Source of the DNA: a virus
Taxonomy: Duplodnaviria; Caudoviricetes
DNA length: 59,478 bases
Strand: one strand, 5' to 3'
Virus record (IMG/VR): IMGVR_UViG_3300031857_000194
Span: 1 to 59,478 of that record
In this document: positions 1 through 59,478 of the stretch, piece after piece
Numbering within the stretch: the first letter of the stretch is position 1
Layout of the letters: the number at the start of each line of letters is the position of its first letter
Notes under the pieces: generated by a model
Databases searched by the model: none
What the model was told of the DNA's origin: nothing
Seen by the model: the letters and a program-made list of their open reading frames with translations, nothing else
Position numbers and translations under genes: made by a program

Positions 1-2677
1 TGTTGAATGCGTCCGATGTGTCAAGTGTCATTGGCACAGCATTTCCAGCGTCATTGGGCTGGCTCACTGTGCTCCAGAACTGTCCGTAGAATGTGCTGCC
101 GCCGGTGGTGCCTGTGAGCGTGGATCCATTGCCATAGTAATAAGGCGCTGTGACATTGCCCGAGAATACAGGTGACTCGCTCACAGCGAATGCAGCAGTG
201 TCAGTGGTGGCGTTGCCGGTGAGCACTATGTTGTTGCCTGCGGCCAAAGTCAAGGTATCTGTGGCAGAATCTGCCACAAGATTGGTGCCGTTGGCCGCCA
301 CAGTGGGGAATCCTGTGGTCACAACACCGGTCAGTTGTGTGCCGTTGCCCAAGAAGTAGGCAGCAGTGACATTGCCCGAAGCAGTGATGTTGCCCACGCT
401 GAGCGTGTTGGTGACATCGTTGTAAGTGAATTCAGCATCGTCGTCGATTTCTTTGCCTGAGCCAACAAAGGTCACTCGGGTGGGTGTGAGGTTCTGCCCT
501 ACCAAGTTGCCACCTGTGACATTGCCAGTGGCCACAATCGTGGCACCTTGTATCAGTGTGCTAGCTGTGATATTGACTGCTGTGACATTACCTGATGTGG
601 TCAGGCCATTGTTGACCACTGTGCCTGACGAAGTAATCAAGTTGCCACCACGGATGTTGCCCGTGGCCACTACCTGTCCTGCAGTGACAAGATTGCCACC
701 GGTGATGTTGCCAGTGGCCTGGATGGTGCTATTGGATGTTACTGACAAGAATGACACAGAGTTGGCGCCGCCCACGGGTTGGCCAATAGAATATGTGACA
801 TTGCCCGTGGCTGATGATACTGTGACACCTGTTCCGGCTATGGCTGCCGTGACACCTTGGTTGGTCACCGTAATGGTGTCGCCTAATTCTACTTCACTGT
901 TGCCAATTATTCCGATTCCAGCGCCTGCTTGAAATGTCCAATGATCTATTGCCAAAAAGTTGTTGGTTATGCTGCCGTTGCTGAGTGCGTTGGTCACATC
1001 ACTGCTGAACAGTGTGACTATTCCAGTACGGCCATTGAAAGTTTGCACTCCAGATCCGCCCACAGGAACGTCTGCCCACACATTTCCTGAAGTATAGAGA
1101 ACGAAATCGCCTACTGCGAATGTGATGTTGCCCGAGCCCAGATCCTGTGTGCCGGCCACGCCCACGATGTATTCGTCGCCAACATTGCCCACACCGTCGG
1201 CCAAGGTAGGTGAGTTGTTGGCTGCATTCCAGATACCCAGGAAGTTGACACCACCTGCTGGCAGATATATGGGATCGATCTTGGTTGAGGCATTGAGTGG
1301 TACCACTCCAAACGCATTGCCTTTTTGTGTGAGTGGTATGGCTGCCGTGGTCTGGCGTGTGCCGTCACGGAACTCGATGCCCACCATGTTGACTTCCATG
1401 TAACCGGTATCGGCGTTTTCACCTACTTGGATGTTTTCTCCAGAGCCGGCTGTGGTCAGTCGCAGACCATCGGTGGTCATCTGCATATTGCCCACTTGCA
1501 TGGCAGTGACACCATCTACATAGAATACACCGTTGTCCACATGGACTTCGGCATCATTGCCCAGCACCGAGTCTTCAAGGAACAAACTATTGGGACCTAC
1601 CCACACATTGGACCACTTGTTGGTGCTGTTGCCCAGTCCAAAAATATTGTTCACTGCTGGGTTAAGATTTGCGTGTATGGTGGTGGTCAGTGGATCAAAC
1701 TCTGCGGTCAATTCAGTTGCAGTATTGCCCGGAGCCGTGGTCCAAATCTGGATTTTTGACCCTTGTTGCAGGGTAGTCTGATTTTCAGTTGCTACAAAAT
1801 CTATGCGTGTGGTGGATATGTCAGGCCAGGTTCCATCTGTGAGATAAGGTGTGGCCGCAACACGGCTGATAATCTGTCCACCAAGCACGCCTGTGGGTGC
1901 CAACGAAGTGCCATTGTATCTACGGCCAATATAAGCCGAATAGTTGGCCGCACCATCGCTGTAGATGCGACTGGGTATGCTGGGCTGTCCAGTGATGTGC
2001 AACATCACACCATAGTTCTGTGGATCTACTATTGATCCATCGGCTGATCCCACGATCTGGAACGATGCTGCCAGGTTGCTGGTATCGGGCACTAGAGCAC
2101 GTATGCGACCATCGCGATCTACTGCAAAATCTGGTTCTGCATTTAGATCGGAGCTGTGTATGTGAAATCCACCCAATACATTGAGATTGGCATTGCCGCC
2201 AACGGTGGCATAGGTTATGTCACGACCAGCCACTGTGCCAGACATGGTCTGATCTGAGATGGTAAAGTTGCCGAGATTGGCCACCCCAGTGACAGAGATG
2301 TTGCTGAATGATGTGTTGCCTGCGAATGGAGTGTTGCCAAAGATCGAAACACCGTTGGCATACAAATAGTTGTTGGTCAATATGTTGCCGGCTGCTAGAT
2401 TGCCTGTTAAGGTGGCCACTGAGCCATTGAAGGTAAAGTCTGCGCTGCCACCAAATGTTCCAGCATTGTTAAACTGCACTTGTGTGTTGGATCCACCGGG
2501 AACTCCATTGCCACCACCGCCTCCGGTGCCAACCAAGATACCACCAGCAGTATTGCCATCGCTGTAGTAAAATCCGTTGCGATCTGGATCCCACCAGATG
2601 CGACCCTGTTGCCCTACATAGGTATTGCCCTGTGCGTTGTTATCTCTACTGGTGAATAAGTTTTGAATGTAGCTCAT
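1..2677 (-). CDS. Tail fibre-like virion protein (partial, runs off left edge)
   Basis: Missing from the ORF track because it has no stop in the window. Manual translation from ATG 2677 gives MSYIQNLFTSRDNNAQGNTYVGQQGRIWWDPD..., then G/N/T-rich repeats (GNITGGNL, GNVTAAYFLGNG) that stay open to base 1. Confidence 0.8.
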   Translation of the reverse strand, partial: MSYIQNLFTSRDNNAQGNTYVGQQGRIWWDPDRNGFYYSDGNTAGGILVGTGGGGGNGVPGGSNTQVQFNNAGTFGGSADFTFNGSVATLTGNLAAGNILTNNYLYANGVSIFGNTPFAGNTSFSNISVTGVANLGNFTISDQTMSGTVAGRDITYATVGGNANLNVLGGFHIHSSDLNAEPDFAVDRDGRIRALVPDTSNLAASFQIVGSADGSIVDPQNYGVMLHITGQPSIPSRIYSDGAANYSAYIGRRYNGTSLAPTGVLGGQIISRVAATPYLTDGTWPDISTTRIDFVATENQTTLQQGSKIQIWTTAPGNTATELTAEFDPLTTTIHANLNPAVNNIFGLGNSTNKWSNVWVGPNSLFLEDSVLGNDAEVHVDNGVFYVDGVTAMQVGNMQMTTDGLRLTTAGSGENIQVGENADTGYMEVNMVGIEFRDGTRQTTAAIPLTQKGNAFGVVPLNASTKIDPIYLPAGGVNFLGIWNAANNSPTLADGVGNVGDEYIVGVAGTQDLGSGNITFAVGDFVLYTSGNVWADVPVGGSGVQTFNGRTGIVTLFSSDVTNALSNGSITNNFLAIDHWTFQAGAGIGIIGNSEVELGDTITVTNQGVTAAIAGTGVTVSSATGNVTYSIGQPVGGANSVSFLSVTSNSTIQATGNITGGNLVTAGQVVATGNIRGGNLITSSGTVVNNGLTTSGNVTAVNITASTLIQGATIVATGNVTGGNLVGQNLTPTRVTFVGSGKEIDDDAEFTYNDVTNTLSVGNITASGNVTAAYFLGNGTQLTGVVTTGFPTVAANGTNLVADSATDTLTLAAGNNIVLTGNATTDTAAFAVSESPVFSGNVTAPYYYGNGSTLTGTTGGSTFYGQFWSTVSQPNDAGNAVPMTLDTSDAFN

Positions 2678-2687
2678 GTGCTACACC

Positions 2688-3089
2688 TTAGTCATCTAAC
2701 GGTTCGTCGTTGCTGAGTTCTTGTATGGCAGCCACGGGAATGCCACTGAGTTTTTTTATACGATCAATGATGTCAGGATTCTGTGTCAAATCGCCTTGTG
2801 CTTCTTCGGCTTGTTCTGCTTCCTCGGGAGTTCCGTCATCATAGACATTTTCCACACCCACGGCTTTTTTCAACAGTTCTTGCTTTTGCTGCAAGGGAGG
2901 CAAAAAGAGATCATCGGGACTTTTTTCATTGCCACTGGCAGTGGTATCAGCAGAGTCGTCATCGCTGACTGCCACTTGTATTTCAGCATTGATCAAGCCA
3001 GCGGGATTTTGTATGCGAGGATCGGGCGATCCGCCTTCGGGGTGATCTAGGTTATTGGCTAATACCCGTAAAATGTCTGCTATTTTCAT
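2688..3089 (-). CDS. Hypothetical acidic phage protein
   Basis: 133-aa ORF with LFLPPLQQKQELLKK motif; TAAATA box at 3108-3113 upstream. Confidence 0.75.
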   Translation of the reverse strand: MKIADILRVLANNLDHPEGGSPDPRIQNPAGLINAEIQVAVSDDDSADTTASGNEKSPDDLFLPPLQQKQELLKKAVGVENVYDDGTPEEAEQAEEAQGDLTQNPDIIDRIKKLSGIPVAAIQELSNDEPLDD

Positions 3090-3118
3090 CTTTGTGCCTT
3101 GTACTTGTATTTATGTGT

Positions 3119-4000
3119 TCAACGGTTCCTGTGTTTGGGCTGCCGTTGATAGGATTTGGGATTCTTGTGTGTGCCCGATCCCCGGGCCACCCGTTGTGCG
3201 GCTCGTGCCACGGGATTGCGCGGTGCAGGGGTGGATTTCTTGGGTGCTTCCAGCACACGATAACTTTTCTTCTCTGACCGATCCAACATCTTCATGGCCG
3301 AGTTGATGTCGTTGTCTAGAGCAGCGATTTCCAGTGCGCGGAAGTTGTCCCGGCCAATGTTGGTGCCGGGCGTGACACGCACAAAGTTGTACAAAGTGTC
3401 AATCCACATTTTGGCAGCACGGCTGTTCCTGCCGCCTAGATTCAGCAAGGGTCTGATGGTCTTGGATATGAGATCTGTTAGTGATGTGGCTTGCACATTG
3501 GGGAAAACTTTTTTCAAGCCATCATAGATCTGATCCCCATCGGTGGCTTCATACACTTCTTCTATGTACTCGTCGATCACACGATGATTGGCAGTGTCTT
3601 CGCTGGTCTGCTCTACACCAAAGTTCTTGTCGAATCTCGCGCCCGGTGAAATGGGATTTTTCATCTGTGTGTAGAAAGGTTCTAGATCTGGACCCACTGA
3701 ATCTTCGGGACCTTCGGTGGGTGTGCCTGTGTAGTTCTGTGTGGGGTAATCTCTAGGTTGGTTGAGTAAATCTCTTAATGGACCTTCTTTGTTGTTGTAT
3801 TCTTCCCAGTCGTAGCTGGTGTCTATGCCCTGCAAGGATTCTTCGCTTACCTGCTGTTCGCGGAACTGAGCATTGGGGCCGGCTAGATTGCCTGCTTGCG
3901 GGTTGCCTGCCACATCCACGGGATCAGGATCCATGAGCTGTACCACATCTCGGGGAAGGCTGTGTCCTGCGCGATATTCAAACAAGTCGTTGATGATCAT
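3119..4000 (-). CDS. Putative internal head (poly)protein with basic C-terminal module
   Basis: MIINDLFE leader; internal VSE/VLE sites; ends in RNPVAR...GTHKNPKSYQRQPKH. Confidence 0.7.
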   Translation of the reverse strand: MIINDLFEYRAGHSLPRDVVQLMDPDPVDVAGNPQAGNLAGPNAQFREQQVSEESLQGIDTSYDWEEYNNKEGPLRDLLNQPRDYPTQNYTGTPTEGPEDSVGPDLEPFYTQMKNPISPGARFDKNFGVEQTSEDTANHRVIDEYIEEVYEATDGDQIYDGLKKVFPNVQATSLTDLISKTIRPLLNLGGRNSRAAKMWIDTLYNFVRVTPGTNIGRDNFRALEIAALDNDINSAMKMLDRSEKKSYRVLEAPKKSTPAPRNPVARAAQRVARGSGTHKNPKSYQRQPKHRNR

Positions 4001-4737
4001 CGCTCTTCCATGTAGTCTTGCGCCACAGGCGTAGCGTTTTGCTCCATCATCTGCTCATGCACTTGTTCGATGGCTCTTTTGGCATCTGCTAGGCTGGCGA
4101 ATCCTGTGCCTATTTCTTTTTCATCTACTTTGACCACAAAGCCATCTGTCATGTTGCCACAGATGTCGGCTGTTTTTTCACCGTTGGGTCCAATTGTCAC
4201 CCTATCCACGGGTTTCAATGAGTCTCCACCGCGATTGCTGTCTTTGTTTTTTAAATCGGTGTCAGTCTTCTTTTCTTTTGACACTGTGTCTAAAAAGTCT
4301 TTGAGATCTCGAGCAGAGCCTTTGACCACTATGTCTTCACCTATGGCTGATTCTGCCATTGAGGATTCCGTTTTCTTACGACCTGCACAGTGTGCCTTTT
4401 GACTGAATCCCCGTGGATTGCTGCAGTTGATGGACTTCTTGTATTTCTCACTCCATTTTTCTGTCACAGGTTCTAGAGTTTTTTTCTTATCTAGTTCTTG
4501 AAATAATGTTTCAACCTGCTGATCTAATTCTGCGGCATGATCCTGTTCTATCTGCGACATCTTTCTGGCCAGAGCGGTATCTTCAGCAGAGTCGCCTACC
4601 AACTTGCTGGGGATTTTGCTGGCAGGATCTGTACCGCGCAGGTATCCTACGAACTTGGGGCCGGCACCTTGATTGAGATCACCCTCGGCGATGCGCTGCA
4701 GTCGGGCGGCTATGTCGTAGATGTCCTGATTGCTCAT
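3997..4737 (-). CDS. Putative internal head polyprotein
   Basis: Modules separated by IAE/VTE/IGE; contains KWSEKYKKSINCSNPRGFSQKAHC; 4-nt overlaps with both neighbours. Confidence 0.7.
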   Translation of the reverse strand: MSNQDIYDIAARLQRIAEGDLNQGAGPKFVGYLRGTDPASKIPSKLVGDSAEDTALARKMSQIEQDHAAELDQQVETLFQELDKKKTLEPVTEKWSEKYKKSINCSNPRGFSQKAHCAGRKKTESSMAESAIGEDIVVKGSARDLKDFLDTVSKEKKTDTDLKNKDSNRGGDSLKPVDRVTIGPNGEKTADICGNMTDGFVVKVDEKEIGTGFASLADAKRAIEQVHEQMMEQNATPVAQDYMEER

Positions 4738-5174
4738 GCACGAGCTTTCTTGAGAAAGCTACGCAGCATCCAATTGTGCTTGCCGTGTGCGTCCTGGCGC
4801 TCGGCCAAGAAGTTTAGTATGCCTTCTTGATTTTCTGCCTTTGCACTGGCTATGGCTGTGCCGATCAAGGCCAAGAGTTTTTCATTGTCAGTTTTTAGTT
4901 CTTCAAACATGAGTTCTGCTCTGGGAATCTTAGTTTGATCTTGGATAACACTTAGTTCTTGATAACGCATGAGTGATCCTGGTGCGTAGACATCCAACAC
5001 ACGGATATATTCGGCTGCGAGATCAGTGGATTCAAAAACTTCTGTGGCTAGTTTATCAAAGAACTTGTGATACTGACTAAAGTCAGGACCTTCAACATTC
5101 CAATGGAAGTTCTTGGCCTTGAGGTAAAAAGCAAAACTACTAGCTAGTAGTTGTTTGAGATCGTCGGCTAACAT
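4734..5174 (-). CDS. dps: Dps family ferritin-like DNA protection protein
   Basis: KAKNFHWNVEGPDFSQYHKFF...AEYIR...HNWMLRS ferroxidase signature; start re-called at ATG 5174. Confidence 0.9.
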   Translation of the reverse strand: MLADDLKQLLASSFAFYLKAKNFHWNVEGPDFSQYHKFFDKLATEVFESTDLAAEYIRVLDVYAPGSLMRYQELSVIQDQTKIPRAELMFEELKTDNEKLLALIGTAIASAKAENQEGILNFLAERQDAHGKHNWMLRSFLKKARA

Positions 5175-5587
5175 TTGGTATCTTTCTTGGATTCTTGCAT
5201 GGGCTGTATGCCCTGTTCGTGCTGGCTCAGTATGTAGTCCCAAACTGACACCAGATTCATTTTTGCTCCGGCGATTTTTTCCTGCACCCATTCTGGCAAG
5301 TTTTCACCGTCGGCTATGGCATCGTGCAGCCCTTTGACTGCTCTCAGCATGGTATGCAAGTTGCTCTTGGCCATGCCTGACTCGTCGTCATACTCGCCAT
5401 CGTAGTTTTCTTTGATGTTGCGTGGGGTCTTCCGGGCTTTTTTGGGTCTGCTGTTGGCATACTCACGTTTTTCGCCGTAGACGCCTTGACCTATGGGGCC
5501 GCGGCGCTGTGTAGCGCCCAGGGGCATGGCAACTGTGGCAATACCGCCTGCAACGGTGGATTCTTGTATGATTTCTTGTAGTCGCAT
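5168..5587 (-). CDS. Putative internal head protein
   Basis: MRLQEIIQE leader; second module after IKE (EYDDESGMAKSNL...LPEWVQEKI). Confidence 0.75.
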   Translation of the reverse strand: MRLQEIIQESTVAGGIATVAMPLGATQRRGPIGQGVYGEKREYANSRPKKARKTPRNIKENYDGEYDDESGMAKSNLHTMLRAVKGLHDAIADGENLPEWVQEKIAGAKMNLVSVWDYILSQHEQGIQPMQESKKDTKC

Positions 5588-5595
5588 GATAAGTG

Positions 5596-5601
5596 TATTT
5601 A
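5596..5601 (-). promoter_or_regulatory. Late-type promoter box TAAATA
   Basis: ATAAATA 8 nt upstream of ATG 5587; resembles the T4 late -10 box TATAAATA and recurs before many genes. Confidence 0.65.
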
Positions 5602-5608
5602 TGGAAAA

Positions 5609-7318
5609 TTAGGCTGTGTAAGTGCTGGAACTAGTGAATGTATGTATAGTATATCCACCAGCAGAAGTTACTGTGCCGCCTGAGCCACGCTGTACTCCAA
5701 GGTATCTAACGATCACAATGCCAGAACCACCTGCACCGCCTGTGCCTGTTCCACTACCAGCACCTCCACCACCACCACCGGTATTTGCTGTTCCATTAGT
5801 TGCGCTATTGGTTAATGATCCAGCACCTCCGCCACCAGAGCCGCCTGTTCCAGCAGTTCCGCTTCCTACGCCGCCTCCACCACCTCCTGCATAGGTAATA
5901 GAAGTTCCAGAAATTGATGACGCAGTTCCGTTTCCACCATTTCCTCCCGTTGTGCTACCCCCATTTGCACCTACTTGCGATGCGCCGCCGCCACCGCCAG
6001 CTCCATATCCCGGAGCGTCATTGGGGGCCGAAGCACCATTTCCACCATTACTACCTTGGCTTGGAGATGTAGGCGGGGTATTTCCAGCGCCACCGGCACC
6101 ACCGGGCCAATGACCACCGCCGCCAGAACCACCAGGGCCACCAGACTGTGGAGAAGGAGAATTGCCTCTCCCAAACCCCCCGCCTGCTGAGGTAATCGTA
6201 GAAAATACTGAGTTTCCACCGTTGGTTCCACTACCAGCCGATGAGCTTGTACCACCTGCTCCAACCGTAACCGTATAAGAGGTTCCCGCAGTTACAGATA
6301 AGCCTGTGCCTGTTCTAAATCCACCGGCTCCACCGCCAGCGCCACGCTCACCTAAACCTGTTCCACCACCTCCACCGCCACCTGCTACCACTAGATATTC
6401 CACTACGTAGTCAGTAGAGGTGCTGTTGTATGTGCCTGATGAAGTAAATGTGTGTATGGTATTGCCACCACTGTAAGTTACATTACCACCTGAGCCGCGC
6501 TGTGCGCCTGGATAGGAGATGATCACTATACCTGATGCACCTGTGCCGCCAACACCATAACTAGAGGCTGAGCCATCCCAGCCACCTCCACCTCCTCCAC
6601 CGCCAGTGTTGACTGTGCCTGCTGAACCAGCACCACCAGAACCAAAACCTCCATTACCGCCGCCACCAGAACCACCTGTCCCCCCAGCAGGTATACCACC
6701 TCCACCACCTCCACCCGCATAAGTCATAGAAGAACCAGAAATAGAAGATGCTGTTCCTGCGCCACCATTGGCACCAAGATTACTAGCCGCAGCACTGCTC
6801 CCTACAGTATCAGCTCCACCTCCGCCACCGCCGGCACCAGTACTTGCAGTGGTTCCAGGTCTTGAACTTCCTCCATTGTTGCCCTGCGATGGGCTAGTCG
6901 GTGGAGTATTGCCTAGACCGCCGGTTACTGCATTTCTTCCTCCAGAACCACCACCTGAACCACCGTTGTTTCCTGCGATTGCTAGAGTTGTATTTCCTCT
7001 GCCTCCACCACCGCCTCCTGATGAAGTAACTGTACTCAGCGTTGAGGCTGAACCATTTGAACCCTGTGCTGGTGCAGTGGTCCAGTCCGAGGGATTTGAT
7101 CCACCTGCTCCCCCGGCACCTACGGTAACAGTATAATTTGTGCTGGTGGCCAGTGATAAACCAGTACCTGTTCTAAATCCCCCAGCACCACCGCCACCGC
7201 CTGAAAATGATCCACCACCGCCACCGCCACCCGCTACCACGAGATAGGAAACATTGTAACTGGCTTCTGGGCTATAAATTCTAGCGCCTCTCAGCGTGGT
7301 ATGTGATATAATGGCCAT
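5609..7318 (-). CDS. Glycine-rich virion/fibre protein with two tandem domains
   Basis: Two copies of V[SE]YLVVAGGGGGG...GSGIVI..Y...TIHTFTSS. Confidence 0.85.
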   Translation of the reverse strand: MAIISHTTLRGARIYSPEASYNVSYLVVAGGGGGGGSFSGGGGGAGGFRTGTGLSLATSTNYTVTVGAGGAGGSNPSDWTTAPAQGSNGSASTLSTVTSSGGGGGGRGNTTLAIAGNNGGSGGGSGGRNAVTGGLGNTPPTSPSQGNNGGSSRPGTTASTGAGGGGGGADTVGSSAAASNLGANGGAGTASSISGSSMTYAGGGGGGGIPAGGTGGSGGGGNGGFGSGGAGSAGTVNTGGGGGGGGWDGSASSYGVGGTGASGIVIISYPGAQRGSGGNVTYSGGNTIHTFTSSGTYNSTSTDYVVEYLVVAGGGGGGGTGLGERGAGGGAGGFRTGTGLSVTAGTSYTVTVGAGGTSSSAGSGTNGGNSVFSTITSAGGGFGRGNSPSPQSGGPGGSGGGGHWPGGAGGAGNTPPTSPSQGSNGGNGASAPNDAPGYGAGGGGGASQVGANGGSTTGGNGGNGTASSISGTSITYAGGGGGGVGSGTAGTGGSGGGGAGSLTNSATNGTANTGGGGGGAGSGTGTGGAGGSGIVIVRYLGVQRGSGGTVTSAGGYTIHTFTSSSTYTA

Positions 7319-7322
7319 GATA

Positions 7323-8231
7323 TCAATTATTAAAAGTTATGCTGCCTGATGAATTAAAAGTATATTGACGATAACCGCCGGCTACAACAATGGTAGGTGA
7401 TCCAGTGGTGGTGGCTGCTGAATAACTGTCGGGATAGCGTATCATGACCAAGCCTGATCCCCCAGCGCCACCGCTGCCTGCACCACTGCCGGTGCCACCT
7501 CCACCTCCACCACCGCCGGTATTGGCAGTGCCTGCTGTGCCGTTGCTGCCCTGCCGGCCTCCGTCGCCTTGTCCACCTGAGCCGCTGCCGAGACAGCCGT
7601 TGTATTCTCCACCTCCACCACCGCCGGCTCTGGGAGTATCGTCCCATCCTACTGTACGATTACCTCCAGGACCGGCCTGTGTGGGACAGGTAGGGGTGGG
7701 AGCATTGGTCACGCCTGCTGTACCTACACCAGCGGAACCTCCGCCACCGCCTGAAGCATAGCCTGTGCCGGGACTGTTGTTGGTACCTGTGCCACCTGCA
7801 TAGCCCTGCACAGGACTGGTGGGAGGCGCATTGCCTGATCCCCCAGCATTGGTAGTGGGAAATGTAGCGCCTTGTGCGCTGGCTCCGCCACCGGAACCTC
7901 CGGGCAAGCCTTCTCTGAATCCAGCACCTGAACTGCCGCCACCGCCACCACCTGTGGATTCTACCAGTGCGCCAAATGTTGTGGGGCTGCCGCTGTTTCT
8001 TGATGTTGTACCGCTGGTGGCTGAACCACCTGCACCCAAAGTAATGGTATAAGCAGTGCCTGTGCTGATAGTAGCATTGCCGGTGCGATATCCACCTGCG
8101 CCTCCGCCACCTCCGCCGTTGTAGCCACCTGCGCCGCCGCCGGCTATGACAATGTACTGTACAGCAAATTGCTGGGATTCATCTTGGCCCACTACCCTGA
8201 CATTGGTTATTTTTGTGTTGATTATTCGCAT
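7323..8231 (-). CDS. Glycine-rich virion/fibre protein (single domain)
   Basis: VQYIVIAGGGAGG...GSGLVMIRYP...YTFNSSG; TAAATA 6 nt upstream (8238-8243). Confidence 0.85.
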   Translation of the reverse strand: MRIINTKITNVRVVGQDESQQFAVQYIVIAGGGAGGYNGGGGGGAGGYRTGNATISTGTAYTITLGAGGSATSGTTSRNSGSPTTFGALVESTGGGGGGSSGAGFREGLPGGSGGGASAQGATFPTTNAGGSGNAPPTSPVQGYAGGTGTNNSPGTGYASGGGGGSAGVGTAGVTNAPTPTCPTQAGPGGNRTVGWDDTPRAGGGGGGEYNGCLGSGSGGQGDGGRQGSNGTAGTANTGGGGGGGGTGSGAGSGGAGGSGLVMIRYPDSYSAATTTGSPTIVVAGGYRQYTFNSSGSITFNN

Positions 8232-8262
8232 AATGTGTATTTAACTGATTTCTGGCCAAGTT

Positions 8263-11200
8263 TTATCTAGCCCTGGCATACTTGAATGGGAATTCTGCGA
8301 AGGCGGCGTATATATAAGTACCACCAGATGCGTTTGTGTCCGTAGTACCGGCCCTTCTTACTTTGAATCCGTTAGAAAGAAAATCTAAACCGTCTGCTAC
8401 TCCCTCGGCTGCTGATGAGTTTGGATATAAAAAACCGTTTACAATATTATATGGAGCAGTTCTTTCTCTATCCATAATCCACCAATCAGAAGTGGAATCG
8501 ATGCGCTTGTATAATACGATGGTTGGCCTAAATCCAAGATACACAAACGGCCCGTCCGCAGAGCCATTGCCCGTGTAACTACCAAAAGCAGAATAGCCCG
8601 CTACTGCGGCGAAGCAGTAGGCTACATAAGTCCGACCGTTTAAGTTCACGTTATCTGCGCCGCTAGGACCAGTTACAAGTTGTAAAGTTGTGCTTGTTTT
8701 TGTTCCTAAATTTCCAAATGAAAAAATAGCTTGTGCATCCGTAGTATTTAACGACAACCCATAATTGTTGCCAGATAAATTTTGGTGCCAATTGTACCAA
8801 CTATTGATGCCGCTTATTGATTTTATGATGGTAAATACAGGTGCAACTCCTAGACCGTGACCAATTGTCGCTCCGTTTGTTCCGTTACCTGTCCAAGTAA
8901 CAACGGAGCACCCGCTGGTCGTGTTCGCGCTGACTGTGCTGGTAATAGAGCCATCTGTGTTTGTGGAACCAGCACCATTAGCTTTCCAACACCATCCAAC
9001 ATAAGTTTGTCCGCTTAGGTTACAGGCCCCAACACCGGCATCTGTACCAAGACTAAATCCATCAGAATTAAAAGCAGTCAACGTATTTGGTTCAGACGCT
9101 TGAGCGACTGTAAGCGAAGAACAAAGTCTGTTTGTTGCTCCCCTAAGAATATCAAATAAAAATGAATTGGTTACTTGAGACCGACCTTTAATCCACACAA
9201 AATCTGGGGCAAACCCAAAACCAGTTATTGACCTATTCGCCCCGGTCCCAGTCCACAGTTCCAAATCCACATAATCACTGGCTTGTGTGGTGCTGGTAGC
9301 GCCAATGGTGGGCGTGGGAAGATTGGTTGACACCAAGCACTTGAATCCTGTGGGTGCTGCATAGGCAAACGCACGCTGGCCGAAGTTGGCGCTAGCAACT
9401 GTGCCTCCAGTGGGGGCGGCTCCATAACCAATTGCAAAAATATATGAGCCTGTGATGGACGAATACGCCACTCCCTGACTAACTCCATTCTTATAAAAAA
9501 CTAATGTGCCAGCATCTAAATCTAATGCAACACCAATAACATCTCCTGTTGCATAAGACGCTCCATACGCAGAAGGTGAAGAATTATTGTATTTGTTTCC
9601 ATTATTTGAAAAATAACCGTAACTGTTTGTGCCGTAATCGGCATTTCCAGGCCAGTTAGTTAGTTTTCCACTAAACGTTGAAGGGATAATTCCAATTAGT
9701 GTTTGGCTGCTTCCTCTTGTAAATTCTGCGTACCATTTACCAGATGAAACTGCTATTGTTGATCCGGCAGAATGCCCGGCAGTGGCCGACCAACTAATAT
9801 CTAAGGCTCCATTGGATAAAGTTGATTCAGAGCCGTTGTTTAACGGATTCAGCGTGGCGTAGTTGCCGCGCACCTCACCACCTGCACCGGTGTCGGTGCC
9901 GTAGTCGGATGGACTGTCTGAGAGATTGTCCTGGCCCGTGCCCGCGGTCACAGATATGTTGGTGGGCGTCCACTGCTGGTTGCTGATATCGTACTGGTTG
10001 TAGGCAAACGCAGCGGCGGGCGGTGTGAACGCGCCCTGATAACGGCCTGCTCCTTTGGTCACTCGCAGGTCTTGTATGTACCCAACGAATGGATATGTGG
10101 TTGGTTGATATGTTCCGTTTCCCCCGATAACGGTTGATGAGTTGCTTGTGAGATTGTAAGAGGTGGTCGATGTCACATCTAACACGCCGTTGACAAATTG
10201 TCGCGTTGTTCCGGAGACTCGAGACACCGCGACGTGGTACCAAGTGTTGGAACTTAATGTGATAACCCCTACGCAGATGTTTGTCGAAGTTGTGCTGAAT
10301 ATAAGTTTGGATGTAAATATTTGCCAGTCGTAGTTTGTGTTGCCGCTTGCTGCGATCCGGTTGGATATTATGATTTGTTGGTTTCCAATCGATGTGCTAT
10401 AAACCCACGCCTCAATAGTGAAATCCTGACTGCCAAACTGGGTGGGTGCATTTGTCGACGGTATGACCAGATAGTCCCCGGTGCCGTCAAAGGCTACGCT
10501 GGAATCACCCCACTTCTTCACAGCTGTGCTGACCTGTGCGTTGCCCACGGTCTCGATCACGTTCTCGCCGGCAGCGTCGTAGATGCCCGAGTTGGTCGCG
10601 TTCAGGAGTAGCGCTGTGTTTGCTATGGCTGTGGGCGGCAGAACGGGTGGCACGAATGACGAGGTGTAGAGCGCGGTGCCCTTTAGTATGCGAACTCCTG
10701 ACACGTACCCGTTTAGGTCATTGACTAGGGTGCTGTACTGCTCCCCGACGCACAGCGGGAGGTTGGCCGGGCTTAGCGACAAACTAAGAGTCCCCGAGTC
10801 AACGAACTCACCGTTGATGTACAACGAGCACGTGGTTCCAGATCGGACCACGGCTATGTGATTCCAAGCACCTACTTGTATTCTGGTCGTGGAGGGGTCT
10901 TGGACCACGACCGCAGCATTAACCCAAAACGTTATAGACGTGCCAGTGCCGCGCCAGTAGAGCTGCCAGCCGCCGTTTACCCCGGAACTCCAACGATCTA
11001 TTATCATTCTGTTCGTGCTCAGCGCTGAGAAGTTGACCCAGCACTCAATGGTGAAGTCCCCTGGCAGGTCAAGCGCCGAGCTTGACGGTATCAGGAGGTT
11101 GTCACCGGTGCCGTCAAGGTACATCGACCCGCCGTAGCTCGCCGCGGACCATGCCTGTGTGGGTATGAAGGGCGAGACGGGAGAGATCGCGGTGTTGCCG

Positions 11201-14103
11201 TTGGCGACCTGAGCCGCGTTTACGATGGAGTTGTCCCGCACACGGTTGGACTGGCACGCGAGCGTCATCGTGCCCGGTATCGCGGTGAGCGGCGCGGTTG
11301 GGGGTGTGAAGTTCGCGGTGTACACCGCGGTTCCTTTCACAAATCGCAGGTTGGAGATGTACCCGTAGAAGTACTCCCTGAGTGTGTTTGTTTGGGCGCC
11401 AATGACGGGGTTGTTGCCGTTGGAGGTGTTCATCACCGTGTCGGCGAAGCTGGTGCTCGCCGCGATCGTGCCACCGGCTACTTTTTTACCGTCCACGTAC
11501 AGGCTTATGTTTGTCGCGCTGTCCCTGGTGACGACCACGTGGTGCCACTGGTTCAGACGTATCACCCCCGCCGGGGCTGATATTGTTGTTACTGCTTGGT
11601 TGGTGGCTCTGAGCTGGCAGTTAAACGTGCCCGTTGAGCTCACTATGTACGGGTAAATAATATCAACGACTGTCGTGTAGTAGTGCCAAATGCCCTGCGC
11701 CGTGGCGCTGGAGTTGACGGTGTAAATCCACGACTCCCAGGTGAACAAGCCAGTGCCAATCCCGTACGTCAGCGCGGTTGGGGTTGTGGAGATGTAGTCC
11801 CCGCTGCCGTCGAAGTACGTGGACCAGGCCTGCACGGGCGGGGTGGTGTAGTTTATGGGGCTGTTGTTGAATGGGTTGGCAAATGTGAGCGTGTAGGCAT
11901 TACCGTTGACCGTGATCGGGAACGCGTTCGGGCTGTTGTCGATGAATGTGCTGGATTGGCAGGTCAGCAGTACTGTTCCAGAGATTGCGGTCAGCGGAGC
12001 GGTGGGTACGGGCAAGGTTGAGATAGTTGCGTCGTATCCGGATGGCAGTGCTCCTTTTGTCATCCGGTAGTTACTTATATATCCCAATATTGGGTTACCG
12101 CTGCGGGCCCGGCCGATGTCAAGATTGTTGTCTGAATTTATGTCCGTTGTGCAGGCGGTCGATGACGCGGCACCCACACCGTTTAAGTACAACCTGATGA
12201 CGCCGGAGTTTCTTACTACGGCGACGTGGTTCCACGAGTCGACCGCCAGAGTTCCGCCGGTTATGGCTCTGGCGCCGGCGTCTATCCACTCAAACTCAAG
12301 TCTCAGTGAAGGATTGACATAGAACACGTAACCATCTATGCCCACGGTTCCTTTGGCACCGAAACCTTGGTTTGCCCCGTTTGTGCTTGTAATGTATACC
12401 CAGCACTCTATGCAAAAACTGTCGGTATTGGGATCCAGAGCAGCGTTGTTGGCTATGGTTAAGTAATCTGTACCATCAAAAGCCCCCGACCAGTCGGTCA
12501 TGCCAAACGGGTTCGTTGGCACGGGCCGCGCGTTGCCGTTTGTGGTGACCGCGAAGGCGTTGGTTGAGTTGTCGATGAACTGGCTGTTCTGGCAGGTCAG
12601 CAGCGAGGTGTTTGCGATTGCGGTCAGCGGGGTTATTGGCACGGTGAAGTTCGCGGTGTAGACCGCTGTACCTTTGACAACTCTTGCGCTGCTTATGTAA
12701 CCATTAAGATCACCATTCCAATAAGATCCTACTTTTGTTAGCGTTGTGTCAAGGTTTATTGTTGCCGATGATGAGTACGAGGCCTCTTCTTGTCCATTTA
12801 CAAAAAGGCGCATCGTTGAACCTGATCGTGTGATAGCGACATGGTACCACTGACCAGAATCTATTGTAGTCGAAGATTGCAAAACCGGGGTTGTGCCGGT
12901 CAGGATGTTGTAAGCAAAAAAACTTAATTTTGTTGGGCCTGAGCTGTGCCCAAAGATAAGTGCTGTGGCGGTTCCGGAGAAGCTGCCAGCCCCGTTTGCT
13001 ATAAGTCCCTGCGCGACCCCCGAAGTCGCGTTGTTCATTAAGAAAAACATCTCAATTGTGAAGTCTCCGGTCAGATCAAGCTGAGCAGAGGACGGGACGC
13101 TAACATAGTCTCCCGTGCCATCAAAATACCCCGAATAGTACCCTTCAGTTTGCGCGGTGCCCCCGCCGTAGTTAAAGGGAGTGAAGTTACCCTGTGTGGT
13201 GTTGCCGTTCCGGGTGATGGCGAAGTTGTTGGTTGAACTGTCCAAGAAAGTGTTGTTCTGCGCGCCGTTGGTTGAGCTGCTGTTGATCAGCAGAGTATTG
13301 TAGGGCCAGTAGGGATAGTCTTGGGCGGTGGTTTTGGGGTTGAATCCCAGTTCAGCCACAGTGGCACCGTTGCCAAACGGCAGATAGAATCCGTTGACAC
13401 CATATGAACCAGCATAGGTCAAGGGTATGAGCTGACCTGTGGCCGTGTCAGTTTCGGTAAAAGCTGCAGGAGTCAGTGCCTGACCGTCTACAAAGTTCAC
13501 GTCGGCTAGGTACCCACCAAAGTTAATGCTCTGCTGAAGATCGCGGCCGATGGCGTGTACGGATCCTGCGGCGTTGATTGAAAGTTGCGCGAACTGCGCG
13601 GGGTTGTTACTAGTTGAGAACGCGGTGATCTGGGTGCCGTTAACGTATAGTTTGATTCTATCGGCGGCTGTGCTCTGCGTTGTATCAACCGCGCAAAGTA
13701 TGTGGTACCACTGCGAGGGATCACGAAAAACCTGAGTTGTTACTCGGTAGACTGTGAACCACAATTGAAGACCCAACGTGTCAGCAATCCCGTTTGATCC
13801 AAACGTTAGCGCAAGAAATGTTGAGTCTGAGGCTCCGTTTGGTGTGCCGAATAGCTCTTGGTACGTGTTTCCTAACACGCTGCGCTTTACCCAACCGCTC
13901 CACGTCCAAGTTGTTCTGCTGCCCTGTAAGGTTGGAATGTACGAGAAGTACGCGGTGTCCGCCGGGTTGAAGCGCACGCTGCTGCTGACCTGCAAGGGAG
14001 TGGGCCCAGGTGGATTGGGATTGGGATTGGCGCCAAACCCCAGGATCTGCATGTTGCGTATGACGCCGCCTCTGATGATACCGTTGAAATTAAAGTTTGC
14101 CAT
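8263..14103 (-). CDS. Large tail fibre/adhesin with multiple LamG (ConA-like) domains, a SPRY-like domain and a C-terminal domain
   Basis: Repeated FDG.GDY...FTIE.W...W.H.A..R...GYIS..R..KG units; SGKWYAE...GDVIGVALDLDAG (SPRY-like). Confidence 0.85.
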   Translation of the reverse strand: MANFNFNGIIRGGVIRNMQILGFGANPNPNPPGPTPLQVSSSVRFNPADTAYFSYIPTLQGSRTTWTWSGWVKRSVLGNTYQELFGTPNGASDSTFLALTFGSNGIADTLGLQLWFTVYRVTTQVFRDPSQWYHILCAVDTTQSTAADRIKLYVNGTQITAFSTSNNPAQFAQLSINAAGSVHAIGRDLQQSINFGGYLADVNFVDGQALTPAAFTETDTATGQLIPLTYAGSYGVNGFYLPFGNGATVAELGFNPKTTAQDYPYWPYNTLLINSSSTNGAQNNTFLDSSTNNFAITRNGNTTQGNFTPFNYGGGTAQTEGYYSGYFDGTGDYVSVPSSAQLDLTGDFTIEMFFLMNNATSGVAQGLIANGAGSFSGTATALIFGHSSGPTKLSFFAYNILTGTTPVLQSSTTIDSGQWYHVAITRSGSTMRLFVNGQEEASYSSSATINLDTTLTKVGSYWNGDLNGYISSARVVKGTAVYTANFTVPITPLTAIANTSLLTCQNSQFIDNSTNAFAVTTNGNARPVPTNPFGMTDWSGAFDGTDYLTIANNAALDPNTDSFCIECWVYITSTNGANQGFGAKGTVGIDGYVFYVNPSLRLEFEWIDAGARAITGGTLAVDSWNHVAVVRNSGVIRLYLNGVGAASSTACTTDINSDNNLDIGRARSGNPILGYISNYRMTKGALPSGYDATISTLPVPTAPLTAISGTVLLTCQSSTFIDNSPNAFPITVNGNAYTLTFANPFNNSPINYTTPPVQAWSTYFDGSGDYISTTPTALTYGIGTGLFTWESWIYTVNSSATAQGIWHYYTTVVDIIYPYIVSSTGTFNCQLRATNQAVTTISAPAGVIRLNQWHHVVVTRDSATNISLYVDGKKVAGGTIAASTSFADTVMNTSNGNNPVIGAQTNTLREYFYGYISNLRFVKGTAVYTANFTPPTAPLTAIPGTMTLACQSNRVRDNSIVNAAQVANGNTAISPVSPFIPTQAWSAASYGGSMYLDGTGDNLLIPSSSALDLPGDFTIECWVNFSALSTNRMIIDRWSSGVNGGWQLYWRGTGTSITFWVNAAVVVQDPSTTRIQVGAWNHIAVVRSGTTCSLYINGEFVDSGTLSLSLSPANLPLCVGEQYSTLVNDLNGYVSGVRILKGTALYTSSFVPPVLPPTAIANTALLLNATNSGIYDAAGENVIETVGNAQVSTAVKKWGDSSVAFDGTGDYLVIPSTNAPTQFGSQDFTIEAWVYSTSIGNQQIIISNRIAASGNTNYDWQIFTSKLIFSTTSTNICVGVITLSSNTWYHVAVSRVSGTTRQFVNGVLDVTSTTSYNLTSNSSTVIGGNGTYQPTTYPFVGYIQDLRVTKGAGRYQGAFTPPAAAFAYNQYDISNQQWTPTNISVTAGTGQDNLSDSPSDYGTDTGAGGEVRGNYATLNPLNNGSESTLSNGALDISWSATAGHSAGSTIAVSSGKWYAEFTRGSSQTLIGIIPSTFSGKLTNWPGNADYGTNSYGYFSNNGNKYNNSSPSAYGASYATGDVIGVALDLDAGTLVFYKNGVSQGVAYSSITGSYIFAIGYGAAPTGGTVASANFGQRAFAYAAPTGFKCLVSTNLPTPTIGATSTTQASDYVDLELWTGTGANRSITGFGFAPDFVWIKGRSQVTNSFLFDILRGATNRLCSSLTVAQASEPNTLTAFNSDGFSLGTDAGVGACNLSGQTYVGWCWKANGAGSTNTDGSITSTVSANTTSGCSVVTWTGNGTNGATIGHGLGVAPVFTIIKSISGINSWYNWHQNLSGNNYGLSLNTTDAQAIFSFGNLGTKTSTTLQLVTGPSGADNVNLNGRTYVAYCFAAVAGYSAFGSYTGNGSADGPFVYLGFRPTIVLYKRIDSTSDWWIMDRERTAPYNIVNGFLYPNSSAAEGVADGLDFLSNGFKVRRAGTTDTNASGGTYIYAAFAEFPFKYARAR
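12485..12514. repeat. Dispersed repeat shared between LamG genes (copy at 39110-39139)
   Basis: CCCGACCAGTCGGTCATGCC[A/G]AACGGGTTC, 29/30 identical, encodes NPFGMTDWSG. Confidence 0.85.
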
Positions 14104-14105
14104 GA

Positions 14106-14312
14106 TTATTTGTTTTTGTTTCGCCCAGACTTCATGTTAGCGCACCAGTGATACATTTTAGCACGTTCCCCTGATGATTTTTTAGCACGTTGACGCAGAT
14201 CTGTGACCGAGCCAGAGCATGATGCACCTGCACGTTTGACACGCCCTGGTCTGCTGCGGCCCTTGATCTTGCCATCAGCAAAGTTTTCTGTGATGAATTC
14301 ATGTGCTCTCAT
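14106..14312 (-). CDS. Small basic putative internal head protein
   Basis: MRAHEFITE leader (compare T4 IP leader MKTYQEFIAE); Arg/Lys-rich with two Cys. Confidence 0.8.
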   Translation of the reverse strand: MRAHEFITENFADGKIKGRSRPGRVKRAGASCSGSVTDLRQRAKKSSGERAKMYHWCANMKSGRNKNK

Positions 14313-15421
14313 CGTGCTGTGGCCACCAATCTAATGTCTCTAGCAACTTTGGCCATGTCTCTGCCTTGTGCAGCAGCAGCGGGCACAGCATACATTTCTT
14401 CGTCCTCAGCACCGATGTTTAAGACTTCGCCAGTGGCTGTGTCGAAGCCATGCACTTCAATGCCGGGCATCTGCTCCAAGCGTTGCCACACACGCTGTCC
14501 ACCGGGACTTTGTTTGCGATCCGATACCAGGGTTAGGCCTAGATCAGTTATGAGCCTGCGATAAAAATCTGCTGCTGGTATGGTGTTGTCAGGACTGGCA
14601 TACAGGCCCGACACAATGAAACTGTCGGCGTTGCCAGGATAACGACTGCCAAACACCGTGAGTGTGGAGCGATTGGTCGCAGTGTTGAAAAGATTGTAGG
14701 TGATCTGTCCACCAAACTGATCACGATACACGCTGTGGGTTTTGTCTATGTCCAAGACCTTGCGGCCCAACAATGACATTTTTTCAGGCGAGATCTTGCC
14801 ACCGCGATTGGGCAGTTGATCTGGATTGGCACCTTTGCCTTTGACTTTGGAAAGTATTTGCACTTCCTGGATACCTTGTCCACTGTATTGCCGGTAAAGG
14901 TCCACATACCGCTGGACATCTTGTTCCCAGCCTCGGGGATCGCGATTCTTGTACTGTAGGCCCAGACTCATGGCATAGGCTTCTGAGGCACTGAGCCATG
15001 AACCAGGTTCCTTATGATCGGCCATGCGGGTCAGCACTCGGCGTGTCTGTGGATCTAGTCGTTCCAGTCGATAAGGATCTATACCTTCCCGGACACCTTG
15101 TTCCCACACATTACTATCGGGTCGATGTTTGGCCCAAAAGCCTGCACCGGCGTCGGTCTGCTGGCCACTCCTGCGTATGCGATATCCCTGGCTTTTGACA
15201 TAGTCATACATGGCAGCAGCTATGCCTTGGCCACGATAGCGTTCATCCACTTCCAGATCCTGTGGCATCAACTCACCGTCGTAGTCAATGAACAGCACTG
15301 AACCCAAGGGCCGGCCTCCCGCTGATGCTCGCACCATGATCTCATCTTCTTCTCGTTCCAAGCTCATGTCTATGCCTTGGAATGAGTCTTGGCCTATGAT
15401 GTCCTGTGGTAGCATGATCAA
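14309..15421 (-). CDS. GNAT acetyltransferase-containing polyprotein
   Basis: DLEVDERYRGQGIAAAMY acetyl-CoA motif A; second GNAT-like module (LVSDRKQSPGGQRVWQRL) after QGIQE; start uncertain. Confidence 0.75.
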   Translation of the reverse strand: MIMLPQDIIGQDSFQGIDMSLEREEDEIMVRASAGGRPLGSVLFIDYDGELMPQDLEVDERYRGQGIAAAMYDYVKSQGYRIRRSGQQTDAGAGFWAKHRPDSNVWEQGVREGIDPYRLERLDPQTRRVLTRMADHKEPGSWLSASEAYAMSLGLQYKNRDPRGWEQDVQRYVDLYRQYSGQGIQEVQILSKVKGKGANPDQLPNRGGKISPEKMSLLGRKVLDIDKTHSVYRDQFGGQITYNLFNTATNRSTLTVFGSRYPGNADSFIVSGLYASPDNTIPAADFYRRLITDLGLTLVSDRKQSPGGQRVWQRLEQMPGIEVHGFDTATGEVLNIGAEDEEMYAVPAAAAQGRDMAKVARDIRLVATAR

Positions 15422-17835
15422 TCCAACTGACTGGCCAATTGCTGATACAAAGCCAGTTTTTTATCGGCGCTCATGGCCATCCAACGCTGCATCCAATCAC
15501 TCGTGGGTCTTGTGCCCAAGGCATCTTTGATCAGGTCGCTGATGCTCTGATCCATTTCTTGTTCAGTGGGTCCAGAGGCTTCTGTCACGCTTTGTAATTG
15601 TTGTTGTGTGGCTCGAAGGTTGGGATTATTAGGGTTGGCTGTGTGCCGAACACCGGTGGCAGTACGTTGTGTAGTTCCCCCTGTTGAACTGGCAGTATTG
15701 GGCCCAGTGAGATTTTTTACCATACTGCCAAATCGGCTGGAATCCATTCCGGCCTGTGGCAATGCTGCAGATTTCGATGCCACTTGAGCAGGTGCAGTTC
15801 CAGCCTGTGGCGGTGCTGTAGTTCTCTGTGCTGTGGGAGCAGGTGCAGTTCTCGGTGCAGGTAGTTGCATTTGTTTCCAAACACCGGCCAAGACATTTTT
15901 GTCCACACCTTGCTTGACCAACAAAGCAAAAATCTGATCGCTGTCAGTGGGCGAACCTGCGGCTTTCCATGCTGTTGACAGTTTGTCAGCAGTGATCTTG
16001 GTGGTGATGTTTTGACCCACTTGCGCCACTTTGCCAGCGATGGCTTGACCGGCCTGTGAGGCCTTGCCTTTTAGATAATCCCATACTCCTTCTTCCACAC
16101 GCTGGAACATTTCCCGTATCTGTTGTGGAGTGATGGACTCCGCGGTGGTTTGTGGCCGGCTTGCAACACCAGAACCCGCTGCAGCTCCTTGGCTCAGTGA
16201 TTGCCCGGCCTGCGCCAATCCGTTGATCCATTGTGTTAACCCATCATTGGCGATTTGGTCCGCTCTGGCGTTGCGTGCTATGTCTAAAATCGCAGATCTG
16301 TAATCTGCGGAGTTAATTTCTCTAGAGATAGTTCTCAGTGTGTCATAGCCTCCGGCTTGCCCATCTCTAATCATGCGGAGAGCTTCCTCTATCGCGGATT
16401 TTTCTTCCGGAAACACTATTACATTGAATCCCTTCAGAGTCTGTTTCCATTCGGAACCGGGTCCGGTCAGAGTTTTGGTAGCATGGAATGACACGTCTTC
16501 TAGCCCGGCATCTTTAGGACCAAATGGTATTGAATCTGCTCGCATACCTGACACAAACTGGCCCAGCATCTCAAATGCTTTGCCTGATAGATAGCCCAGT
16601 GCTGCTGTCTTAACGCCCTTGCCCACAGCAGTGGAAAGCTTTTCACCTTTGAGCAATTCAGCGGTGCCACGCAGGATCTGGCCAGCGATGGCGCCTCCAG
16701 CAGGACCAGCACCCAAGGCAGCGATGGTAGTGAGCACACCCACGATGGCTGCTGTCTTGCCAGGATTGGCCTTTGCCCACTCGCCCAACTGCGACACACT
16801 ACGACCCAGTTGAGGAAACTTCTGTGCGATGTTGCCTTTGAGATTTTCAAACTTTTGGTCAAAGGCCTGTACAGGAGCAGTATTTTGTAACCATTTTCCT
16901 ACATTGTCGATTGCTCGGTTTACAGCACCGGCGGCATCCATGCCTTTGCCCACCAAGGTACGGTTGCCACCAGCGTCTGTGGCTGCTTGTTGTGTGGCTG
17001 TAAACAGTTGATTGATCTGTTGTGGATTCAAAGCCACTTCCAGCACAGGCCGGAACTCGTTGTAGATGCCTTCGACGATGCGTCGTTGTTGGACCGTGAG
17101 TCCTTGGCAGGATTCTGTAAGGATCTTGTGGCGGGGTTGTGCAATTTCTGTGACTTTCATCTTGATAATTTTACTTTCCGTTACGCCCATCTGGCGCGGC
17201 CCCACTGTGCCCAGTTTTCGGCCACCGAGGGCCATGACAGACTCGCGCCCGGAGTAATTCATGGTGTGGACCACATTGAAACCTGAGTCGGGCATGGCCC
17301 AGACCTCGATACCGTCTTCGGGGTCTCGAAAGATTTTGACTTTTTCTTTAGCATACTGCACAGCTTCTTGTTTGGTTTTGAACTGACTGGTAAACTTAGC
17401 TTCCGTGACACCTTGCGACATTTTTTGTTTAAGTGTTTGTATCTTTTGTTGATAAAATTTGCATTTCTCGTCGTCACCCGCACGATTGGCTGCTAAAGCA
17501 AGTTCTTCAAACTTTGATATTTTCTTTCTAATATCAGAGGAGCCTTCTGACAGATCATCGTCGTCAAATGGCAAGTACCAGAACCAGTTTTCAAATCCGC
17601 CAGGATTGGTATCATAGTCCATGTGTGCGGCGTTGCGAGCAGCATTCAACATATTTTTGAATATTGCCACAGCGTTATTTTCCACTGCCACTGCTTTCAA
17701 CGCTTGATACAGTTGTTCAGCACCAGCAGCATCTTTGTGTCGTTGGATCTTGGGAGCCAGTCGGTGATACACATCAGCAAATTCGCTGTGTAGTTCTCCC
17801 ATGCGGCTTTCGACTAATATTTCTGTGACTTTCAT
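15418..17835 (-). CDS. Putative internal/ejection polyprotein with hydrophobic Gly-zipper segment
   Basis: MKVTEILVE leader; LSE/VTE/LTE/VEE sites; TAAIVGVLTTIAALGAGPAGGAIAG segment. Confidence 0.75.
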   Translation of the reverse strand: MKVTEILVESRMGELHSEFADVYHRLAPKIQRHKDAAGAEQLYQALKAVAVENNAVAIFKNMLNAARNAAHMDYDTNPGGFENWFWYLPFDDDDLSEGSSDIRKKISKFEELALAANRAGDDEKCKFYQQKIQTLKQKMSQGVTEAKFTSQFKTKQEAVQYAKEKVKIFRDPEDGIEVWAMPDSGFNVVHTMNYSGRESVMALGGRKLGTVGPRQMGVTESKIIKMKVTEIAQPRHKILTESCQGLTVQQRRIVEGIYNEFRPVLEVALNPQQINQLFTATQQAATDAGGNRTLVGKGMDAAGAVNRAIDNVGKWLQNTAPVQAFDQKFENLKGNIAQKFPQLGRSVSQLGEWAKANPGKTAAIVGVLTTIAALGAGPAGGAIAGQILRGTAELLKGEKLSTAVGKGVKTAALGYLSGKAFEMLGQFVSGMRADSIPFGPKDAGLEDVSFHATKTLTGPGSEWKQTLKGFNVIVFPEEKSAIEEALRMIRDGQAGGYDTLRTISREINSADYRSAILDIARNARADQIANDGLTQWINGLAQAGQSLSQGAAAGSGVASRPQTTAESITPQQIREMFQRVEEGVWDYLKGKASQAGQAIAGKVAQVGQNITTKITADKLSTAWKAAGSPTDSDQIFALLVKQGVDKNVLAGVWKQMQLPAPRTAPAPTAQRTTAPPQAGTAPAQVASKSAALPQAGMDSSRFGSMVKNLTGPNTASSTGGTTQRTATGVRHTANPNNPNLRATQQQLQSVTEASGPTEQEMDQSISDLIKDALGTRPTSDWMQRWMAMSADKKLALYQQLASQLD

Positions 17836-17850
17836 TTTTGATTCCTTGTA

Positions 17851-18459
17851 TTATTTACGAGTCTGTGACAGCATGGATGCTGCGATAGCCAACATACTTT
17901 TCATGCGTTCGATGTCTCCGGGTGCTTCTTTCCAACCCACGGTTATCTGCCCGATGAATTTTCCAGGCTCGGGAGGAACACTGATCCTGCAGCCATATCT
18001 CATGCCTTTTTCTATGTACCAAAGGCCCACTTCGCTTTGTGCTGCGAGATATTCAACGCAGGGCACTTCTCCGGCCATGAGTGCCACAACATCTCTATTG
18101 TTGGCAGCATTGGCAGTGAACAAGCCAACATCTATGCCTTCTTTGGTTTTGTCTCTGCCTTCACGAGTGTATGCACGATACATCACACGGCTGCCCAGTA
18201 TCGGATCTACTTTGAATATGGCCACTACTTCGGCCTGCGTGTTCTTGAACAGATGTGTGACAGCATCATCCAGGCGATTTTCAGCCAGGGTGGGCAATCG
18301 TTGTTGTTCTTTATAGGTACCAACAATTAAATCGAGATTTTTGTAAATCAAGAATCCCATGAATGCCAGCACTGCCATGATGACCAAAGCCACCAACTTG
18401 AATGGCGAATCCACATAGGTCAAGATTTTATCAAGATAATCTTTTTTAACCACTGCCAT
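17851..18459 (-). CDS. Membrane protein with one TM helix and a GAF-like soluble domain (possible T4 T-like holin)
   Basis: Hydrophobic FKLVALVIMAVLAFMGFLIY followed by a CRISVPP...FIGQITVGW domain; start re-called at 18459. Confidence 0.55.
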   Translation of the reverse strand: MAVVKKDYLDKILTYVDSPFKLVALVIMAVLAFMGFLIYKNLDLIVGTYKEQQRLPTLAENRLDDAVTHLFKNTQAEVVAIFKVDPILGSRVMYRAYTREGRDKTKEGIDVGLFTANAANNRDVVALMAGEVPCVEYLAAQSEVGLWYIEKGMRYGCRISVPPEPGKFIGQITVGWKEAPGDIERMKSMLAIAASMLSQTRK

Positions 18460-18461
18460 GA

Positions 18462-21400
18462 TTATCTCATCTCCGGTACGACTTCTAATTCTACACCTAC
18501 TAGATCCGGTCTGTTGCGCCCCATCCATCCGGCGGCGAATCTATTGGCGTCGGTCTGGCTGTTGCCTATGCCACCAAATGTATGCACCACTTCATTGGTG
18601 TTGGCATTGCGTATCTGCCACCGACCAGTGAACTCGCCTTGTGATCGTTGTGCTGCATACTGGGCGATCAATCGGTCTGCTTGTTGATTTACATTAGGCT
18701 GGGCCTGCACGGGTTCGGCTTCGATGCTGGTGATCCTGCGGCGCTGTGCTTGCAGTGCTGAACGCACCGAATCCATGGCAGCATCAGCATTAGGGGCATC
18801 AACACTGAGGCTGTCTGTGACTTGTTCACCATTGCGAGTTTCACTCCAACTCACGCGATAGCGTTGTGTGTCCGCCGCTCTCAAGCGTGTTTGTAAATCC
18901 TGCTGATCCTGCCGATTATCTTTTTGCTGTTGCTGATACTGTCGCACTTCTGCGGCTGAGGCTGGTTCGGCTAGGAAACTGTCGGGATCATTTCGGCGGA
19001 GTTCGAGCCAATGTTTGTCCTGCCGTTCAGCTTCGGCCTTGGCCAGTGCAGTATTTTCAGCGGCCACCAGCAAGGTCCGACCGCTGTCTGTGTCAGTGAT
19101 GCGCCAGATGGTGGGACGATCCACGATCTTTTTTGCCACCTGTGCTCTACGGCTCAGTGGCTTTTCAGGTTCCACTTCGGATTTCTCCCGCGTGGTGAAA
19201 TCAAATCCTTGTCCGCTATATTTGACCAAGGCAGTTTCGTTGGCCGAGTCCAGGTTGTAATCTTTTATGACATCAATGACTTCACCAGTGTCAGTGTTGA
19301 TCACTTCGTATTCTTTAGCAGCCGCAAGGCTGCGCGGGGGTGGCACTTCCTTGGCCAGAACCTGCCGAGCCCACGACTTCTTTAGTTCTTCGGGTGTGAT
19401 CATACCTGCGCTGTATCGGGCAAACAATTCTAGTGCATCCTTGGCACCTTCTGTTTCAACATCGGCTTTGATTTTGGCGCCTTTGTCGGATCGGGAGTAC
19501 TGGGTTTCACGGTATCCGCTCAACAGTTTGTACAGTTTCTTGCCATACTCTTGGCGCTCCAGTTCGGGTCTGCTGGCTATGTACATGGCTCTAGCAAAAC
19601 GCAGCATGGTATCTTCCAGTGCGCCCACTTCTTCGTCGCCTTTGGCCAGATAATCGCCGCCCGGTGAGCGAAACTCGATGTAGCCATCTTTGATATGTGC
19701 CGAAGTGTATTTGTCACGGCCCACCCCATCTCTCACCATGTCGGCAGCCAACTCTATGAGATTCTTTTTCATGAGATCCATGGCAGCGGCTGTTTTCTCT
19801 GCGCCAGACATTTTTGCTGGCGAACTATCCCAGCCTGTGACTTCCTGCTCCTGCATTTGATTTCTACGGCTGCGCTGCACATCCTGCAGTTTGCCCAGAG
19901 CCGAACGTGCGTAACTGTTGGCTGAACGTCCAAAACGTTCCAGCACATACTGATCACCCAGGAACATTATGAGTTTGACATAGTCCACTGCGCCACCCTT
20001 GAAAGGCACGCTCACGCCCATGTGTAAACCAGTTGACGAGTTGGTGTAGGCATCGCCGTCGCTGTTGGCCCAGTCTATAACAGTCTGCAGAGATTCCAGC
20101 GCCTGCTTGAGTGGCATGGGTGGTGATACCACTTCCAGTCCTGTTTCGTCGCTGGGATCGTCGGGATCTAGGCTGCCATCAGGCTCGATGATCCAAAGCC
20201 CGGGCTTTCTTGACACGCTGTGATAGCCCGTGCTGCCACGCACTTGTGCATCACCGCCCAGGGCTTGGCGTAAACTGTCAGCGATGTCGTCCACAGTGCG
20301 ATCGCCACCGCTGGTTTCACCGCCACGCCAGTAGGGCCAGTCTAAACCAAACTCACTGCCAACGTCACTCATGTATCGATATTCTTGTTCCAACCAGTCA
20401 CTTTCATCGTAGTCGCTGCTGTCTCTGGTGGTGTCAAAATAATCGTCTCTGGCTTGATCAAAACGATCATCTTCGGTATCCACACTGGTTTCCACATCTG
20501 CCCGATACAGTTCTCTGGCCAGGGCTTCAATCTTTTCTGATTGTTCCTCGGACTCTTCACTGGTGTCTATGCCCAGTTCTTCCGCAGCACGCTCTCTGTA
20601 GTTGTCCTGCTCCTCGGGCCATACATTCTCATCATAGTAGTCACGCACGATCTGATCTGCGTTTTGGTTCCAGCCTTCGGCGATCTGTTCATCTCGCCAT
20701 TCGTAGAAAGATTCCCGCATTTCTTGCTGCAATCTATTAGCAGACGATCTGCCGATGCCGTTGTCGCCGCCTTGGAAAAAATCCACCACCCCATCTATGC
20801 TGTAGGCACGCTCGTCCATGTCATAGTCAGCTTCGTAGTCTTCTTCCTCGCCTTCGCCGGCATCACGGAAGATGAGTTCGGCTTCAAAGCCTGCTTGTAT
20901 GCCCTCGGCTTCGTCGGAATCGGCCCACTTCTTGAGTTCACCTGGGCTCATCTTGACTTCCAAGAGATCTTCACTGTCCTGTGATTCTGCTGTGATGCCA
21001 CGTGCCCAATCGTCGGGTGTGACGCCGTATTTGGCCACCCACTGATCGTGCAACTTTTGAGGTGTGATATCATATCGTCGGGATATGGTTTGCATGACGT
21101 GATCTATGTTGTCATAGTTGGGATTTTCCAACTGTTTCACACCTTTGGCCAGATCATCCAGGTACTTTTCACGCTGATAACTTTCTGCTATGTCTGTGAA
21201 TATTTTGTCGTGCTGTCGACCGTAATCAACCATGACACGTCCGGCCACGGTGTTGGCATCGGCTTCCACTCTAGCCAACTCTTGGCTGTTCATGTCGTGA
21301 TGCGCTGTGCCATCAATAAACTGTTTCACGTGCTGCAGTTCATGTGTGTAGGTACGCAACACATCTGCTAGATATCTGTCGCCAACGTAAACATAAACTT

Positions 21401-22676
21401 CACTGTCATCGGCTGTGTTCTTCCACTGCGTGACACCAAATGTGTTGTGATCTCGGGCCCAGGATCTATCGCTGGTAAAGGTGACTGGTGGTACTTGTTC
21501 GGGCTTCAGCGCCAATGATCTTAATATATCGGGTATGGCACGATTGATCTCCGAACTCAACCGGCTGTCCACGCCACGGAATGTGACACGGCCTTCGGTC
21601 AATTTACCGTTGGTTTTAGCCTTAGGAGGCACGCCAGCACGAGAGATTTTGAATCCCAACTGCTGAGCTGCTTTTTTCAAACTGTCGGGTCGGACGTCTA
21701 CTGTGAGTGCGTTGCTGAATCTGGGATCATTTCGTTCTGCTTGGGAAGGAATATAACCCGAAGCTGCTTCCTTCAAAGGCTCGTCCCCGAATCCCCAACG
21801 AAACTCCGTCATGATTTCCATGCCTGTCACACGCTTGATCAAATCCCATACGTCTCTTTGCTGGCCTTGCTTGATCAGTTGGCCCAGCAACTTTTTCTGC
21901 TCGGCAGTGGCCTTGCGATAAAACTCGTTCAGTTCCATGATGCCAATATTGCCGGCATAGGCAGCTTCTTCTATGCTGAGTTCTTCGCTCTTGGCCTGAT
22001 CACGTGCCTGCATCAATTGTCGGATCAATCCACGATTGCGCAGTAGTTTGAACACTAGATTTTCTGCAGAAAATTCCCCGGCACGATCTAGACCGGCCTT
22101 TCTCATGCGTTTGATTTTGTCCAGCAGCAGGGACAATCGATCATATTCAGGATTTTTCACAGCCTGTTCTATGGCGTGGCCCAGTTTTTTGTATTTGGAC
22201 TGCACTGTGTTGTCGTCTATGGGCACTCGCTGCCGGCGTGGCATTTTCTGCCACTGATCACGAGAAAGGGAATAGACACCAGCACTGTGATGCTGATCAG
22301 CTGCGCCCTGCACATACAATTCCACATCAGAATCTTTTACCTTGATATTATATCGATCATTGTACAGGCTTTTTTTGGCGTCAAACAATTCACGATACAC
22401 TTCGTCGTTGTCCAATCGCTTCATGTCAATGATCAGGTGCAGATCAATGTCGGAATAGGGTGTGTAGGTATAGCCTGCGTTGCTGCCACTGACGGTGATG
22501 TCATCTATCTGTGAGGAATTTAATCCAAGATATTCTCTAAAATCATCGGCTATGCGCAGCAGGGCTCGGCGCACATCGGGTTTGAGTTGATCCCCGTCAA
22601 ACAATTGGGGATTGAGATCTTGATGCAGCTGCACAGCATCCTTGAGACTGTACTGTTCTAATTCCGTGATATCCAT
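18462..22676 (-). CDS. 1404-aa polyprotein: Pol-beta-type nucleotidyltransferase, HExxH metallopeptidase and putative amidoligase (COOH-NH2 ligase type 2)
   Basis: VSGSNA..YSDIDLH (GS..DxD); THELQHVKQ; GFEAE...EPDGSL...GLEVVSP...NSSTGLHMGVS...KY...YIEFRSPGG. Confidence 0.8.
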   Translation of the reverse strand: MDITELEQYSLKDAVQLHQDLNPQLFDGDQLKPDVRRALLRIADDFREYLGLNSSQIDDITVSGSNAGYTYTPYSDIDLHLIIDMKRLDNDEVYRELFDAKKSLYNDRYNIKVKDSDVELYVQGAADQHHSAGVYSLSRDQWQKMPRRQRVPIDDNTVQSKYKKLGHAIEQAVKNPEYDRLSLLLDKIKRMRKAGLDRAGEFSAENLVFKLLRNRGLIRQLMQARDQAKSEELSIEEAAYAGNIGIMELNEFYRKATAEQKKLLGQLIKQGQQRDVWDLIKRVTGMEIMTEFRWGFGDEPLKEAASGYIPSQAERNDPRFSNALTVDVRPDSLKKAAQQLGFKISRAGVPPKAKTNGKLTEGRVTFRGVDSRLSSEINRAIPDILRSLALKPEQVPPVTFTSDRSWARDHNTFGVTQWKNTADDSEVYVYVGDRYLADVLRTYTHELQHVKQFIDGTAHHDMNSQELARVEADANTVAGRVMVDYGRQHDKIFTDIAESYQREKYLDDLAKGVKQLENPNYDNIDHVMQTISRRYDITPQKLHDQWVAKYGVTPDDWARGITAESQDSEDLLEVKMSPGELKKWADSDEAEGIQAGFEAELIFRDAGEGEEEDYEADYDMDERAYSIDGVVDFFQGGDNGIGRSSANRLQQEMRESFYEWRDEQIAEGWNQNADQIVRDYYDENVWPEEQDNYRERAAEELGIDTSEESEEQSEKIEALARELYRADVETSVDTEDDRFDQARDDYFDTTRDSSDYDESDWLEQEYRYMSDVGSEFGLDWPYWRGGETSGGDRTVDDIADSLRQALGGDAQVRGSTGYHSVSRKPGLWIIEPDGSLDPDDPSDETGLEVVSPPMPLKQALESLQTVIDWANSDGDAYTNSSTGLHMGVSVPFKGGAVDYVKLIMFLGDQYVLERFGRSANSYARSALGKLQDVQRSRRNQMQEQEVTGWDSSPAKMSGAEKTAAAMDLMKKNLIELAADMVRDGVGRDKYTSAHIKDGYIEFRSPGGDYLAKGDEEVGALEDTMLRFARAMYIASRPELERQEYGKKLYKLLSGYRETQYSRSDKGAKIKADVETEGAKDALELFARYSAGMITPEELKKSWARQVLAKEVPPPRSLAAAKEYEVINTDTGEVIDVIKDYNLDSANETALVKYSGQGFDFTTREKSEVEPEKPLSRRAQVAKKIVDRPTIWRITDTDSGRTLLVAAENTALAKAEAERQDKHWLELRRNDPDSFLAEPASAAEVRQYQQQQKDNRQDQQDLQTRLRAADTQRYRVSWSETRNGEQVTDSLSVDAPNADAAMDSVRSALQAQRRRITSIEAEPVQAQPNVNQQADRLIAQYAAQRSQGEFTGRWQIRNANTNEVVHTFGGIGNSQTDANRFAAGWMGRNRPDLVGVELEVVPEMR

Positions 22677-22683
22677 GATTTAA

Positions 22684-22689
22684 TATTTA
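22684..22689 (-). promoter_or_regulatory. Late-type promoter box TAAATA
   Basis: CTAAATA 7 nt upstream of ATG 22676, just downstream of a terminator. Confidence 0.65.
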
Positions 22690-22714
22690 GCAGTTTTTCC
22701 ACTAGGCACAAGCC

Positions 22715-22746
22715 AAAAAAATAGCGCAGTATTATCTGCGCTATTT
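22715..22746 (-). terminator. Intrinsic terminator
   Basis: AAATAGCGCAG-6 nt-CTGCGCTATTT inverted repeat followed by a T run on the minus strand. Confidence 0.8.
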
Positions 22747-22771
22747 CCAACCCGGGGGGTTGCCAGCAAAT

Positions 22772-23635
22772 TTATGCTGCCACAGCTGTTTGTGGCTGTC
22801 CGGCTTTTTTGTTCTGTTCCACGATAGCGTGCATTTCTTGATAAATGCGATCTTGGCTCATGAAATCAAACACAAATGTTCCGGTATGGCGCAGTAGCAC
22901 ACGCTTGTCTACCCAGACTTCACCGCCTAGATCACGCCAGTTTTCGCAGAAAGTCCAGTCCTCGCTATAATAGCGATTTTCACGCACAGCCGTGTCAAAA
23001 TATGTTTTCATATATTGATTTAATTCTGCTGGCAGTCCAATGTCATTGTTGAATGATTTCACAGCAGGATGGCTGTTCATCTTTTCAAATACATGGCGTT
23101 TGATCAACAAAAATCCTGTGCCAGTTTTTGATACTTCCTGCAGGCCATCTGGTGCTTCTTTTGCTCCGGGGAATCCGTTGACCACCCATTTTACTGGCAG
23201 TGTTTTCATGGGATATAATCCACCGATCACGTCTTTGTCGTGATTCAACATGGCCAGGATATGCCAAGGCTCAAAACCAATGTCGGCATCGATAAACATC
23301 AGGTGTGTTGAATCTGCTGTGTTCAAAAACTTGGCTACCAAGGTGTTGCGAGCACGGCTGATCAAGGACTCGTTGGTCATGGTTTCCATGGTCCAATCCA
23401 GGCCCAACTGGCGTGCTGTATTGCTCCATTTGATATAACTCATAAAATTCTGTTCAAACAATTGACCACCATAGCAGGGCATACAAAAATGGATTTTTTG
23501 TTTGCGGCAGTAGTCGATGTTGACCTGGATCTGACCTTGTTGGGGTTGCTGTTGATCGGCAGCAGGTGCTGGTGCAGCCTGGGCTGCTTCTGTCAGCGCC
23601 TTGGCCATTGCTTCTTTTTTATCTTTTTTTGCCAT
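22772..23635 (-). CDS. GT-A fold glycosyltransferase-like protein
   Basis: MPCYGG, ESLISRARN, HLMFIDADI (DxD), GTGFLLIKR, SEDWTFC; start at 23635 with GAGG SD. Confidence 0.8.
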   Translation of the reverse strand: MAKKDKKEAMAKALTEAAQAAPAPAADQQQPQQGQIQVNIDYCRKQKIHFCMPCYGGQLFEQNFMSYIKWSNTARQLGLDWTMETMTNESLISRARNTLVAKFLNTADSTHLMFIDADIGFEPWHILAMLNHDKDVIGGLYPMKTLPVKWVVNGFPGAKEAPDGLQEVSKTGTGFLLIKRHVFEKMNSHPAVKSFNNDIGLPAELNQYMKTYFDTAVRENRYYSEDWTFCENWRDLGGEVWVDKRVLLRHTGTFVFDFMSQDRIYQEMHAIVEQNKKAGQPQTAVAA

Positions 23636-23694
23636 GTTGGTCCTCAAAGTAAAGTTGTGCTATTACTTAAGAACTCTACAGCGGCGGAGAAAAT

Positions 23695-24321
23695 TTATTG
23701 AGCAGCAGCGCGATCGATCACGGCCTGATGATAGCCGTCGGACCAGTCACGATATTCAGCAGAGTCTGGGTCATAAGGATTGACCATGACCTGATTGTTT
23801 TGGTAGCATTTGTAGCCCTTGAGATAGCAACGACTGTCTCTGGGACCTAGATCCAATTTGCTCATGGGCTTGCTGGCAATATTTTCAGCGAAATTGGTTT
23901 GATCATTGAGATCTTTGATATCCCAACCTGTGCGCTGTATGCTCTGCACCAGTGCTGTTTCTATATCGTACACACGACTTTGCAGTAAATCCACAGCATC
24001 AATGGCTTCTTCAATGGCTGCCATTACATCAGCGATGCGATTGCGTTGATTTTCCATGGTTTCTGGAGCCAAGGTACGCAGCTGCATTTCAAAATCGTGC
24101 AGTTTGTACAAGGCGTCTTTGCTGATTTTTTTCACACTTGGCAGCAGCCGTTCCATATACTTCTGTGCCTGGGCCAAAGATTCTGCAGTTTCGGGTTCTG
24201 CGGCTTCTTGCGTGACAATCTGTTCCAATAATCCAACAAATCGATTTTTTTGTTCATTGGTGGCAGAGCCGAGATTGTCGCGTATCTGCTGTACTAGATC
24301 GTTGATTTTATTGGCGTCCAT
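23695..24321 (-). CDS. Coiled-coil protein with C-terminal RMF-like module
   Basis: C-terminus CYLKGY...NPY...WSDGYHQA; TAAATA 5 nt upstream (24327-24332). Confidence 0.65.
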   Translation of the reverse strand: MDANKINDLVQQIRDNLGSATNEQKNRFVGLLEQIVTQEAAEPETAESLAQAQKYMERLLPSVKKISKDALYKLHDFEMQLRTLAPETMENQRNRIADVMAAIEEAIDAVDLLQSRVYDIETALVQSIQRTGWDIKDLNDQTNFAENIASKPMSKLDLGPRDSRCYLKGYKCYQNNQVMVNPYDPDSAEYRDWSDGYHQAVIDRAAAQ

Positions 24322-24325
24322 AGAA

Positions 24326-24970
24326 TTATTTATTGTTCACACCCATGGCCGCAGCCACGGTTTCAAAATAATCCCGACCTGCCACTCGGAGATTGGGATC
24401 TACCCCAGTGGCACGGAAAAATCCTTCGCGATCGCCTGCAGTGACCATGGCACGAACATCGGTACTGCGTAGATTGGGATCACCCGCAATGCCCTCAGCA
24501 TCCTGTGCTTCAGGCGTGCCACCATCTGAGAATGAGTCAAAATTGTAAACTGCCCGTAATGGCTGGCCTTTGGTATTCACCTGCTTGCCATTTGTCACCA
24601 TTGGAAAACGCATGGCTTCTTCGCCGGCGCCGTACATGACCACAGCATTCTTGTAGCCTTTTTTATTCAAATATTCGGCAGCAAAATCACTCATGGGTAC
24701 AGCAGGATCCATGACAAAATGATCACGATCCTGTGGCAATATTGCCCGCCACCAGGCCAATTTTTCAGCACCTGTCAAAGGATTTTTTTCAGGATCACTA
24801 TCGCGAGGACTAATAAACAGATACCAGTCAGCATTCAATTCACCGGCCTTTCTTTTCAAGGCATTGATCAGTCGCTGATGTCCAGCATTGGGCGGATTAA
24901 ATCTACCAAATGCGTATACCACTGTGTCTTTGTTGCCACGTGTGTTTTCAAACAATTCAAATAATAACAT
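24326..24970 (-). CDS. HIGH-superfamily nucleotidyltransferase (cytidylyltransferase-like)
   Basis: YAFGRFNPPNAGH, KNPL, RSTDVR; MLLFELFE leader. Confidence 0.8.
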   Translation of the reverse strand: MLLFELFENTRGNKDTVVYAFGRFNPPNAGHQRLINALKRKAGELNADWYLFISPRDSDPEKNPLTGAEKLAWWRAILPQDRDHFVMDPAVPMSDFAAEYLNKKGYKNAVVMYGAGEEAMRFPMVTNGKQVNTKGQPLRAVYNFDSFSDGGTPEAQDAEGIAGDPNLRSTDVRAMVTAGDREGFFRATGVDPNLRVAGRDYFETVAAAMGVNNK

Positions 24971-26136
24971 TATCTAGGTTGCCAATCGCTGCGTTTGATA
25001 TATTTAACAAATTGTCCAGGAATGGCATATTGGTAACCACCAGGATCGGGCTGGGCAAATCCTTCGGGGTTGTCCTGGCGTATGATGCTGTGTTGCTGTA
25101 TGCCTGTTAGCCACTGATCCAGCACTGAATCTTTGATTTTTTGCAGTTGTTCCACAGCACCCAGTGTGGCTGTGAGTCCTGCTGAATCGCTGAGCATGAC
25201 GTCGGCTTGTTTGGCGCTGAGATTTTGTTTGGCCCAGACCGGAAATGACTGGGTCAAATCAGCGAATTTGGTGGCACGCTGATCACCCATGAACTTGTAA
25301 ATCACTGAACCAGGACTTTTAAGGCCCGGTTTGGGCGATAGATAATTGTCCAACACTGTGCGATTTTTTAGTATGCTCTGCTCAAGTGCAGCCAGAGCAC
25401 GATCCATTTCAGGATCCAGCACAGGCACAGTTTCCACATACAGCGGCCCTTGCACTATCAGGCCAGGTGTGTGATTCATGGCGTCGATTTGATCTGTGCT
25501 GAGTCGCTGTTCATCTGTGCTGCCCAGTTCGGGATAGTATCCTGTAATGGCCACACCAGCAGTGGCATTTTCTATACGCTCACCCAGTCTGCTGTCCTGG
25601 CGCACATAAAATCTCGTGACGTTGGGCTGGAATGTGTATTCACCACGGGCAGCAATGGCAGGTTTCTCAGGATAGAACAACAATCCACCTTCCACAAATC
25701 CACGGAAATCGCTGGGAGTAGCACGCTCAAATACCGAATACAATTGGCTCATGCCTTGTGCATATTGATTGCGCTGTGCTTGTTGTTCTGGGGTATCCGC
25801 ACGACCTGTGCCGGCAATAAACTTTTTTACTGCTGACGCACTGGACATTTCGGTACTGACACCGTCAGCGGTTTTATTTTTGCCACGCTGCTGATACATC
25901 CAGGCATTTTTGGGAAAGAAATAAAATTTGCCCTCATCGTCTCTGCCCCAAAAGAACACCGGAGATCCATCCCACTTCACTTCCACCTGCTGATATTCTG
26001 TGGGCAGTCTGCGCAGTCGTTCTATGGCGTGCAAGGCACCTTGGCTGCCGTTGGTATACACAAGGTCTTCCAAGTGTTGATATTTGCGACCTATGTCTGG
26101 CATGGCCGCTTCTACAAGGAACTGGCGGCTCAGCAT
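24970..26136 (-). CDS. Conserved phage protein with KxDG ligase-like motif (DUF6267-like)
   Basis: HLEDLV...VKWDGSP...EGGLLF...FQPN...EGF...VK; start re-called at MLSRQFLVE. Confidence 0.7.
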   Translation of the reverse strand: MLSRQFLVEAAMPDIGRKYQHLEDLVYTNGSQGALHAIERLRRLPTEYQQVEVKWDGSPVFFWGRDDEGKFYFFPKNAWMYQQRGKNKTADGVSTEMSSASAVKKFIAGTGRADTPEQQAQRNQYAQGMSQLYSVFERATPSDFRGFVEGGLLFYPEKPAIAARGEYTFQPNVTRFYVRQDSRLGERIENATAGVAITGYYPELGSTDEQRLSTDQIDAMNHTPGLIVQGPLYVETVPVLDPEMDRALAALEQSILKNRTVLDNYLSPKPGLKSPGSVIYKFMGDQRATKFADLTQSFPVWAKQNLSAKQADVMLSDSAGLTATLGAVEQLQKIKDSVLDQWLTGIQQHSIIRQDNPEGFAQPDPGGYQYAIPGQFVKYIKRSDWQPR

Positions 26137-26138
26137 GA

Positions 26139-27746
26139 TCAGTAACTTATGGTAATCTTGTTGATCACACCGCTGGAGAAATCTTTTACGCGGCAGCGCA
26201 GCCAAGTAAAGTTACCCAAGAGATTCAGCGCTGACACTCCGGTGTAAGCAGGTATGGGAATGTTGCCACCGGCTATCTCTCTGATTTCTATCACATCGTT
26301 GGGCTGTGGCGTCCAGTCAAATACCAAGGTGTTCACATAGGTATTGGTGTTGCTGTTGCCCGAACTGGTGAGTACATAACTGCCAAGATTGGGGAATAAT
26401 AAATTTGCATTGCCACCTTGCCAGGCTGTGTTGCTGTTGGCAACTGCACCAAAATCCAAAGACAAGCGATTGGGATCACCGTTGCTGTCCACAGTGATGT
26501 TGCGCACCACTGCACCTTGGGCAATGTAAATGTTGCTGTTGTATGCAGAACTGTTGCCGCCAATCACATTCACATTCACGTTGCTGTTTAGCGGAGGCAG
26601 TTGTTCAAAGTCAAGCTTGGGATCAACAAATCTAAATATCAAATTAGCACCGGTTACAGGGCTTTCATCAGCCAGCACAGCGAAACAATGCAGGGGCGAA
26701 GTGTTGGCGTTGCTGCCTGTGCGTGGCAAGGGAATCTGCAGTATGCCATTCACAGATACCAGTACACTTTCACTGGTATAAGTGGCTGAATCATTGTTCA
26801 ACACAAAGGTGTTGCTCAAGCCGTTGGCCACTATGGTCTGGCTGGAGAAGTTGCTGGTAGCGATGGGCTCGTAGAATTCTCTCACTGCCACTGTGGCATT
26901 GGCCGGCAGTGCATCGTTGAATACCAAGGTGCTGCCCACGGTGGTATATGCTCCGCCTATGGCATTGGAACCTGGAACTTGTATGATACCGTTCACGCTG
27001 ACCACCAGTTGATCAGCCGGATACTGTCCGTTGAGCACAAATGATTTGGTGGTGCCCACGCTGTTGCTGTACACGGGCCAGGTCAGTGTGCCTGAGCTGT
27101 TGGGACCTGCGTACCAGTTGCCGGGTGCTGTGGCATACTGTACCACAACATTGGCAGCATCGGGTATGCCCACGATTATGGGTGTGCCATCAAAACTGTT
27201 GTTGTTGGCATCTGAAGCATTGACCAAAATCTCTGTGCCAATCTGCAGTGCTGAAATGGTGGGACCGTAGGTGAATCGCACTTCGGTGCCCGACTGATAA
27301 AACACGTTGCCGATGTTGCTGCCTGCTGCGGCAGCATTGGTATAGCCGGAATTGAATATCTGCGACTCTACCATGAGCGCTGGCACATTGGCAGTTTTTT
27401 GTAAAAAGGTATTCTGTCCAAGACCCGTTACTTCTGCGATCTTGAACCAGGGATAGTTGGTGGCCAAAGGATCCAACAAACTGCTGTCAGGGTCGGACTC
27501 CAAGGTGCCTTCAAATATGAGATTGCCTACAAAATTGGTACAGTAGTAGGCCACTGTTTGTAAGCCGCCCGGGCTACGATAATAACTGGCTGCTTTCACA
27601 GGATCGCCGGCCCAGTTGTTGGCAGTGTTGGCGTTGTAGTTGGGATAACCTGGATTGTAACTGGGGTTGTTGTTAGCGGCCGCAGTGGCATTCCAATAGT
27701 TACCGTAACTAACCGTTGGGATTAGTATCTGCCCCGATGTGCGCAT
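26139..27746 (-). CDS. Virion structural protein
   Basis: N/G/T-rich beta protein with repeated VSVNGIxQ units and C-terminal GNFTWLR. Confidence 0.7.
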   Translation of the reverse strand: MRTSGQILIPTVSYGNYWNATAAANNNPSYNPGYPNYNANTANNWAGDPVKAASYYRSPGGLQTVAYYCTNFVGNLIFEGTLESDPDSSLLDPLATNYPWFKIAEVTGLGQNTFLQKTANVPALMVESQIFNSGYTNAAAAGSNIGNVFYQSGTEVRFTYGPTISALQIGTEILVNASDANNNSFDGTPIIVGIPDAANVVVQYATAPGNWYAGPNSSGTLTWPVYSNSVGTTKSFVLNGQYPADQLVVSVNGIIQVPGSNAIGGAYTTVGSTLVFNDALPANATVAVREFYEPIATSNFSSQTIVANGLSNTFVLNNDSATYTSESVLVSVNGILQIPLPRTGSNANTSPLHCFAVLADESPVTGANLIFRFVDPKLDFEQLPPLNSNVNVNVIGGNSSAYNSNIYIAQGAVVRNITVDSNGDPNRLSLDFGAVANSNTAWQGGNANLLFPNLGSYVLTSSGNSNTNTYVNTLVFDWTPQPNDVIEIREIAGGNIPIPAYTGVSALNLLGNFTWLRCRVKDFSSGVINKITISY

Positions 27747-27750
27747 GGTG

Positions 27751-27918
27751 TTACTCCTTGATTACTTCTACGATCACACCGCTGCCCACAAGCTCTTGCG
27801 CCACTGCTTCCAGGCTTGACGTTACATCAGCGCCGGCTATGGCATCAGATTCTGAGGCATCGTCCCTGGTCAGTTTGGACAGCTTGATTACAATGATTTC
27901 TTCGTATATTTTAGCCAT
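27751..27918 (-). CDS. Small hypothetical protein (55 aa, not in ORF track)
   Basis: MAKIYEEIIVIKLSKL...LEAVAQELVGSGVIVEVIKE*; TAAATA 5 nt upstream; fills the intergenic gap. Confidence 0.8.
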   Translation of the reverse strand: MAKIYEEIIVIKLSKLTRDDASESDAIAGADVTSSLEAVAQELVGSGVIVEVIKE

Positions 27919-27926
27919 ACTACTAT

Positions 27927-28631
27927 TTAGCGTGGCTCAATACGATATGTCTTTCTTAGCAGTCCAGGGAATGACATTTCAAACAGCATCTGTATATGCG
28001 GGTTGCTGGTATCAATGAACATATTGCTGGTCATCCAGCGGCGCCGCTGCCCCGTCATACGCTGTTGTAGACTAGGGCCCAGCCTGATTTCTTCTGAGTA
28101 ATTTTCGCAGAATTTTATCAGTTTTTCCACCACGGGCTCTTCCAGCCAGCGTTCTCGAAAATAGTGCCTTAATGTGTGCTCGGGATCTTTGAGTTGGATC
28201 ACGTCGGGTTCATGTGTGAGTTCAGCAGTGACCAGTTTCACGTGTTGTAGCTGTTGCCAGAACTTCTGTTCCTGCAGCCGGTGATAATCATTGGTGTAGA
28301 TCTGCAGCCAGTTGTCGTACAATACCACTTTGTCCTGATCATTGGATTCCAACCAGTCCAGGCATTCGTGCAAGGCCAGGACGTCATCAGCAGAAAAACT
28401 CTTGCCGGGACGAGTACGATTACCACGCCAGGACCCACCATAATTTATGTTACGCTTGAGTATCTGATCTCTGAATTCTATGTTTTCATCCAGGGTGCTG
28501 TGATCCCTCACACGGCCCAGTCTGGGCGACCTCAGCACTGCTGCTTCAAAAAGATAAGCAGAGATACTGTAGCGATAGCGGTTGTAAAACAGTGAACCGC
28601 GGGGTTGGGATTTAGACTCTAATAAGTCCAT
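27927..28631 (-). CDS. Hypothetical protein
   Basis: 234-aa ORF overlapping the end of clpA; start uncertain. Confidence 0.65.
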   Translation of the reverse strand: MDLLESKSQPRGSLFYNRYRYSISAYLFEAAVLRSPRLGRVRDHSTLDENIEFRDQILKRNINYGGSWRGNRTRPGKSFSADDVLALHECLDWLESNDQDKVVLYDNWLQIYTNDYHRLQEQKFWQQLQHVKLVTAELTHEPDVIQLKDPEHTLRHYFRERWLEEPVVEKLIKFCENYSEEIRLGPSLQQRMTGQRRRWMTSNMFIDTSNPHIQMLFEMSFPGLLRKTYRIEPR

Positions 28632-30879
28632 TGGTATCCACAGATCCTATCAAGTTGCTGGTAATGTCAAAGGTCACAGAATCTCCAACATAATCGGCCA
28701 TGATTTCACAGTTCATGAGATCATCAAACAGGATCTTGCGGCTAAGCGGCACACGAACTAGTTCATCGATTTTGCGGCTCAAGGGTCTAGCACCCATTTT
28801 GGCATCATAGCCTTTGTCTGCCAGGTGATCGATCAAGGCTTCCGAGAAGTTGATGCGAATGTTTTTGGGAGCCATGGCCTGTTGCAGTTGCTTGAGGAAT
28901 TTCAGCACGATACGCTTGATGGCCAGGGTATCCAGTTTCTGGAATTTACATATGGCATCAATACGATTGCGTATCTCAGGTTTGAAATAGTCTTTGAGTG
29001 CGCGATCTTCTTCGCCAGACTTGGCCAAGGCCACTCCAAAGCCAATGGCGTTGTTGTCATTGTCTCGAGCGCCCAGGTTGCTGGTCATGATGATGATGGT
29101 ATTTTTACAAGACACTTTCTTGCCATTGCTGCCAGTCACAGTGCCTTCGTCCAGCATCTGTAGCAAGATGTTGGACACATCAGGGTGCGCTTTTTCAATC
29201 TCATCAAACAAGATCACTGAATAGGGACTCTTGCTAAGATCATTGATGAGTTTGCCGCCGCCCAGGCTGTGATCTTCATAGCCCACATATCCTGGAGGCG
29301 CTCCAATTAGTGTTGACAGATTGTGCTTTTCTTGGAATTCGCTCATGTCATAGCGCAACAGTCGCATATCCAGTGCGTCACTGAGTGCCTTGGCCAGTTC
29401 GGTTTTGCCTGTGCCCGTGGGTCCAAGGAACAGGAACGATGCCAAGGGCCTGGTATCAACATTGATGCCAGCAAAAGAAACAAATATGCGATCGATCACG
29501 GGATCTATCACTTGATCCTGACCAAACAGCCGATCTTTCACAGTTTCAGCCAAACGCTTGATCTTGTCTGTGGTCTTGCTGGCCAGTTTGTCTCGCGGTA
29601 TGTCTGTAAATTTAGCGCAGGCAGTGATGATGTCTTCACGCAAGACCACAGCACCTTCAGCATCATTCACACGATAACCTGCACAGGCAGCATCCAACAG
29701 GTCAATGCTTTTGTCGGGATTTTTACGATCAGTGATATATCGATCACTCAGTTCCACTGCGGCCTTCACAGCATCTCTGTCGATCTGCACTGAGTGGAAT
29801 GTTTCCAGCCTGGGCTGCAGGCCTGTCAAGATATTTTCCGTATGCTCTGTGCTGGGTTCGTCTATGGCCACTTTGTAGAATCTACGCATGAGTGCGCGAT
29901 CCTTTTCAAATGACTCATAGTATTCTTCCCAAGTGGTACAAGCGATCACCTTCAAGTTGCCTTTGGTTATGGCAGGCTTGATCATGTTGGCCAGGTCCAT
30001 GCTGGAGTTGTTGGCAGCGCCTGCGCCTTTCATGGCGTGTGCTTCATCAATGAACAATATGCAGTTGTCTTTGGCTGCCAAGGCACTGAGCACGGCCTTG
30101 ACTTTTTCTTCAAAGTCTCCGCGATATTTGCTGCCTGCCAACACATCCGCAATGCTCATAGACCACACTTCGTGATTCTGCACAAACTTGGGCACTTCGC
30201 CTGCGATCACGGCCTGCGCCAGGCCTTCCACTATGGCAGTTTTGCCCACACCAGGATCGCCTACCAGCAACACGTTGCTTTTGAAACGCTTGGCCAGCAC
30301 AGTGATCATTTCTTTGAGTTCTGTGGCGCGACCTATCACGGGTTCATACTTGCCGGCTTCGGCCAGTGCAGTCATGTTGATGCAGTACTCTTCCAGTATT
30401 TCTGTGGCCTGCTTTCGGCCCAGTTTGGGTTCGCGCTGTTTGTGATGATGTCCTTGCCAGTACTCTACAAATTCTTGTTTGATCAGTCCATACTTGGAGA
30501 AAAAGTAGTGTGCGTGGCAGTTGTTTTCGCTCATGATGGACAGATACAGATCAATGGGTATCAGGAACCTGCGATTGCTGAACACCACCTGTGTCACAGC
30601 ACGATTGATCATGCGCTCGAGACCGTTGGTCTTTTTGGGCACAAACTCTTCGGGATCAACCGATTCCAACTCTAGACTTTTCATTGACTGTAGATAGGCT
30701 TCGATGTCGGCATCCAGGCTTTCAATGTCCACGCCAAAGTCCCGCGTTTGATTACGGAATTCTTGATTGCGTATCAGTGCCAACGCCACGTGTTCTAGCG
30801 TGACATATTCGTGACGCATATCAATGGCCAAGTCTCGCGCCATGTCGATGATGCTTTCAACTTCGGGATTATACTGCAT
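28612..30879 (-). CDS. clpA: ClpA-like AAA+ chaperone
   Basis: Clp N domain; two Walker A motifs (GDPGVGKT, GPTGTGKT); FIDEAH, FDEIEKAH, GARPL; no long ClpB middle domain. Confidence 0.9.
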   Translation of the reverse strand: MQYNPEVESIIDMARDLAIDMRHEYVTLEHVALALIRNQEFRNQTRDFGVDIESLDADIEAYLQSMKSLELESVDPEEFVPKKTNGLERMINRAVTQVVFSNRRFLIPIDLYLSIMSENNCHAHYFFSKYGLIKQEFVEYWQGHHHKQREPKLGRKQATEILEEYCINMTALAEAGKYEPVIGRATELKEMITVLAKRFKSNVLLVGDPGVGKTAIVEGLAQAVIAGEVPKFVQNHEVWSMSIADVLAGSKYRGDFEEKVKAVLSALAAKDNCILFIDEAHAMKGAGAANNSSMDLANMIKPAITKGNLKVIACTTWEEYYESFEKDRALMRRFYKVAIDEPSTEHTENILTGLQPRLETFHSVQIDRDAVKAAVELSDRYITDRKNPDKSIDLLDAACAGYRVNDAEGAVVLREDIITACAKFTDIPRDKLASKTTDKIKRLAETVKDRLFGQDQVIDPVIDRIFVSFAGINVDTRPLASFLFLGPTGTGKTELAKALSDALDMRLLRYDMSEFQEKHNLSTLIGAPPGYVGYEDHSLGGGKLINDLSKSPYSVILFDEIEKAHPDVSNILLQMLDEGTVTGSNGKKVSCKNTIIIMTSNLGARDNDNNAIGFGVALAKSGEEDRALKDYFKPEIRNRIDAICKFQKLDTLAIKRIVLKFLKQLQQAMAPKNIRINFSEALIDHLADKGYDAKMGARPLSRKIDELVRVPLSRKILFDDLMNCEIMADYVGDSVTFDITSNLIGSVDTNGLIRV

Positions 30880-31306
30880 GGTATGCCTTTCTGTCGTGCA
30901 TGGTTATGCCGTCTAAATGATCAAGTTCGTGCTGGAAACAACGAGATGCCAAGCCCAGTAATTCTTCTTGTACAATGTCTCCAGGGGCTGTGCGATATCT
31001 GACCTTTATTGTATTGGGTCTGCTTATTGTACACTGGTCTCCGGGAAAACTCAAGCAACCTTCGTCGAAATTGGCAAAATCGTCACTGGATTCCATAATT
31101 TGGGGATTGAAACAGGCCCAGGATCTCACACCAATTTTCATCACAAACACACGCTGGCCTATACCCACCTGCGGAGCTGCCAGACCTATGCCATTCTGGG
31201 CGATCATGAATTCCAAAAGGTTATTGGCCAGTCGTTGATTTTTCCAGGGATAGACAAAATCCACGGGCCTGGCAATCTTGTACAATACTCGACGTGTGAG
31301 TTTCAT
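30869..31306 (-). CDS. def: Peptide deformylase
   Basis: GIGLAAPQVG, EGCLS, QHELDHLDG. Confidence 0.95.
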   Translation of the reverse strand: MKLTRRVLYKIARPVDFVYPWKNQRLANNLLEFMIAQNGIGLAAPQVGIGQRVFVMKIGVRSWACFNPQIMESSDDFANFDEGCLSFPGDQCTISRPNTIKVRYRTAPGDIVQEELLGLASRCFQHELDHLDGITMHDRKAYHAV

Positions 31307-31314
31307 GAAATTAT

Positions 31315-32073
31315 TTACTGTTTTGTCCGCTTGATAGCATCCACGACATCTTGGGGTATGTTTCTGGGCAGGTGTGTTTCAATATTCACTATAATGTCCC
31401 CAGCAGGTCCGTTGGGATTTTTAAGTGCTTGACCACGCAGTCGCATCTGCGATCCGGGTCTGGTTCTTTCGGGCACTGAGACTGACAGCACTGTGTCCTG
31501 CAGCGTGGGTATCTCTAGTTCACAGCCCAGGATCAAATCCCAAAAATCCAAACTGCGTGTGATCACCAGGTTCAATCCCTGGCGCTGGAACTCGGCGTGA
31601 CGATCCACGATGTAGGTTATCACAAGATCATGATTGTTGGGTCCGAGATTGGGATAGCGTACTTCCTGTCCTGTTTCAATGCCCAGAGGTATGTCTATTT
31701 CGATCAGTCGCCCGGAAATATTAAAGTTACGCTTGCCCCCTGTTGCCAGATCCTTAAGGTTGATATGTGCCTGTACTCGGGCCTGGGGCCTGACCTGATG
31801 ACGGAACACGTGCCCGAAGATATCACCGAAATGATGTGCGAATTCTGGTGGTATGCCTGACTGCTGGAAATGGAATTGGCCTGGCGGGTTATCGTACTGG
31901 CTTCGCTTGGCATCATCAGATAGTGTAGCATATGCTTCCTGTATTTCCTGAAACTGTTTGGTATCACCGCCGCGATCGGGGTGATGCTTAGAGGCCAATC
32001 GGCGGTAAGCAGATTTGATATCATCTGCTGAGGCCGATCGCTCTACTCCTAAAATAGCATAATAGTCTTTCAC
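31315..32073 (-). CDS. dnaJ: DnaJ/CbpA-like co-chaperone (no Zn finger)
   Basis: J domain with HHPD and DnaJ C-terminal domains; GTG start. Confidence 0.9.
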
Positions 32074-32079
32074 ACTATT

Positions 32080-32108
32080 ATTTTAGCATGAATGACTGAG
32101 TATGTCAA
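32080..32108 (-). promoter_or_regulatory. Sigma70-type promoter for dnaJ-def-clpA
   Basis: TTGACA-17 nt-TAAAAT with extended TGn, 6 nt upstream of the GTG start. Confidence 0.8.
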
Positions 32109-32407
32109 ACTTCTTCTTTTTTGCCTGCTTCTATTGCCGCAACCTTTTCCTGGCCGCGTGTGTAAGCACTGATACCAAGTATGGCACCAAAAGCGATGTG
32201 TATAAATCCGCCGCCCTGCAGGCTCAAGGGAGCCCACTGACGGAATGCATCATTGGCTGCTTGTACTTCCCAAAACTGCACGATAGTAAACAGTACGGGA
32301 AACAGTATAAAATCTGCTATGTTGATCATCATGTAAGTTACAGCCATCATTGGACGCCATTTGCTGGTCATCCAATCCTGGGCTTTTTTCTCTGCTGCTG
32401 TGGCCAT
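32105..32407 (-). CDS. Putative holin (3TM/GTA-type)
   Basis: KWRPMMAVTY...HIAFGAILGISAYTRGQEK; start 32407 with GGAG SD. Confidence 0.6.
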   Translation of the reverse strand: MATAAEKKAQDWMTSKWRPMMAVTYMMINIADFILFPVLFTIVQFWEVQAANDAFRQWAPLSLQGGGFIHIAFGAILGISAYTRGQEKVAAIEAGKKEEV

Positions 32408-32505
32408 TGCTTGCTCCTTGTTGTAATAATTTGTACTTATTTCTCGCAAGTATTTTGGTCAGTGTGCAGTTTTTACACTAAGTATCATTTTATAGGGATA
32501 TTATC

Positions 32506-32886
32506 ATGGCCTGGACTGCTACACTAAACATCACCAACCTCACTGACTACAATCTCACTGTGAATCACAACACAGTGGGAGATTTGACCACTATCGCACC
32601 GGGAGCTGCTTGGTCCTGGACCACGTCGGATCCCAACAATACCAACGCCTTGCGTTTCTGGCAAACTCCGGAACAGTGGTATATGCAGGGCTCAGTGGCC
32701 TATGGCCCCATGGCTGGCGTTTATATGGATCGTGGCTGGATGGCACCTGCGGATCAGACCATCCGCTTGGATGCTGATGTCAATGGCACAGGATTCTCAC
32801 AGACCCAAAACGGTGGAGCCACTGTGGTGCCCTGGAACGGATTCGAATCCGGTGGCACGATCAATATGAAGTTTTCTAAGACTTGA
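32506..32886 (+). CDS. Hypothetical beta-rich protein
   Basis: 126-aa ORF with SD-like AGGGA and TAAGTA box at 32479-32484. Confidence 0.75.
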   Translation: MAWTATLNITNLTDYNLTVNHNTVGDLTTIAPGAAWSWTTSDPNNTNALRFWQTPEQWYMQGSVAYGPMAGVYMDRGWMAPADQTIRLDADVNGTGFSQTQNGGATVVPWNGFESGGTINMKFSKT

Positions 32887-33583
32887 TGTTGTAGGCCAAG
32901 CCCAGCGCAGCTAACACTCTGATCCAGAACCAGCCGATGTCGAACTCCCACCATTTGTGGCTGAGTTGTGCTGATGCTGGTCGTTCATGGTGATTGTTAT
33001 GTAATTCTTCGCCGCCGATAATGAAACCAATAGGACTAATATTCCTACTAGAATCCTGCGTGTTTGAGTTTCTATAACCCCAAAAATGTCCGACGCCATT
33101 TATCACTCCTGCGGCCCAGAACGGAATCCAGGCCATCTGTACCAACCATATCACTATGCCCCAGCCGTGGAACACAGCAGTCAATGCGCACAGCAACAAC
33201 AAGTATCCCAGGTTGGGATATCTACTGTATATATTCTGTTCTAGCCAATCCCGGGGCGTGCCGCGGCTGTACTGTTCAATCATGCGACGATTTTTGCTGG
33301 CGTCAGCGTACAGCCATGCGCCGCCAAACAGCACACGCCAGATGCCCAAGATCTGCGGCGAGTGTGGATCGCCTGCAGTTTCGCATTTCTGATGATGCAG
33401 TCTGTGTATGGCCACCCACTCGCGTGTGACCATGCCTGTGGTGAGCCACAGCCAGAATCTCATGGGATGGCTTACCCAAGGGCTCAGTTCCAGGGCCAAG
33501 TGTGTTTGATGTCGATGTAGGTAAATGGTAACACACAGTATGGTAATGTGTGTCATGATTAGTGTTAGTATGATTTCTATCAT
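32876..33583 (-). CDS. Membrane fatty-acid (delta-9 type) desaturase
   Basis: His boxes HRHQTH, HRLHH, HNNHH; WWEFDIGW. Confidence 0.9.
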   Translation of the reverse strand: MIEIILTLIMTHITILCVTIYLHRHQTHLALELSPWVSHPMRFWLWLTTGMVTREWVAIHRLHHQKCETAGDPHSPQILGIWRVLFGGAWLYADASKNRRMIEQYSRGTPRDWLEQNIYSRYPNLGYLLLLCALTAVFHGWGIVIWLVQMAWIPFWAAGVINGVGHFWGYRNSNTQDSSRNISPIGFIIGGEELHNNHHERPASAQLSHKWWEFDIGWFWIRVLAALGLAYNIKS

Positions 33584-33610
33584 GGCAAGTATTTAGTAAG
33601 TAGTAATGTC

Positions 33611-33696
33611 AGCGCTCACTTAAGTGATCTTGGGGTAGCGAATCCTGATCACAGCGCAGCAGCCGCGCAGCATAACCCTAACGGTCCTAGGGTATG
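33611..33696. ncRNA. Candidate structured RNA with rRNA-matching loops
   Basis: Three hairpins (GTGATC/GATCAC, GCGC/GCGC, ACCCTA/TAGGGT) in an intergenic gap; loops match conserved 16S/23S rRNA; TAAGTA box at 33597-33602 on the plus strand. Confidence 0.65.
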
Positions 33697-33699
33697 TGT

Positions 33700-34446
33700 T
33701 TATCGTCCTTGAGCGTAACTCAAGGCACCTTCATAAAAACTGGTGCTGGCTATGTCTCGGGGAACATAACTGGCATTCTTTAAATTTTTACGCTGTGCCC
33801 AAGCATAGCCGGCCATGTGACCTGAACAGTCTTGAGTACAGGGATAACCTTTGTAGTACAGGCCCACAGGTGACGGGGGTGAGTTGGGTGGGCGCTGTGT
33901 GGAAATGTTTTCGCAGATGGCTGTGTCAGGCTTGACACCAATCAACATGAATCTAGTGTAAGCACCATCTCGATCTCGTAATTTTAGATTGCCTTGATAC
34001 AAGGGCACGACATCGCCATATGATTCCATCAAGTCATTGCGATCGCGGGTCTGTACGGCGAATACCACACCTGCGGGCAAGGCATCATACCAACCAGATC
34101 CTGTCCAGTCATTGTGGCTGGTGTTGATCACAGTGTCGTCGGGCCAGTAATCAAACGTATTGGCATCACCGCAGATATGTCTAGCATGACTTAATTTTTT
34201 TCCATGATTGACAGCCGCAGGATCCAGGTCAATGTTGACCATGCGGTCCACAGGCAGTATCTCGGTGTCTTGTGCGATCTTGGCCAAGTTGCCGTTCCAA
34301 GATCCAATGATCACGATCCTGCCGTCATTGGCCATGGGCTGCAATCTGCGCAACAACCACAGTTTGCTGGCTATGAGATCGTCACTAAAACTGCCCGCCA
34401 CGGTATCAGGACTGGCTTCGTTCAATGATATATCAGTCATGGGCAT
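33700..34446 (-). CDS. Class I SAM-dependent methyltransferase-like protein with C-terminal YPCTQDCSGH module
   Basis: IVIIGSWNG, NIDLDP, GDAN, VINTS; second module after ICE; start 34446 or 34440. Confidence 0.65.
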   Translation of the reverse strand: MPMTDISLNEASPDTVAGSFSDDLIASKLWLLRRLQPMANDGRIVIIGSWNGNLAKIAQDTEILPVDRMVNIDLDPAAVNHGKKLSHARHICGDANTFDYWPDDTVINTSHNDWTGSGWYDALPAGVVFAVQTRDRNDLMESYGDVVPLYQGNLKLRDRDGAYTRFMLIGVKPDTAICENISTQRPPNSPPSPVGLYYKGYPCTQDCSGHMAGYAWAQRKNLKNASYVPRDIASTSFYEGALSYAQGR

Positions 34447-34948
34447 ATCTGTAGGCGGCACTGCACACGATCCTCTCACGATTGGTGTGGATTGGACCCA
34501 CACGATGCACCAGGAGATTTTTGTGATTGATCACTGCCACATCTCCTATTCGGGGAAAGTATTGTCTCGTGATGCCATCAAAGCACTGCATTTCCAAGGC
34601 ACCACCTTCTTGTTCAGTCATGGTGGTCTGATAGCACAGGAATTGTAAGTCCATTTTTTCTCTGGCATCGTCGTGCCACTGATCCGAGTAATGATCTATA
34701 CCAGACCAGACATAACTGTTGACCAGTTCCAGTGGGAAAAAATCCTGTGTGTGATATCGGATGCGGCTCTGCAAGATGTCAGTGGCTTGAGTGTTGATGC
34801 CGCCACGGAATCCCGGTGACTCTTCTTGCCAGACCACATCTGAGCAGATGTTTTCCAGCACAGGATCATGGAAAACATAGCAGCCAATGGTCAATAGATC
34901 CACCTGTAGATCTTCTAGATTGAATTGTTCACAGGCTTGTATGATCAT
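34433..34948 (-). CDS. 2OG-Fe(II) oxygenase superfamily protein
   Basis: WHDD (HxD), EGGALE, HRV...R pattern. Confidence 0.7.
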   Translation of the reverse strand: MIIQACEQFNLEDLQVDLLTIGCYVFHDPVLENICSDVVWQEESPGFRGGINTQATDILQSRIRYHTQDFFPLELVNSYVWSGIDHYSDQWHDDAREKMDLQFLCYQTTMTEQEGGALEMQCFDGITRQYFPRIGDVAVINHKNLLVHRVGPIHTNRERIVCSAAYRYAHD

Positions 34949-35015
34949 ACCGGACTGTAGGGATTGCGAGGAAGATCCAAATCATTGTCGTCGGGGTAAA
35001 CTGGATAATCCACGA

Positions 35016-35252
35016 TTAACCATTCAGTTGAGCCTGTATCACATCTAACATGATCTGTGATTTGCGCTGTTCGCGTTGATTTGAAGCCAGCAAATCAACC
35101 AACTGTTGTTTAAATTCCTGCATATCGGGATCGCTGCCAATTTGTGCTATGGCTAAAATAAAGTTATCAATGTTGACCTGATACTCTGTGACTTCGCGCT
35201 GACGCATTTCCAGTGTCTGTGTTAATATTTCTTGTTTGTAAGCTTCCAACAT
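35016..35252 (-). CDS. Small helical hypothetical protein
   Basis: 78 aa; GGAG SD; TAAATA at 35276-35281. Confidence 0.75.
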   Translation of the reverse strand: MLEAYKQEILTQTLEMRQREVTEYQVNIDNFILAIAQIGSDPDMQEFKQQLVDLLASNQREQRKSQIMLDVIQAQLNG

Positions 35253-35303
35253 TTTTGATGTCTCCTTGATATGTTTATTTAAGATAGATCCTGGGTCAGT
35301 GTG

Positions 35304-36386
35304 TTAATATACCCCACCGAAGTCTATGCCATCTACTCCCAAAGAAGACAAGGGCGAGGGATTGCTATATACCGTACCAATGCCTGTGACGGTATCAAAT
35401 GGATAGGCATAGATATAGGGTGATATAGCAAAGCCAACGGCCACAGCTCGATTGTCTAAACTAAATCCAACGCCTTCGCTGCTTGAATTCTGTTGGGTGG
35501 CTGGATCTGCATATTTGGCTCCAAATCCCGAACTTGACCAAGCGTAAATCACCAAACGCGGAGTACCTAGACTGGCTCCGCCAAGGGCGCAGGCCAGGGC
35601 CTGGCCATTGCTGCTCATGGCAATACCATCGGCAGCACGCGTCAATGCAGTGACCGGATTAGCAAGTTTTGCCCCAAAACCTGTGCTGCTATTCCAAGGA
35701 TAGGCAAATAGATAAGGCGCACTTGAAACAGACCATATGATCTGTGAACTATCGGGACTGAATACCACGCCAGTCTGGGTCGTTGACGAAGATGTAGCGG
35801 GGGCAGAGTATTTTGTACCAAATCCCGTGGCATCATTCCATGGCCAGGCTTCGATTGACGGAACTGTGGCACTTTGTATGGCCACTGCTGCATTATCTGG
35901 GCTCCAGGCCATGCCATATTTGGCTTGTGCTATCAGCGAAGGAGGATTGCTGTATCTCGTGCCAAACCCAGTGGAATCATTCCAAGTATAAACTGCCACA
36001 GATGGTCCCGATCCTACACAACCTACGGCTGTGCCATTGGGATTCCATGCCACGTCATTGGCGTCTGCAGGCAGAGATGACGGATTGCTGTATTTTGCGC
36101 CAAATCCTGTGCTGGCCGACCAAGCATAGACAGTTATGTAAGGGCTGCCATTATGGGCATAAGCTACCGCAGTACAGTCTTTATTGAATCGTACCCTTTG
36201 ACCATCTCCCGGAAGCAGTGGACTGGGATTACTGTATTTGGCGCCAAAGCCTGTGCTGGGCGACCAACGGTAAGCTTCTGCCCAAGGCGAGTTTTGTGTT
36301 GCCAACGCCACAAACTGTGAAGTATATTCCCGAGCGCCGCCGGCACGCATCACAGCACGGCGTATGGTCGATCCACGTATGATCAT
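35304..36386 (-). CDS. Beta-propeller (WD40-like) repeat virion protein
   Basis: About 7 repeats of Y.W...TGFG.KYSNP; start re-called at MIIRGSTIR (36386). Confidence 0.8.
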   Translation of the reverse strand: MIIRGSTIRRAVMRAGGAREYTSQFVALATQNSPWAEAYRWSPSTGFGAKYSNPSPLLPGDGQRVRFNKDCTAVAYAHNGSPYITVYAWSASTGFGAKYSNPSSLPADANDVAWNPNGTAVGCVGSGPSVAVYTWNDSTGFGTRYSNPPSLIAQAKYGMAWSPDNAAVAIQSATVPSIEAWPWNDATGFGTKYSAPATSSSTTQTGVVFSPDSSQIIWSVSSAPYLFAYPWNSSTGFGAKLANPVTALTRAADGIAMSSNGQALACALGGASLGTPRLVIYAWSSSGFGAKYADPATQQNSSSEGVGFSLDNRAVAVGFAISPYIYAYPFDTVTGIGTVYSNPSPLSSLGVDGIDFGGVY

Positions 36387-36390
36387 TTTG

Positions 36391-36666
36391 TTATACAGGA
36401 TCCTGAGGTTGGCTGGGTTCTTCTGTGGGTTCAGGTGCGGGCTCCACAGGCAGTTGATATTCGATCCACTGCTCGGTGCTTTGATTCCACTTGTAGACAT
36501 GACCTGGCTGTGCTTGGGGCATGGGATCGCGTACTACCCAACCTGGAGGATACCACCATACAACTTCTTGACCTTCAGGAGGCACAGGAGGATCTGACAC
36601 TTGGATCCAACCGTCGGTACCGTCGGTCTGGGGTTTGGGTATTGAACCATTTTTAGAATATAACAT
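36391..36666 (-). CDS. Putative tail fibre assembly protein
   Basis: Trp/Pro-rich 91-aa ORF directly downstream of LamG fibre genes. Confidence 0.6.
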   Translation of the reverse strand: MLYSKNGSIPKPQTDGTDGWIQVSDPPVPPEGQEVVWWYPPGWVVRDPMPQAQPGHVYKWNQSTEQWIEYQLPVEPAPEPTEEPSQPQDPV

Positions 36667-36681
36667 TATAAGCTCCTTAGA

Positions 36682-39600
36682 TTATTGTGTTGGGAAGGCT
36701 GCAGTGGGCGGTGTGAAGTTGGCAGTGTAACGGGCGTATCCTTTGGTTATGCGAAAGTCGTCGATGTAACCAGCAAATGGAAAGCTAATTCCTCCGTGAT
36801 AATAAGCCCCAATTGTGGGCACGTAAGAGCCGTAAGTGCTACCAGCTGTTATGTTGGTTGTGTTGGAGGCGGGGGTTCCGCCTGTCCCGTTAAGATAAAC
36901 AGTAACAGTGCCGTTTTGTCTTACTATCGCGGCGTGATTCCATGTTGACACCACGGGGGTTCCGGCGCTCTGAATGGCCGTGCCTCCGCCTGATGCTGTT
37001 GCAAAAAAAGATACCCTTTCCGTGACATTTGCTCCCACATATACTACACATAGGTTATGCCCTGAGATCGCTCGTGTGTAAACCATACCGGAGGTTGTGT
37101 TAATACAGTAGAACCAAAATTCAATGGTGAAATCGCCTGTTCCGAAATCAAAAAGATTGTACTGGCCGCTGTTAAGGTTGGCCAAAGCGTCACCGCTGCC
37201 ATCAAAGTACATGGATGACCCGCCGAACTTGCTCTGCACGGTTGATATCTGTGAGTTGCCTATGGTCTCCCAATCGCTCTTGGCGGCAGCATCGTAGATA
37301 CCCGCGTTAATGCCAGACAGTAAAATCGCTGTGCCCGACACAGCAGTCAGCGGTGCTGTTGGGGGAGTGAAGGCGCTGGTGTACAGCGCAGTGCCGACCA
37401 CTACTCTAAAATCGCAGGCGTATCCTAGCCAAGCACCACCATAGCTAGCATACTGGCCTAGACCATTTAATGTGCCTGCGGAATAGCCGGTGCTGACACT
37501 GCCCAAGAATACTCCATTCACAAACACTCGGATCAATCCCGATCCATCTCTAGTGATGGCTAGATGTTTCCAGCAGTTGGATCCCTTGACCTGTTCATTG
37601 GCCGTGGTTACCAATTGATTGCCCACGCTGCTTTTATCTAGTGTGATTGTTCCCGCGCTAACGTCAATGTAGACAGGAAAGTTGCCGATGGTAAAGAACC
37701 AACCGCCGGCATTGGTAGAGTTGAACCAACTTTCGATGGTAAAAACGCCAGAGATGTCAATGCTGGCTGATGTTGTGAGTTTGCTAGCTCCATCAAAATA
37801 CATGGACGCACCTATGCTGCTGGTCGAGTATGCCGCGTCTGGGTTGAACGGCGAGAAGGGCTGCACGGAGGTGTCGCCGGCGCGAGTGATGGCAACTTGA
37901 TTGATTGAGTTGTCAACGAAGCGATTGCTCTGGCAGGTTAGCAAAACAGTGTTAGCTACAGCAGACAGTGGAGATGTGCTTGGTGTAAAAGTAGTACTAT
38001 ACAAAGCACGTGTGGTCGCTCTCATATTTGAAAGGTAACCAACAAACGGAGAGCCCGTACCATCAAAGTCATTTCCAATGTATGCCAAAGTCCTAGACAT
38101 GTTCGCGGTGTTGGTGGCTGTTGTGGCATCTGCCACACCGTTGATGTAAATTTTTACATTACCACTTCCGGAACCATTTCTTACTAACGCAATATGAGTC
38201 CAAGTATTTGCAACCAGAGCTGTTGTTGTCGTAATTGCAAATAAATTATTTGTGTACAAATATACTTTTGCATTTGCGTCTAAACCAAAAGCAAAACCGT
38301 TTGTATCTGGATCACTTGTTCTATTATCCCAAATTAAACGATAATTTGCAAAGGAAAGGGGAAATACCCACATCTCTAATGTAAAATCACCGGAACCCAA
38401 AGCTGTCATTGTTCCAGTTCTTAGATTGTCACCGGTGCTACTAAAATAATTTGACCAGGCCTGCAAGGGCGGGGTGGTGTAGTTCACGATGCTGCCAAAT
38501 GGGTTGTTCAGCGTGCCCGTGTACGCGTTCCCGTTGACCGTGATCGTGAACGCGTTCGGGGAGTTGTCTATAAATGTACTGCTTTGGCAGGTCAGCAGCT
38601 GGGTGCCGGAGATTGCGGTGAGCGGCGCGGTGGGTACGGTGAAGTTTGAGGTGTAGACGGCATTGGAGGTTATGCGAGCATTCGAAATGCATCCAGTTAT
38701 GTATAACTGCGGTGAATTAGGATAAGCCAGCCCTATACCAAGCAATGTTCGATCTATTGACGCAGTAGCACTTGTAGGCGTTCCAACAGACGATCCATTA
38801 ACATATAAACTAATAGTGCCAGAAGATCGAACTCCAGCAAGATGAACCCAAGTATTAAGAGGAATTGCTGCGCCGGTTACGGTTGGGTTGACAACTCCTC
38901 CATTGCCAATAGCAAAAAAAGGCTGCCGTGAACTGTTTACCGCAAGATAGAATCCTTGCCCGGTGGCAGTATTGAATGAACTTATAACTCCAGCCTCAGT
39001 TCCCGGCGCAGAAGTCAAAAACACCCACGCCTCTAAGGTAAAATTTCCTGTGCCAACTGCAAAAGCAGATTGCGTTAGATTTAAATAGTCACCGCTGCCA
39101 TCAAAGTATCCCGACCAGTCGGTCATGCCGAACGGGTTCACCACCGTGGGCTGTGAGTTGCCAACGGCGGTGATGGCAAAGGCGTTGGTTGAGTTGTCAA
39201 TGAACCGACTGCTTTGGCAGGTCAGAAATTTAGTTCCCGTTATAGCGGTCAAAGGAGATGTTGTTGGAGTAAAACTTGATGTGTATACTGCTGAAGTTAC
39301 ATATCTGAAATTAGAAATATATCCGTTAAAAGAACTTCCTCCCAATGCAACTGCACCTACTAACATTGTAGTTGAAGTAAAATTTGTAGAGTTGCTAATA
39401 GTTGTTCCAACATTTCCATTTATGTAGACAGTCCAATTAGTTGAACCATTTCTTACTATCGCTAAATGATTCCATTGATTTGCTATAATTCCGCTAACAG
39501 ACCCAAGAACAGATCCTGTATATGTAATTTGTAATTGATTAGATGTGCTAACATTGACATCAAATCCGTCTGTTGAATCTCCAGATCGCGTATTAAAAAT

Positions 39601-39969
39601 TCCAACAGGCGACCCAAGAGATCTAATATAAAACCAGCATTCGTATGTGAACGATCCAGTGCCTGGTGCTGACGCAGTAAGAGTTGAACTAAGATAATCC
39701 CCCGAGCCATCAAAGTATCCCGAGTAGTAACCGTCAGTTTGCGTGCCACTGCCGAAGGTAAAGGGTGAGAATGCGCCCTGCGTGACGGAACCATTCCTTG
39801 TTACGGTAAGTGGGCTGGCCGAAGAATCTAGGAATGTGTTGTTCTGTGCGCCGTTCGTGCCATTCCCCGGCAGTAGCAATGATACCAAGTTGAAATAACT
39901 GTCTGAAGTTATACCTGCAGCCGACGAACTTACTGTCATGCCTTTGATTGCTGTTCCTTGTATTATCAT
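36682..39969 (-). CDS. Multi-LamG tail fibre/adhesin
   Basis: About five LamG units; ends ARYTANFTPPTAAFPTQ. Confidence 0.85.
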   Translation of the reverse strand: MIIQGTAIKGMTVSSSAAGITSDSYFNLVSLLLPGNGTNGAQNNTFLDSSASPLTVTRNGSVTQGAFSPFTFGSGTQTDGYYSGYFDGSGDYLSSTLTASAPGTGSFTYECWFYIRSLGSPVGIFNTRSGDSTDGFDVNVSTSNQLQITYTGSVLGSVSGIIANQWNHLAIVRNGSTNWTVYINGNVGTTISNSTNFTSTTMLVGAVALGGSSFNGYISNFRYVTSAVYTSSFTPTTSPLTAITGTKFLTCQSSRFIDNSTNAFAITAVGNSQPTVVNPFGMTDWSGYFDGSGDYLNLTQSAFAVGTGNFTLEAWVFLTSAPGTEAGVISSFNTATGQGFYLAVNSSRQPFFAIGNGGVVNPTVTGAAIPLNTWVHLAGVRSSGTISLYVNGSSVGTPTSATASIDRTLLGIGLAYPNSPQLYITGCISNARITSNAVYTSNFTVPTAPLTAISGTQLLTCQSSTFIDNSPNAFTITVNGNAYTGTLNNPFGSIVNYTTPPLQAWSNYFSSTGDNLRTGTMTALGSGDFTLEMWVFPLSFANYRLIWDNRTSDPDTNGFAFGLDANAKVYLYTNNLFAITTTTALVANTWTHIALVRNGSGSGNVKIYINGVADATTATNTANMSRTLAYIGNDFDGTGSPFVGYLSNMRATTRALYSTTFTPSTSPLSAVANTVLLTCQSNRFVDNSINQVAITRAGDTSVQPFSPFNPDAAYSTSSIGASMYFDGASKLTTSASIDISGVFTIESWFNSTNAGGWFFTIGNFPVYIDVSAGTITLDKSSVGNQLVTTANEQVKGSNCWKHLAITRDGSGLIRVFVNGVFLGSVSTGYSAGTLNGLGQYASYGGAWLGYACDFRVVVGTALYTSAFTPPTAPLTAVSGTAILLSGINAGIYDAAAKSDWETIGNSQISTVQSKFGGSSMYFDGSGDALANLNSGQYNLFDFGTGDFTIEFWFYCINTTSGMVYTRAISGHNLCVVYVGANVTERVSFFATASGGGTAIQSAGTPVVSTWNHAAIVRQNGTVTVYLNGTGGTPASNTTNITAGSTYGSYVPTIGAYYHGGISFPFAGYIDDFRITKGYARYTANFTPPTAAFPTQ
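39872..39900. repeat. 29-bp exact repeat (copy at 41989-42017)
   Basis: AGTAGCAATGATACCAAGTTGAAATAACT in the N-terminal regions of both adjacent LamG genes. Confidence 0.9.
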
Positions 39970-39980
39970 TGTATCTATTC

Positions 39981-42086
39981 CTATTGCGTGGGGAAGGCCG
40001 TGGTAGGCGGTGTGAAGTTGGTGGTGTACCGGGCGAAGCGGGTAATACGAACATCATCGAAATATCCATTTACAACAAGTGGTGTAGTAGATATTTGACC
40101 AGCTCCAATCACAACTGGTTCGGTTGTTGTCGTGATTGATGATTGAGTTGCAGTTGTGCCTATCTGCGTTCCATTTACAAAAATTCTTAAATTTCCAGAT
40201 GCACATGACACGGCAACATGTATCCACGCCCCTGTTGACAAGGTATATGTAGCATCGCGCACAACAGAGCCATTAGCCGCCCATCTAAAATTACCAGTGT
40301 TTCTCCATTGAAGTATCCATTCAGTCCCGGAATTCCATTTGCTTATCAGGTTCTGGTCTGCGGTTGTATTCGGATACCACCAAAACTCAATAGTAAAGTC
40401 TCCGGACCCAAAGTTATAAAACGCATTATTTGGTACAACTAGCCAATCGCCAGTGCCATCAAATGCCATGGAGGATCCACCAAACTTGCTTTGTGCAGTA
40501 CTGATGGCAGCACCACCCACGGTCTCCAGCACATTCTTGGCGGCAGCGTCAATGATACCACCATTGGTATAGTTGAGTAGCAGTTGAGTGTTGGCAATGG
40601 CGGTTAAGGGTGCGGTAGGTACAGTAATAGATGTTGCAGAAGCATCATAAACAGCCGTGCCTTTTACCACACGAAGGTCTTGTAAATAACCGTATAAAAG
40701 GTCTGTAATGGTATATCTGCTTCCAATAGTAGCCGTAGCGCCAGTAGAACTATAATTTGTAGTGTCGGTTTGTGTTGCTGTTCTAGTTCCATTTAAAAAT
40801 AAAGACCCAGTATTGGTGCTGCTATTTCTAACATAAACAACATGATTCCACGCATTTAAAGTTAATGCTGAACCCTCCAAAGTTGCAGAACCATTGTACC
40901 AGCCTAATAAATTAGCCGCCGCCCCGCTTCCGTTTAATCTACATCCAAGTACCCAAGTAGATGTAACAGATGCCGTCCTAGCATCATAAATATAGGCTGC
41001 TGCTACTCCTGACGGCGCTGAAAAAGGATAATACCAAGCCTCTACTGTAAATGACCCTGTACCAAATTGATTAGAGGTTGACGGAGAATACGTCAAATAA
41101 TCCCCACTACCATCAAAGTATCCCGAGCCGCCCACGGTGCCGGCAGCATAGGCAGTGGTAGGATCAAAGGGCGAGAATGCCTGTACGGAGGGAGTGTTAA
41201 GAGGTGTTATGGCAAGCGCATTGGTAGAATTATCAATATAACGATTGCTTTGGCAAGTCAGTAATGATGTACCAGACACTGCAGTCAGTGGCTGTGTTGG
41301 TGGTGTAAACGATGCTGAATATACAGCCGATCCTTTGACTACTCTAAAGTTGGAGATGTATCCATTGAAATCTCCAATATATGTATAGACATTGTACAGA
41401 TAAGCGCCCAAGCCTATGTACAATTGATAGTCGGTTGTGGAAGCGGGCCACGCACCCGATAGAGTGGGATTAGTAAAAGTAGATGTTATATCAGTTCCGT
41501 TGACAAAGAAATAGTTTGATCCGCTGATTCTGGACCACGCGATGTGTGTCCACGTGTTGAGAGGTATGATCGTACTGCTGGTGTTATCAGTATTAGATCC
41601 TCCATAGTCTCTAATTATTGATAACGCTCCGGTGTTTACAATGGACATACCATAATACTTGCTACCAGCTGGGAATGCAGCACCGTAAAAACTAAACAAG
41701 AAAGCAGAATTAAAGTAAGGAGCTCCTGCGGCGGGATACTGTGTTAGATATACCCAACATTCTACAGTTCCGCCGTTGACCATGTCAAACAATGTGCTGT
41801 TAGGAGTGGTCAGCCCTTTCATAGTAGATGTACTTGACCCTGCACTGTTGACAAACACGCTCCACCCGGTCTGGCTGAATGGTGAGAATGTGCCCTGCGT
41901 GGTGTTGCCGTTCCTTGTGACGGTGAAATTGTTGGTGCTTGAATCCAAGAAGGTGTTGTTTTGTGCACCATTGGTGCCGTTACCAGGTAGTAGCAATGAT
42001 ACCAAGTTGAAATAACTATCTGGTTCTACTGTAGCAGCAGATGAATACAATTTCAATCCGCGTATTTTTGTGCCTTGTATTTTCAT
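39981..42086 (-). CDS. Multi-LamG tail fibre/adhesin
   Basis: Three LamG units; ends ARYTTNFTPPTTAFPTQ. Confidence 0.85.
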   Translation of the reverse strand: MKIQGTKIRGLKLYSSAATVEPDSYFNLVSLLLPGNGTNGAQNNTFLDSSTNNFTVTRNGNTTQGTFSPFSQTGWSVFVNSAGSSTSTMKGLTTPNSTLFDMVNGGTVECWVYLTQYPAAGAPYFNSAFLFSFYGAAFPAGSKYYGMSIVNTGALSIIRDYGGSNTDNTSSTIIPLNTWTHIAWSRISGSNYFFVNGTDITSTFTNPTLSGAWPASTTDYQLYIGLGAYLYNVYTYIGDFNGYISNFRVVKGSAVYSASFTPPTQPLTAVSGTSLLTCQSNRYIDNSTNALAITPLNTPSVQAFSPFDPTTAYAAGTVGGSGYFDGSGDYLTYSPSTSNQFGTGSFTVEAWYYPFSAPSGVAAAYIYDARTASVTSTWVLGCRLNGSGAAANLLGWYNGSATLEGSALTLNAWNHVVYVRNSSTNTGSLFLNGTRTATQTDTTNYSSTGATATIGSRYTITDLLYGYLQDLRVVKGTAVYDASATSITVPTAPLTAIANTQLLLNYTNGGIIDAAAKNVLETVGGAAISTAQSKFGGSSMAFDGTGDWLVVPNNAFYNFGSGDFTIEFWWYPNTTADQNLISKWNSGTEWILQWRNTGNFRWAANGSVVRDATYTLSTGAWIHVAVSCASGNLRIFVNGTQIGTTATQSSITTTTEPVVIGAGQISTTPLVVNGYFDDVRITRFARYTTNFTPPTTAFPTQ

Positions 42087-42097
42087 ATCTGTACTCG

Positions 42098-42313
42098 TTA
42101 TGTCACAGCCGATACCAGAGTCACAGTAGCATCCAACAATGCCTGCACTTCGGCTTTTCGTTGCAAGCCTTCGGCTGTGGTCACCACAAACTTGGCTACA
42201 TCTATGTCACGCAGCAATTCCTCTGCTTCGCTTTTGGTCAATGTACCTGCTGCTATGTCTCGCTGTATCTGTTGTAATTCGGCTTCAATAGCCAACAATG
42301 TTGTGTCCATCAT
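42098..42313 (-). CDS. Small hypothetical protein
   Basis: 71 aa; ATGA-coupled to the upstream lipoprotein gene. Confidence 0.65.
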   Translation of the reverse strand: MMDTTLLAIEAELQQIQRDIAAGTLTKSEAEELLRDIDVAKFVVTTAEGLQRKAEVQALLDATVTLVSAVT

Positions 42314-42726
42314 CTTTTCTTCCTTGCCATGGCCTGCTGTGCGCCTGTGCTGGCTAATGTGATCAAACTATATTTGCTGCGGCAGTATGCTGCCGACACT
42401 GGTTCAGATCTAGCATAACGCTCAGGTAAAGTAACTGTGATTTCTTTGATGCTGGCAGCCATGGCAGCCACATCGCGATTGTTCTGCAGTTCTCTAGCGT
42501 AGTTGTGGAATTCCACAGCTTTGCGATGTATCACCGTAGCATTCTCAGCACTGATTTTGGCATCTTGGCATTGGGCAGCCATGAATTCACTCATGGTACG
42601 CAGTTCTACTGCATAGGTATATTCGCGATTATCAAAGGGTGGTAGCCAGTAACTTTCCCAGGCCTGCTGTACTGTGCCACAGCCCACAAGCAAGGGCACA
42701 AATAAAAATAGGAGTATTCGACGCAT
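42310..42726 (-). CDS. Putative lipoprotein
   Basis: MRRILLFLFVPLLVGC lipobox; TAAATA 5 nt upstream. Confidence 0.75.
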   Translation of the reverse strand: MRRILLFLFVPLLVGCGTVQQAWESYWLPPFDNREYTYAVELRTMSEFMAAQCQDAKISAENATVIHRKAVEFHNYARELQNNRDVAAMAASIKEITVTLPERYARSEPVSAAYCRSKYSLITLASTGAQQAMARKKR

Positions 42727-42755
42727 ACTCCTATTTAGCACAAAAACGCTGGATA

Positions 42756-43766
42756 TCAGTGTTTAATGCGTGACCAGACCTGCGTTCTTATCTGCTGTGT
42801 CAATGCATCGGGCAGGCTAACATAATCTAAGTCAGCAGCGTCCTTTTTACCATTCTTGAAAGCCCAGTCAAAGAATTTGATCACTTCTTGGCTGGACTTT
42901 TTGTCACTGGGATCGATATACATGATGATGAAACTGGCTGAACTCACGGGCCAAGCATTGGGATTACGCTGATCCACGATTGAAAGTCCCATGCCCGGTA
43001 CTGAAAACCAGTCTGCACCATCGGCAGCCGCAGCAAAAGTCACATCATCGGGCGCTACGAACTTGCCCGATTTGTTCTGCAGCAACATAAAGTTCATTTT
43101 GTTCTTTTTCACATAAGCATATTCTACATAACCAATGGCGCCTTTGATCCTGTTGACATTGGCAGCAACACCTTCGTTGCCCTTGCCACCCACTGATGAA
43201 GCAGCAGGCCACTTTACCGCAGCGCCCTTGCCGACCTTGCTAGCCCACTCTTGACTGACTGTTGACAAGTAATCAGTCCAGTTGAATGTGGTACCTGAGC
43301 CATCTGCACGGTGTACCACAACGATGTTTTGATCGGGCAGCTTCTTGCCTGGATTCAGTGCTGCCAATTTAGCATCGTTCCACTTGGTGATTGTACCCAT
43401 ATAGATATCAGCCAATACAGCACCGGTGATGCGCAGTTCACCTGGTTTAAAACCATCCAGGTTGATCACTGGCACAGTGCCGCCTATGATGGCAGGAAAC
43501 TGTATCTGGGCATTCTTGTCTAGATCTGCACCTGACACAGGTGCGTCTGTGGCACCAAAGGTCACGGTTCGGGCATTGATCTGGCGTATGCCGCCCGATG
43601 AACCAATTGATTGATAGTTGAGTCCCACTCCTGTGGCTTTTTTGTAGCCTTCGGCCCACTTGGCGTACATGGGATAGGGAAATGTAGCACCTGCGCCTGT
43701 GATGTCGGCAGCAATTGCTGTGGTACAAAATACGACCGCGGCAAACATTGTAAATAGTTTTTTCAC
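42756..43766 (-). CDS. pstS: Phosphate ABC transporter substrate-binding protein PstS
   Basis: Signal peptide; ITGAGATFPYP, NYQSIGSSGG, RADGSGTT; GTG start with GGAG SD. Confidence 0.95.
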   Translation of the reverse strand: MKKLFTMFAAVVFCTTAIAADITGAGATFPYPMYAKWAEGYKKATGVGLNYQSIGSSGGIRQINARTVTFGATDAPVSGADLDKNAQIQFPAIIGGTVPVINLDGFKPGELRITGAVLADIYMGTITKWNDAKLAALNPGKKLPDQNIVVVHRADGSGTTFNWTDYLSTVSQEWASKVGKGAAVKWPAASSVGGKGNEGVAANVNRIKGAIGYVEYAYVKKNKMNFMLLQNKSGKFVAPDDVTFAAAADGADWFSVPGMGLSIVDQRNPNAWPVSSASFIIMYIDPSDKKSSQEVIKFFDWAFKNGKKDAADLDYVSLPDALTQQIRTQVWSRIKH

Positions 43767-43829
43767 TTGAATTCTCCTTTGTGTTGTGCTCCTGCACAAG
43801 ACTATTTACAATAAACTGCGCGGTTTATT

Positions 43830-43847
43830 ATTACACTTTTGTTACAG
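43830..43847 (-). promoter_or_regulatory. Putative Pho box upstream of pstS
   Basis: CTGTAAC-AAAA-GTGTAAT, matching the PhoB 7-4-7 direct-repeat consensus CTGTCAT-AWAW-CTGTCAY. Confidence 0.65.
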
Positions 43848-43869
43848 TGAACAAACTGTAGATCAAGAT

Positions 43870-44091
43870 TTATTTTTTGTGGTCAATCATGATCTGTAAA
43901 ACTTGATTGATCAATAGATACCACACAGTGATAATGGTCAATACCACCGGAGCCAGGATCAACTGTCTAGGCGACAGACCTGGCAAGCACAACAGTAGAT
44001 ATAGTGCCAGTGTGCCAGGCAGCAGATAGGGCAAGCAGGATTGTAATCCCAGAGCCAGAGAACTACTTCTTGTCTGCTTCTTTGAGTTCAT
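43870..44091 (-). CDS. Small two-TM membrane protein
   Basis: 73 aa with two hydrophobic segments, at the end of the lysis cassette. Confidence 0.5.
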   Translation of the reverse strand: MNSKKQTRSSSLALGLQSCLPYLLPGTLALYLLLCLPGLSPRQLILAPVVLTIITVWYLLINQVLQIMIDHKK

Positions 44092-44434
44092 AGTATTCTC
44101 GATACTTTTTCAGCATCTCGCGCTGCTGTGATAGGAAATTGCGTGTCACAGCAAAATCTATGGCCAGTTCCTCATAGCCATCGTCGGTCAAGGCAAACAG
44201 CACTTGATCCGCATTGGCTGCTCGCAGTTCTTCAAACACACGAGCCTGATTTTCCGGAGTGATGATGATCCAGCGTGGTACTGCGGGTTTGATGGGTGTG
44301 GGATCTGGTAGATTCAGTGGCGTGCGTGCCACTGCTTTCTTTTCGATCTCTATGGGCTTGATGGCATTCCAGGCCAGCAAGGCACAGCCCTGCAGATTCA
44401 TTGACACCAGGATGACAGCTAGTATGGATCTCAT
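44063..44434 (-). CDS. Putative o-spanin (lipoprotein)
   Basis: MRSILAVILVSMNLQGC lipobox; Pro-rich segment; ATGA-coupled to the i-spanin gene. Confidence 0.7.
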   Translation of the reverse strand: MRSILAVILVSMNLQGCALLAWNAIKPIEIEKKAVARTPLNLPDPTPIKPAVPRWIIITPENQARVFEELRAANADQVLFALTDDGYEELAIDFAVTRNFLSQQREMLKKYREYYELKEADKK

Positions 44435-44925
44435 TGTGGTGCCCGATAGTTGGGATTGGCTATGGCAGGACATTCTTTGTTGATCTCCGCTGAATTCTTG
44501 GCTGCTAATTCTTGCTGGGTATGTGCCGCGCCCGATGCCAGTTCAAGACAGCGCATAGCATTGCGTGTGCCGCGATTCACCAGGCGTTCTACCAGTTCTG
44601 GTCGTTCGCGAGCCAACTGGCCAAAGTCTCGGGGATTGCCGCGTGCGTCCTGGCTGAATTTTTTTGTCAGCGTGTCCACTTCACCGCGATAGCGTTCTGC
44701 TAGATTCTGCAGATCACGATTGGTCTGCTGAATGGCTGCAATGTCTTCAACCATCTGCCGTAACAAATCTTTTTGTTCTTGGATGCCTTGTTCTAGCCTA
44801 CGTGCGTTTTCTTGACTTTGCACCAAGTCGGCCTTGACGTTGGACACATACCAAAGTCCTGCGGCTATGATAACAGCAATGATCAGTGCGACTATGGATC
44901 GGATTATGGCGCCGACGGGCAGCAT
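44431..44925 (-). CDS. Putative i-spanin
   Basis: N-terminal TM helix, long coiled coil, C-terminal Cys residues. Confidence 0.7.
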   Translation of the reverse strand: MLPVGAIIRSIVALIIAVIIAAGLWYVSNVKADLVQSQENARRLEQGIQEQKDLLRQMVEDIAAIQQTNRDLQNLAERYRGEVDTLTKKFSQDARGNPRDFGQLARERPELVERLVNRGTRNAMRCLELASGAAHTQQELAAKNSAEINKECPAIANPNYRAPQ

Positions 44926-45209
44926 CAGGGCCTCTCGTAACTGGCTTGGGCACGTGACATGGCTGTGCGAGCAGCATCTGCTTGCTCACGGCCTTGTGCT
45001 TCGGCATCCCGTGTGCTGCCTCCGGGTTCTCCTGCGATGTTTTTGATGCGTTCTATTTTGGCTGGCTCTTCGCCGTAGGTATCAATAAAATATTGACCTA
45101 GGCCTTCGTCGTACTGCCAGTCAATGACTTTGACTGTGCCGTCTCGCATGGTCACACGATATCTAGCAGGTCTAAACATACCTTCCGAGATGATCTCGTA
45201 GAGTTTCAT
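44925..45209 (-). CDS. Putative internal head protein
   Basis: MKLYEIISE leader. Confidence 0.7.
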   Translation of the reverse strand: MKLYEIISEGMFRPARYRVTMRDGTVKVIDWQYDEGLGQYFIDTYGEEPAKIERIKNIAGEPGGSTRDAEAQGREQADAARTAMSRAQASYERP

Positions 45210-45670
45210 GCAATCAATCCAGGCTTGTACACAGTCTTGCCATTTTCTTTCATGGCAGTCAGCACCTGTTTCTTGATATTACCTTCCACATAGCTCACAT
45301 GCACCCAACCTGAATCGGGCACACCAGGAGTGTAAAATTCCAATATCACTTGTGTAAAGTCCAAGTTGCTCACGATCCACTGTGCAAGATCAGCATTGGC
45401 CACGCCGGGTATTTCTATGTCAGCGGCCTGACCTTGGCAATGATCAGATGTTTTAGATCCACCCACAGCTGCATTAACATTGGGATGGCGAAAACCAGAA
45501 TTCACTTTCACACCAGTTTTGTAGTGTTCGCGCACTGGTTGCAGAACTCGTTCTGCAAGCCTTTTGAGATTGGCGATTTCTGCATCGCCGGGAGTGTTGT
45601 CTAGATTGTGACGCAGTGCTGTTTCTGACTTGATCATTTCTGACAGTGTGAAATTTTCTGTGAGTTTCAT
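45206..45670 (-). CDS. Peptidase M15 family endolysin
   Basis: NFTLSE, SGFR, SDHCQGQAADI, WVHVS zinc motifs. Confidence 0.9.
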   Translation of the reverse strand: MKLTENFTLSEMIKSETALRHNLDNTPGDAEIANLKRLAERVLQPVREHYKTGVKVNSGFRHPNVNAAVGGSKTSDHCQGQAADIEIPGVANADLAQWIVSNLDFTQVILEFYTPGVPDSGWVHVSYVEGNIKKQVLTAMKENGKTVYKPGLIA

Positions 45671-45680
45671 TGAGGGCTCC

Positions 45681-46223
45681 TTATCTTGTGATGTGTGCCA
45701 GGTCTTGCCAGTTTTTCAAATCTCTGGCCACTCTGCGATATATGGGCTTGGGTGTGAGACCAGCGGCTTCGCGGATTTCGTTGATATCGCCTTCTTTTTT
45801 TCTGTTGTATTCTGCTGGGGTCAAGGTCACTGTGTCGGCCACGGCTTTTTTGCTGTAGGGATAGGATTTTTTGCCCACGTGTATTTTGAACTTGTCTGCG
45901 TCAATGGCTGTGAGGTTAGGCAGTTCGGTCATGACCTGATTGAAGTTTTTCACAAATTCGGGCGATCTGCGGAATTCAGCATAGACCAGGTAACGATTGG
46001 GTTTGATTTCTCCCGGCGAGCGATCAGCATCCAGTATGAAGTCATAACCTTTTTCCAACCAAACAACCAAATCGTCTGCGGCCTGGCTGTTGCGCAGATA
46101 AAAACTCACAACTATGACATCTGCATCATCGCCCATGCGGCTTTCGAATTCATCGATATGTACAGTGGGCTTGACCAAGCCCATCATGTCATGATATTCC
46201 AAACCTTCATTTAACTGTGTCAT
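45681..46223 (-). CDS. Phage hypothetical protein
   Basis: 180 aa; HIDEFESRMG...LEKGYDFILDAD; MTQLNE leader. Confidence 0.75.
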   Translation of the reverse strand: MTQLNEGLEYHDMMGLVKPTVHIDEFESRMGDDADVIVVSFYLRNSQAADDLVVWLEKGYDFILDADRSPGEIKPNRYLVYAEFRRSPEFVKNFNQVMTELPNLTAIDADKFKIHVGKKSYPYSKKAVADTVTLTPAEYNRKKEGDINEIREAAGLTPKPIYRRVARDLKNWQDLAHITR

Positions 46224-46858
46224 AGTGCCGGCGCTCCTAGTCCGCCCACGCCCGAACCCTGTCCCGGAGGTGCGCCCAGTGAGCCAGGTTGTGGCACACC
46301 AGGTGTTAGCGCATCCTGAGCAGATGGTCCTGTTTGATTCTGTTCTTTGTCTAGATCTTCTTCATAGGCATCATCAAGATCCGCCAAATCCACACTTTGG
46401 TCTTCTAATTCTAGGCTACCAGTCTTGATGTCTTGCATGAGGTCCTTGGGCATGGTGATGCGCACCAGCCATATGTCTTTTTCAATCATACGAGCTTTGT
46501 GTGTGCCAGGACGGAAATCTCCAGGGTTTGTGATCTTCTCTGGGATCTTCATTTTGTCTTGTTTGTATTCCACTGTGCAGTCCAGGCTGGTCAGCCGCAG
46601 TCCTGCTCTGGGATCGGGCATGAGTTTGTAAGGCCATAAGAATATGCAGGTCACTGTGTATCTGCTGACATCGGGACCTTCCACCAGTTCGCCAAAGCGC
46701 CAGTTTTTGTAACTGTAGATGTCTAGTTCATCCAGCACACGCTCAAAGTCCAGCAGCACAGCCATGCTGCCGTCTGAAGTGTAGATGCCTTTGATCACAT
46801 CGGCTATCAGCCAGTAATCGTTGTCGCCAAAACCGTTTTCAAATACCTTGATGCCCAT
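46220..46858 (-). CDS. Phage hypothetical protein
   Basis: LLDFERVLDELDIY.YKNW..GELVEGP...MPDP; TAAATA 7 nt upstream. Confidence 0.8.
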   Translation of the reverse strand: MGIKVFENGFGDNDYWLIADVIKGIYTSDGSMAVLLDFERVLDELDIYSYKNWRFGELVEGPDVSRYTVTCIFLWPYKLMPDPRAGLRLTSLDCTVEYKQDKMKIPEKITNPGDFRPGTHKARMIEKDIWLVRITMPKDLMQDIKTGSLELEDQSVDLADLDDAYEEDLDKEQNQTGPSAQDALTPGVPQPGSLGAPPGQGSGVGGLGAPAL

Positions 46859-47026
46859 AGTGTATTATTTAGTGCTTTTGGGACCTAAGGGGATTTACTC
46901 GAGGGGGATTTGTTTGTGTGACAGCCTAATACTTAGCTGGTTTTTCCAGGGAGATATGTGCGGTTTAAGTGGGACCGCAGGTGATCTAAATAACATTGGT
47001 AGCGATAACACTTAGGAGAATCCACC

Positions 47027-47764
47027 TTGGCTCGCAACAAAAGAATAGCAGCACAAAAAGCAGCACGTTACACCGAACAACAAATGGCACCCAACACCAT
47101 AAACTTCCGAGAAGCACAGCGAGTCAGGCACATAGAACTGGTGCCCAAGAGCCTCAATCAAGAAAATTACATATTAAAGTTACTGGATCCCAAACAACAC
47201 ATTGTGATAGCATATGGTCCTGCAGGCACAGGCAAAACTTACATAGCCATGCAGGCCGCAATAAAACAGTTGAAGATGGGCGCGATCGAGCGCATCGTCC
47301 TCACTAGACCAGCCGTGGGCGTAGAAGATGAAAAGCATGGATTCTTACCCGGGGATTTAAATTCAAAAATGGAACCCTGGACCAGACCACTTCTCGACGT
47401 GTTACGCGAATATTATAGCCCACGCGACATCGCAAAAATGCTAGAAGATCAGACTGTGGAGATATCCCCCCTGGCATTCATGCGCGGCCGTACCATGAAG
47501 TCAGCGTGGGTGATTGCTGATGAAATGCAAAACGCCACTCCTGGTCAAATGAAGATGCTGCTGACTCGTATTGGCGTGGGATCTAAGATTGTTGTGACAG
47601 GAGACGTTGAGCAGGCCGACAGATCAACACGCGATAATGGCCTTCTAGACCTCGCAGAGAGGCTGAACGCTCAAGGAGTATATGGCCTAAGTATATGCAA
47701 GCTGGATCGCAGAGACTGCCAACGTCATTCTATCATTGATGGAATACTAAAGTTATACGACTAA
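47027..47764 (+). CDS. phoH: PhoH-like ATPase
   Basis: GPAGTGKT, GFLPGD, MRGRT, DEMQN, TGDVEQAD; TTG start with AGGAG SD; TAAATA at 46987-46992. Confidence 0.95.
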   Translation: MARNKRIAAQKAARYTEQQMAPNTINFREAQRVRHIELVPKSLNQENYILKLLDPKQHIVIAYGPAGTGKTYIAMQAAIKQLKMGAIERIVLTRPAVGVEDEKHGFLPGDLNSKMEPWTRPLLDVLREYYSPRDIAKMLEDQTVEISPLAFMRGRTMKSAWVIADEMQNATPGQMKMLLTRIGVGSKIVVTGDVEQADRSTRDNGLLDLAERLNAQGVYGLSICKLDRRDCQRHSIIDGILKLYD

Positions 47765-47778
47765 GAGGAGGTTCAATC

Positions 47779-47826
47779 ATGAAATATCCCACCTCGTTTG
47801 ATGATCTACAGGCGCATCCGCCTTAA
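47779..47826 (+). CDS. Candidate 15-aa small peptide MKYPTSFDDLQAHPP
   Basis: Strong GAGGAGGT SD immediately after the phoH stop. Confidence 0.4.
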   Translation: MKYPTSFDDLQAHPP

Positions 47827-47877
47827 AGCCGATCTGTGAGATCACTGTAGAACATCCGTGACGCTAGACGTCAATTC

Positions 47878-47904
47878 AGCCCGTTATACCCTAATGGGCT
47901 TTTT
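47878..47904 (+). terminator. Intrinsic terminator
   Basis: AGCCCGTTA-TACCC-TAATGGGCT followed by TTTT, between convergent genes. Confidence 0.75.
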
Positions 47905-48310
47905 ATTTTGTGATGGGACCGCCTTCTACCCAGGCATCGCAGGTGCGTTTGGCAGCACATTTGAATTTCAAGAATTTGCAGTAGCCTAGATCGCCAGCAT
48001 CGATGGTATCGTGGGGATCGCTGCCAGGTTCCGAACCAATGCCCTGGGCTATGCAGTCCAACATATCTGGCGATATGTCAAAGGCAGCACAGTTGCCGCA
48101 ACGATTCTGTTTGACAGATTTGATATCATCTGTGTTCCATTTGTCGGCCAGCTCCTGCCAGTATTCGTCATTGGGCTCATTGGGATTCAATGGACCATAG
48201 TGATACTCGTCTATGGCCTTTTGTCTGTTGCGGAGATTTAGACCAATGTCTTGTGTAGCCGGTGGACAGCCCTTTTCAATGGCTTCGATTATGTTGATGT
48301 AGTTTCTCAT
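47903..48310 (-). CDS. Cys-rich protein, HiPIP-like pattern
   Basis: CGNCAAF...GYC...C....TCDAW; MRNYINIIE leader. Confidence 0.7.
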   Translation of the reverse strand: MRNYINIIEAIEKGCPPATQDIGLNLRNRQKAIDEYHYGPLNPNEPNDEYWQELADKWNTDDIKSVKQNRCGNCAAFDISPDMLDCIAQGIGSEPGSDPHDTIDAGDLGYCKFLKFKCAAKRTCDAWVEGGPITK

Positions 48311-48321
48311 TGGTAGTGACC

Positions 48322-49248
48322 TTAAGTGTTCTTATCCTGATTTCTTTGCCAGGGTAAAGTGGGTTTTTTACTGATATCAGGATTGAAGTTTTGTATTTTT
48401 GGTGCTGTGTTTTTCTTGAGATCTCCCTGTACATATCTCTGTGCTGTGCTGAGATTGCGATTCACTAGATCTGTGGTGGCCAATTCTTGGCTGTAATTTT
48501 TAGCCATCTTGCCGGTGAGGAAATAATTGTAATCTCCTTCGGTATACAACATAATGTTGCCATCTACACCAGGCACCGTACCAGCAGGCACGATCTCACC
48601 ATCTCGTTTGTATGCTCCGCTGCTTTTGATCTTACCATACATTTCTGCAGGCATGGGATTAAAAATCATTTTGTCATATACTATGACGTTTTTGCTTTTG
48701 ACCCATTGATCAGGCATATCTACTGCTATGCTTTTCAGTGGCTGATGCACAGCATAATCCTGGCTGGGACCAAATACATCTTTGGCCATGCCATATCGAT
48801 CTACATCCAAGGCCTGTGCTGAACCTGCGCCCAGGGCTAGACCGCCGGCCACTGCAGCCGCTGCCATCTTTTCTTTCCAACCTTCTCCTAAGTCTGCGGA
48901 TTCCTTGGTTGAAACATTTTTGGCTGCACCGCTGCGTTCGGCATCAGGATCTTGTCTGCGTTTGCGTGCCGCGGCTGATGCACGACCTTTTTTGCCCAGG
49001 GCATGTGCCTTGGCCTGTGGCAAGCACTTGGGCTTGCCTTCACCTTTGCTGCCTCTAGCACAGTCTCCGCGTATCTTGCCATCGGGTCCAAACCGCACCC
49101 ACTTTTCTTTAAACCATTTACGCAGATCTTCTTCTAGTTCTTGCTCTGAAACAGGCACACAGTTAGGCACCTGGCGATCTCCTTTTTTCTTCATGCCCTG
49201 TTGCTGATAACCAGTCCAGCAGGCTTCAAGAATTTCTTGATATCTCAT
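48322..49248 (-). CDS. Putative internal head polyprotein (CWxGY module, KWFKEKW module, signal-like module)
   Basis: Start re-called at MRYQEILE (49248); modules separated by VSE/LEE/LGE. Confidence 0.75.
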   Translation of the reverse strand: MRYQEILEACWTGYQQQGMKKKGDRQVPNCVPVSEQELEEDLRKWFKEKWVRFGPDGKIRGDCARGSKGEGKPKCLPQAKAHALGKKGRASAAARKRRQDPDAERSGAAKNVSTKESADLGEGWKEKMAAAAVAGGLALGAGSAQALDVDRYGMAKDVFGPSQDYAVHQPLKSIAVDMPDQWVKSKNVIVYDKMIFNPMPAEMYGKIKSSGAYKRDGEIVPAGTVPGVDGNIMLYTEGDYNYFLTGKMAKNYSQELATTDLVNRNLSTAQRYVQGDLKKNTAPKIQNFNPDISKKPTLPWQRNQDKNT

Positions 49249-49409
49249 TTGTTTTTCTTTCCACCAGTGCCCCAGTTGGCAGCACCTTTTTTGCGACACT
49301 GTACCAAGGCACCTGATGCATAGGCCGAAGGCCATACCTTGTAACGGCTGCGCACTTTATTGTAGCAGGCGTCTTTTTTGGCTTCCGATACAAATTCATG
49401 AGCACGCAT
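49245..49409 (-). CDS. Small basic putative internal head protein (54 aa, not in ORF track)
   Basis: MRAHEFVSEAKKDACYNKVRSRYKVWPSAYASGALVQCRKKGAANWGTGGKKNK*; overlaps both neighbours. Confidence 0.8.
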   Translation of the reverse strand: MRAHEFVSEAKKDACYNKVRSRYKVWPSAYASGALVQCRKKGAANWGTGGKKNK

Positions 49410-49612
49410 TATTCTTTGCTCCTGGCAACAAAGTATCCAGTGATTATGCCCACTATGCCTACCAAAGACTTTTCCAGCAGTTGTATCACTGCGGCGTCGG
49501 GTATTTTTCTGCTGATGGAAGCAAGATAAAAATCATACACCACAGACCCGCCCAGGATCAGTAAAAATCCCACGACCAGGATCAGCAGTATGATATCTTT
49601 GGGTGTCCACAT
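49409..49612 (-). CDS. Small two-TM membrane protein
   Basis: 67 aa; two hydrophobic helices. Confidence 0.7.
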   Translation of the reverse strand: MWTPKDIILLILVVGFLLILGGSVVYDFYLASISRKIPDAAVIQLLEKSLVGIVGIITGYFVARSKE

Positions 49613-49643
49613 ATGGCAAATCTCTTTGCCATATTTATGGATT

Positions 49644-49940
49644 TTATTCTACTGCTAGATTCACAGCAGCAGTGGGTTTCGCAATTTCAGGACCGTGATT
49701 ATAATCCAGCATCATATCAAATTGCTGCCTATAATGCTGTACATAAGTTTGGAAAAGTTTTTCCCAGTCACGTCCGGCTACTACTCCATTGACGTGGGCC
49801 TGCAGGACCTGTAATTTTTTGAAATCTAATATTACAGAAAAATTCCTATAGTGCTGCGGCCGCAGATTTTTTCGTATTTCGCTGACTTCGTCATACTGCC
49901 CATTGGGACGTTGGATATATTTGATCAGGAAGTATCTCAT
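49644..49940 (-). CDS. Hypothetical protein
   Basis: 98 aa; coupled to the clamp loader gene. Confidence 0.75.
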   Translation of the reverse strand: MRYFLIKYIQRPNGQYDEVSEIRKNLRPQHYRNFSVILDFKKLQVLQAHVNGVVAGRDWEKLFQTYVQHYRQQFDMMLDYNHGPEIAKPTAAVNLAVE

Positions 49941-50854
49941 TTTTCTGTCAATGTTATAAGTGTGGCTGCCAGGTTGATTTCGGGGTCAGCTATGAATGCA
50001 TGGTTGACCAGGCCATCGCGTATGGTCAAAACCGAATGATTGAATGCTTCATCGTCTTCGCCAAACAGTTCTATGTTGTCATACATCCAGGTATAGATGC
50101 TTTCATACTCACCAGCAGTGACATTGTTTAATATAAGTTCTCTGGCCTGTTTATATTGCTGGCGTTTGAACAGATCAACTGCCTGTGCCATGTAGTCGCC
50201 GGTGGCTGTGTTGTTTGCGGGATTTTGTAGCACACCTCCAACTGAGCCCAACTGCACAGCATTGATAGATTTGCGCAGGTCGGGATAGTGTGCTGTGACA
50301 TAACTGTCCAAGGTATCCAGTTCAAATTTCACGCTTTCCGAGAGCAAGATGGTGGCGATCCTGGCCGTGAGTTCAGTTTTGTCTAGATCACGGATATGGA
50401 ATCCTTGGCAACGACTGTGCAGTGCAGGTATCACTTTGTTGGGATAGTTACAGGTCAAGATAAAACGTGCGGTGCTGGCATACTCTTCCAACAAGCCACG
50501 CAACATGGCCTGGCTGGCCTGGCTGAGATAATCTGCTTCATCCAACAGCACAACTTTGAACGCACCAAAAGGCATGGTGCTCACAAAGTTCACTACCTTG
50601 TCACGCATGACTTCAATCTTGGTTTCGTTTGAAGCATTGATCTGCATGACGTCATATTCGTTCACATCCAACTGATTGATCAAGATTTTGGCCAGTGTGG
50701 TTTTGCCTGTTCCCGGTGATCCCGAAAACAGCAGGTGTGGTATGGCTCCATCTCGGATCCAGCCTTCCACCTGTGATTTTTGTGCAGCATCCATGAACAC
50801 ATAGTCGGCGGCTGTTGCGGGGCGATATTTTTCTACCCAGAGTCGATCAATCAT
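49937..50854 (-). CDS. Clamp loader subunit (RFC small / T4 gp44-like)
   Basis: LWVEKYRP, GSPGTGKT, LDEAD, ALHSRC. Confidence 0.95.
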   Translation of the reverse strand: MIDRLWVEKYRPATAADYVFMDAAQKSQVEGWIRDGAIPHLLFSGSPGTGKTTLAKILINQLDVNEYDVMQINASNETKIEVMRDKVVNFVSTMPFGAFKVVLLDEADYLSQASQAMLRGLLEEYASTARFILTCNYPNKVIPALHSRCQGFHIRDLDKTELTARIATILLSESVKFELDTLDSYVTAHYPDLRKSINAVQLGSVGGVLQNPANNTATGDYMAQAVDLFKRQQYKQARELILNNVTAGEYESIYTWMYDNIELFGEDDEAFNHSVLTIRDGLVNHAFIADPEINLAATLITLTEK

Positions 50855-50878
50855 AAGTTTCCTTTGGCAATATCTAGT

Positions 50879-50907
50879 ACTTTAGCACTCAGTTGGGTCA
50901 GTGTCAA
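50879..50907 (-). promoter_or_regulatory. Sigma70-type promoter for clamp loader
   Basis: TTGACA-17 nt-TAAAGT with extended TGn. Confidence 0.7.
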
Positions 50908-50917
50908 TGACAATTGG

Positions 50918-51388
50918 TTATTGTTTGATGGTATTTTGTTGTGCTTCGGCCACACGTTTGCGCAGGCTGGAACTGCTAAATGAATGGTCTCGTTTGTTGA
51001 ACACCAATTCGATGCCACGCTCGATGCAGATCTTGCGACCAGTAAAGTCTTTGTCTTCGTACTCCACACCCAAGATCCTGACATCTATGGGCAGGGTCAG
51101 CAATATATCTTCCAGATCTTTTTCTGTTTGATACACCACTATTTCATCCACGAACCTAGTGGCAGATAGTTGTATCTGTCGTTCTACTATGCTTTGCACT
51201 GGTGGATTCTTGCTGTCGGGTCTATCGATGGTGGGATCGGTTTGCAGTCCTGCTATGAGATAGTCGCAGTGATTTTTGGCTTCGGCCAGCATGGCTATGT
51301 GTCCAGCGTGCAAGAGATCAAAGGTACTGAATGTTATACCTATCTTCATGCCAGCGTCTTTTAATTCTCTTACTCGGTTGAATATCAT
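50918..51388 (-). CDS. Cytidylyltransferase (TagD-like)
   Basis: STFDLLHAGH, RDHSFSSSSLR. Confidence 0.9.
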   Translation of the reverse strand: MIFNRVRELKDAGMKIGITFSTFDLLHAGHIAMLAEAKNHCDYLIAGLQTDPTIDRPDSKNPPVQSIVERQIQLSATRFVDEIVVYQTEKDLEDILLTLPIDVRILGVEYEDKDFTGRKICIERGIELVFNKRDHSFSSSSLRKRVAEAQQNTIKQ

Positions 51389-51630
51389 TTGTTGTGTTGT
51401 TTTTTTAAAATTTGCAACATCCGTTGCTTGTCCCAGTCTTCTTCGCCGGTGAATTTTGGTAAATTTTCATAGCGTTCATCTATAAAACACTTGATGTCAT
51501 ACAGGTCTTTTTTGATATGGCTGGCAGTGAATCCGTCATTGTAAGGACTGGACACTTCAGCCATCATGCGACTGAGATCCAGCCAGATGCGATTCTTATC
51601 CCAGTCTATCTTATAGCCCATCTTTGGCAA
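51385..51630 (-). CDS. Hypothetical protein
   Basis: SPYNDGF...KKDLY motif; true start may be MGYK at 51621. Confidence 0.7.
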   Translation of the reverse strand: MPKMGYKIDWDKNRIWLDLSRMMAEVSSPYNDGFTASHIKKDLYDIKCFIDERYENLPKFTGEEDWDKQRMLQILKKQHNK

Positions 51631-52018
51631 AGTCGTTCACTGTGGTCTTCATGTAGCGTCCATCTACAGCATCGCCCATGGTATCGTCCTGTGGCAGTTC
51701 ATCAGACACCAACAAGATATCATTGGGATCAATGCGACGTATGGTCCTAGTGCCTTGCTGATCTTCGATCTCAAGACCTCTGGTCCAACGACCGTGTGCT
51801 ATACACACATATTCGCCTACACGCACACTGGTCTGTTCAGGACCCACAGCATAAACTCGGCCCCAGCGAGGACGTATGCCAGTGGCCTGACCGTTGTCAT
51901 TGGGCAGTATCAATCCCCCAGTGGTAATGCGCTCACGGAATTCCATGTCAGTGATTATGACATGATCTCTCAAGGCGCGAAGACTGGAAATTTTTATGGG
52001 TGCAAATGCGGGAGTCAT
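51611..52018 (-). CDS. groES: GroES-like co-chaperonin
   Basis: ALRDHVI...TTGGLILP...GRVYAVGP...VRVGE...DILLV. Confidence 0.85.
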   Translation of the reverse strand: MTPAFAPIKISSLRALRDHVIITDMEFRERITTGGLILPNDNGQATGIRPRWGRVYAVGPEQTSVRVGEYVCIAHGRWTRGLEIEDQQGTRTIRRIDPNDILLVSDELPQDDTMGDAVDGRYMKTTVNDFAKDGL

Positions 52019-52461
52019 TGTTTTTTATTATCCTTGGTTTTGGCTATGGCTGCTGCTAGACCTGTGGCAGGTTTTACAGGTAGTGATTCTTCCTTGACGA
52101 TTTCCACATCATCCTGGGCAACATCTTCGGGAAAGTCAACTGGTTCTTCTACCATGGGTTCAGGTTGGGATTCTTTTACTCTGATATCAGCCTGAGGTTT
52201 TTCTGCTTGGGGTTTTTCTGTCTGGGTTTGATCTGCCTGTGGTTTTTGTGCTGCGCCAGGCCGATTTTGTTTTTTGGTTTGTGTGTTGTACTGTTCAGCC
52301 AACTGTTGCTGCCTGGTTTTAACTATATTGTTGTTGCTGTCAATAAGATCGCCGCGAGCATTTACATTCATATTGCCCACTGCGCGGATCTTTTCATTGG
52401 CCATTGACATAGATCTCATGTCTATGGTCTTGCCCATGGCTGTTTTATAACTCTTACTCAT
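52015..52461 (-). CDS. Hypothetical protein
   Basis: KTAMGKTIDM...AVGNMNVNARGD; low-complexity tail. Confidence 0.75.
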   Translation of the reverse strand: MSKSYKTAMGKTIDMRSMSMANEKIRAVGNMNVNARGDLIDSNNNIVKTRQQQLAEQYNTQTKKQNRPGAAQKPQADQTQTEKPQAEKPQADIRVKESQPEPMVEEPVDFPEDVAQDDVEIVKEESLPVKPATGLAAAIAKTKDNKKQ

Positions 52462-52472
52462 TGTGTTCTCCT

Positions 52473-52967
52473 TTATCGCAAGAATTCTGCTATGTCTAAA
52501 TCATACTCAAGACTATTTACACGATGCACGCCCATGAGATAAAGAACAAAGCTGGCAACTGATGATCCTCGACCAACACCGTATATGATTTTATTGGCAC
52601 GCATGACATCTACCAAGTATTTCAAGTAGCACAGCAAGGGAAAAAGATCTCGATCAAAATACATCAATAGTTCTTGTCCCACACGCTGTCGTTCGGCATC
52701 GCAGGTGCAGAGATCCAAGATATACTGTGCGATATCCAATGTACCATATTCTTCGGGCATGAGCCAATGCTGTTGTGCCTCCTGATCCCAGGCTTCTACT
52801 GGCAATGTTATGTCTTTGGCGGTGTCAAATGTCAAGCCTAGATCCAATGTGTCCTGGTAGGCAAAATCTACCAAGACTTGGCCTAGATCAAGATCGGGAT
52901 TTGATTTTAGTGCCTGGATCAGATCTGATTCACTGTATACGAATCTGCCTACTGCATCAACTTTCAT
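52473..52967 (-). CDS. DNA polymerase III alpha (DnaE) fragment
   Basis: GVGRGSSVASFVLYLMGVHRVN...EFLR; stops before the catalytic PDxD motif. Confidence 0.8.
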   Translation of the reverse strand: MKVDAVGRFVYSESDLIQALKSNPDLDLGQVLVDFAYQDTLDLGLTFDTAKDITLPVEAWDQEAQQHWLMPEEYGTLDIAQYILDLCTCDAERQRVGQELLMYFDRDLFPLLCYLKYLVDVMRANKIIYGVGRGSSVASFVLYLMGVHRVNSLEYDLDIAEFLR

Positions 52968-53553
52968 TTTTGGTGAATTGTAGTATTTTGCTCACAGTTT
53001 CAGATTTGCCTTCGTTGTCGTCAAAGTGTAGATCTAGATCTCGCCATGATTCCATGGGTTTGAGTTTTACTATTTTACCACCAACGTCTGTGAAGTTACA
53101 GCAGTTAGGCGAATTTTCCACCCACCAGCCAGTGTCGTGATCCAAAGATCCCGTGTTTTCATTTTCGTTGTGTAGATATTGTACCCACTGTCCTTGATTG
53201 CTAGCGATGCTGACATCTGTGACGATCAATGCTGTTTCTGCTATGGTGTTGAGTTTGAGGTATATGGCAATGCCCACTATCTGATCATAGCACTCATCTG
53301 GCAAGTCGATCACTCGGATGCCTTGGCTCTGCAGTGCTGATATGCGATCCTTTTTTGAGGAATCTACCAACACAGCACCATCTATTAAGTGATCAAAAAA
53401 ATGTCTCCAACGATCTATAGCAATGTTTTGTGCTACGGAATCTAGTGTGTTGGTGTAAAACTCCAGACCACAGGTCATTTCCTGTATGCAAAACTGGTCG
53501 TTGAGGAAAATTCCTACATTGAAAGCATAACTCTTTTTCAGTCTTACATTCAT
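52957..53553 (-). CDS. Hypothetical protein
   Basis: 198-aa ORF overlapping both neighbours. Confidence 0.7.
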   Translation of the reverse strand: MNVRLKKSYAFNVGIFLNDQFCIQEMTCGLEFYTNTLDSVAQNIAIDRWRHFFDHLIDGAVLVDSSKKDRISALQSQGIRVIDLPDECYDQIVGIAIYLKLNTIAETALIVTDVSIASNQGQWVQYLHNENENTGSLDHDTGWWVENSPNCCNFTDVGGKIVKLKPMESWRDLDLHFDDNEGKSETVSKILQFTKNES

Positions 53554-53801
53554 GAAATATCGATCACGGTGTTGTAGTTGGCTGCGTTGTTGCCCGAATT
53601 ATTACCGTACTTGGCATCTAGTTTGGTCTGTAGAATTTGTTTGTGGCTTTCAATGGCCATGAATATCTGATTGGCCATGTGATTGTTGCGAGCAGTTTGA
53701 GCGTACTTGACTTTTTGATAGAGCCCCGAAATAATTTTTTCCATGTCCTCTATGCTTTTATCAGCATAGTTGGCCGGATCAATAAACGGGTGCTCCATCA
53801 T
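53550..53801 (-). CDS. Hypothetical protein
   Basis: 83-aa helical ORF. Confidence 0.7.
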   Translation of the reverse strand: MMEHPFIDPANYADKSIEDMEKIISGLYQKVKYAQTARNNHMANQIFMAIESHKQILQTKLDAKYGNNSGNNAANYNTVIDIS

Positions 53802-53812
53802 GGTCAGTGGCT

Positions 53813-54004
53813 TTACTTGGCCTTGGCTTCTTTACGTGCGTTCTTTTCTGCTGTGATTTCATTGCGACGCAGTTTTATGGCTTTGGCTGCTTCGGCCAAG
53901 GCCTTACGAGCGCGGGTACCTGCAGCCGAGTTACCGGATTCAAATTTGGCATCTTCTGCTTCCCAGGCTTTGACAGCGTCAAGAATGGCTTGTTTGGTTG
54001 ACAT
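53813..54004 (-). CDS. Histone H1-like Hc1 family protein
   Basis: KFESGNSAAGTRARKAL; basic; GGAG SD. Confidence 0.8.
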   Translation of the reverse strand: MSTKQAILDAVKAWEAEDAKFESGNSAAGTRARKALAEAAKAIKLRRNEITAEKNARKEAKAK

Positions 54005-54035
54005 ATGTAATTCTCCTTTACAGTATTAGTTAGCA

Positions 54036-54479
54036 TTATAAATCACCTGGCTGACGATTTTCTGAGTACCACGCTTGGAATTCGCCACCGGGATAACGGT
54101 TCTTGAGTTTTTCGATATTTTCTGCGATCACATCGTTAGGGTTGAGGTTCAGTGCTCTGCAAGCATTGACCCAGTACCACATGATGTCGCCTAATTCACG
54201 TTTCATATGATAAAGATTCACTTCATCCAAGTTCTTGCCTTGGAAAAAGATCTTCTTGGGGATTTCACAGAATTCACCTGATTCTGCTGCCAGTCCCAAA
54301 CAGGCTGTGAGCAATAATGGTACATTCACATCTGGTCCGTGTCTGGGACCTGCTTCATCAAATGTTTCATAGTTACCATCCACACGATCCAGTCGGTTCA
54401 TGAAAGTGGTCAAATCATTGGATTCGGCGCTGGTTACTTGCCGTACAAATTCTGAATACTTGTCAAGATCTATCTGCAT
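54036..54479 (-). CDS. MazG-like nucleotide pyrophosphohydrolase
   Basis: GLAAESGEFCE...ELGDIMWY...NIEKLKNRYP; start re-called at 54479. Confidence 0.9.
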   Translation of the reverse strand: MQIDLDKYSEFVRQVTSAESNDLTTFMNRLDRVDGNYETFDEAGPRHGPDVNVPLLLTACLGLAAESGEFCEIPKKIFFQGKNLDEVNLYHMKRELGDIMWYWVNACRALNLNPNDVIAENIEKLKNRYPGGEFQAWYSENRQPGDL

Positions 54480-54498
54480 ACAAAGACTCCTTTGAGTA

Positions 54499-54526
54499 AT
54501 TGTAGCATATCTGTAGATCAAGTCAA
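54499..54526 (-). promoter_or_regulatory. Sigma70-type promoter for mazG-like gene
   Basis: TTGACT-16 nt-TACAAT with extended TGn. Confidence 0.65.
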
Positions 54527-54541
54527 GTCAGTTTGGAAAAA

Positions 54542-55645
54542 TCAGGGATAACTTAAAAATATAGCGCCCACATTGCCGGAATTGGATCCGTTGCCTGCAC
54601 CACCAAATCCTGCACCCAGACACTGGGGATCTGCGCTGTTGGCCGAATCTCTACGTGCCGCTGCAGGCAACGGCGAAGTATAAGGACCGCCTAATCCTGT
54701 GCTGGTTGATCCGCTGGCAATGTTTGCGATATTGAAGTAACCTGCTCCGCCACCGCCACCGGCTCCGCCAGTGTATCCAGTGGGCAGTGTCGGTGGACTT
54801 GCTGCGGCTGTTCCACCAAAGTAACCGCCACCTCCTCCGCCCATGCCATAGAAATTAGGTGGAGCAGCACTGGGTCCAGTGATACCTTTGCCGCCTGCAC
54901 TCCAACCTGTACCACCAGGTGCATTACTAATACTGGGCGTTGACGCTGGAGCAGGTATTCTAGCATCACCTCCGTGCGCTGGTGGGCCATTGGGTACATA
55001 ATTACCGGGACCTACTGCACCGGTTGTGGTTCCTGGACCATTCCATGTTGCTCCACCGCCTCCATTGGCAGATCTGACACCACCAACTGATCCAGCACCT
55101 CCGGCAGTGCCACCGCCACCGCCACCTACTGCACCGCCTGACGTTACGGGAGCTACTGATACTACCGCGCCACCGCCACCTCCAGCGGCAACTGCTATGG
55201 TTACGGGACTGGGTGATACAGTTTCAATGCCAGTGGATCCGCCGCCCCCGCCGCAGCCTCGACGAACACCACCGGCCATGGCTGCGCCACCGCCAGAAGC
55301 CACACATAACTTATAGGATTCACCATTGACCAATGTCCACGTGCCACCAGTATAACCTGCTCCGCCTCCAGGAGATCCGCCTGTTACAGGAGATGTGGCA
55401 TAGCCGGATCCGCCGCCGCCTCCCCACATCTTAAGAGTCACACTGTAGTTACCTAAAGATGTTACTGTGTAATTGCCTGCCGAACTTAATCGCAATGATC
55501 CATCCACAGCAAAGTTCCAAAATGTATTGGCACCCTTGGGACTGGGACTAATGGTCAATTCGCCCAAGCCTGCAGGTGGCGCTGGAGCAGGCGATTCAGA
55601 TACAGTTATGATACTAGCGGCTGCTGCTTGTTGTATGCCTGACAT
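54542..55645 (-). CDS. Glycine-rich virion protein
   Basis: KMWGGGGGSG...GGGAGY glycine-rich domain. Confidence 0.8.
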   Translation of the reverse strand: MSGIQQAAAASIITVSESPAPAPPAGLGELTISPSPKGANTFWNFAVDGSLRLSSAGNYTVTSLGNYSVTLKMWGGGGGSGYATSPVTGGSPGGGAGYTGGTWTLVNGESYKLCVASGGGAAMAGGVRRGCGGGGGSTGIETVSPSPVTIAVAAGGGGGAVVSVAPVTSGGAVGGGGGGTAGGAGSVGGVRSANGGGGATWNGPGTTTGAVGPGNYVPNGPPAHGGDARIPAPASTPSISNAPGGTGWSAGGKGITGPSAAPPNFYGMGGGGGGYFGGTAAASPPTLPTGYTGGAGGGGGAGYFNIANIASGSTSTGLGGPYTSPLPAAARRDSANSADPQCLGAGFGGAGNGSNSGNVGAIFLSYP

Positions 55646-55651
55646 GGGATA

Positions 55652-57637
55652 TCAAGTGATGTTGGCACCGGAAAGGAACCAAGTGTTGGCTGAAACTTTT
55701 ACTATGGTTCCAAAGGCATTGCTGGTCATGGTCCTGTTGGCTGTGACTGTGATGGTACTGTTACCTGCTAGATAAATGCTAACACCACTGCCAGGAACGA
55801 TGGTGGAATTGCTGCTGCTTTGATTGATCAGTGTGACAGCAGCGCCCAAGGGAAAATTCACGCTGGAATCATCGGGCACAGTCAAAGTCACACCGCCAGC
55901 GCTGTTGTAATAGTGTTTGCCTGCATCAGACAAGCCCAACGTAGGAGTGCCAGTCCACGATACCTGTGGAATATCTCTATAGCCTATGCTGAAACCTCTG
56001 ATGTTACCTTCGTTAATGCTGGCAAAATTACTGAGCACTATGTTGCCACCTGATATGTTTGCGTTGGCAATAATAGTGCCGTTGGCTGTGATATTGCCTG
56101 CTTTCAGTGGTGCAAACACTGCCTGTGACCAAGCTATGACTGTATTGGGTTCTGACGACACACCTTCAAATACTTTCCAAGTTTTGTCGGTGTAATCTCT
56201 GGCAAAACCAGTATGTAGATTTGATCCGTTGAAATAACCTGCTACGATACCAAGATCTTCTGTGTCCCCGGGGTTGTTGGCAGCCAACAGAATCAAAGGA
56301 TCGTCTATGACCAAATCCTGTACATTGATATAAGTGAGATTGCCCGTGGCCGAGATGTTGCCGGCTACGATCAAATTGCCATTGACTGTGGTATTGCCTG
56401 CTGATATATTGCCTGCTGACAAATTGCCTGTGTATGTGGTTAGAAATACTGCTACATTGGCGTTGCCATAAGCGCTGCCGCCACCCACGCTGGATAAAAA
56501 GTATCCGTTGCCCAAGATGTATGCACCCTGCACATTGGCAGTGGTGGTGACGTTGCCAGTTAAACTGTTGATAGCGCCAGTGTATGTGGGCAAATAATCG
56601 GCTACATTGGCATTGCTGTAGTTTGTGCTGATGCCCGACAACAGCGCACCATTGCCCAAGAAATACCCAGCGGTGACATTGCCAGCAGTGGTTATACCAG
56701 TTGCAGCATTCACATTGCCAACAAATAGATTGCTCCACTGTGCTGTGGCAAAGTTCTGTAGTTTTACACCATTGACATTATCATAGCCCGAGGCTATGGT
56801 TACAGCAAAATTGCCGGTGCCATTATTGACATAAAAGCCATCATTGGTATAGATTCTTGCAAATGGATTAGTGGTTGTACCTATATCAACTGTAGTAAGT
56901 CCCCCCAAGGGAAAAATGTCTTCTGCGTACACTACGCCATTGAAGATTGGAGTGTTGTCCTGCGTGTTGCCATTGCCTATGTTACCGGTGAAACCATTGC
57001 CGAGATAATCTGCGACATTGGCATTGCCGTAAGAACTGCTGCCGCTGATGCCGGTCAAGAAAGCACCGTTGCCTAAAAAATAACTAGCTGTAACGTTGGC
57101 CGAGAAATTGCCGCCTGTGCCTGATACATTTGACAGTGCTATGATTTCGTTGGCTTCTACAAATGTATCAACTATGATATTGCCTGTGGCATCGATGGAT
57201 TCTACATAAAGTGTGCCGGCTGACACGTCTGAGGCTGAGCCAGTGATGGCATCAACAAAGGCCACACCACTTTGCCCTGCACCTGAAGCAGGCTGTATCT
57301 GTGTAGCGTTGCCTTGATCACCTGCAGGAGTTATCACATTGCCAACGTAGATGTCTCTAAAGAACAGTGTGCTATTGCCTATGTCAACTGCGTCATCGAT
57401 CAGTCCGAGACTGGCGCTCCATGGTAGTATGCTGTTGGCATACACATTGCCTGAAAACACTGTGGCGCCTACTGTGGTAAAGTTACCGGCAGCTGCGCTG
57501 GTATTGCCAATAACTATGCCGTTTATACTGCCCTGTGTGGTCAGTTCCCAGGCTTGACCGTTCCATATCCAGGTTTTACCGGCAAATGTATATAGATCGT
57601 TTAAACTAGGGCTAGTTGGAAAGGTCAGATTAGGCAC
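55652..57637 (-). CDS. Tail fibre-like protein
   Basis: FPTSPSLNDLYTFAGKTWIWNGQAW N-terminus; GNVTAxYFLGNG / YGNANVA repeats; GTG start; TAAATA at 57656-57661. Confidence 0.8.
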   Translation of the reverse strand: MPNLTFPTSPSLNDLYTFAGKTWIWNGQAWELTTQGSINGIVIGNTSAAAGNFTTVGATVFSGNVYANSILPWSASLGLIDDAVDIGNSTLFFRDIYVGNVITPAGDQGNATQIQPASGAGQSGVAFVDAITGSASDVSAGTLYVESIDATGNIIVDTFVEANEIIALSNVSGTGGNFSANVTASYFLGNGAFLTGISGSSSYGNANVADYLGNGFTGNIGNGNTQDNTPIFNGVVYAEDIFPLGGLTTVDIGTTTNPFARIYTNDGFYVNNGTGNFAVTIASGYDNVNGVKLQNFATAQWSNLFVGNVNAATGITTAGNVTAGYFLGNGALLSGISTNYSNANVADYLPTYTGAINSLTGNVTTTANVQGAYILGNGYFLSSVGGGSAYGNANVAVFLTTYTGNLSAGNISAGNTTVNGNLIVAGNISATGNLTYINVQDLVIDDPLILLAANNPGDTEDLGIVAGYFNGSNLHTGFARDYTDKTWKVFEGVSSEPNTVIAWSQAVFAPLKAGNITANGTIIANANISGGNIVLSNFASINEGNIRGFSIGYRDIPQVSWTGTPTLGLSDAGKHYYNSAGGVTLTVPDDSSVNFPLGAAVTLINQSSSNSTIVPGSGVSIYLAGNSTITVTANRTMTSNAFGTIVKVSANTWFLSGANIT

Positions 57638-57661
57638 AGGTATTCTCCGCTTGAGTATTTA

Positions 57662-59413
57662 TCAAGCGGTGTAAGTGCCTGATTCGGTAAATGTCATGAC
57701 AGTATTGGATCCGCTGGTAGTCACGCTGACGTTTCCTGAAGTGTTGCCCGTGTAATAGTCTGTTGGCACACTGAGTATGACCACACCTGAACCTCCTGCG
57801 GCACCTGGTTGATTGCCAGCGCCTTGGGATCTTCCGCCCCCTCCGCCAGCTCCGCGATTCACAGTGCCCGATGTAGCAGCCGTGGTACTGGTGGCACCAT
57901 TGCCACCTATGCTGGATCCACCAACACCTATTCCTCCACTGCTGTATGCGCCACCACCACCACCTGCTGCGTAAAATGTTGCAGATCCTATGATGGATGA
58001 ACTATTGCCGGCTCCACCTGCTCCACCAGTTGTGCCAGAAGAACTAGAACCTGCGGCCCCTGCTCCACCGCCACCTGATCCTGCCTGTCCCGATGGTGGG
58101 CCGCCTGGATTGCCCTGTCCTGGTGTACCACTGCCTTGAGTATAGAATGAAACACCACCGCCTCCCGAACCTCCACTGTTGGCTGTGGCTCCTTGCGATC
58201 CTCCACCACCACCGCCTACTGCGGTCACTCCAAAAGCCGTGGTGTTGCTGCCATTGGATCCTGCTATGGTAGTGCTGGCAGCAGCAGCACCGCCGGCTCC
58301 TACTGTGAAGGTATACTGTGTGCCACCATACAATGTGGTAGCACCTGATAAGTATCCACCTGCACCTCCGCCAGCAGCACCTGCTGTGTCTGCACTGTTG
58401 CCTCTGCCACCACCAGCGCCACCACCTACCACCACATATGATCCACTGTAAACTGCAGTGGCAAGAATAAACGTTCCTGAAGTGGTAAATGTGTGTATGG
58501 TATAACCACCTGAACTGGTAATGGTGCCACCTGTGGCACGCTGACTACCTGCATAACGGATTATTACTATGCCTGAACCACCTGTGCCACCGGCACCGCT
58601 GAAAGCAGAACCGCCACCGCCACCGCCGCCAGTATTGGTTGTTCCGTTATCTCCAGCAACGCCCGAGGGGCCGTTACTATTTTTACCATTGCCGCCACCG
58701 CCAGCACCACCAGTTCCAGCAGTTCCAAAGAAAGAACCACCGCCACCACCCCCTGCGTAAGTTACAGATGAACCAGAAATAGATGAAGCAGTTCCAGCAC
58801 CGCCGTTACCGCCAACAATCGCAGGTGATAAAACTCCCGCTGTACCAACCGCAGATGCTCCGCCACCACCACCAGCCGCACCTGTGCTATCCCCATTTCC
58901 AACTCCACCGCCACCATTATTTCCTTGGGAAGGTGAAGTCGATGGTGTATTTCCAGATCCACCAGAAATTGTTGGAGTGCTTCTATAACCACCACCGCCA
59001 CCACCAGAACCACCATTTCCACCAGCAACAGATGCTGCACCGCCCTGTCCACCTAAACCACCGCCCGTTGCGGTAATTGTTGAAAATACAGAATCATTGC
59101 CTTTTACGCCATTATTGGCTGACCCACTAGCACCTCCCGCACCACCAGCGCCAACTGTTACTGTATATGCTGTTCCTGGTACCAGGGTTAGATTGCTGCC
59201 GACTCTAAAACCACCAGCACCGCCAGCACCGCCAATGTCTGAACCGCCCCCGCCGCCGCCTGCTACCACTAGATATTCAAAAAGATTTTCCAACGGCCAG
59301 TCCTGCTGTAGCATACTCAATTCTACTTCGAACATTGACCACACGCCCGAGGCTGTGGCCGTGGTAGGTAAGTTTGCTACGCCAATGACGCCACCGTTGA
59401 TACGACGCGGCAT
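57662..59413 (-). CDS. Glycine-rich virion protein with two tandem domains
   Basis: NGGVIG...ASGVWS N-terminus; EYLVVAGGGGGG...TIHTFT; 20-bp identity 59259-59278 with 6381-6400. Confidence 0.85.
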   Translation of the reverse strand: MPRRINGGVIGVANLPTTATASGVWSMFEVELSMLQQDWPLENLFEYLVVAGGGGGGSDIGGAGGAGGFRVGSNLTLVPGTAYTVTVGAGGAGGASGSANNGVKGNDSVFSTITATGGGLGGQGGAASVAGGNGGSGGGGGGYRSTPTISGGSGNTPSTSPSQGNNGGGGVGNGDSTGAAGGGGGASAVGTAGVLSPAIVGGNGGAGTASSISGSSVTYAGGGGGGSFFGTAGTGGAGGGGNGKNSNGPSGVAGDNGTTNTGGGGGGGSAFSGAGGTGGSGIVIIRYAGSQRATGGTITSSGGYTIHTFTTSGTFILATAVYSGSYVVVGGGAGGGRGNSADTAGAAGGGAGGYLSGATTLYGGTQYTFTVGAGGAAAASTTIAGSNGSNTTAFGVTAVGGGGGGSQGATANSGGSGGGGVSFYTQGSGTPGQGNPGGPPSGQAGSGGGGAGAAGSSSSGTTGGAGGAGNSSSIIGSATFYAAGGGGGAYSSGGIGVGGSSIGGNGATSTTAATSGTVNRGAGGGGGRSQGAGNQPGAAGGSGVVILSVPTDYYTGNTSGNVSVTTSGSNTVMTFTESGTYTA

Positions 59414-59478
59414 TTAGTTGATCTCTTCCCAGGAAGCCACTATCTCTAGTGAACTGTTGGCTGATGCGTTGGCAAATA
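59414..59478 (-). CDS. C-terminal end of a virion-associated protein (partial)
   Basis: Reads ...FANASANSSLEIVASWEEIN*, with its TAA abutting the next ATG. Confidence 0.6.
   Translation of the reverse strand, partial: FANASANSSLEIVASWEEIN

Follow-up and report, generated by a model that had tools for sequence, protein, structure and literature searches.

Alt and the internal proteins IPI-III of phage T4 are cargo of the prohead core, trimmed by an S77 protease after the glutamate of I/LxE motifs and subsequently injected (PMC9958956, PMC5694885, PMC12991175, PMC10229621). The protease, gp21, prefers I/LxE and cuts after the Glu (PMC12991175); it trims IPI-III as well as Alt (PMC9958956), the latter, an injected enzyme, at ITE-6 and LTE-619 (PMC5694885). 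In the phiKZ-like giant phages, head-internal proteins that enter the host (the substrates of SPN3US gp245 and phiKZ gp175) are likewise processed by a T4-related prohead protease that cuts after the Glu of a three-residue motif (PMC5694885), in this case A/S-x-E, with propeptides being removed from single proteins. A further comparison is provided by the polyvalent proteins of phages and conjugative elements, which unite several conflict-type domains in one polypeptide, including Pol-beta nucleotidyltransferases (NTases) and the zincin MPTase. Their predicted fate is to accompany the DNA into the recipient and to be divided into units, a processing ascribed to the MPTase itself (Iyer et al. 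2017, PMC5512222).

The gene described here shares features with each of these systems. As in T4, the phages related to it encode a protease of the same family, with a gp23-type capsid gene close by, a T4-type gp23/gp21 head module that sets them apart from the phiKZ-like phages. However, whereas T4 cargo consists of separate genes with short terminal propeptides, at least five unrelated modules are joined in this one gene, with the candidate sites lying internally; the 10-aa N-terminal targeting tag of T4 has no demonstrated counterpart; and in place of the ADP-ribosyltransferase Alt there are an NTase, a zincin and an amidoligase. With these three in one ORF, the protein has the domain make-up of a polyvalent protein, namely at least two unrelated enzyme domains in a polypeptide, but it showed no anchor of the MuF or portal type. 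The word 'amidoligase' does not occur in the main text of PMC5512222, and the passages of that paper covered here make no mention of [LIV]xE joints or of the SGYIP cassette discussed below. The arrangement was not found described in full-text searches of the literature, although supplementary tables beyond that scope may list such architectures.

The gene, its surroundings and its enzyme modules

The stretch of DNA analysed (59,478 nt; hereafter the window) is a fragment amounting to 17% of a genome, the source of which is an uncultured T4-related jumbo phage of around 350 kb. An earlier, sequence-only reading had placed a 1404-aa gene here without giving a strand; the ORF is indeed present over the whole interval, on the minus strand (Table 1), and a plus-strand gene is ruled out, the translation of the same coordinates being full of stops. 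The phage collection contained neither near-identical DNA nor a full-length relative of the protein, with none of 48 records covering 80% or more of it, and an NCBIfam search returned only a single row at chance level.

Table 1. Features of the polyprotein gene and its upstream region, in coordinates of the window
Feature	Residues	Coordinates	Strand	Remarks
Whole ORF P0001	1-1404	18462..22676	minus	ATG to stop, 1404 aa + stop
CTAAATA box		22684..22690	minus	7 nt upstream of ATG; candidate T4-late-type -10 element
Terminator-like 8-bp hairpin + T-run		22715..22743	minus	3' of upstream gene; read from sequence
N-terminus M-D-I-T-E	1-5	22662..22676	minus	I-x-E at residues 3-5; further candidate site
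Module A, Pol-beta-type nucleotidyltransferase	1-237	21966..22676	minus	ends in S-I-E-E
Junction SIEE	234-237	21966..21977	minus	110/111 homologues; in pLDDT<50 segment 228-243
Small three-helix module	238-300	21777..21965	minus	model, pLDDT 70-86
Junction PLKE	300-303	21768..21779	minus	in pLDDT<50 segment 289-358
SGYIP cassette (55-aa)	304-361	21594..21767	minus	ends NGKLTE = junction KLTE 358-361
Zincin-like metallopeptidase	362-498	21183..21593	minus	HELQH 445-449, invariant Glu 471; ends DIAE
Helical module	499-565	20982..21182	minus	model helices, pLDDT 57-86; alignment unreliable there
Junction LLE	571-573	20958..20966	minus	directly before V-K-M-S-P; 115/115; ends pLDDT<50 segment 563-573
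Amidoligase	574-1110	19347..20957	minus	glutamine-synthetase fold; helical acidic insert ~605-790
C-terminal region	1118-1404	18465..19325	minus	four beta-hairpin-plus-helix units (model)

TAAATA occurs no more than 25 nt upstream of 8 of the 39 ORF starts in the window, against approximately 0.24 expected, and a virion-structural gene likewise has this box just upstream; the exact T4 late-promoter octamer, TATAAATA, has no match in the window. Tail and virion structural genes surround the polyprotein gene, and metabolic-type enzymes (GNAT, cytidylyltransferase-like and ligase-like) are also found among its neighbours.

By homology the protein divides into modules A (residues 1-237), B (approximately 297-357), C (approximately 380-496) and D (566-1404), and an AlphaFold model was obtained for residues 205-1404 (1200 residues; mean pLDDT 74.8). 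In the NTase, S63, G64, S65, D76, I77 and D78 are invariant in alignment A1, constituting the G-[SG]...D-x-[DE] catalytic motif, and the region matches phrog_36119 at 1.1e-41; PF01909 scores 14.3 bits on the query, under its cut-off of 21, whilst some relatives carry a precomputed match to this family. The peptidase has a zincin fold, with the HExxH helix followed by a helix bearing the third ligand: all 46 sequences compared share H445, E446, H449 and E471, which the model places on successive helices. None of the Pfam matches shown for this module reaches its cut-off, the best being Peptidase_M78 (29 of the 46 members, lowest E value 1.6e-4), with MPTase-PolyVal matching only three. Of the modules lacking an enzymatic assignment, the small three-helix one has homologues inside other genes of two relatives (L037 and L066), and the helical module, which matches phrog_10346 at 1.7e-6, is also found inside other genes at nine relatives' loci.

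The ligase, a carboxylate-amine ligase of glutamine-synthetase fold, matches Amidoligase_2 (PF12224) at residues 794-888, its 37.2 bits exceeding the cut-off of 22; viral amidoligases match at an E value of 1.4e-39, and the GFEAE, EPD and H885 columns are invariant. The acidic insert that had been noted in it appears in the model as a confident helical segment between the first strand (residues 594-604) and the remaining ligase core. In comparison with Amidoligase_2, the core is split after its first strand by around 185 aa of helical, acidic sequence, four small C-terminal repeats are fused to it, and a protease-type site lies ahead. As for the C-terminal repeats, four units are visible in the model and the first and fourth are related by profile comparison (92.6%, E value 4.6e-7), but the other pairs are weaker (1-53%) and self-BLAST of the region found no repeats. 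Neither the NTase nor the D region nor the C-module profile gave a match in sequence searches of the PDB, and a Foldseek search of the 1200-residue model against the PDB gave no matches at E≤0.001.

Module borders across the family

The motifs run in the order originally read: G-S...D-x-D (residues 64-78), SIEE, PLKE, SGYIPS (306-311), KLTE, HELQH, DIAE (495-498) and LLE. Over the whole protein [ILV]xE is not enriched, 14 copies being seen where 20.7 are expected from composition; it is by conservation at module borders, among 119 homologues, that the joint positions exceed chance. S[LIVM]xE closes the NTase module in 110 of 111 homologues, [LIVM]xE stands no more than 6 aa ahead of GYIP in 103 of 113 (or, if 8 aa are allowed, in 124 of 147), and it directly precedes VKMSP, the start of the amidoligase, in every one of 115. 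Conservation is lower elsewhere: of 37 aligned rows only 29 keep DIAE, and the helical module is followed by V-x-E in relatives and by I-T-A-E in the query. The protein also begins with such a motif, M-x-[LIVM]-x-E opening 110 of the 111 NTase-bearing homologues, although this may represent the start of the first helix, or part of the NTase fold.

These borders persist whilst the modules themselves are shuffled among more than 100 relatives. By motif, 102 of 120 family members have the order A-C-B-D, and A-B-C-D is confined to the query and four close relatives; six members consist of D alone, and these retain a 19-25 aa leader ending at the [LIVM]xE before VKMSP. Since the spacing between modules ranges from 57 to 555 and from 69 to 913 aa (n = 97), whole modules have been inserted at the joints. 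The view of the protein as a chain of separate modules with [ILV]xE at their borders is supported by these comparisons. However, [LIVM]xE columns are also conserved within folded D (at residues 829 and 973 in all 111 sequences, and at 653 in 92 of 111), hence conservation of the tripeptide alone is not diagnostic.

When the domain boundaries of the model were compared with the glutamate sites, all five sites originally named (SIEE, PLKE, KLTE, DIAE and LLE) were found to lie in or touch inter-domain segments with pLDDT below 50 (residues 228-243, 289-358, 495-497 and 563-573), flanked by segments with pLDDT 80-95; DIAE is within a helix according to DSSP, at low confidence. Alignment A4 places the SGYIP module of relatives onto the helical module of the query, and owing to this misalignment the model is less reliable there; the mixed-fragment MAFFT alignments A2 and A3, in which fragments were misplaced, were left out. 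By alignment and predicted structure, the joints are short, poorly ordered segments ending in [L/I/V]-x-Glu that are conserved family-wide.

Fate of the chain and the SGYIP cassette

On the combined strength of the sequence comparisons, the model and the analogy with T4, the protein is probably, if by no great measure, a polyvalent effector that is packaged in the virion and processed by the head protease. The polyprotein would be expressed late and become part of the prohead core, where the prohead protease of the phage, of the gp21 type (Peptidase S77), would cut the chain after the joint glutamates, as Alt and the internal proteins are cut in T4. Once released, the enzymes would enter the next host together with the DNA, and might there nucleotidylate or cleave host targets, or join amino acids or peptides to them by ligation. 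A gp21-type protease (PF03420) is encoded by all eight related genomes that are at least 90% complete (316-364 kb), and scores above cut-off in nine of the 12 related records examined. In five records a gp23-type capsid gene lies near the protease gene, with a scaffold-like ORF just upstream of the former, and the N-terminus of the relatives' capsid protein carries ELLE, ALLE, VLE and YLKE. Neither the protease nor capsid genes are present in the window or in the closest large relative (G001; 92% identity, 48% complete), both of which are fragments. The proposal of head-protease maturation has the conserved module borders, the low-confidence joints, the protease of near-complete relatives, the TAAATA box and the effector domains of SGYIP-bearing proteins in its favour; against it are the lack of enrichment of the motif, its conserved copies inside the ligase, the weaker conservation and helical position of DIAE, the I-T-A-E of the query, the missing protease gene in the window, the distance of the gene from the head genes in relative G003, and the lack of a MuF- or portal-type anchor.

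The same absence of enrichment, and copies that can be conserved in folded parts for structural reasons, speak for a multi-enzyme protein that is never cut, whether packaged or not, and in which [LIV]xE marks conserved helix ends or linker features without proteolytic meaning; full-length carriage is reported for polyvalent proteins of the N4 virion RNAP type (PMC5512222). We nevertheless consider this unlikely, as the joint motifs remain fixed whilst the adjoining modules are swapped, reordered or missing, form islands of conservation beside variable, low-confidence linkers, and are preserved in the stand-alone D forms at the exact end of the leader.

Cleavage might alternatively be performed by the embedded zincin, in cis or in trans, in the capsid or following injection, with no role for the head protease. 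Most members of the family retain the module with HExxH and a downstream Glu, and the autoproteolysis proposed for the MPTase of polyvalent proteins (PMC5512222) is a precedent. This is decidedly unlikely, however, because joint motifs also flank modules in proteins without the peptidase: they are found in the six D-only forms, and of 88 SGYIP proteins of under 1000 aa most have no Pfam match at E≤0.001. Moreover, the joint motif is what the protease family encoded by every near-complete relative is known to prefer, whereas zincins are not known to prefer Glu at P1. Very unlikely is an unpackaged cytoplasmic enzyme, cut or uncut, that modifies phage or host components by, for instance, amino-acid or peptide ligation or nucleotidylation, for although the gene is around 155 kb from the head genes in relative G003 and has metabolic-type neighbours in the window, the candidate late-type TAAATA box upstream, the tail and virion structural genes around it, and a domain repertoire matching that of head-packaged effectors (PMC9503650) all count against it.

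Alongside the proposed maturation by the head protease, the SGYIP cassette may offer a clue to how the protein is loaded. It is found in 688 representative proteins at E≤1e-3 (alignment A6), and the enzymes attached to it vary from phage to phage. Among the 88 shorter proteins mentioned above, NTP_transf_2 (PF01909) was matched in six, ART-PolyVal and GNAT in four each, and a deaminase in three, with SLT, NUDIX and ParB_N occurring once each; as judged by these matches, the domains on some SGYIP-bearing proteins are typical of injected effectors. Each of the five complete relatives has a single match, as does the window, which rules out a tag on many genes of one phage. Folded alone, the cassette yielded a single helix at mean pLDDT 64.1 and pTM 0.35, and an ESM Atlas search with it gave no usable match; a predicted complex of the cassette, the capsid protein and the scaffold-like ORF, all of G003, scored 0.00, a result that counts neither way. 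From its single copy per jumbo-phage genome, the candidate head-protease sites on both sides and the lack of a confident fold in isolation, we tentatively suggest, whilst regarding it as doubtful, that the cassette could be a detachable peptide for capsid docking (cargo loading), or one that is set free in the head, forming the constant heart of the family. The locus would in that event act as a plug-in cartridge: whichever enzyme lay between [LIV]xE joints would be loaded, cut free and injected, and loading would differ from that by the N-terminal tag of T4 and from that of MuF-anchored polyvalent proteins.

Should the joints be genuine protease sites, up to approximately seven separate products of a single gene would reach the capsid and the next host, and the paradigm set by T4 Alt and the internal proteins would extend to a modular polyprotein. 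The resulting sequence rule, an S77 protease combined with islands of [LIV]xE separating shuffled modules, would allow the proteins injected by uncultured jumbo phages to be predicted, and the NTase, the zincin and the glutamine-synthetase-type ligase would become candidates for host take-over or counter-defence activities. If the cassette also proves to load cargo, the family would represent a natural, evolvable protein-delivery system, in which SGYIP could serve as a packaging handle.

Modules of the polyprotein and their order in the family

The sequence-only reading placed a 1404-aa multi-enzyme polyprotein in this window. A single ATG-to-stop frame of that length is indeed present, but on the minus strand, as stops throughout rule out a plus-strand reading; every motif listed was found, in the order given (see table). 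Amidoligase_2 matches residues 794-888 (37.2 bits; Pfam cut-off 22), NTP_transf_2 residues 53-87 below threshold (14.3 bits against 21), and phrog_36119 covers residues 11-223 (1.1e-41).

Coordinates of motifs in the query polyprotein (residues) and of features in the window (nt)
Feature	Position	Strand	Basis or remark
Polyprotein ORF	18462-22676	minus	
SIEE	residues 234-237		motif scan of query
PLKE	residues 300-303		motif scan of query
SGYIPS	residues 306-311		motif scan of query
KLTE	residues 358-361		motif scan of query
HELQH	residues 445-449		motif scan of query
DIAE	residues 495-498		motif scan of query
LLE	residues 571-573		motif scan of query
Hairpin with T-run, CTAAATA box	upstream of polyprotein gene; box 7 nt before ATG		sequence reading
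TAAATA-preceded ORF starts	8231, 17835, 22676, 24321, 24970, 33583, 43799, 46858	minus	often CTAAATA
805-aa ORF	15418-17835	minus	no Pfam or PHROG match
Enzyme-like ORFs	14309-15421, 24326-24970, 24970-26205	minus	
Giant ORFs	8263-14103, 36682-39969, 39981-42086	minus	1946, 1095, 701 aa
PstS-like phosphate-transporter subunit	42756-43799	minus	phrog_5385, 4.3e-63
755-aa ATP-dependent-protease-type AAA protein	28612-30879	minus	phrog_4871, 3.7e-235

Local BLAST against homologues delimits four blocks: A (1-237), a Pol-beta-type nucleotidyltransferase (NTase); B (about 297-357), the SGYIP cassette; C (about 380-496), a zincin HExxH peptidase; and D (566-1404), an amidoligase with C-terminal repeats. 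A word-seeded search, in which 7998 candidates were scored, gave 387 proteins at E<=1e-3, and the best 120 of these include many from contigs 200-350 kb in length. Judged by motif, the blocks are rearranged between relatives: 102 of these 120 have the order A-C-B-D, and A-B-C-D is found only in the query and four close relatives, the other architectures being D alone (six), A-B-D (five) and B-D (two). Spacing varies from 57 to 555 aa between HExxH and GYIP and from 69 to 913 aa between GYIP and the start of D (n=97). None of 48 records in the cultured-phage collection covers 80% of the query and only pieces match, with the NTase encoded on its own in Synechococcus, Maribacter and Lak phages and the ligase core matched in Ralstonia phage RsoM2USA.

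The small module (238-300) and the helical module (499-565) also occur within other genes of relatives, near the polyprotein gene at loci L011, L014, L032, L034, L037, L038, L040, L043 and L066; there the helical module is often followed by V-x-E (GVAE, RVTE, GVTE). In nearly all of about 105 relatives listed (from P0007-P0121), the S-L-x-E ending the NTase is followed by a Lys/Arg run, an aromatic-glycine stretch resembling Y-G-F-G-G-Y-W-Y-P-G-Y and then D-G-G-G-D-G-G-G; this segment is missing from the query and those closest to it.

An SGYIP profile built from 55 sequences and run against 1.84 billion representatives matched 688 proteins at E<=1e-3 (507 at E<=1e-10), 78 to 2006 aa long. In the 145 that were new, 124 of 147 occurrences have [LIVM]xE at most 8 residues upstream and 55 are no more than 75 residues from the C-terminus; chains that run on beyond the cassette often do so with G-K-[IL]-x-E (compare NGKLTE in the query). 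A Pfam scan restricted to the 88 SGYIP-bearing proteins below 1000 aa left the majority without any match, the remainder including NTP_transf_2 (6), ART-PolyVal (4), GNAT (4), DUF5661 (3), cytidine deaminase (3), Amidoligase_2 (3) and one each of SLT, NUDIX, ParB_N and ASCH. In each of five complete relatives there is a single match, in every case in the large protein, and the window has one. Given this and the varied partner domains, the cassette is a single-copy constant element, fused to different enzymes in different phages; a tag repeated over many genes of one phage is ruled out by the single match per genome. Folded alone, it forms one helix (mean pLDDT 64.1) and no confident globular domain.

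Junction motifs and the structural model

The query contains 14 [ILV]xE tripeptides against 20.7 expected from composition; as there is no enrichment, the case for cleavage sites at domain junctions depends on where the copies lie. Among 119 homologues (excluding the query and its identical copy), 110 of 111 have S-[LIVM]-x-E as the end of block A, 103 of 113 GYIP occurrences have [LIVM]-x-E no more than six residues upstream, and in 115 of 115 it immediately precedes V-K-M-S-P, with which D begins. Each of the six D-only proteins has a leader of 19-25 residues ending exactly at this last site. M-x-[LIVM]-x-E also begins 110 of 111 NTase-bearing homologues (M-D-I-T-E in the query), and may be a candidate site or merely where the first helix begins.

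Residues 205-1404 were modelled with AlphaFold2 (112 alignment rows; mean pLDDT 74.8, pTM 0.39). Segments of pLDDT<50 include residues 228-243, containing SIEE; 289-358, taking in PLKE, the entire cassette and the K of KLTE; 495-497, the DIA of DIAE; and 563-573, ending with LLE. All five sites therefore fall within or at the edge of poorly ordered stretches between domains, the opposite of the placement inside folded domains that the sequence-only reading named as counting against it, with the caveat that DSSP draws DIAE within a helix. The parts between those segments are a three-helix module (pLDDT 70-86), a peptidase module of mixed alpha/beta structure that has its HExxH on a helix (80-90) and the helical module (57-86, from an alignment faulty in that stretch); a strand (594-604) and a confident helical insert (>90) then precede the ligase core. 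The proposed C-terminal repeats are upheld by four hairpin-plus-helix units (86-92) and a profile comparison of R1 with R4 (92.6%), but other pairs gave 1-53% and self-BLAST no support.

The multi-enzyme might instead stay uncut, its tripeptides conserved for structure. Scanning a 112-sequence alignment for [LIVM]xE in at least 60% of rows recovered the joints at residues 235 (103/103), 496 (29/37) and 571 (100/100), but also columns within D at 653 (92/111), 829 (111/111), 941 (54/60) and 973 (111/111), so conserved copies are present in the folded ligase too; two further columns were misalignment artefacts. In the model, 829-831 is a confident strand, 653-655 a confident helix and 941-943 a low-confidence loop. 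The junction copies are set apart from these as conserved islands beside variable linkers, and an uncut chain seems to us unlikely.

Candidate proteases and gene surroundings

The peptidase module has H445, E446, H449 and E471 invariant in a 46-sequence alignment, with sub-threshold Pfam matches to Peptidase_M78 (29 of 46), DUF6782 (22), Tox-MPTase3 (17) and MPTase-PolyVal (3). Foldseek found no PDB match to the model at E<=0.001; 18 viral models matched at that level, headed by 'Amidoligase enzyme' entries (1.4e-39) and including IrrE-N-like proteins (7.8e-6; 7.6e-4 with TMt 0.75). The embedded zincin could process the chain itself, and the available text of the polyvalent-protein paper (PMC5512222) assigns processing to the MPTase, in contrast to the head protease proposed here. 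We regard self-processing as rather improbable: PF03420, the T4 gp21 family, is over cut-off in 5/5 and 4/5 relatives bearing a polyprotein homologue, and overall in 9 of 12 records, including 8/8 of those at least 90% complete.

The three records lacking PF03420 are fragments (17, 35 and 48% complete); neither it nor PF07068 matches in the window or in G001, the closest large relative (92% identical, 48% complete). At 59,478 bases the window is an estimated 17% of its genome, implying a phage of roughly 350 kb. A gp23-type capsid protein was found in 5/5 of the first PF03420-bearing set (E ~1e-100), its gene close to the protease gene in five records, with several L-x-E in its N-terminus and an ORF of scaffold-like sequence immediately upstream. 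According to the parts available of the papers cited, T4 gp21 favours cleavage after the Glu of I/LxE (PMC12991175), breaks down the core and also trims IPI-III and Alt (PMC9958956); its cuts in Alt fall at ITE-6 and LTE-619 (PMC5694885), and it removes a 10-aa targeting sequence from IPIII (PMC10229621).

The polyprotein gene is flanked by large tail and virion-type genes. Of 39 ORF starts, 8 have TAAATA 3-25 nt upstream, where its density would predict about 0.24; one such ORF is a virion-structural gene, and the leaders are very short, without obvious Shine-Dalgarno sequences. The box looks like a late-type promoter core, taking the T4 late-type element as its presumed analogue, and the exact T4 octamer was not found in the window. 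With the gene so placed, a cytoplasmic enzyme, outside the virion, appears very doubtful.

Downstream, the 805-aa ORF begins M-K-V-T-E-I-L-V-E and is rich in V/L-T-E tripeptides (3, 7, 95, 143, 218, 228, 239 and onwards); from its sequence, it could be a further cargo protein with protease joints. The enzyme-like neighbours include a GNAT-domain protein, a cytidylyltransferase-like protein beginning M-L-L-F-E-L-F-E, and a DUF6267 protein whose K-W-D-G resembles the ligase lysine motif. Repeated modules common to the three giant ORFs match phrog_24074, phrog_3545 and phrog_13163, 'baseplate wedge / virion structural' families.

A proposed packaged polyvalent effector

Taking the modular anatomy, joint conservation, linker placement and protease of relatives together, the most likely account, held with modest confidence, is a head-packaged polyvalent effector cut at its joints by a gp21-type protease. 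The product would be made late and packaged in the head, the protease would cleave the packaged chain at the joints, and the products would be injected to act on host targets, in a working like that of T4 Alt and the internal proteins. The polyprotein fits the polyvalent-protein concept as set out in the available parts of PMC5512222, the main text of which has no occurrence of 'amidoligase'. Packaged effectors are treated in overviews PMC7824862 and PMC9503650, the available parts of which do not mention protease-jointed chains or the SGYIP cassette, and a full-text literature search, with supplements outside its reach, found no description of the protease-jointed arrangement.

Follow-up and report, generated by a model that had tools for sequence, protein, structure and literature searches.

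Pairing of viral RNA or mRNA with rRNA holds ribosomes in the TURBS of caliciviruses and influenza B, in the 3' translation enhancers of plant viruses and in the Shine-Dalgarno interaction. TURBS-type elements use a single short piece of small-subunit rRNA as their partner and lie upstream of a stop/start site. The U3, box C/D and H/ACA RNAs of eukaryotes and archaea pair through several short segments with functional centres of rRNA; to our knowledge, bacteria and phages have no such multi-site guide or chaperone RNA. Antisense small RNAs that act in trans in these organisms carry several single-stranded seed regions, and the known seeds are directed at mRNAs. Synthetic antisense oligomers have been directed against helix 69 and other rRNA sites. 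The processive antitermination RNAs include put of HK022 and EAR of the Bacillus eps operons; we know of no rRNA complementarity in them. A natural phage RNA antisense to rRNA was not found in our literature searches.

In the present study, we analyzed a 59,478-nt stretch of DNA from a virus of the Caudoviricetes (IMG/VR record IMGVR_UViG_3300031857_000194; hereafter, the window). The original prediction concerned an intergenic gap of 116 bp (33584-33699) between two minus-strand ORFs, in which three compact hairpins were said to carry copies of conserved rRNA sequences in their loops. The hairpins are present as described (ACCCTA/TAGGGT and GTGATC/GATCAC repeats and a GCGC/GCGC middle stem; Table 1), and the stems closing the loops are indeed unrelated to rRNA. 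Our explanation as a whole, which we advance tentatively and at somewhat less than even chances, is that the gap contains a single member of a structured RNA family not described before, which may bind host ribosomes. That the family itself is genuine, new and encoded on the minus strand seems to us very likely.

Table 1. Positions of the element, its parts and the flanking genes in the window
Feature	Position	Strand	Sequence and structure	Basis or remark
Upstream gene, 267 aa	33700..34503	(-)		no Pfam family
TAA stop codon of the upstream 267-aa ORF	33700..33702	(-)	TAA	abuts the 5' edge of the element
Whole element, member of the three-hairpin RNA family	33611..33703	(-)		covariance model, 73.1 bits, E 4.8e-15, model positions 1-95
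Hairpin P1	33671..33696	(-)	stem CATACCCTA / TAGGGT-TATG, one bulged T; loop GGACCGT	inverted repeat and MFE fold
Conserved segment S1	33682..33692	(-)	window CCCTAGGACCG; family majority CCTTAGGACCG	
Hairpin P2	33654..33668	(-)	4-bp stem GCGC/GCGC; loop GGCTGCT	sequence and model alignment
Conserved segment S2	33657..33665	(-)	CGGCTGCTG	complementary to 16S 519-527 (530 loop)
Hairpin P3	33624..33652	(-)	outer stem GTGATC/GATCAC, inner GG/CC; loop ATTCGCTAC	inverted repeat and model alignment
Conserved segment S3	33635..33643	(-)	ATTCGCTAC	complementary to 23S 1930-1937; with the next C, 1929-1937
Single-stranded tail S4	33614..33621	(-)	AAGTGAGC	invariant columns of the family alignment
Downstream gene, fatty-acid desaturase family	32876..33583	(-)		PF00487, E 1.5e-13

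Among the systems above, the element is like TURBS in lying beside a stop codon, before the next start, and in being complementary to conserved rRNA. Unlike TURBS, however, it has three or four segments facing both subunits, is folded over 80-108 nt and is unique in its genome. It shares with antisense small RNAs the short constant single-stranded segments on variable stems, but its only significant complement found is rRNA, and it lies directly behind a stop codon with no visible promoter or terminator. The synthetic oligomers, although man-made, share the target region of the element and suggest that a complementary strand can gain access to helix 69 and, once bound there, inhibit translation. 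Similar to put and EAR, the element is a small multi-hairpin RNA in a long operon, co-oriented with the genes and present in one or few copies, whereas it has no sequence or Rfam match to either of them. With U3 and the box RNAs it has in common several short segments complementary to functional centres of rRNA; however, the order of its segments does not fit a guide pocket, and no conserved C/D or H/ACA box was seen by eye in the family consensus.

Fremin, Bhatt and Kyrpides (2023; PMC10690425) catalogued candidate structured RNAs from IMG/VR. Their candidates and our element come from the same collection, the IMG/VR phage contigs, and rest on the same type of evidence, covariation; its motif may be among their 10,006 unnamed candidates. 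According to the part of that article available to us, the candidates are not overlapped by any rRNA gene prediction, and no motif with rRNA complementarity is described in that part.

Two search patterns anchored on different segments matched 36 and at least 120 viral contigs. The family comprises 163 instances, 127 of them distinct, in 142 distinct gene contexts on phage contigs. It is carried by freshwater phages, many of which are jumbo phages, and some of the element-bearing phages encode the ribosomal protein bS21; two Bacteroidota MAGs also carry the element. Four records of 262-344 kb each have one copy and one record of 353 kb has two. In the window, the family covariance model gave a single significant match, the element itself, which aligns with the full 95 positions of the model and has S1, P2, P3 and the tail in this order on the gene strand. 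The span from S1 to S4 is 66-94 nt in the family, and complete elements measure about 80-108 nt. DNA contigs of other contexts share only 33632-33697 with the window, and blastn with 32800-34600 gave no match in the phage GenBank collection. The claim that no described RNA family resembles the element was borne out by Rfam 15: there were 0 matches in the whole window at the gathering score, and at E <= 10 the region 33400-33900 gave none in the gap and one chance match outside it (RMST_8, E 7.6). A tRNA or tmRNA was rejected, with 0 genes found by ARAGORN in the window.

Four segments are constant across the family, namely S1 (CCTTAGGACCG), S2 (CGGCTGCTG), S3 (ATTCGCTAC) and the tail S4 (AAAGTGAGC). 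Counting only instances in which the segment lay outside the search pattern, S1 was kept in all 35 readable cases (in one-letter variants numbering 24, 10 and 1), S2 was unchanged in 116 of 120, S3 was present in 95 of 120 and S4 in 34 of 36. The constant stretches are only 9-12 nt long. By eye, no convincing intramolecular pseudoknot was found among them. Two near-identical contigs have the element 116/116 identical; this identity sits in a block of 1.6 kb that hardly differs at all (32179 to 33735, with 10 mismatches, whereas the overall count is 307 in 4541) and is thus silent on constraint.

Covariation was assessed in 100 sequences at 14 pairs, and it agrees with the expectation of invariant loops and covarying stems among homologues. 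The cells of the alignment are paired in 88.4%, compared with 59.5% in shuffles (0 of 500 shuffles reach the observed value), and the covariation score, 0.687, exceeds those of shuffles (0.202) and of slid partners (0.03-0.15). Both sides change in 13 of the 14 pairs. In the P2 stem, pairs 2-4 covary and 99% of the cells are paired; in P3, the figures are 80% for the proximal and 97% for the distal helix. The inner hairpin P1a covaries and is missing from the short forms; thus, of the domain resembling an antisense helix 69, only S1 is under sequence constraint. Fold energy is ordinary in the gap, with z = -1.0 for the minus and z = -0.5 for the plus strand, and its energy per base is similar to that of other gaps.

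On the gene (minus) strand, G-U pairs outnumber A-C pairs by 84 to 28, and by 25 to 0 in P1a and P2 alone. An ORF on the same strand lies upstream in 118 and downstream in 131 of the 142 contexts, and one on the opposite strand in 6 and 6. This G-U excess and the gene orientation together place the RNA on the gene strand, the minus strand of the window, and its loops are therefore complementary to rRNA and not copies of it. A comparison of MFE was neutral to slightly contrary, the antisense fold being lower in 80 of 127 sequences (p 0.06). Contigs of two RNA runs, which contained 6-7% of the query words, cover parts of 32913-33448, in the desaturase gene, and of 33794-33855 but not the element, and they speak neither for nor against its transcription.

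In the family, 75 of 118 upstream ORFs have a stop codon that ends 2-12 nt ahead of the first conserved segment. The genes flanking the element vary between family members, and some relatives have a sigma-70-like promoter between the element and the next gene. The element of the window travels with its upstream gene: three other loci have both, with a different downstream gene, and in a related contig of 95% DNA identity the homology ends exactly at the desaturase start, the element and the upstream gene being absent. In distant homologues of the C-terminal 54 residues of the upstream protein, all 11 loci are without the element and the next gene follows immediately. The upstream gene had been called a methyltransferase. 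That label survives as a lead only, since the protein has no Pfam match at E <= 0.001 and, with the limit raised to E <= 10, just a weak one to an unrelated family, and its nearest Pfam-bearing Atlas cluster scores 0.90, with Methyltransf_31 on 21% of the members.

An intrinsic terminator of the upstream gene was considered and rejected: the tail after P3 (AAGTGAGC) has no U tract, no terminator-like site occurs on the gene strand, and such terminators are expected behind many genes, yet the model has one match in 59 kb. Between 33300 and 34000 there are two terminator-like sites, both on the plus strand; one of these, a weak one, is at 33675-33693.

The likeness to rRNA that drew attention to the gap could be verified letter for letter against rrnH of E. 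coli MG1655. Positions 33657-33667 equal 16S 519-529 (11/11), 33634-33642 equal 23S 1929-1937 (9/9) and 33614-33620 equal 23S 1099-1105 (7/7); 33671-33694 agree with 23S 1909-1932 at 20 of 24 positions. As had been proposed, this is not a captured rDNA fragment: the pieces of 16S and 23S are 7-24 nt long, out of order and antisense on the structured strand, and the SSU and LSU covariance models gave no match at E <= 10 in 33400-33900. Significance against shuffled DNA was found for the gap taken alone, where 1-4 of 1000 dinucleotide shuffles were as good. It was not found window-wide; 14-18 of 4094 window-strands reach the rRNA scores of the gap, at 8 other places, and the window by itself thus fails the look-elsewhere test.

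The family gives a different picture. The longest exact antisense matches of the four segments to rRNA are 11, 9, 8 and 7 nt, a sum of 35 that was reached by 0 of 20,000 shuffled segment sets, although this and the other p-values are conditional on the finding having been picked for its rRNA likeness; the sense orientation sums to 26, typical of shuffles. The targets of S1-S3 are 23S 1920-1937 (the 3' strand of helix 69 and its 3' flank) and 16S 519-527 (the 530 loop). In its majority form, CCTTAGGACCG, S1 is complementary to 23S 1920-1930, and S1 and S3 together make up one continuous 23S stretch, 1920-1937, overlapping at the middle. When the family profile was run against 2.2 Mb of DNA with the members masked, the top non-family match was antisense E. 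coli 23S 1871-1933 (E 0.0014), in which about 26 consecutive columns are nearly identical over helix 69; the profile aligns the P1 domain to antisense 23S 1908-1933. The rRNA likeness falls on the segments that never change. For S4, the 7-nt complement in 23S (1099-1105) is at chance level. An alternative loop 3, seen in four sequences and absent from the window, is complementary to 23S 1968-1976 at 9/9 (110 of 5000 shuffles equal this). As for a phage mRNA target within the window, S1, S3 and S4 have no complement there, and S2 had only two 9-mers at chance level.

Regarding the hosts, 23S from helix 69 to about 1973 is the same as in E. coli in three of four loci from the taxonomic family of an element-bearing Bacteroidota MAG, and we take the 16S 519-527 site to be universal. 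No rRNA genes were found in the two element-bearing MAGs, which are incomplete genomes. Judged by sequence, the single-stranded segments are complementary to rRNA beyond chance and the element would belong to a class of RNAs antisense to rRNA. Of the two original readings, the one with a minus-strand RNA whose loops pair with rRNA is upheld for the structure on the gene strand and for the complementarity, and the pairing itself is predicted.

The leading reading, which we hold with less than even confidence, is that the element may work by pairing with rRNA. The element lies directly behind the preceding stop codon without a promoter of its own, like a tRNA gene in a phage operon, and three hairpins, whose stems covary freely, display the four unchanging segments. 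The RNA could be cut out of the polycistronic transcript or act within it, and the exposed segments would bind host rRNA by base pairing, at both the subunit interface and the decoding centre. S1 is 5' of S3 and its target is also 5' of that of S3, so the two could not form a single ordinary continuous duplex. The helix 69 stem, part of the target, is already paired in mature ribosomes; pairing might take place on free subunits or nascent rRNA. Ribosomes would thereby be held, blocked or redirected during infection. In its most explicit version, in which a single-copy phage RNA would pair with universally conserved rRNA at the decoding centre and the central intersubunit bridge and seize, silence or re-program ribosomes or block their assembly, this reading is doubtful. 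The sites would be the 530 loop in 16S and the stretch from helix 69 to 1937 in 23S, to which one variant would add 23S 1968-1976.

Another explanation, also doubtful, is that a protein or RNA polymerase recognizes the constant loops, and that the antisense likeness to rRNA is a coincidence or a relic of the element's origin; the element could then serve in processive antitermination, in RNA processing or stability, in packaging or in regulation. The family, its covariation, the single copy and the gene-strand orientation fit this equally well, and the location within operons, among varied genes, is one that cis-acting antiterminator RNAs share. Furthermore, 10 of 35 copies, including that of the window, carry a change in S1 (CCCTAGG) that gives a C-A mismatch in the rRNA duplex and a better P1 stem, favoring the element's own stem over rRNA pairing. 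The second-commonest loop-3 class (10 of 127 aligned sequences; 9 of 120 in the segment count) has no significant rRNA complement, and the internal loop of P3, often GTA opposite GAA, presumably resembles a protein-binding motif of the loop-E or sarcin-ricin type. However, the complementarity falls exactly on the constant segments and is significant for the family, at 0 of 20,000 and E 0.0014; a relic or a coincidence hardly accounts for two loops that fall on one continuous 23S stretch, and no conserved neighbor that could encode a partner was found among 18 flanking proteins.

The other original reading, a plus-strand RNA transcribed from a TAAGTA box, which is indeed located at 33597-33602, is improbable. 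Such an RNA would mimic rRNA with helix-69-like and 530-loop-like hairpins and a 1929-1937 loop, as a decoy for factors, modifying enzymes or nucleases that recognize these sites in rRNA. The plus strand has the rRNA sequence at the places given above, the reverse complement of the family profile follows helix 69 with its hairpin, the MFE is slightly lower on this strand in 80 of 127 sequences, and the weak terminator-like site has the same orientation. But no promoter-like site was found on either strand within 33300-34000, the 84 G-U pairs would turn into A-C mismatches in stems of 4-5 bp, the element is co-oriented with its neighbors in about 95% of the contexts, and the rRNA's own helices are not kept, only 9-12 nt being constant within unrelated closing stems. 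We consider it similarly unlikely that the element is a signal at the DNA level, with single-stranded hairpins for a replication, priming, recombination or packaging protein. One copy per genome would suit an origin or a single-strand initiation site, G-T pairs are tolerated in DNA hairpins too, so that the strand asymmetry fits as well, and the element stands at a cassette-exchange boundary, where homology with the 95%-identical contig ends at the gap. Around 30-36 kb the cumulative GC skew runs flat close to its minimum, a weak point in favor, but it has no clear turning point. That the element closely adjoins the upstream stop codon and strictly follows the direction of transcription suits an RNA better, no conserved replication gene lies beside the element, and the rRNA complementarity would be left unexplained. 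Ordinary intergenic DNA, that is, a 3' hairpin or terminator with chance rRNA matches, would agree with the unremarkable fold energy and with the equal scores at 8 other places in the window. It is refuted by the same architecture in more than 140 contexts with strong covariation and constant loops, and by a single copy per 260-350 kb genome, unlike terminators, and without a terminator-like site on the gene strand; we give it almost no credence.

A conserved single-copy structured RNA with strong covariation and without an Rfam relative is a discovery in itself, and the alignment, structure and covariance model of the family are at hand. The complementarity of the loops frames a testable hypothesis, in which a virus engages the most conserved core of the ribosome through RNA-RNA pairing. 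If this is false, a function must still be found for the family, and the loops mark out the binding surface to seek. If it is true, the element would be a regulator antisense to rRNA, the first natural one known from bacteria or their viruses, and a natural example of which rRNA sites are open to antisense attack, and it would add a new principle of phage translation take-over, beside phage ribosomal proteins and tRNAs.

The original prediction placed three hairpins and four matches to E. coli rRNA in a 116-bp gap, which lies between two minus-strand ORFs. The hairpins do exist, and all four matches hold exactly against the rrnH operon of E. coli MG1655, which was our reference for rRNA (16S 519-529, 11/11; 23S 1909-1932, 20/24; 23S 1929-1937, 9/9; 23S 1099-1105, 7/7). 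On the evidence of the window alone, the finding looked like chance. The rRNA score of the gap, taken from the best matches without gaps to 16S, 23S and 5S rRNA, was reached by only 1 to 4 of 1000 dinucleotide shuffles. However, 14 to 18 of 4094 equally long window-strands, at 8 other places in the window, scored as high. The fold energy of the gap was ordinary (z = -1.0 and -0.5) and comparable to that of other gaps. No Rfam family matched, no tRNA was found in the window and no promoter-like site was found at the gap region; terminator-like sites were present on the plus strand only. The minus strand carries almost every large ORF of the 59,478-bp record. The accessory-gene region around the element includes a ClpB-like double AAA+ chaperone, a DnaJ with a C-terminal domain, a weak 2OG-Fe(II) oxygenase match and two very large Laminin_G_3 (concanavalin-like) proteins.

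Features of the window around the element, with one weak match elsewhere
Feature	Position	Strand	Remarks
Gap with the element	33584-33699		116 bp, between two minus-strand ORFs
Upstream ORF	33700-34503	minus	267 aa, without Pfam family
Downstream gene, fatty-acid desaturase family protein	32876-33583	minus
7-bp hairpin	33707-33725		CCTTGAG / CTCAAGG, 5-nt loop; within the final codons of the upstream gene, just ahead of the element
Perfect 12-nt palindrome TCACTTAAGTGA	33616-33627		overlaps the conserved tail (S4); only in the window's variant, L095-L097 (metagenome contigs) having CACCAAGTGAGC at the same place
Accessory-gene region	28612-32073, 34433-34948, 36682-42086
Weak match to the family model	55601-55685	plus	8.9 bits, E 2.4; contains CGGCTGCTG; probably chance

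A search pattern anchored on loops 2 and 3 (segments S2 and S3) matched 36 viral contigs, and at least 120 were matched by another one, with segment 1 and the tail (S1 and S4) as its anchors; among the matches listed there were 163 instances, 127 of them distinct, with at most one per locus. Conservation of a segment was counted only in the set in which that segment lay outside the search pattern. S1 was conserved in all 35 readable cases, as CCTTAGGACCG in 24, as CCCTAGGACCG, the form of the window, in 10 and as CCTCAGGACCG in one, and S4 was kept in 34/36. Among the matches listed, S2 was kept in 116/120 and S3 in 95/120, the other loop-3 classes being GAGTCGTGCC (9) and CGCCATTC (4). The span from S1 to S4 was 66-94 nt (median 83). 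The combined pattern was found in 2 of 185,579 bacterial and archaeal species, both times in contigs of Bacteroidota MAGs. A diverged member (L018 3699-3787, profile E 1.2e-4) keeps S1 and loop 3 and has a different, longer loop in hairpin 2, and one jumbo record holds a weak second copy (G003:C1:76940-77018, E 1e-5).

We built a covariance model of the family (R1) on an alignment (A1) with the stems P1a (the inner hairpin of the P1 domain), P2 and P3, and then aligned 100 members to it (A2). The stems covary among homologues, in line with the original prediction: 88.4% of 1344 cells held standard pairs, compared with 59.5% in shuffles, and 0 of 500 shuffles reached the observed value, a count that is not a probability because A2 was fitted to R1 and the members are related. 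The covariation score was 0.687; shuffles gave 0.202, and shifting the partners by 1-3 columns gave 0.03-0.15. Both sides change in 13 of the 14 pairs. An alignment-free count around loop 2 agrees with this covariation (pair 2: C-G 68, G-C 59; pair 3: G-C 90, C-G 36, U-G 1; pair 4: G-C 65, A-U 38, C-G 10, G-U 10). The P1 domain is variable; S1 is partly paired in some members, including the window, and elsewhere lies in an internal loop below P1a, which short forms lack. In A1, the P3 internal loop of many members (e.g. L205, L207 and L311) carries GTA in its 5' strand and GAA in its 3' strand, and so resembles a motif of the loop-E or sarcin-ricin type.

We assign the structure to the gene strand, which is the minus strand of the window, from the excess of G-U over A-C (84 versus 28 in the 14 pairs; 25 versus 0 within P1a and P2) and from the co-oriented ORFs. 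In 142 distinct contexts, the ORF ending just before the element was on the same strand in 118 and on the opposite strand in 6, and the ORF starting just after it in 131 and 6, respectively. The antisense fold had the lower minimum free energy in 80/127 (p 0.06). The upstream stop codon lies 2-12 nt before S1 in 75/118 and is the TAG inside S1 in 20, and the tail is followed by the next start within 1-87 nt. In three relatives (L176, L182 and L185) the stretch between the element and the next gene holds, as seen by eye, a ribosome-binding site and a sigma-70-like promoter. Both the upstream genes (endonuclease, deaminase, AdoHcy hydrolase, unknown) and the downstream genes (two radical SAM, terminase, cyclase, DNA polymerase, unknown) are varied. 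R1 matched the window once, each of four phage records (262-344 kb) once, and a phage record of 353 kb twice, one of these two matches being weak. The element thus behaves as a single-copy RNA gene inside an operon would, and unlike a general terminator.

The gap is 116/116 identical in two contigs, which is uninformative because it sits inside a nearly identical 1.6-kb block of a mosaic alignment. The window record, a virus contig, has a 93% identical relative (L003) of 169.5 kb; against this relative the block (window 32179-33735, ~1.6 kb) has 10 mismatches, versus 307 in 4541 nt overall. This mosaic points to a recent exchange of the block, which carries small ORFs and the desaturase gene as well as the element. 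In another relative (L004, 95% DNA identity) homology breaks off precisely at the start codon of the desaturase gene (window 33583/33584) and the element is absent; a different ORF of 168-213 aa stands in place of the upstream gene and element. This is a swap of cassettes, and the element lies at the edge of it. In distant homologues of the C-terminus of the upstream protein, the next gene follows immediately (11/11). Three metagenome contigs (L095-L097) have the upstream gene at 94-96% identity and are homologous to the gap over its first 87 nt; hairpin 1 shows no change, the hairpin 2 stem is AGGC/GCCT instead of GCGC/GCGC, that is, two compensated pairs around an unchanged loop, and hairpin 3 retains its core with different closing arms. 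The downstream gene there is a different one, for DNA polymerase III alpha, and thus it is the upstream gene that the element travels with. Other relatives that have the desaturase gene carry the element less than 3 kb from it (L013 3705-3805, directly behind that gene; L063 1620-1716; L074 1-105), so that the element recurs in the same accessory region at different junctions.

The longest exact complements in E. coli rRNA were 11 nt for S1 (23S 1920-1930), 9 nt for S2 (16S 519-527), 8 nt for S3 (23S 1930-1937) and 7 nt for S4 (23S 1099-1105). Their sum, 35, was reached by 0 of 20,000 shuffled segment sets (maximum 34); the sum in the sense orientation, 26, was reached by 15,217 of 20,000. The fraction of shuffles matching each segment was 0.0015 for S1, 0.016 for S2, 0.066 for S3 and 0.63 for S4, whose complement carries no weight. 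The targets of S1 and S3 are one continuous 23S stretch, overlapping at 1929-1931. Helix 69 forms the central intersubunit bridge, and it comes together with the 530 loop at the decoding centre. When a profile of A2 was searched against 2.2 Mb, made up of all collected loci, the window and the rrn operon and masked for members, the best match after three further family members was antisense 23S 1871-1933 (E 0.0014), and the consensus of P1 and P1a tracks antisense helix 69 and its 3' flank near letter for letter over ~26 columns. A further test did not depend on the sequence of the window itself: the CGCCATTC class of loop 3 was complementary at 9/9 positions to 23S 1968-1976, a site 30 nt downstream of the principal target (110/5000 shuffles did as well), and no significant rRNA complement was found for the GAGTCGTGCC class and the single odd member. 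In the family of one element-bearing Bacteroidota MAG, 23S from helix 69 to ~1973 is identical to E. coli in 3/4 loci, and one base differs in the 1968-1976 site, so that G-U would replace a G-C pair.

As judged from sequence, the complementarity of the constant parts to rRNA is solidly non-random. The leading, though still doubtful, explanation is that the element would pair with rRNA, as in one reading of the original prediction, in which the loops of a minus-strand RNA would do so. However, the finding was selected for rRNA likeness, the S1 variant of the window itself trades one rRNA pair for an internal pair, and one loop-3 class is without an rRNA complement. Furthermore, the order of S1 and S3 is reversed relative to their targets, and the target is partly paired in mature ribosomes. 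Protein binding or another RNA function, with the rRNA likeness as a relic, is an alternative only slightly less probable than such pairing. The other reading of the original prediction, a plus-strand mimic or decoy of rRNA, is improbable for a structure of the minus strand. The asymmetry of G-U against A-C would also fit single-stranded DNA of the gene strand, and we give such a DNA-level signal a similarly low probability.

Our literature searches turned up nothing relevant on naturally occurring phage RNAs with complementarity to rRNA or helix 69. From IMG/VR, 10,006 candidate structured RNAs have been catalogued (PMC10690425), and the three-hairpin motif may be among them. Another study describes freshwater Bacteroidetes phages of ~300 kb that encode bS21 and have a GC content of 31-34% (PMC9723584). 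The GC content of the window is higher (45-55%), and we draw no link between its phage and those phages. Among the element-bearing jumbo records, 3/5 encode bS21 (G001, G002 and G004, behind L189, L184 and L201, respectively; 61-63 bits, above the Pfam cut-off). Overall, it stands on solid grounds that the element is new, conserved, structured and single-copy, and that it belongs to the gene strand.
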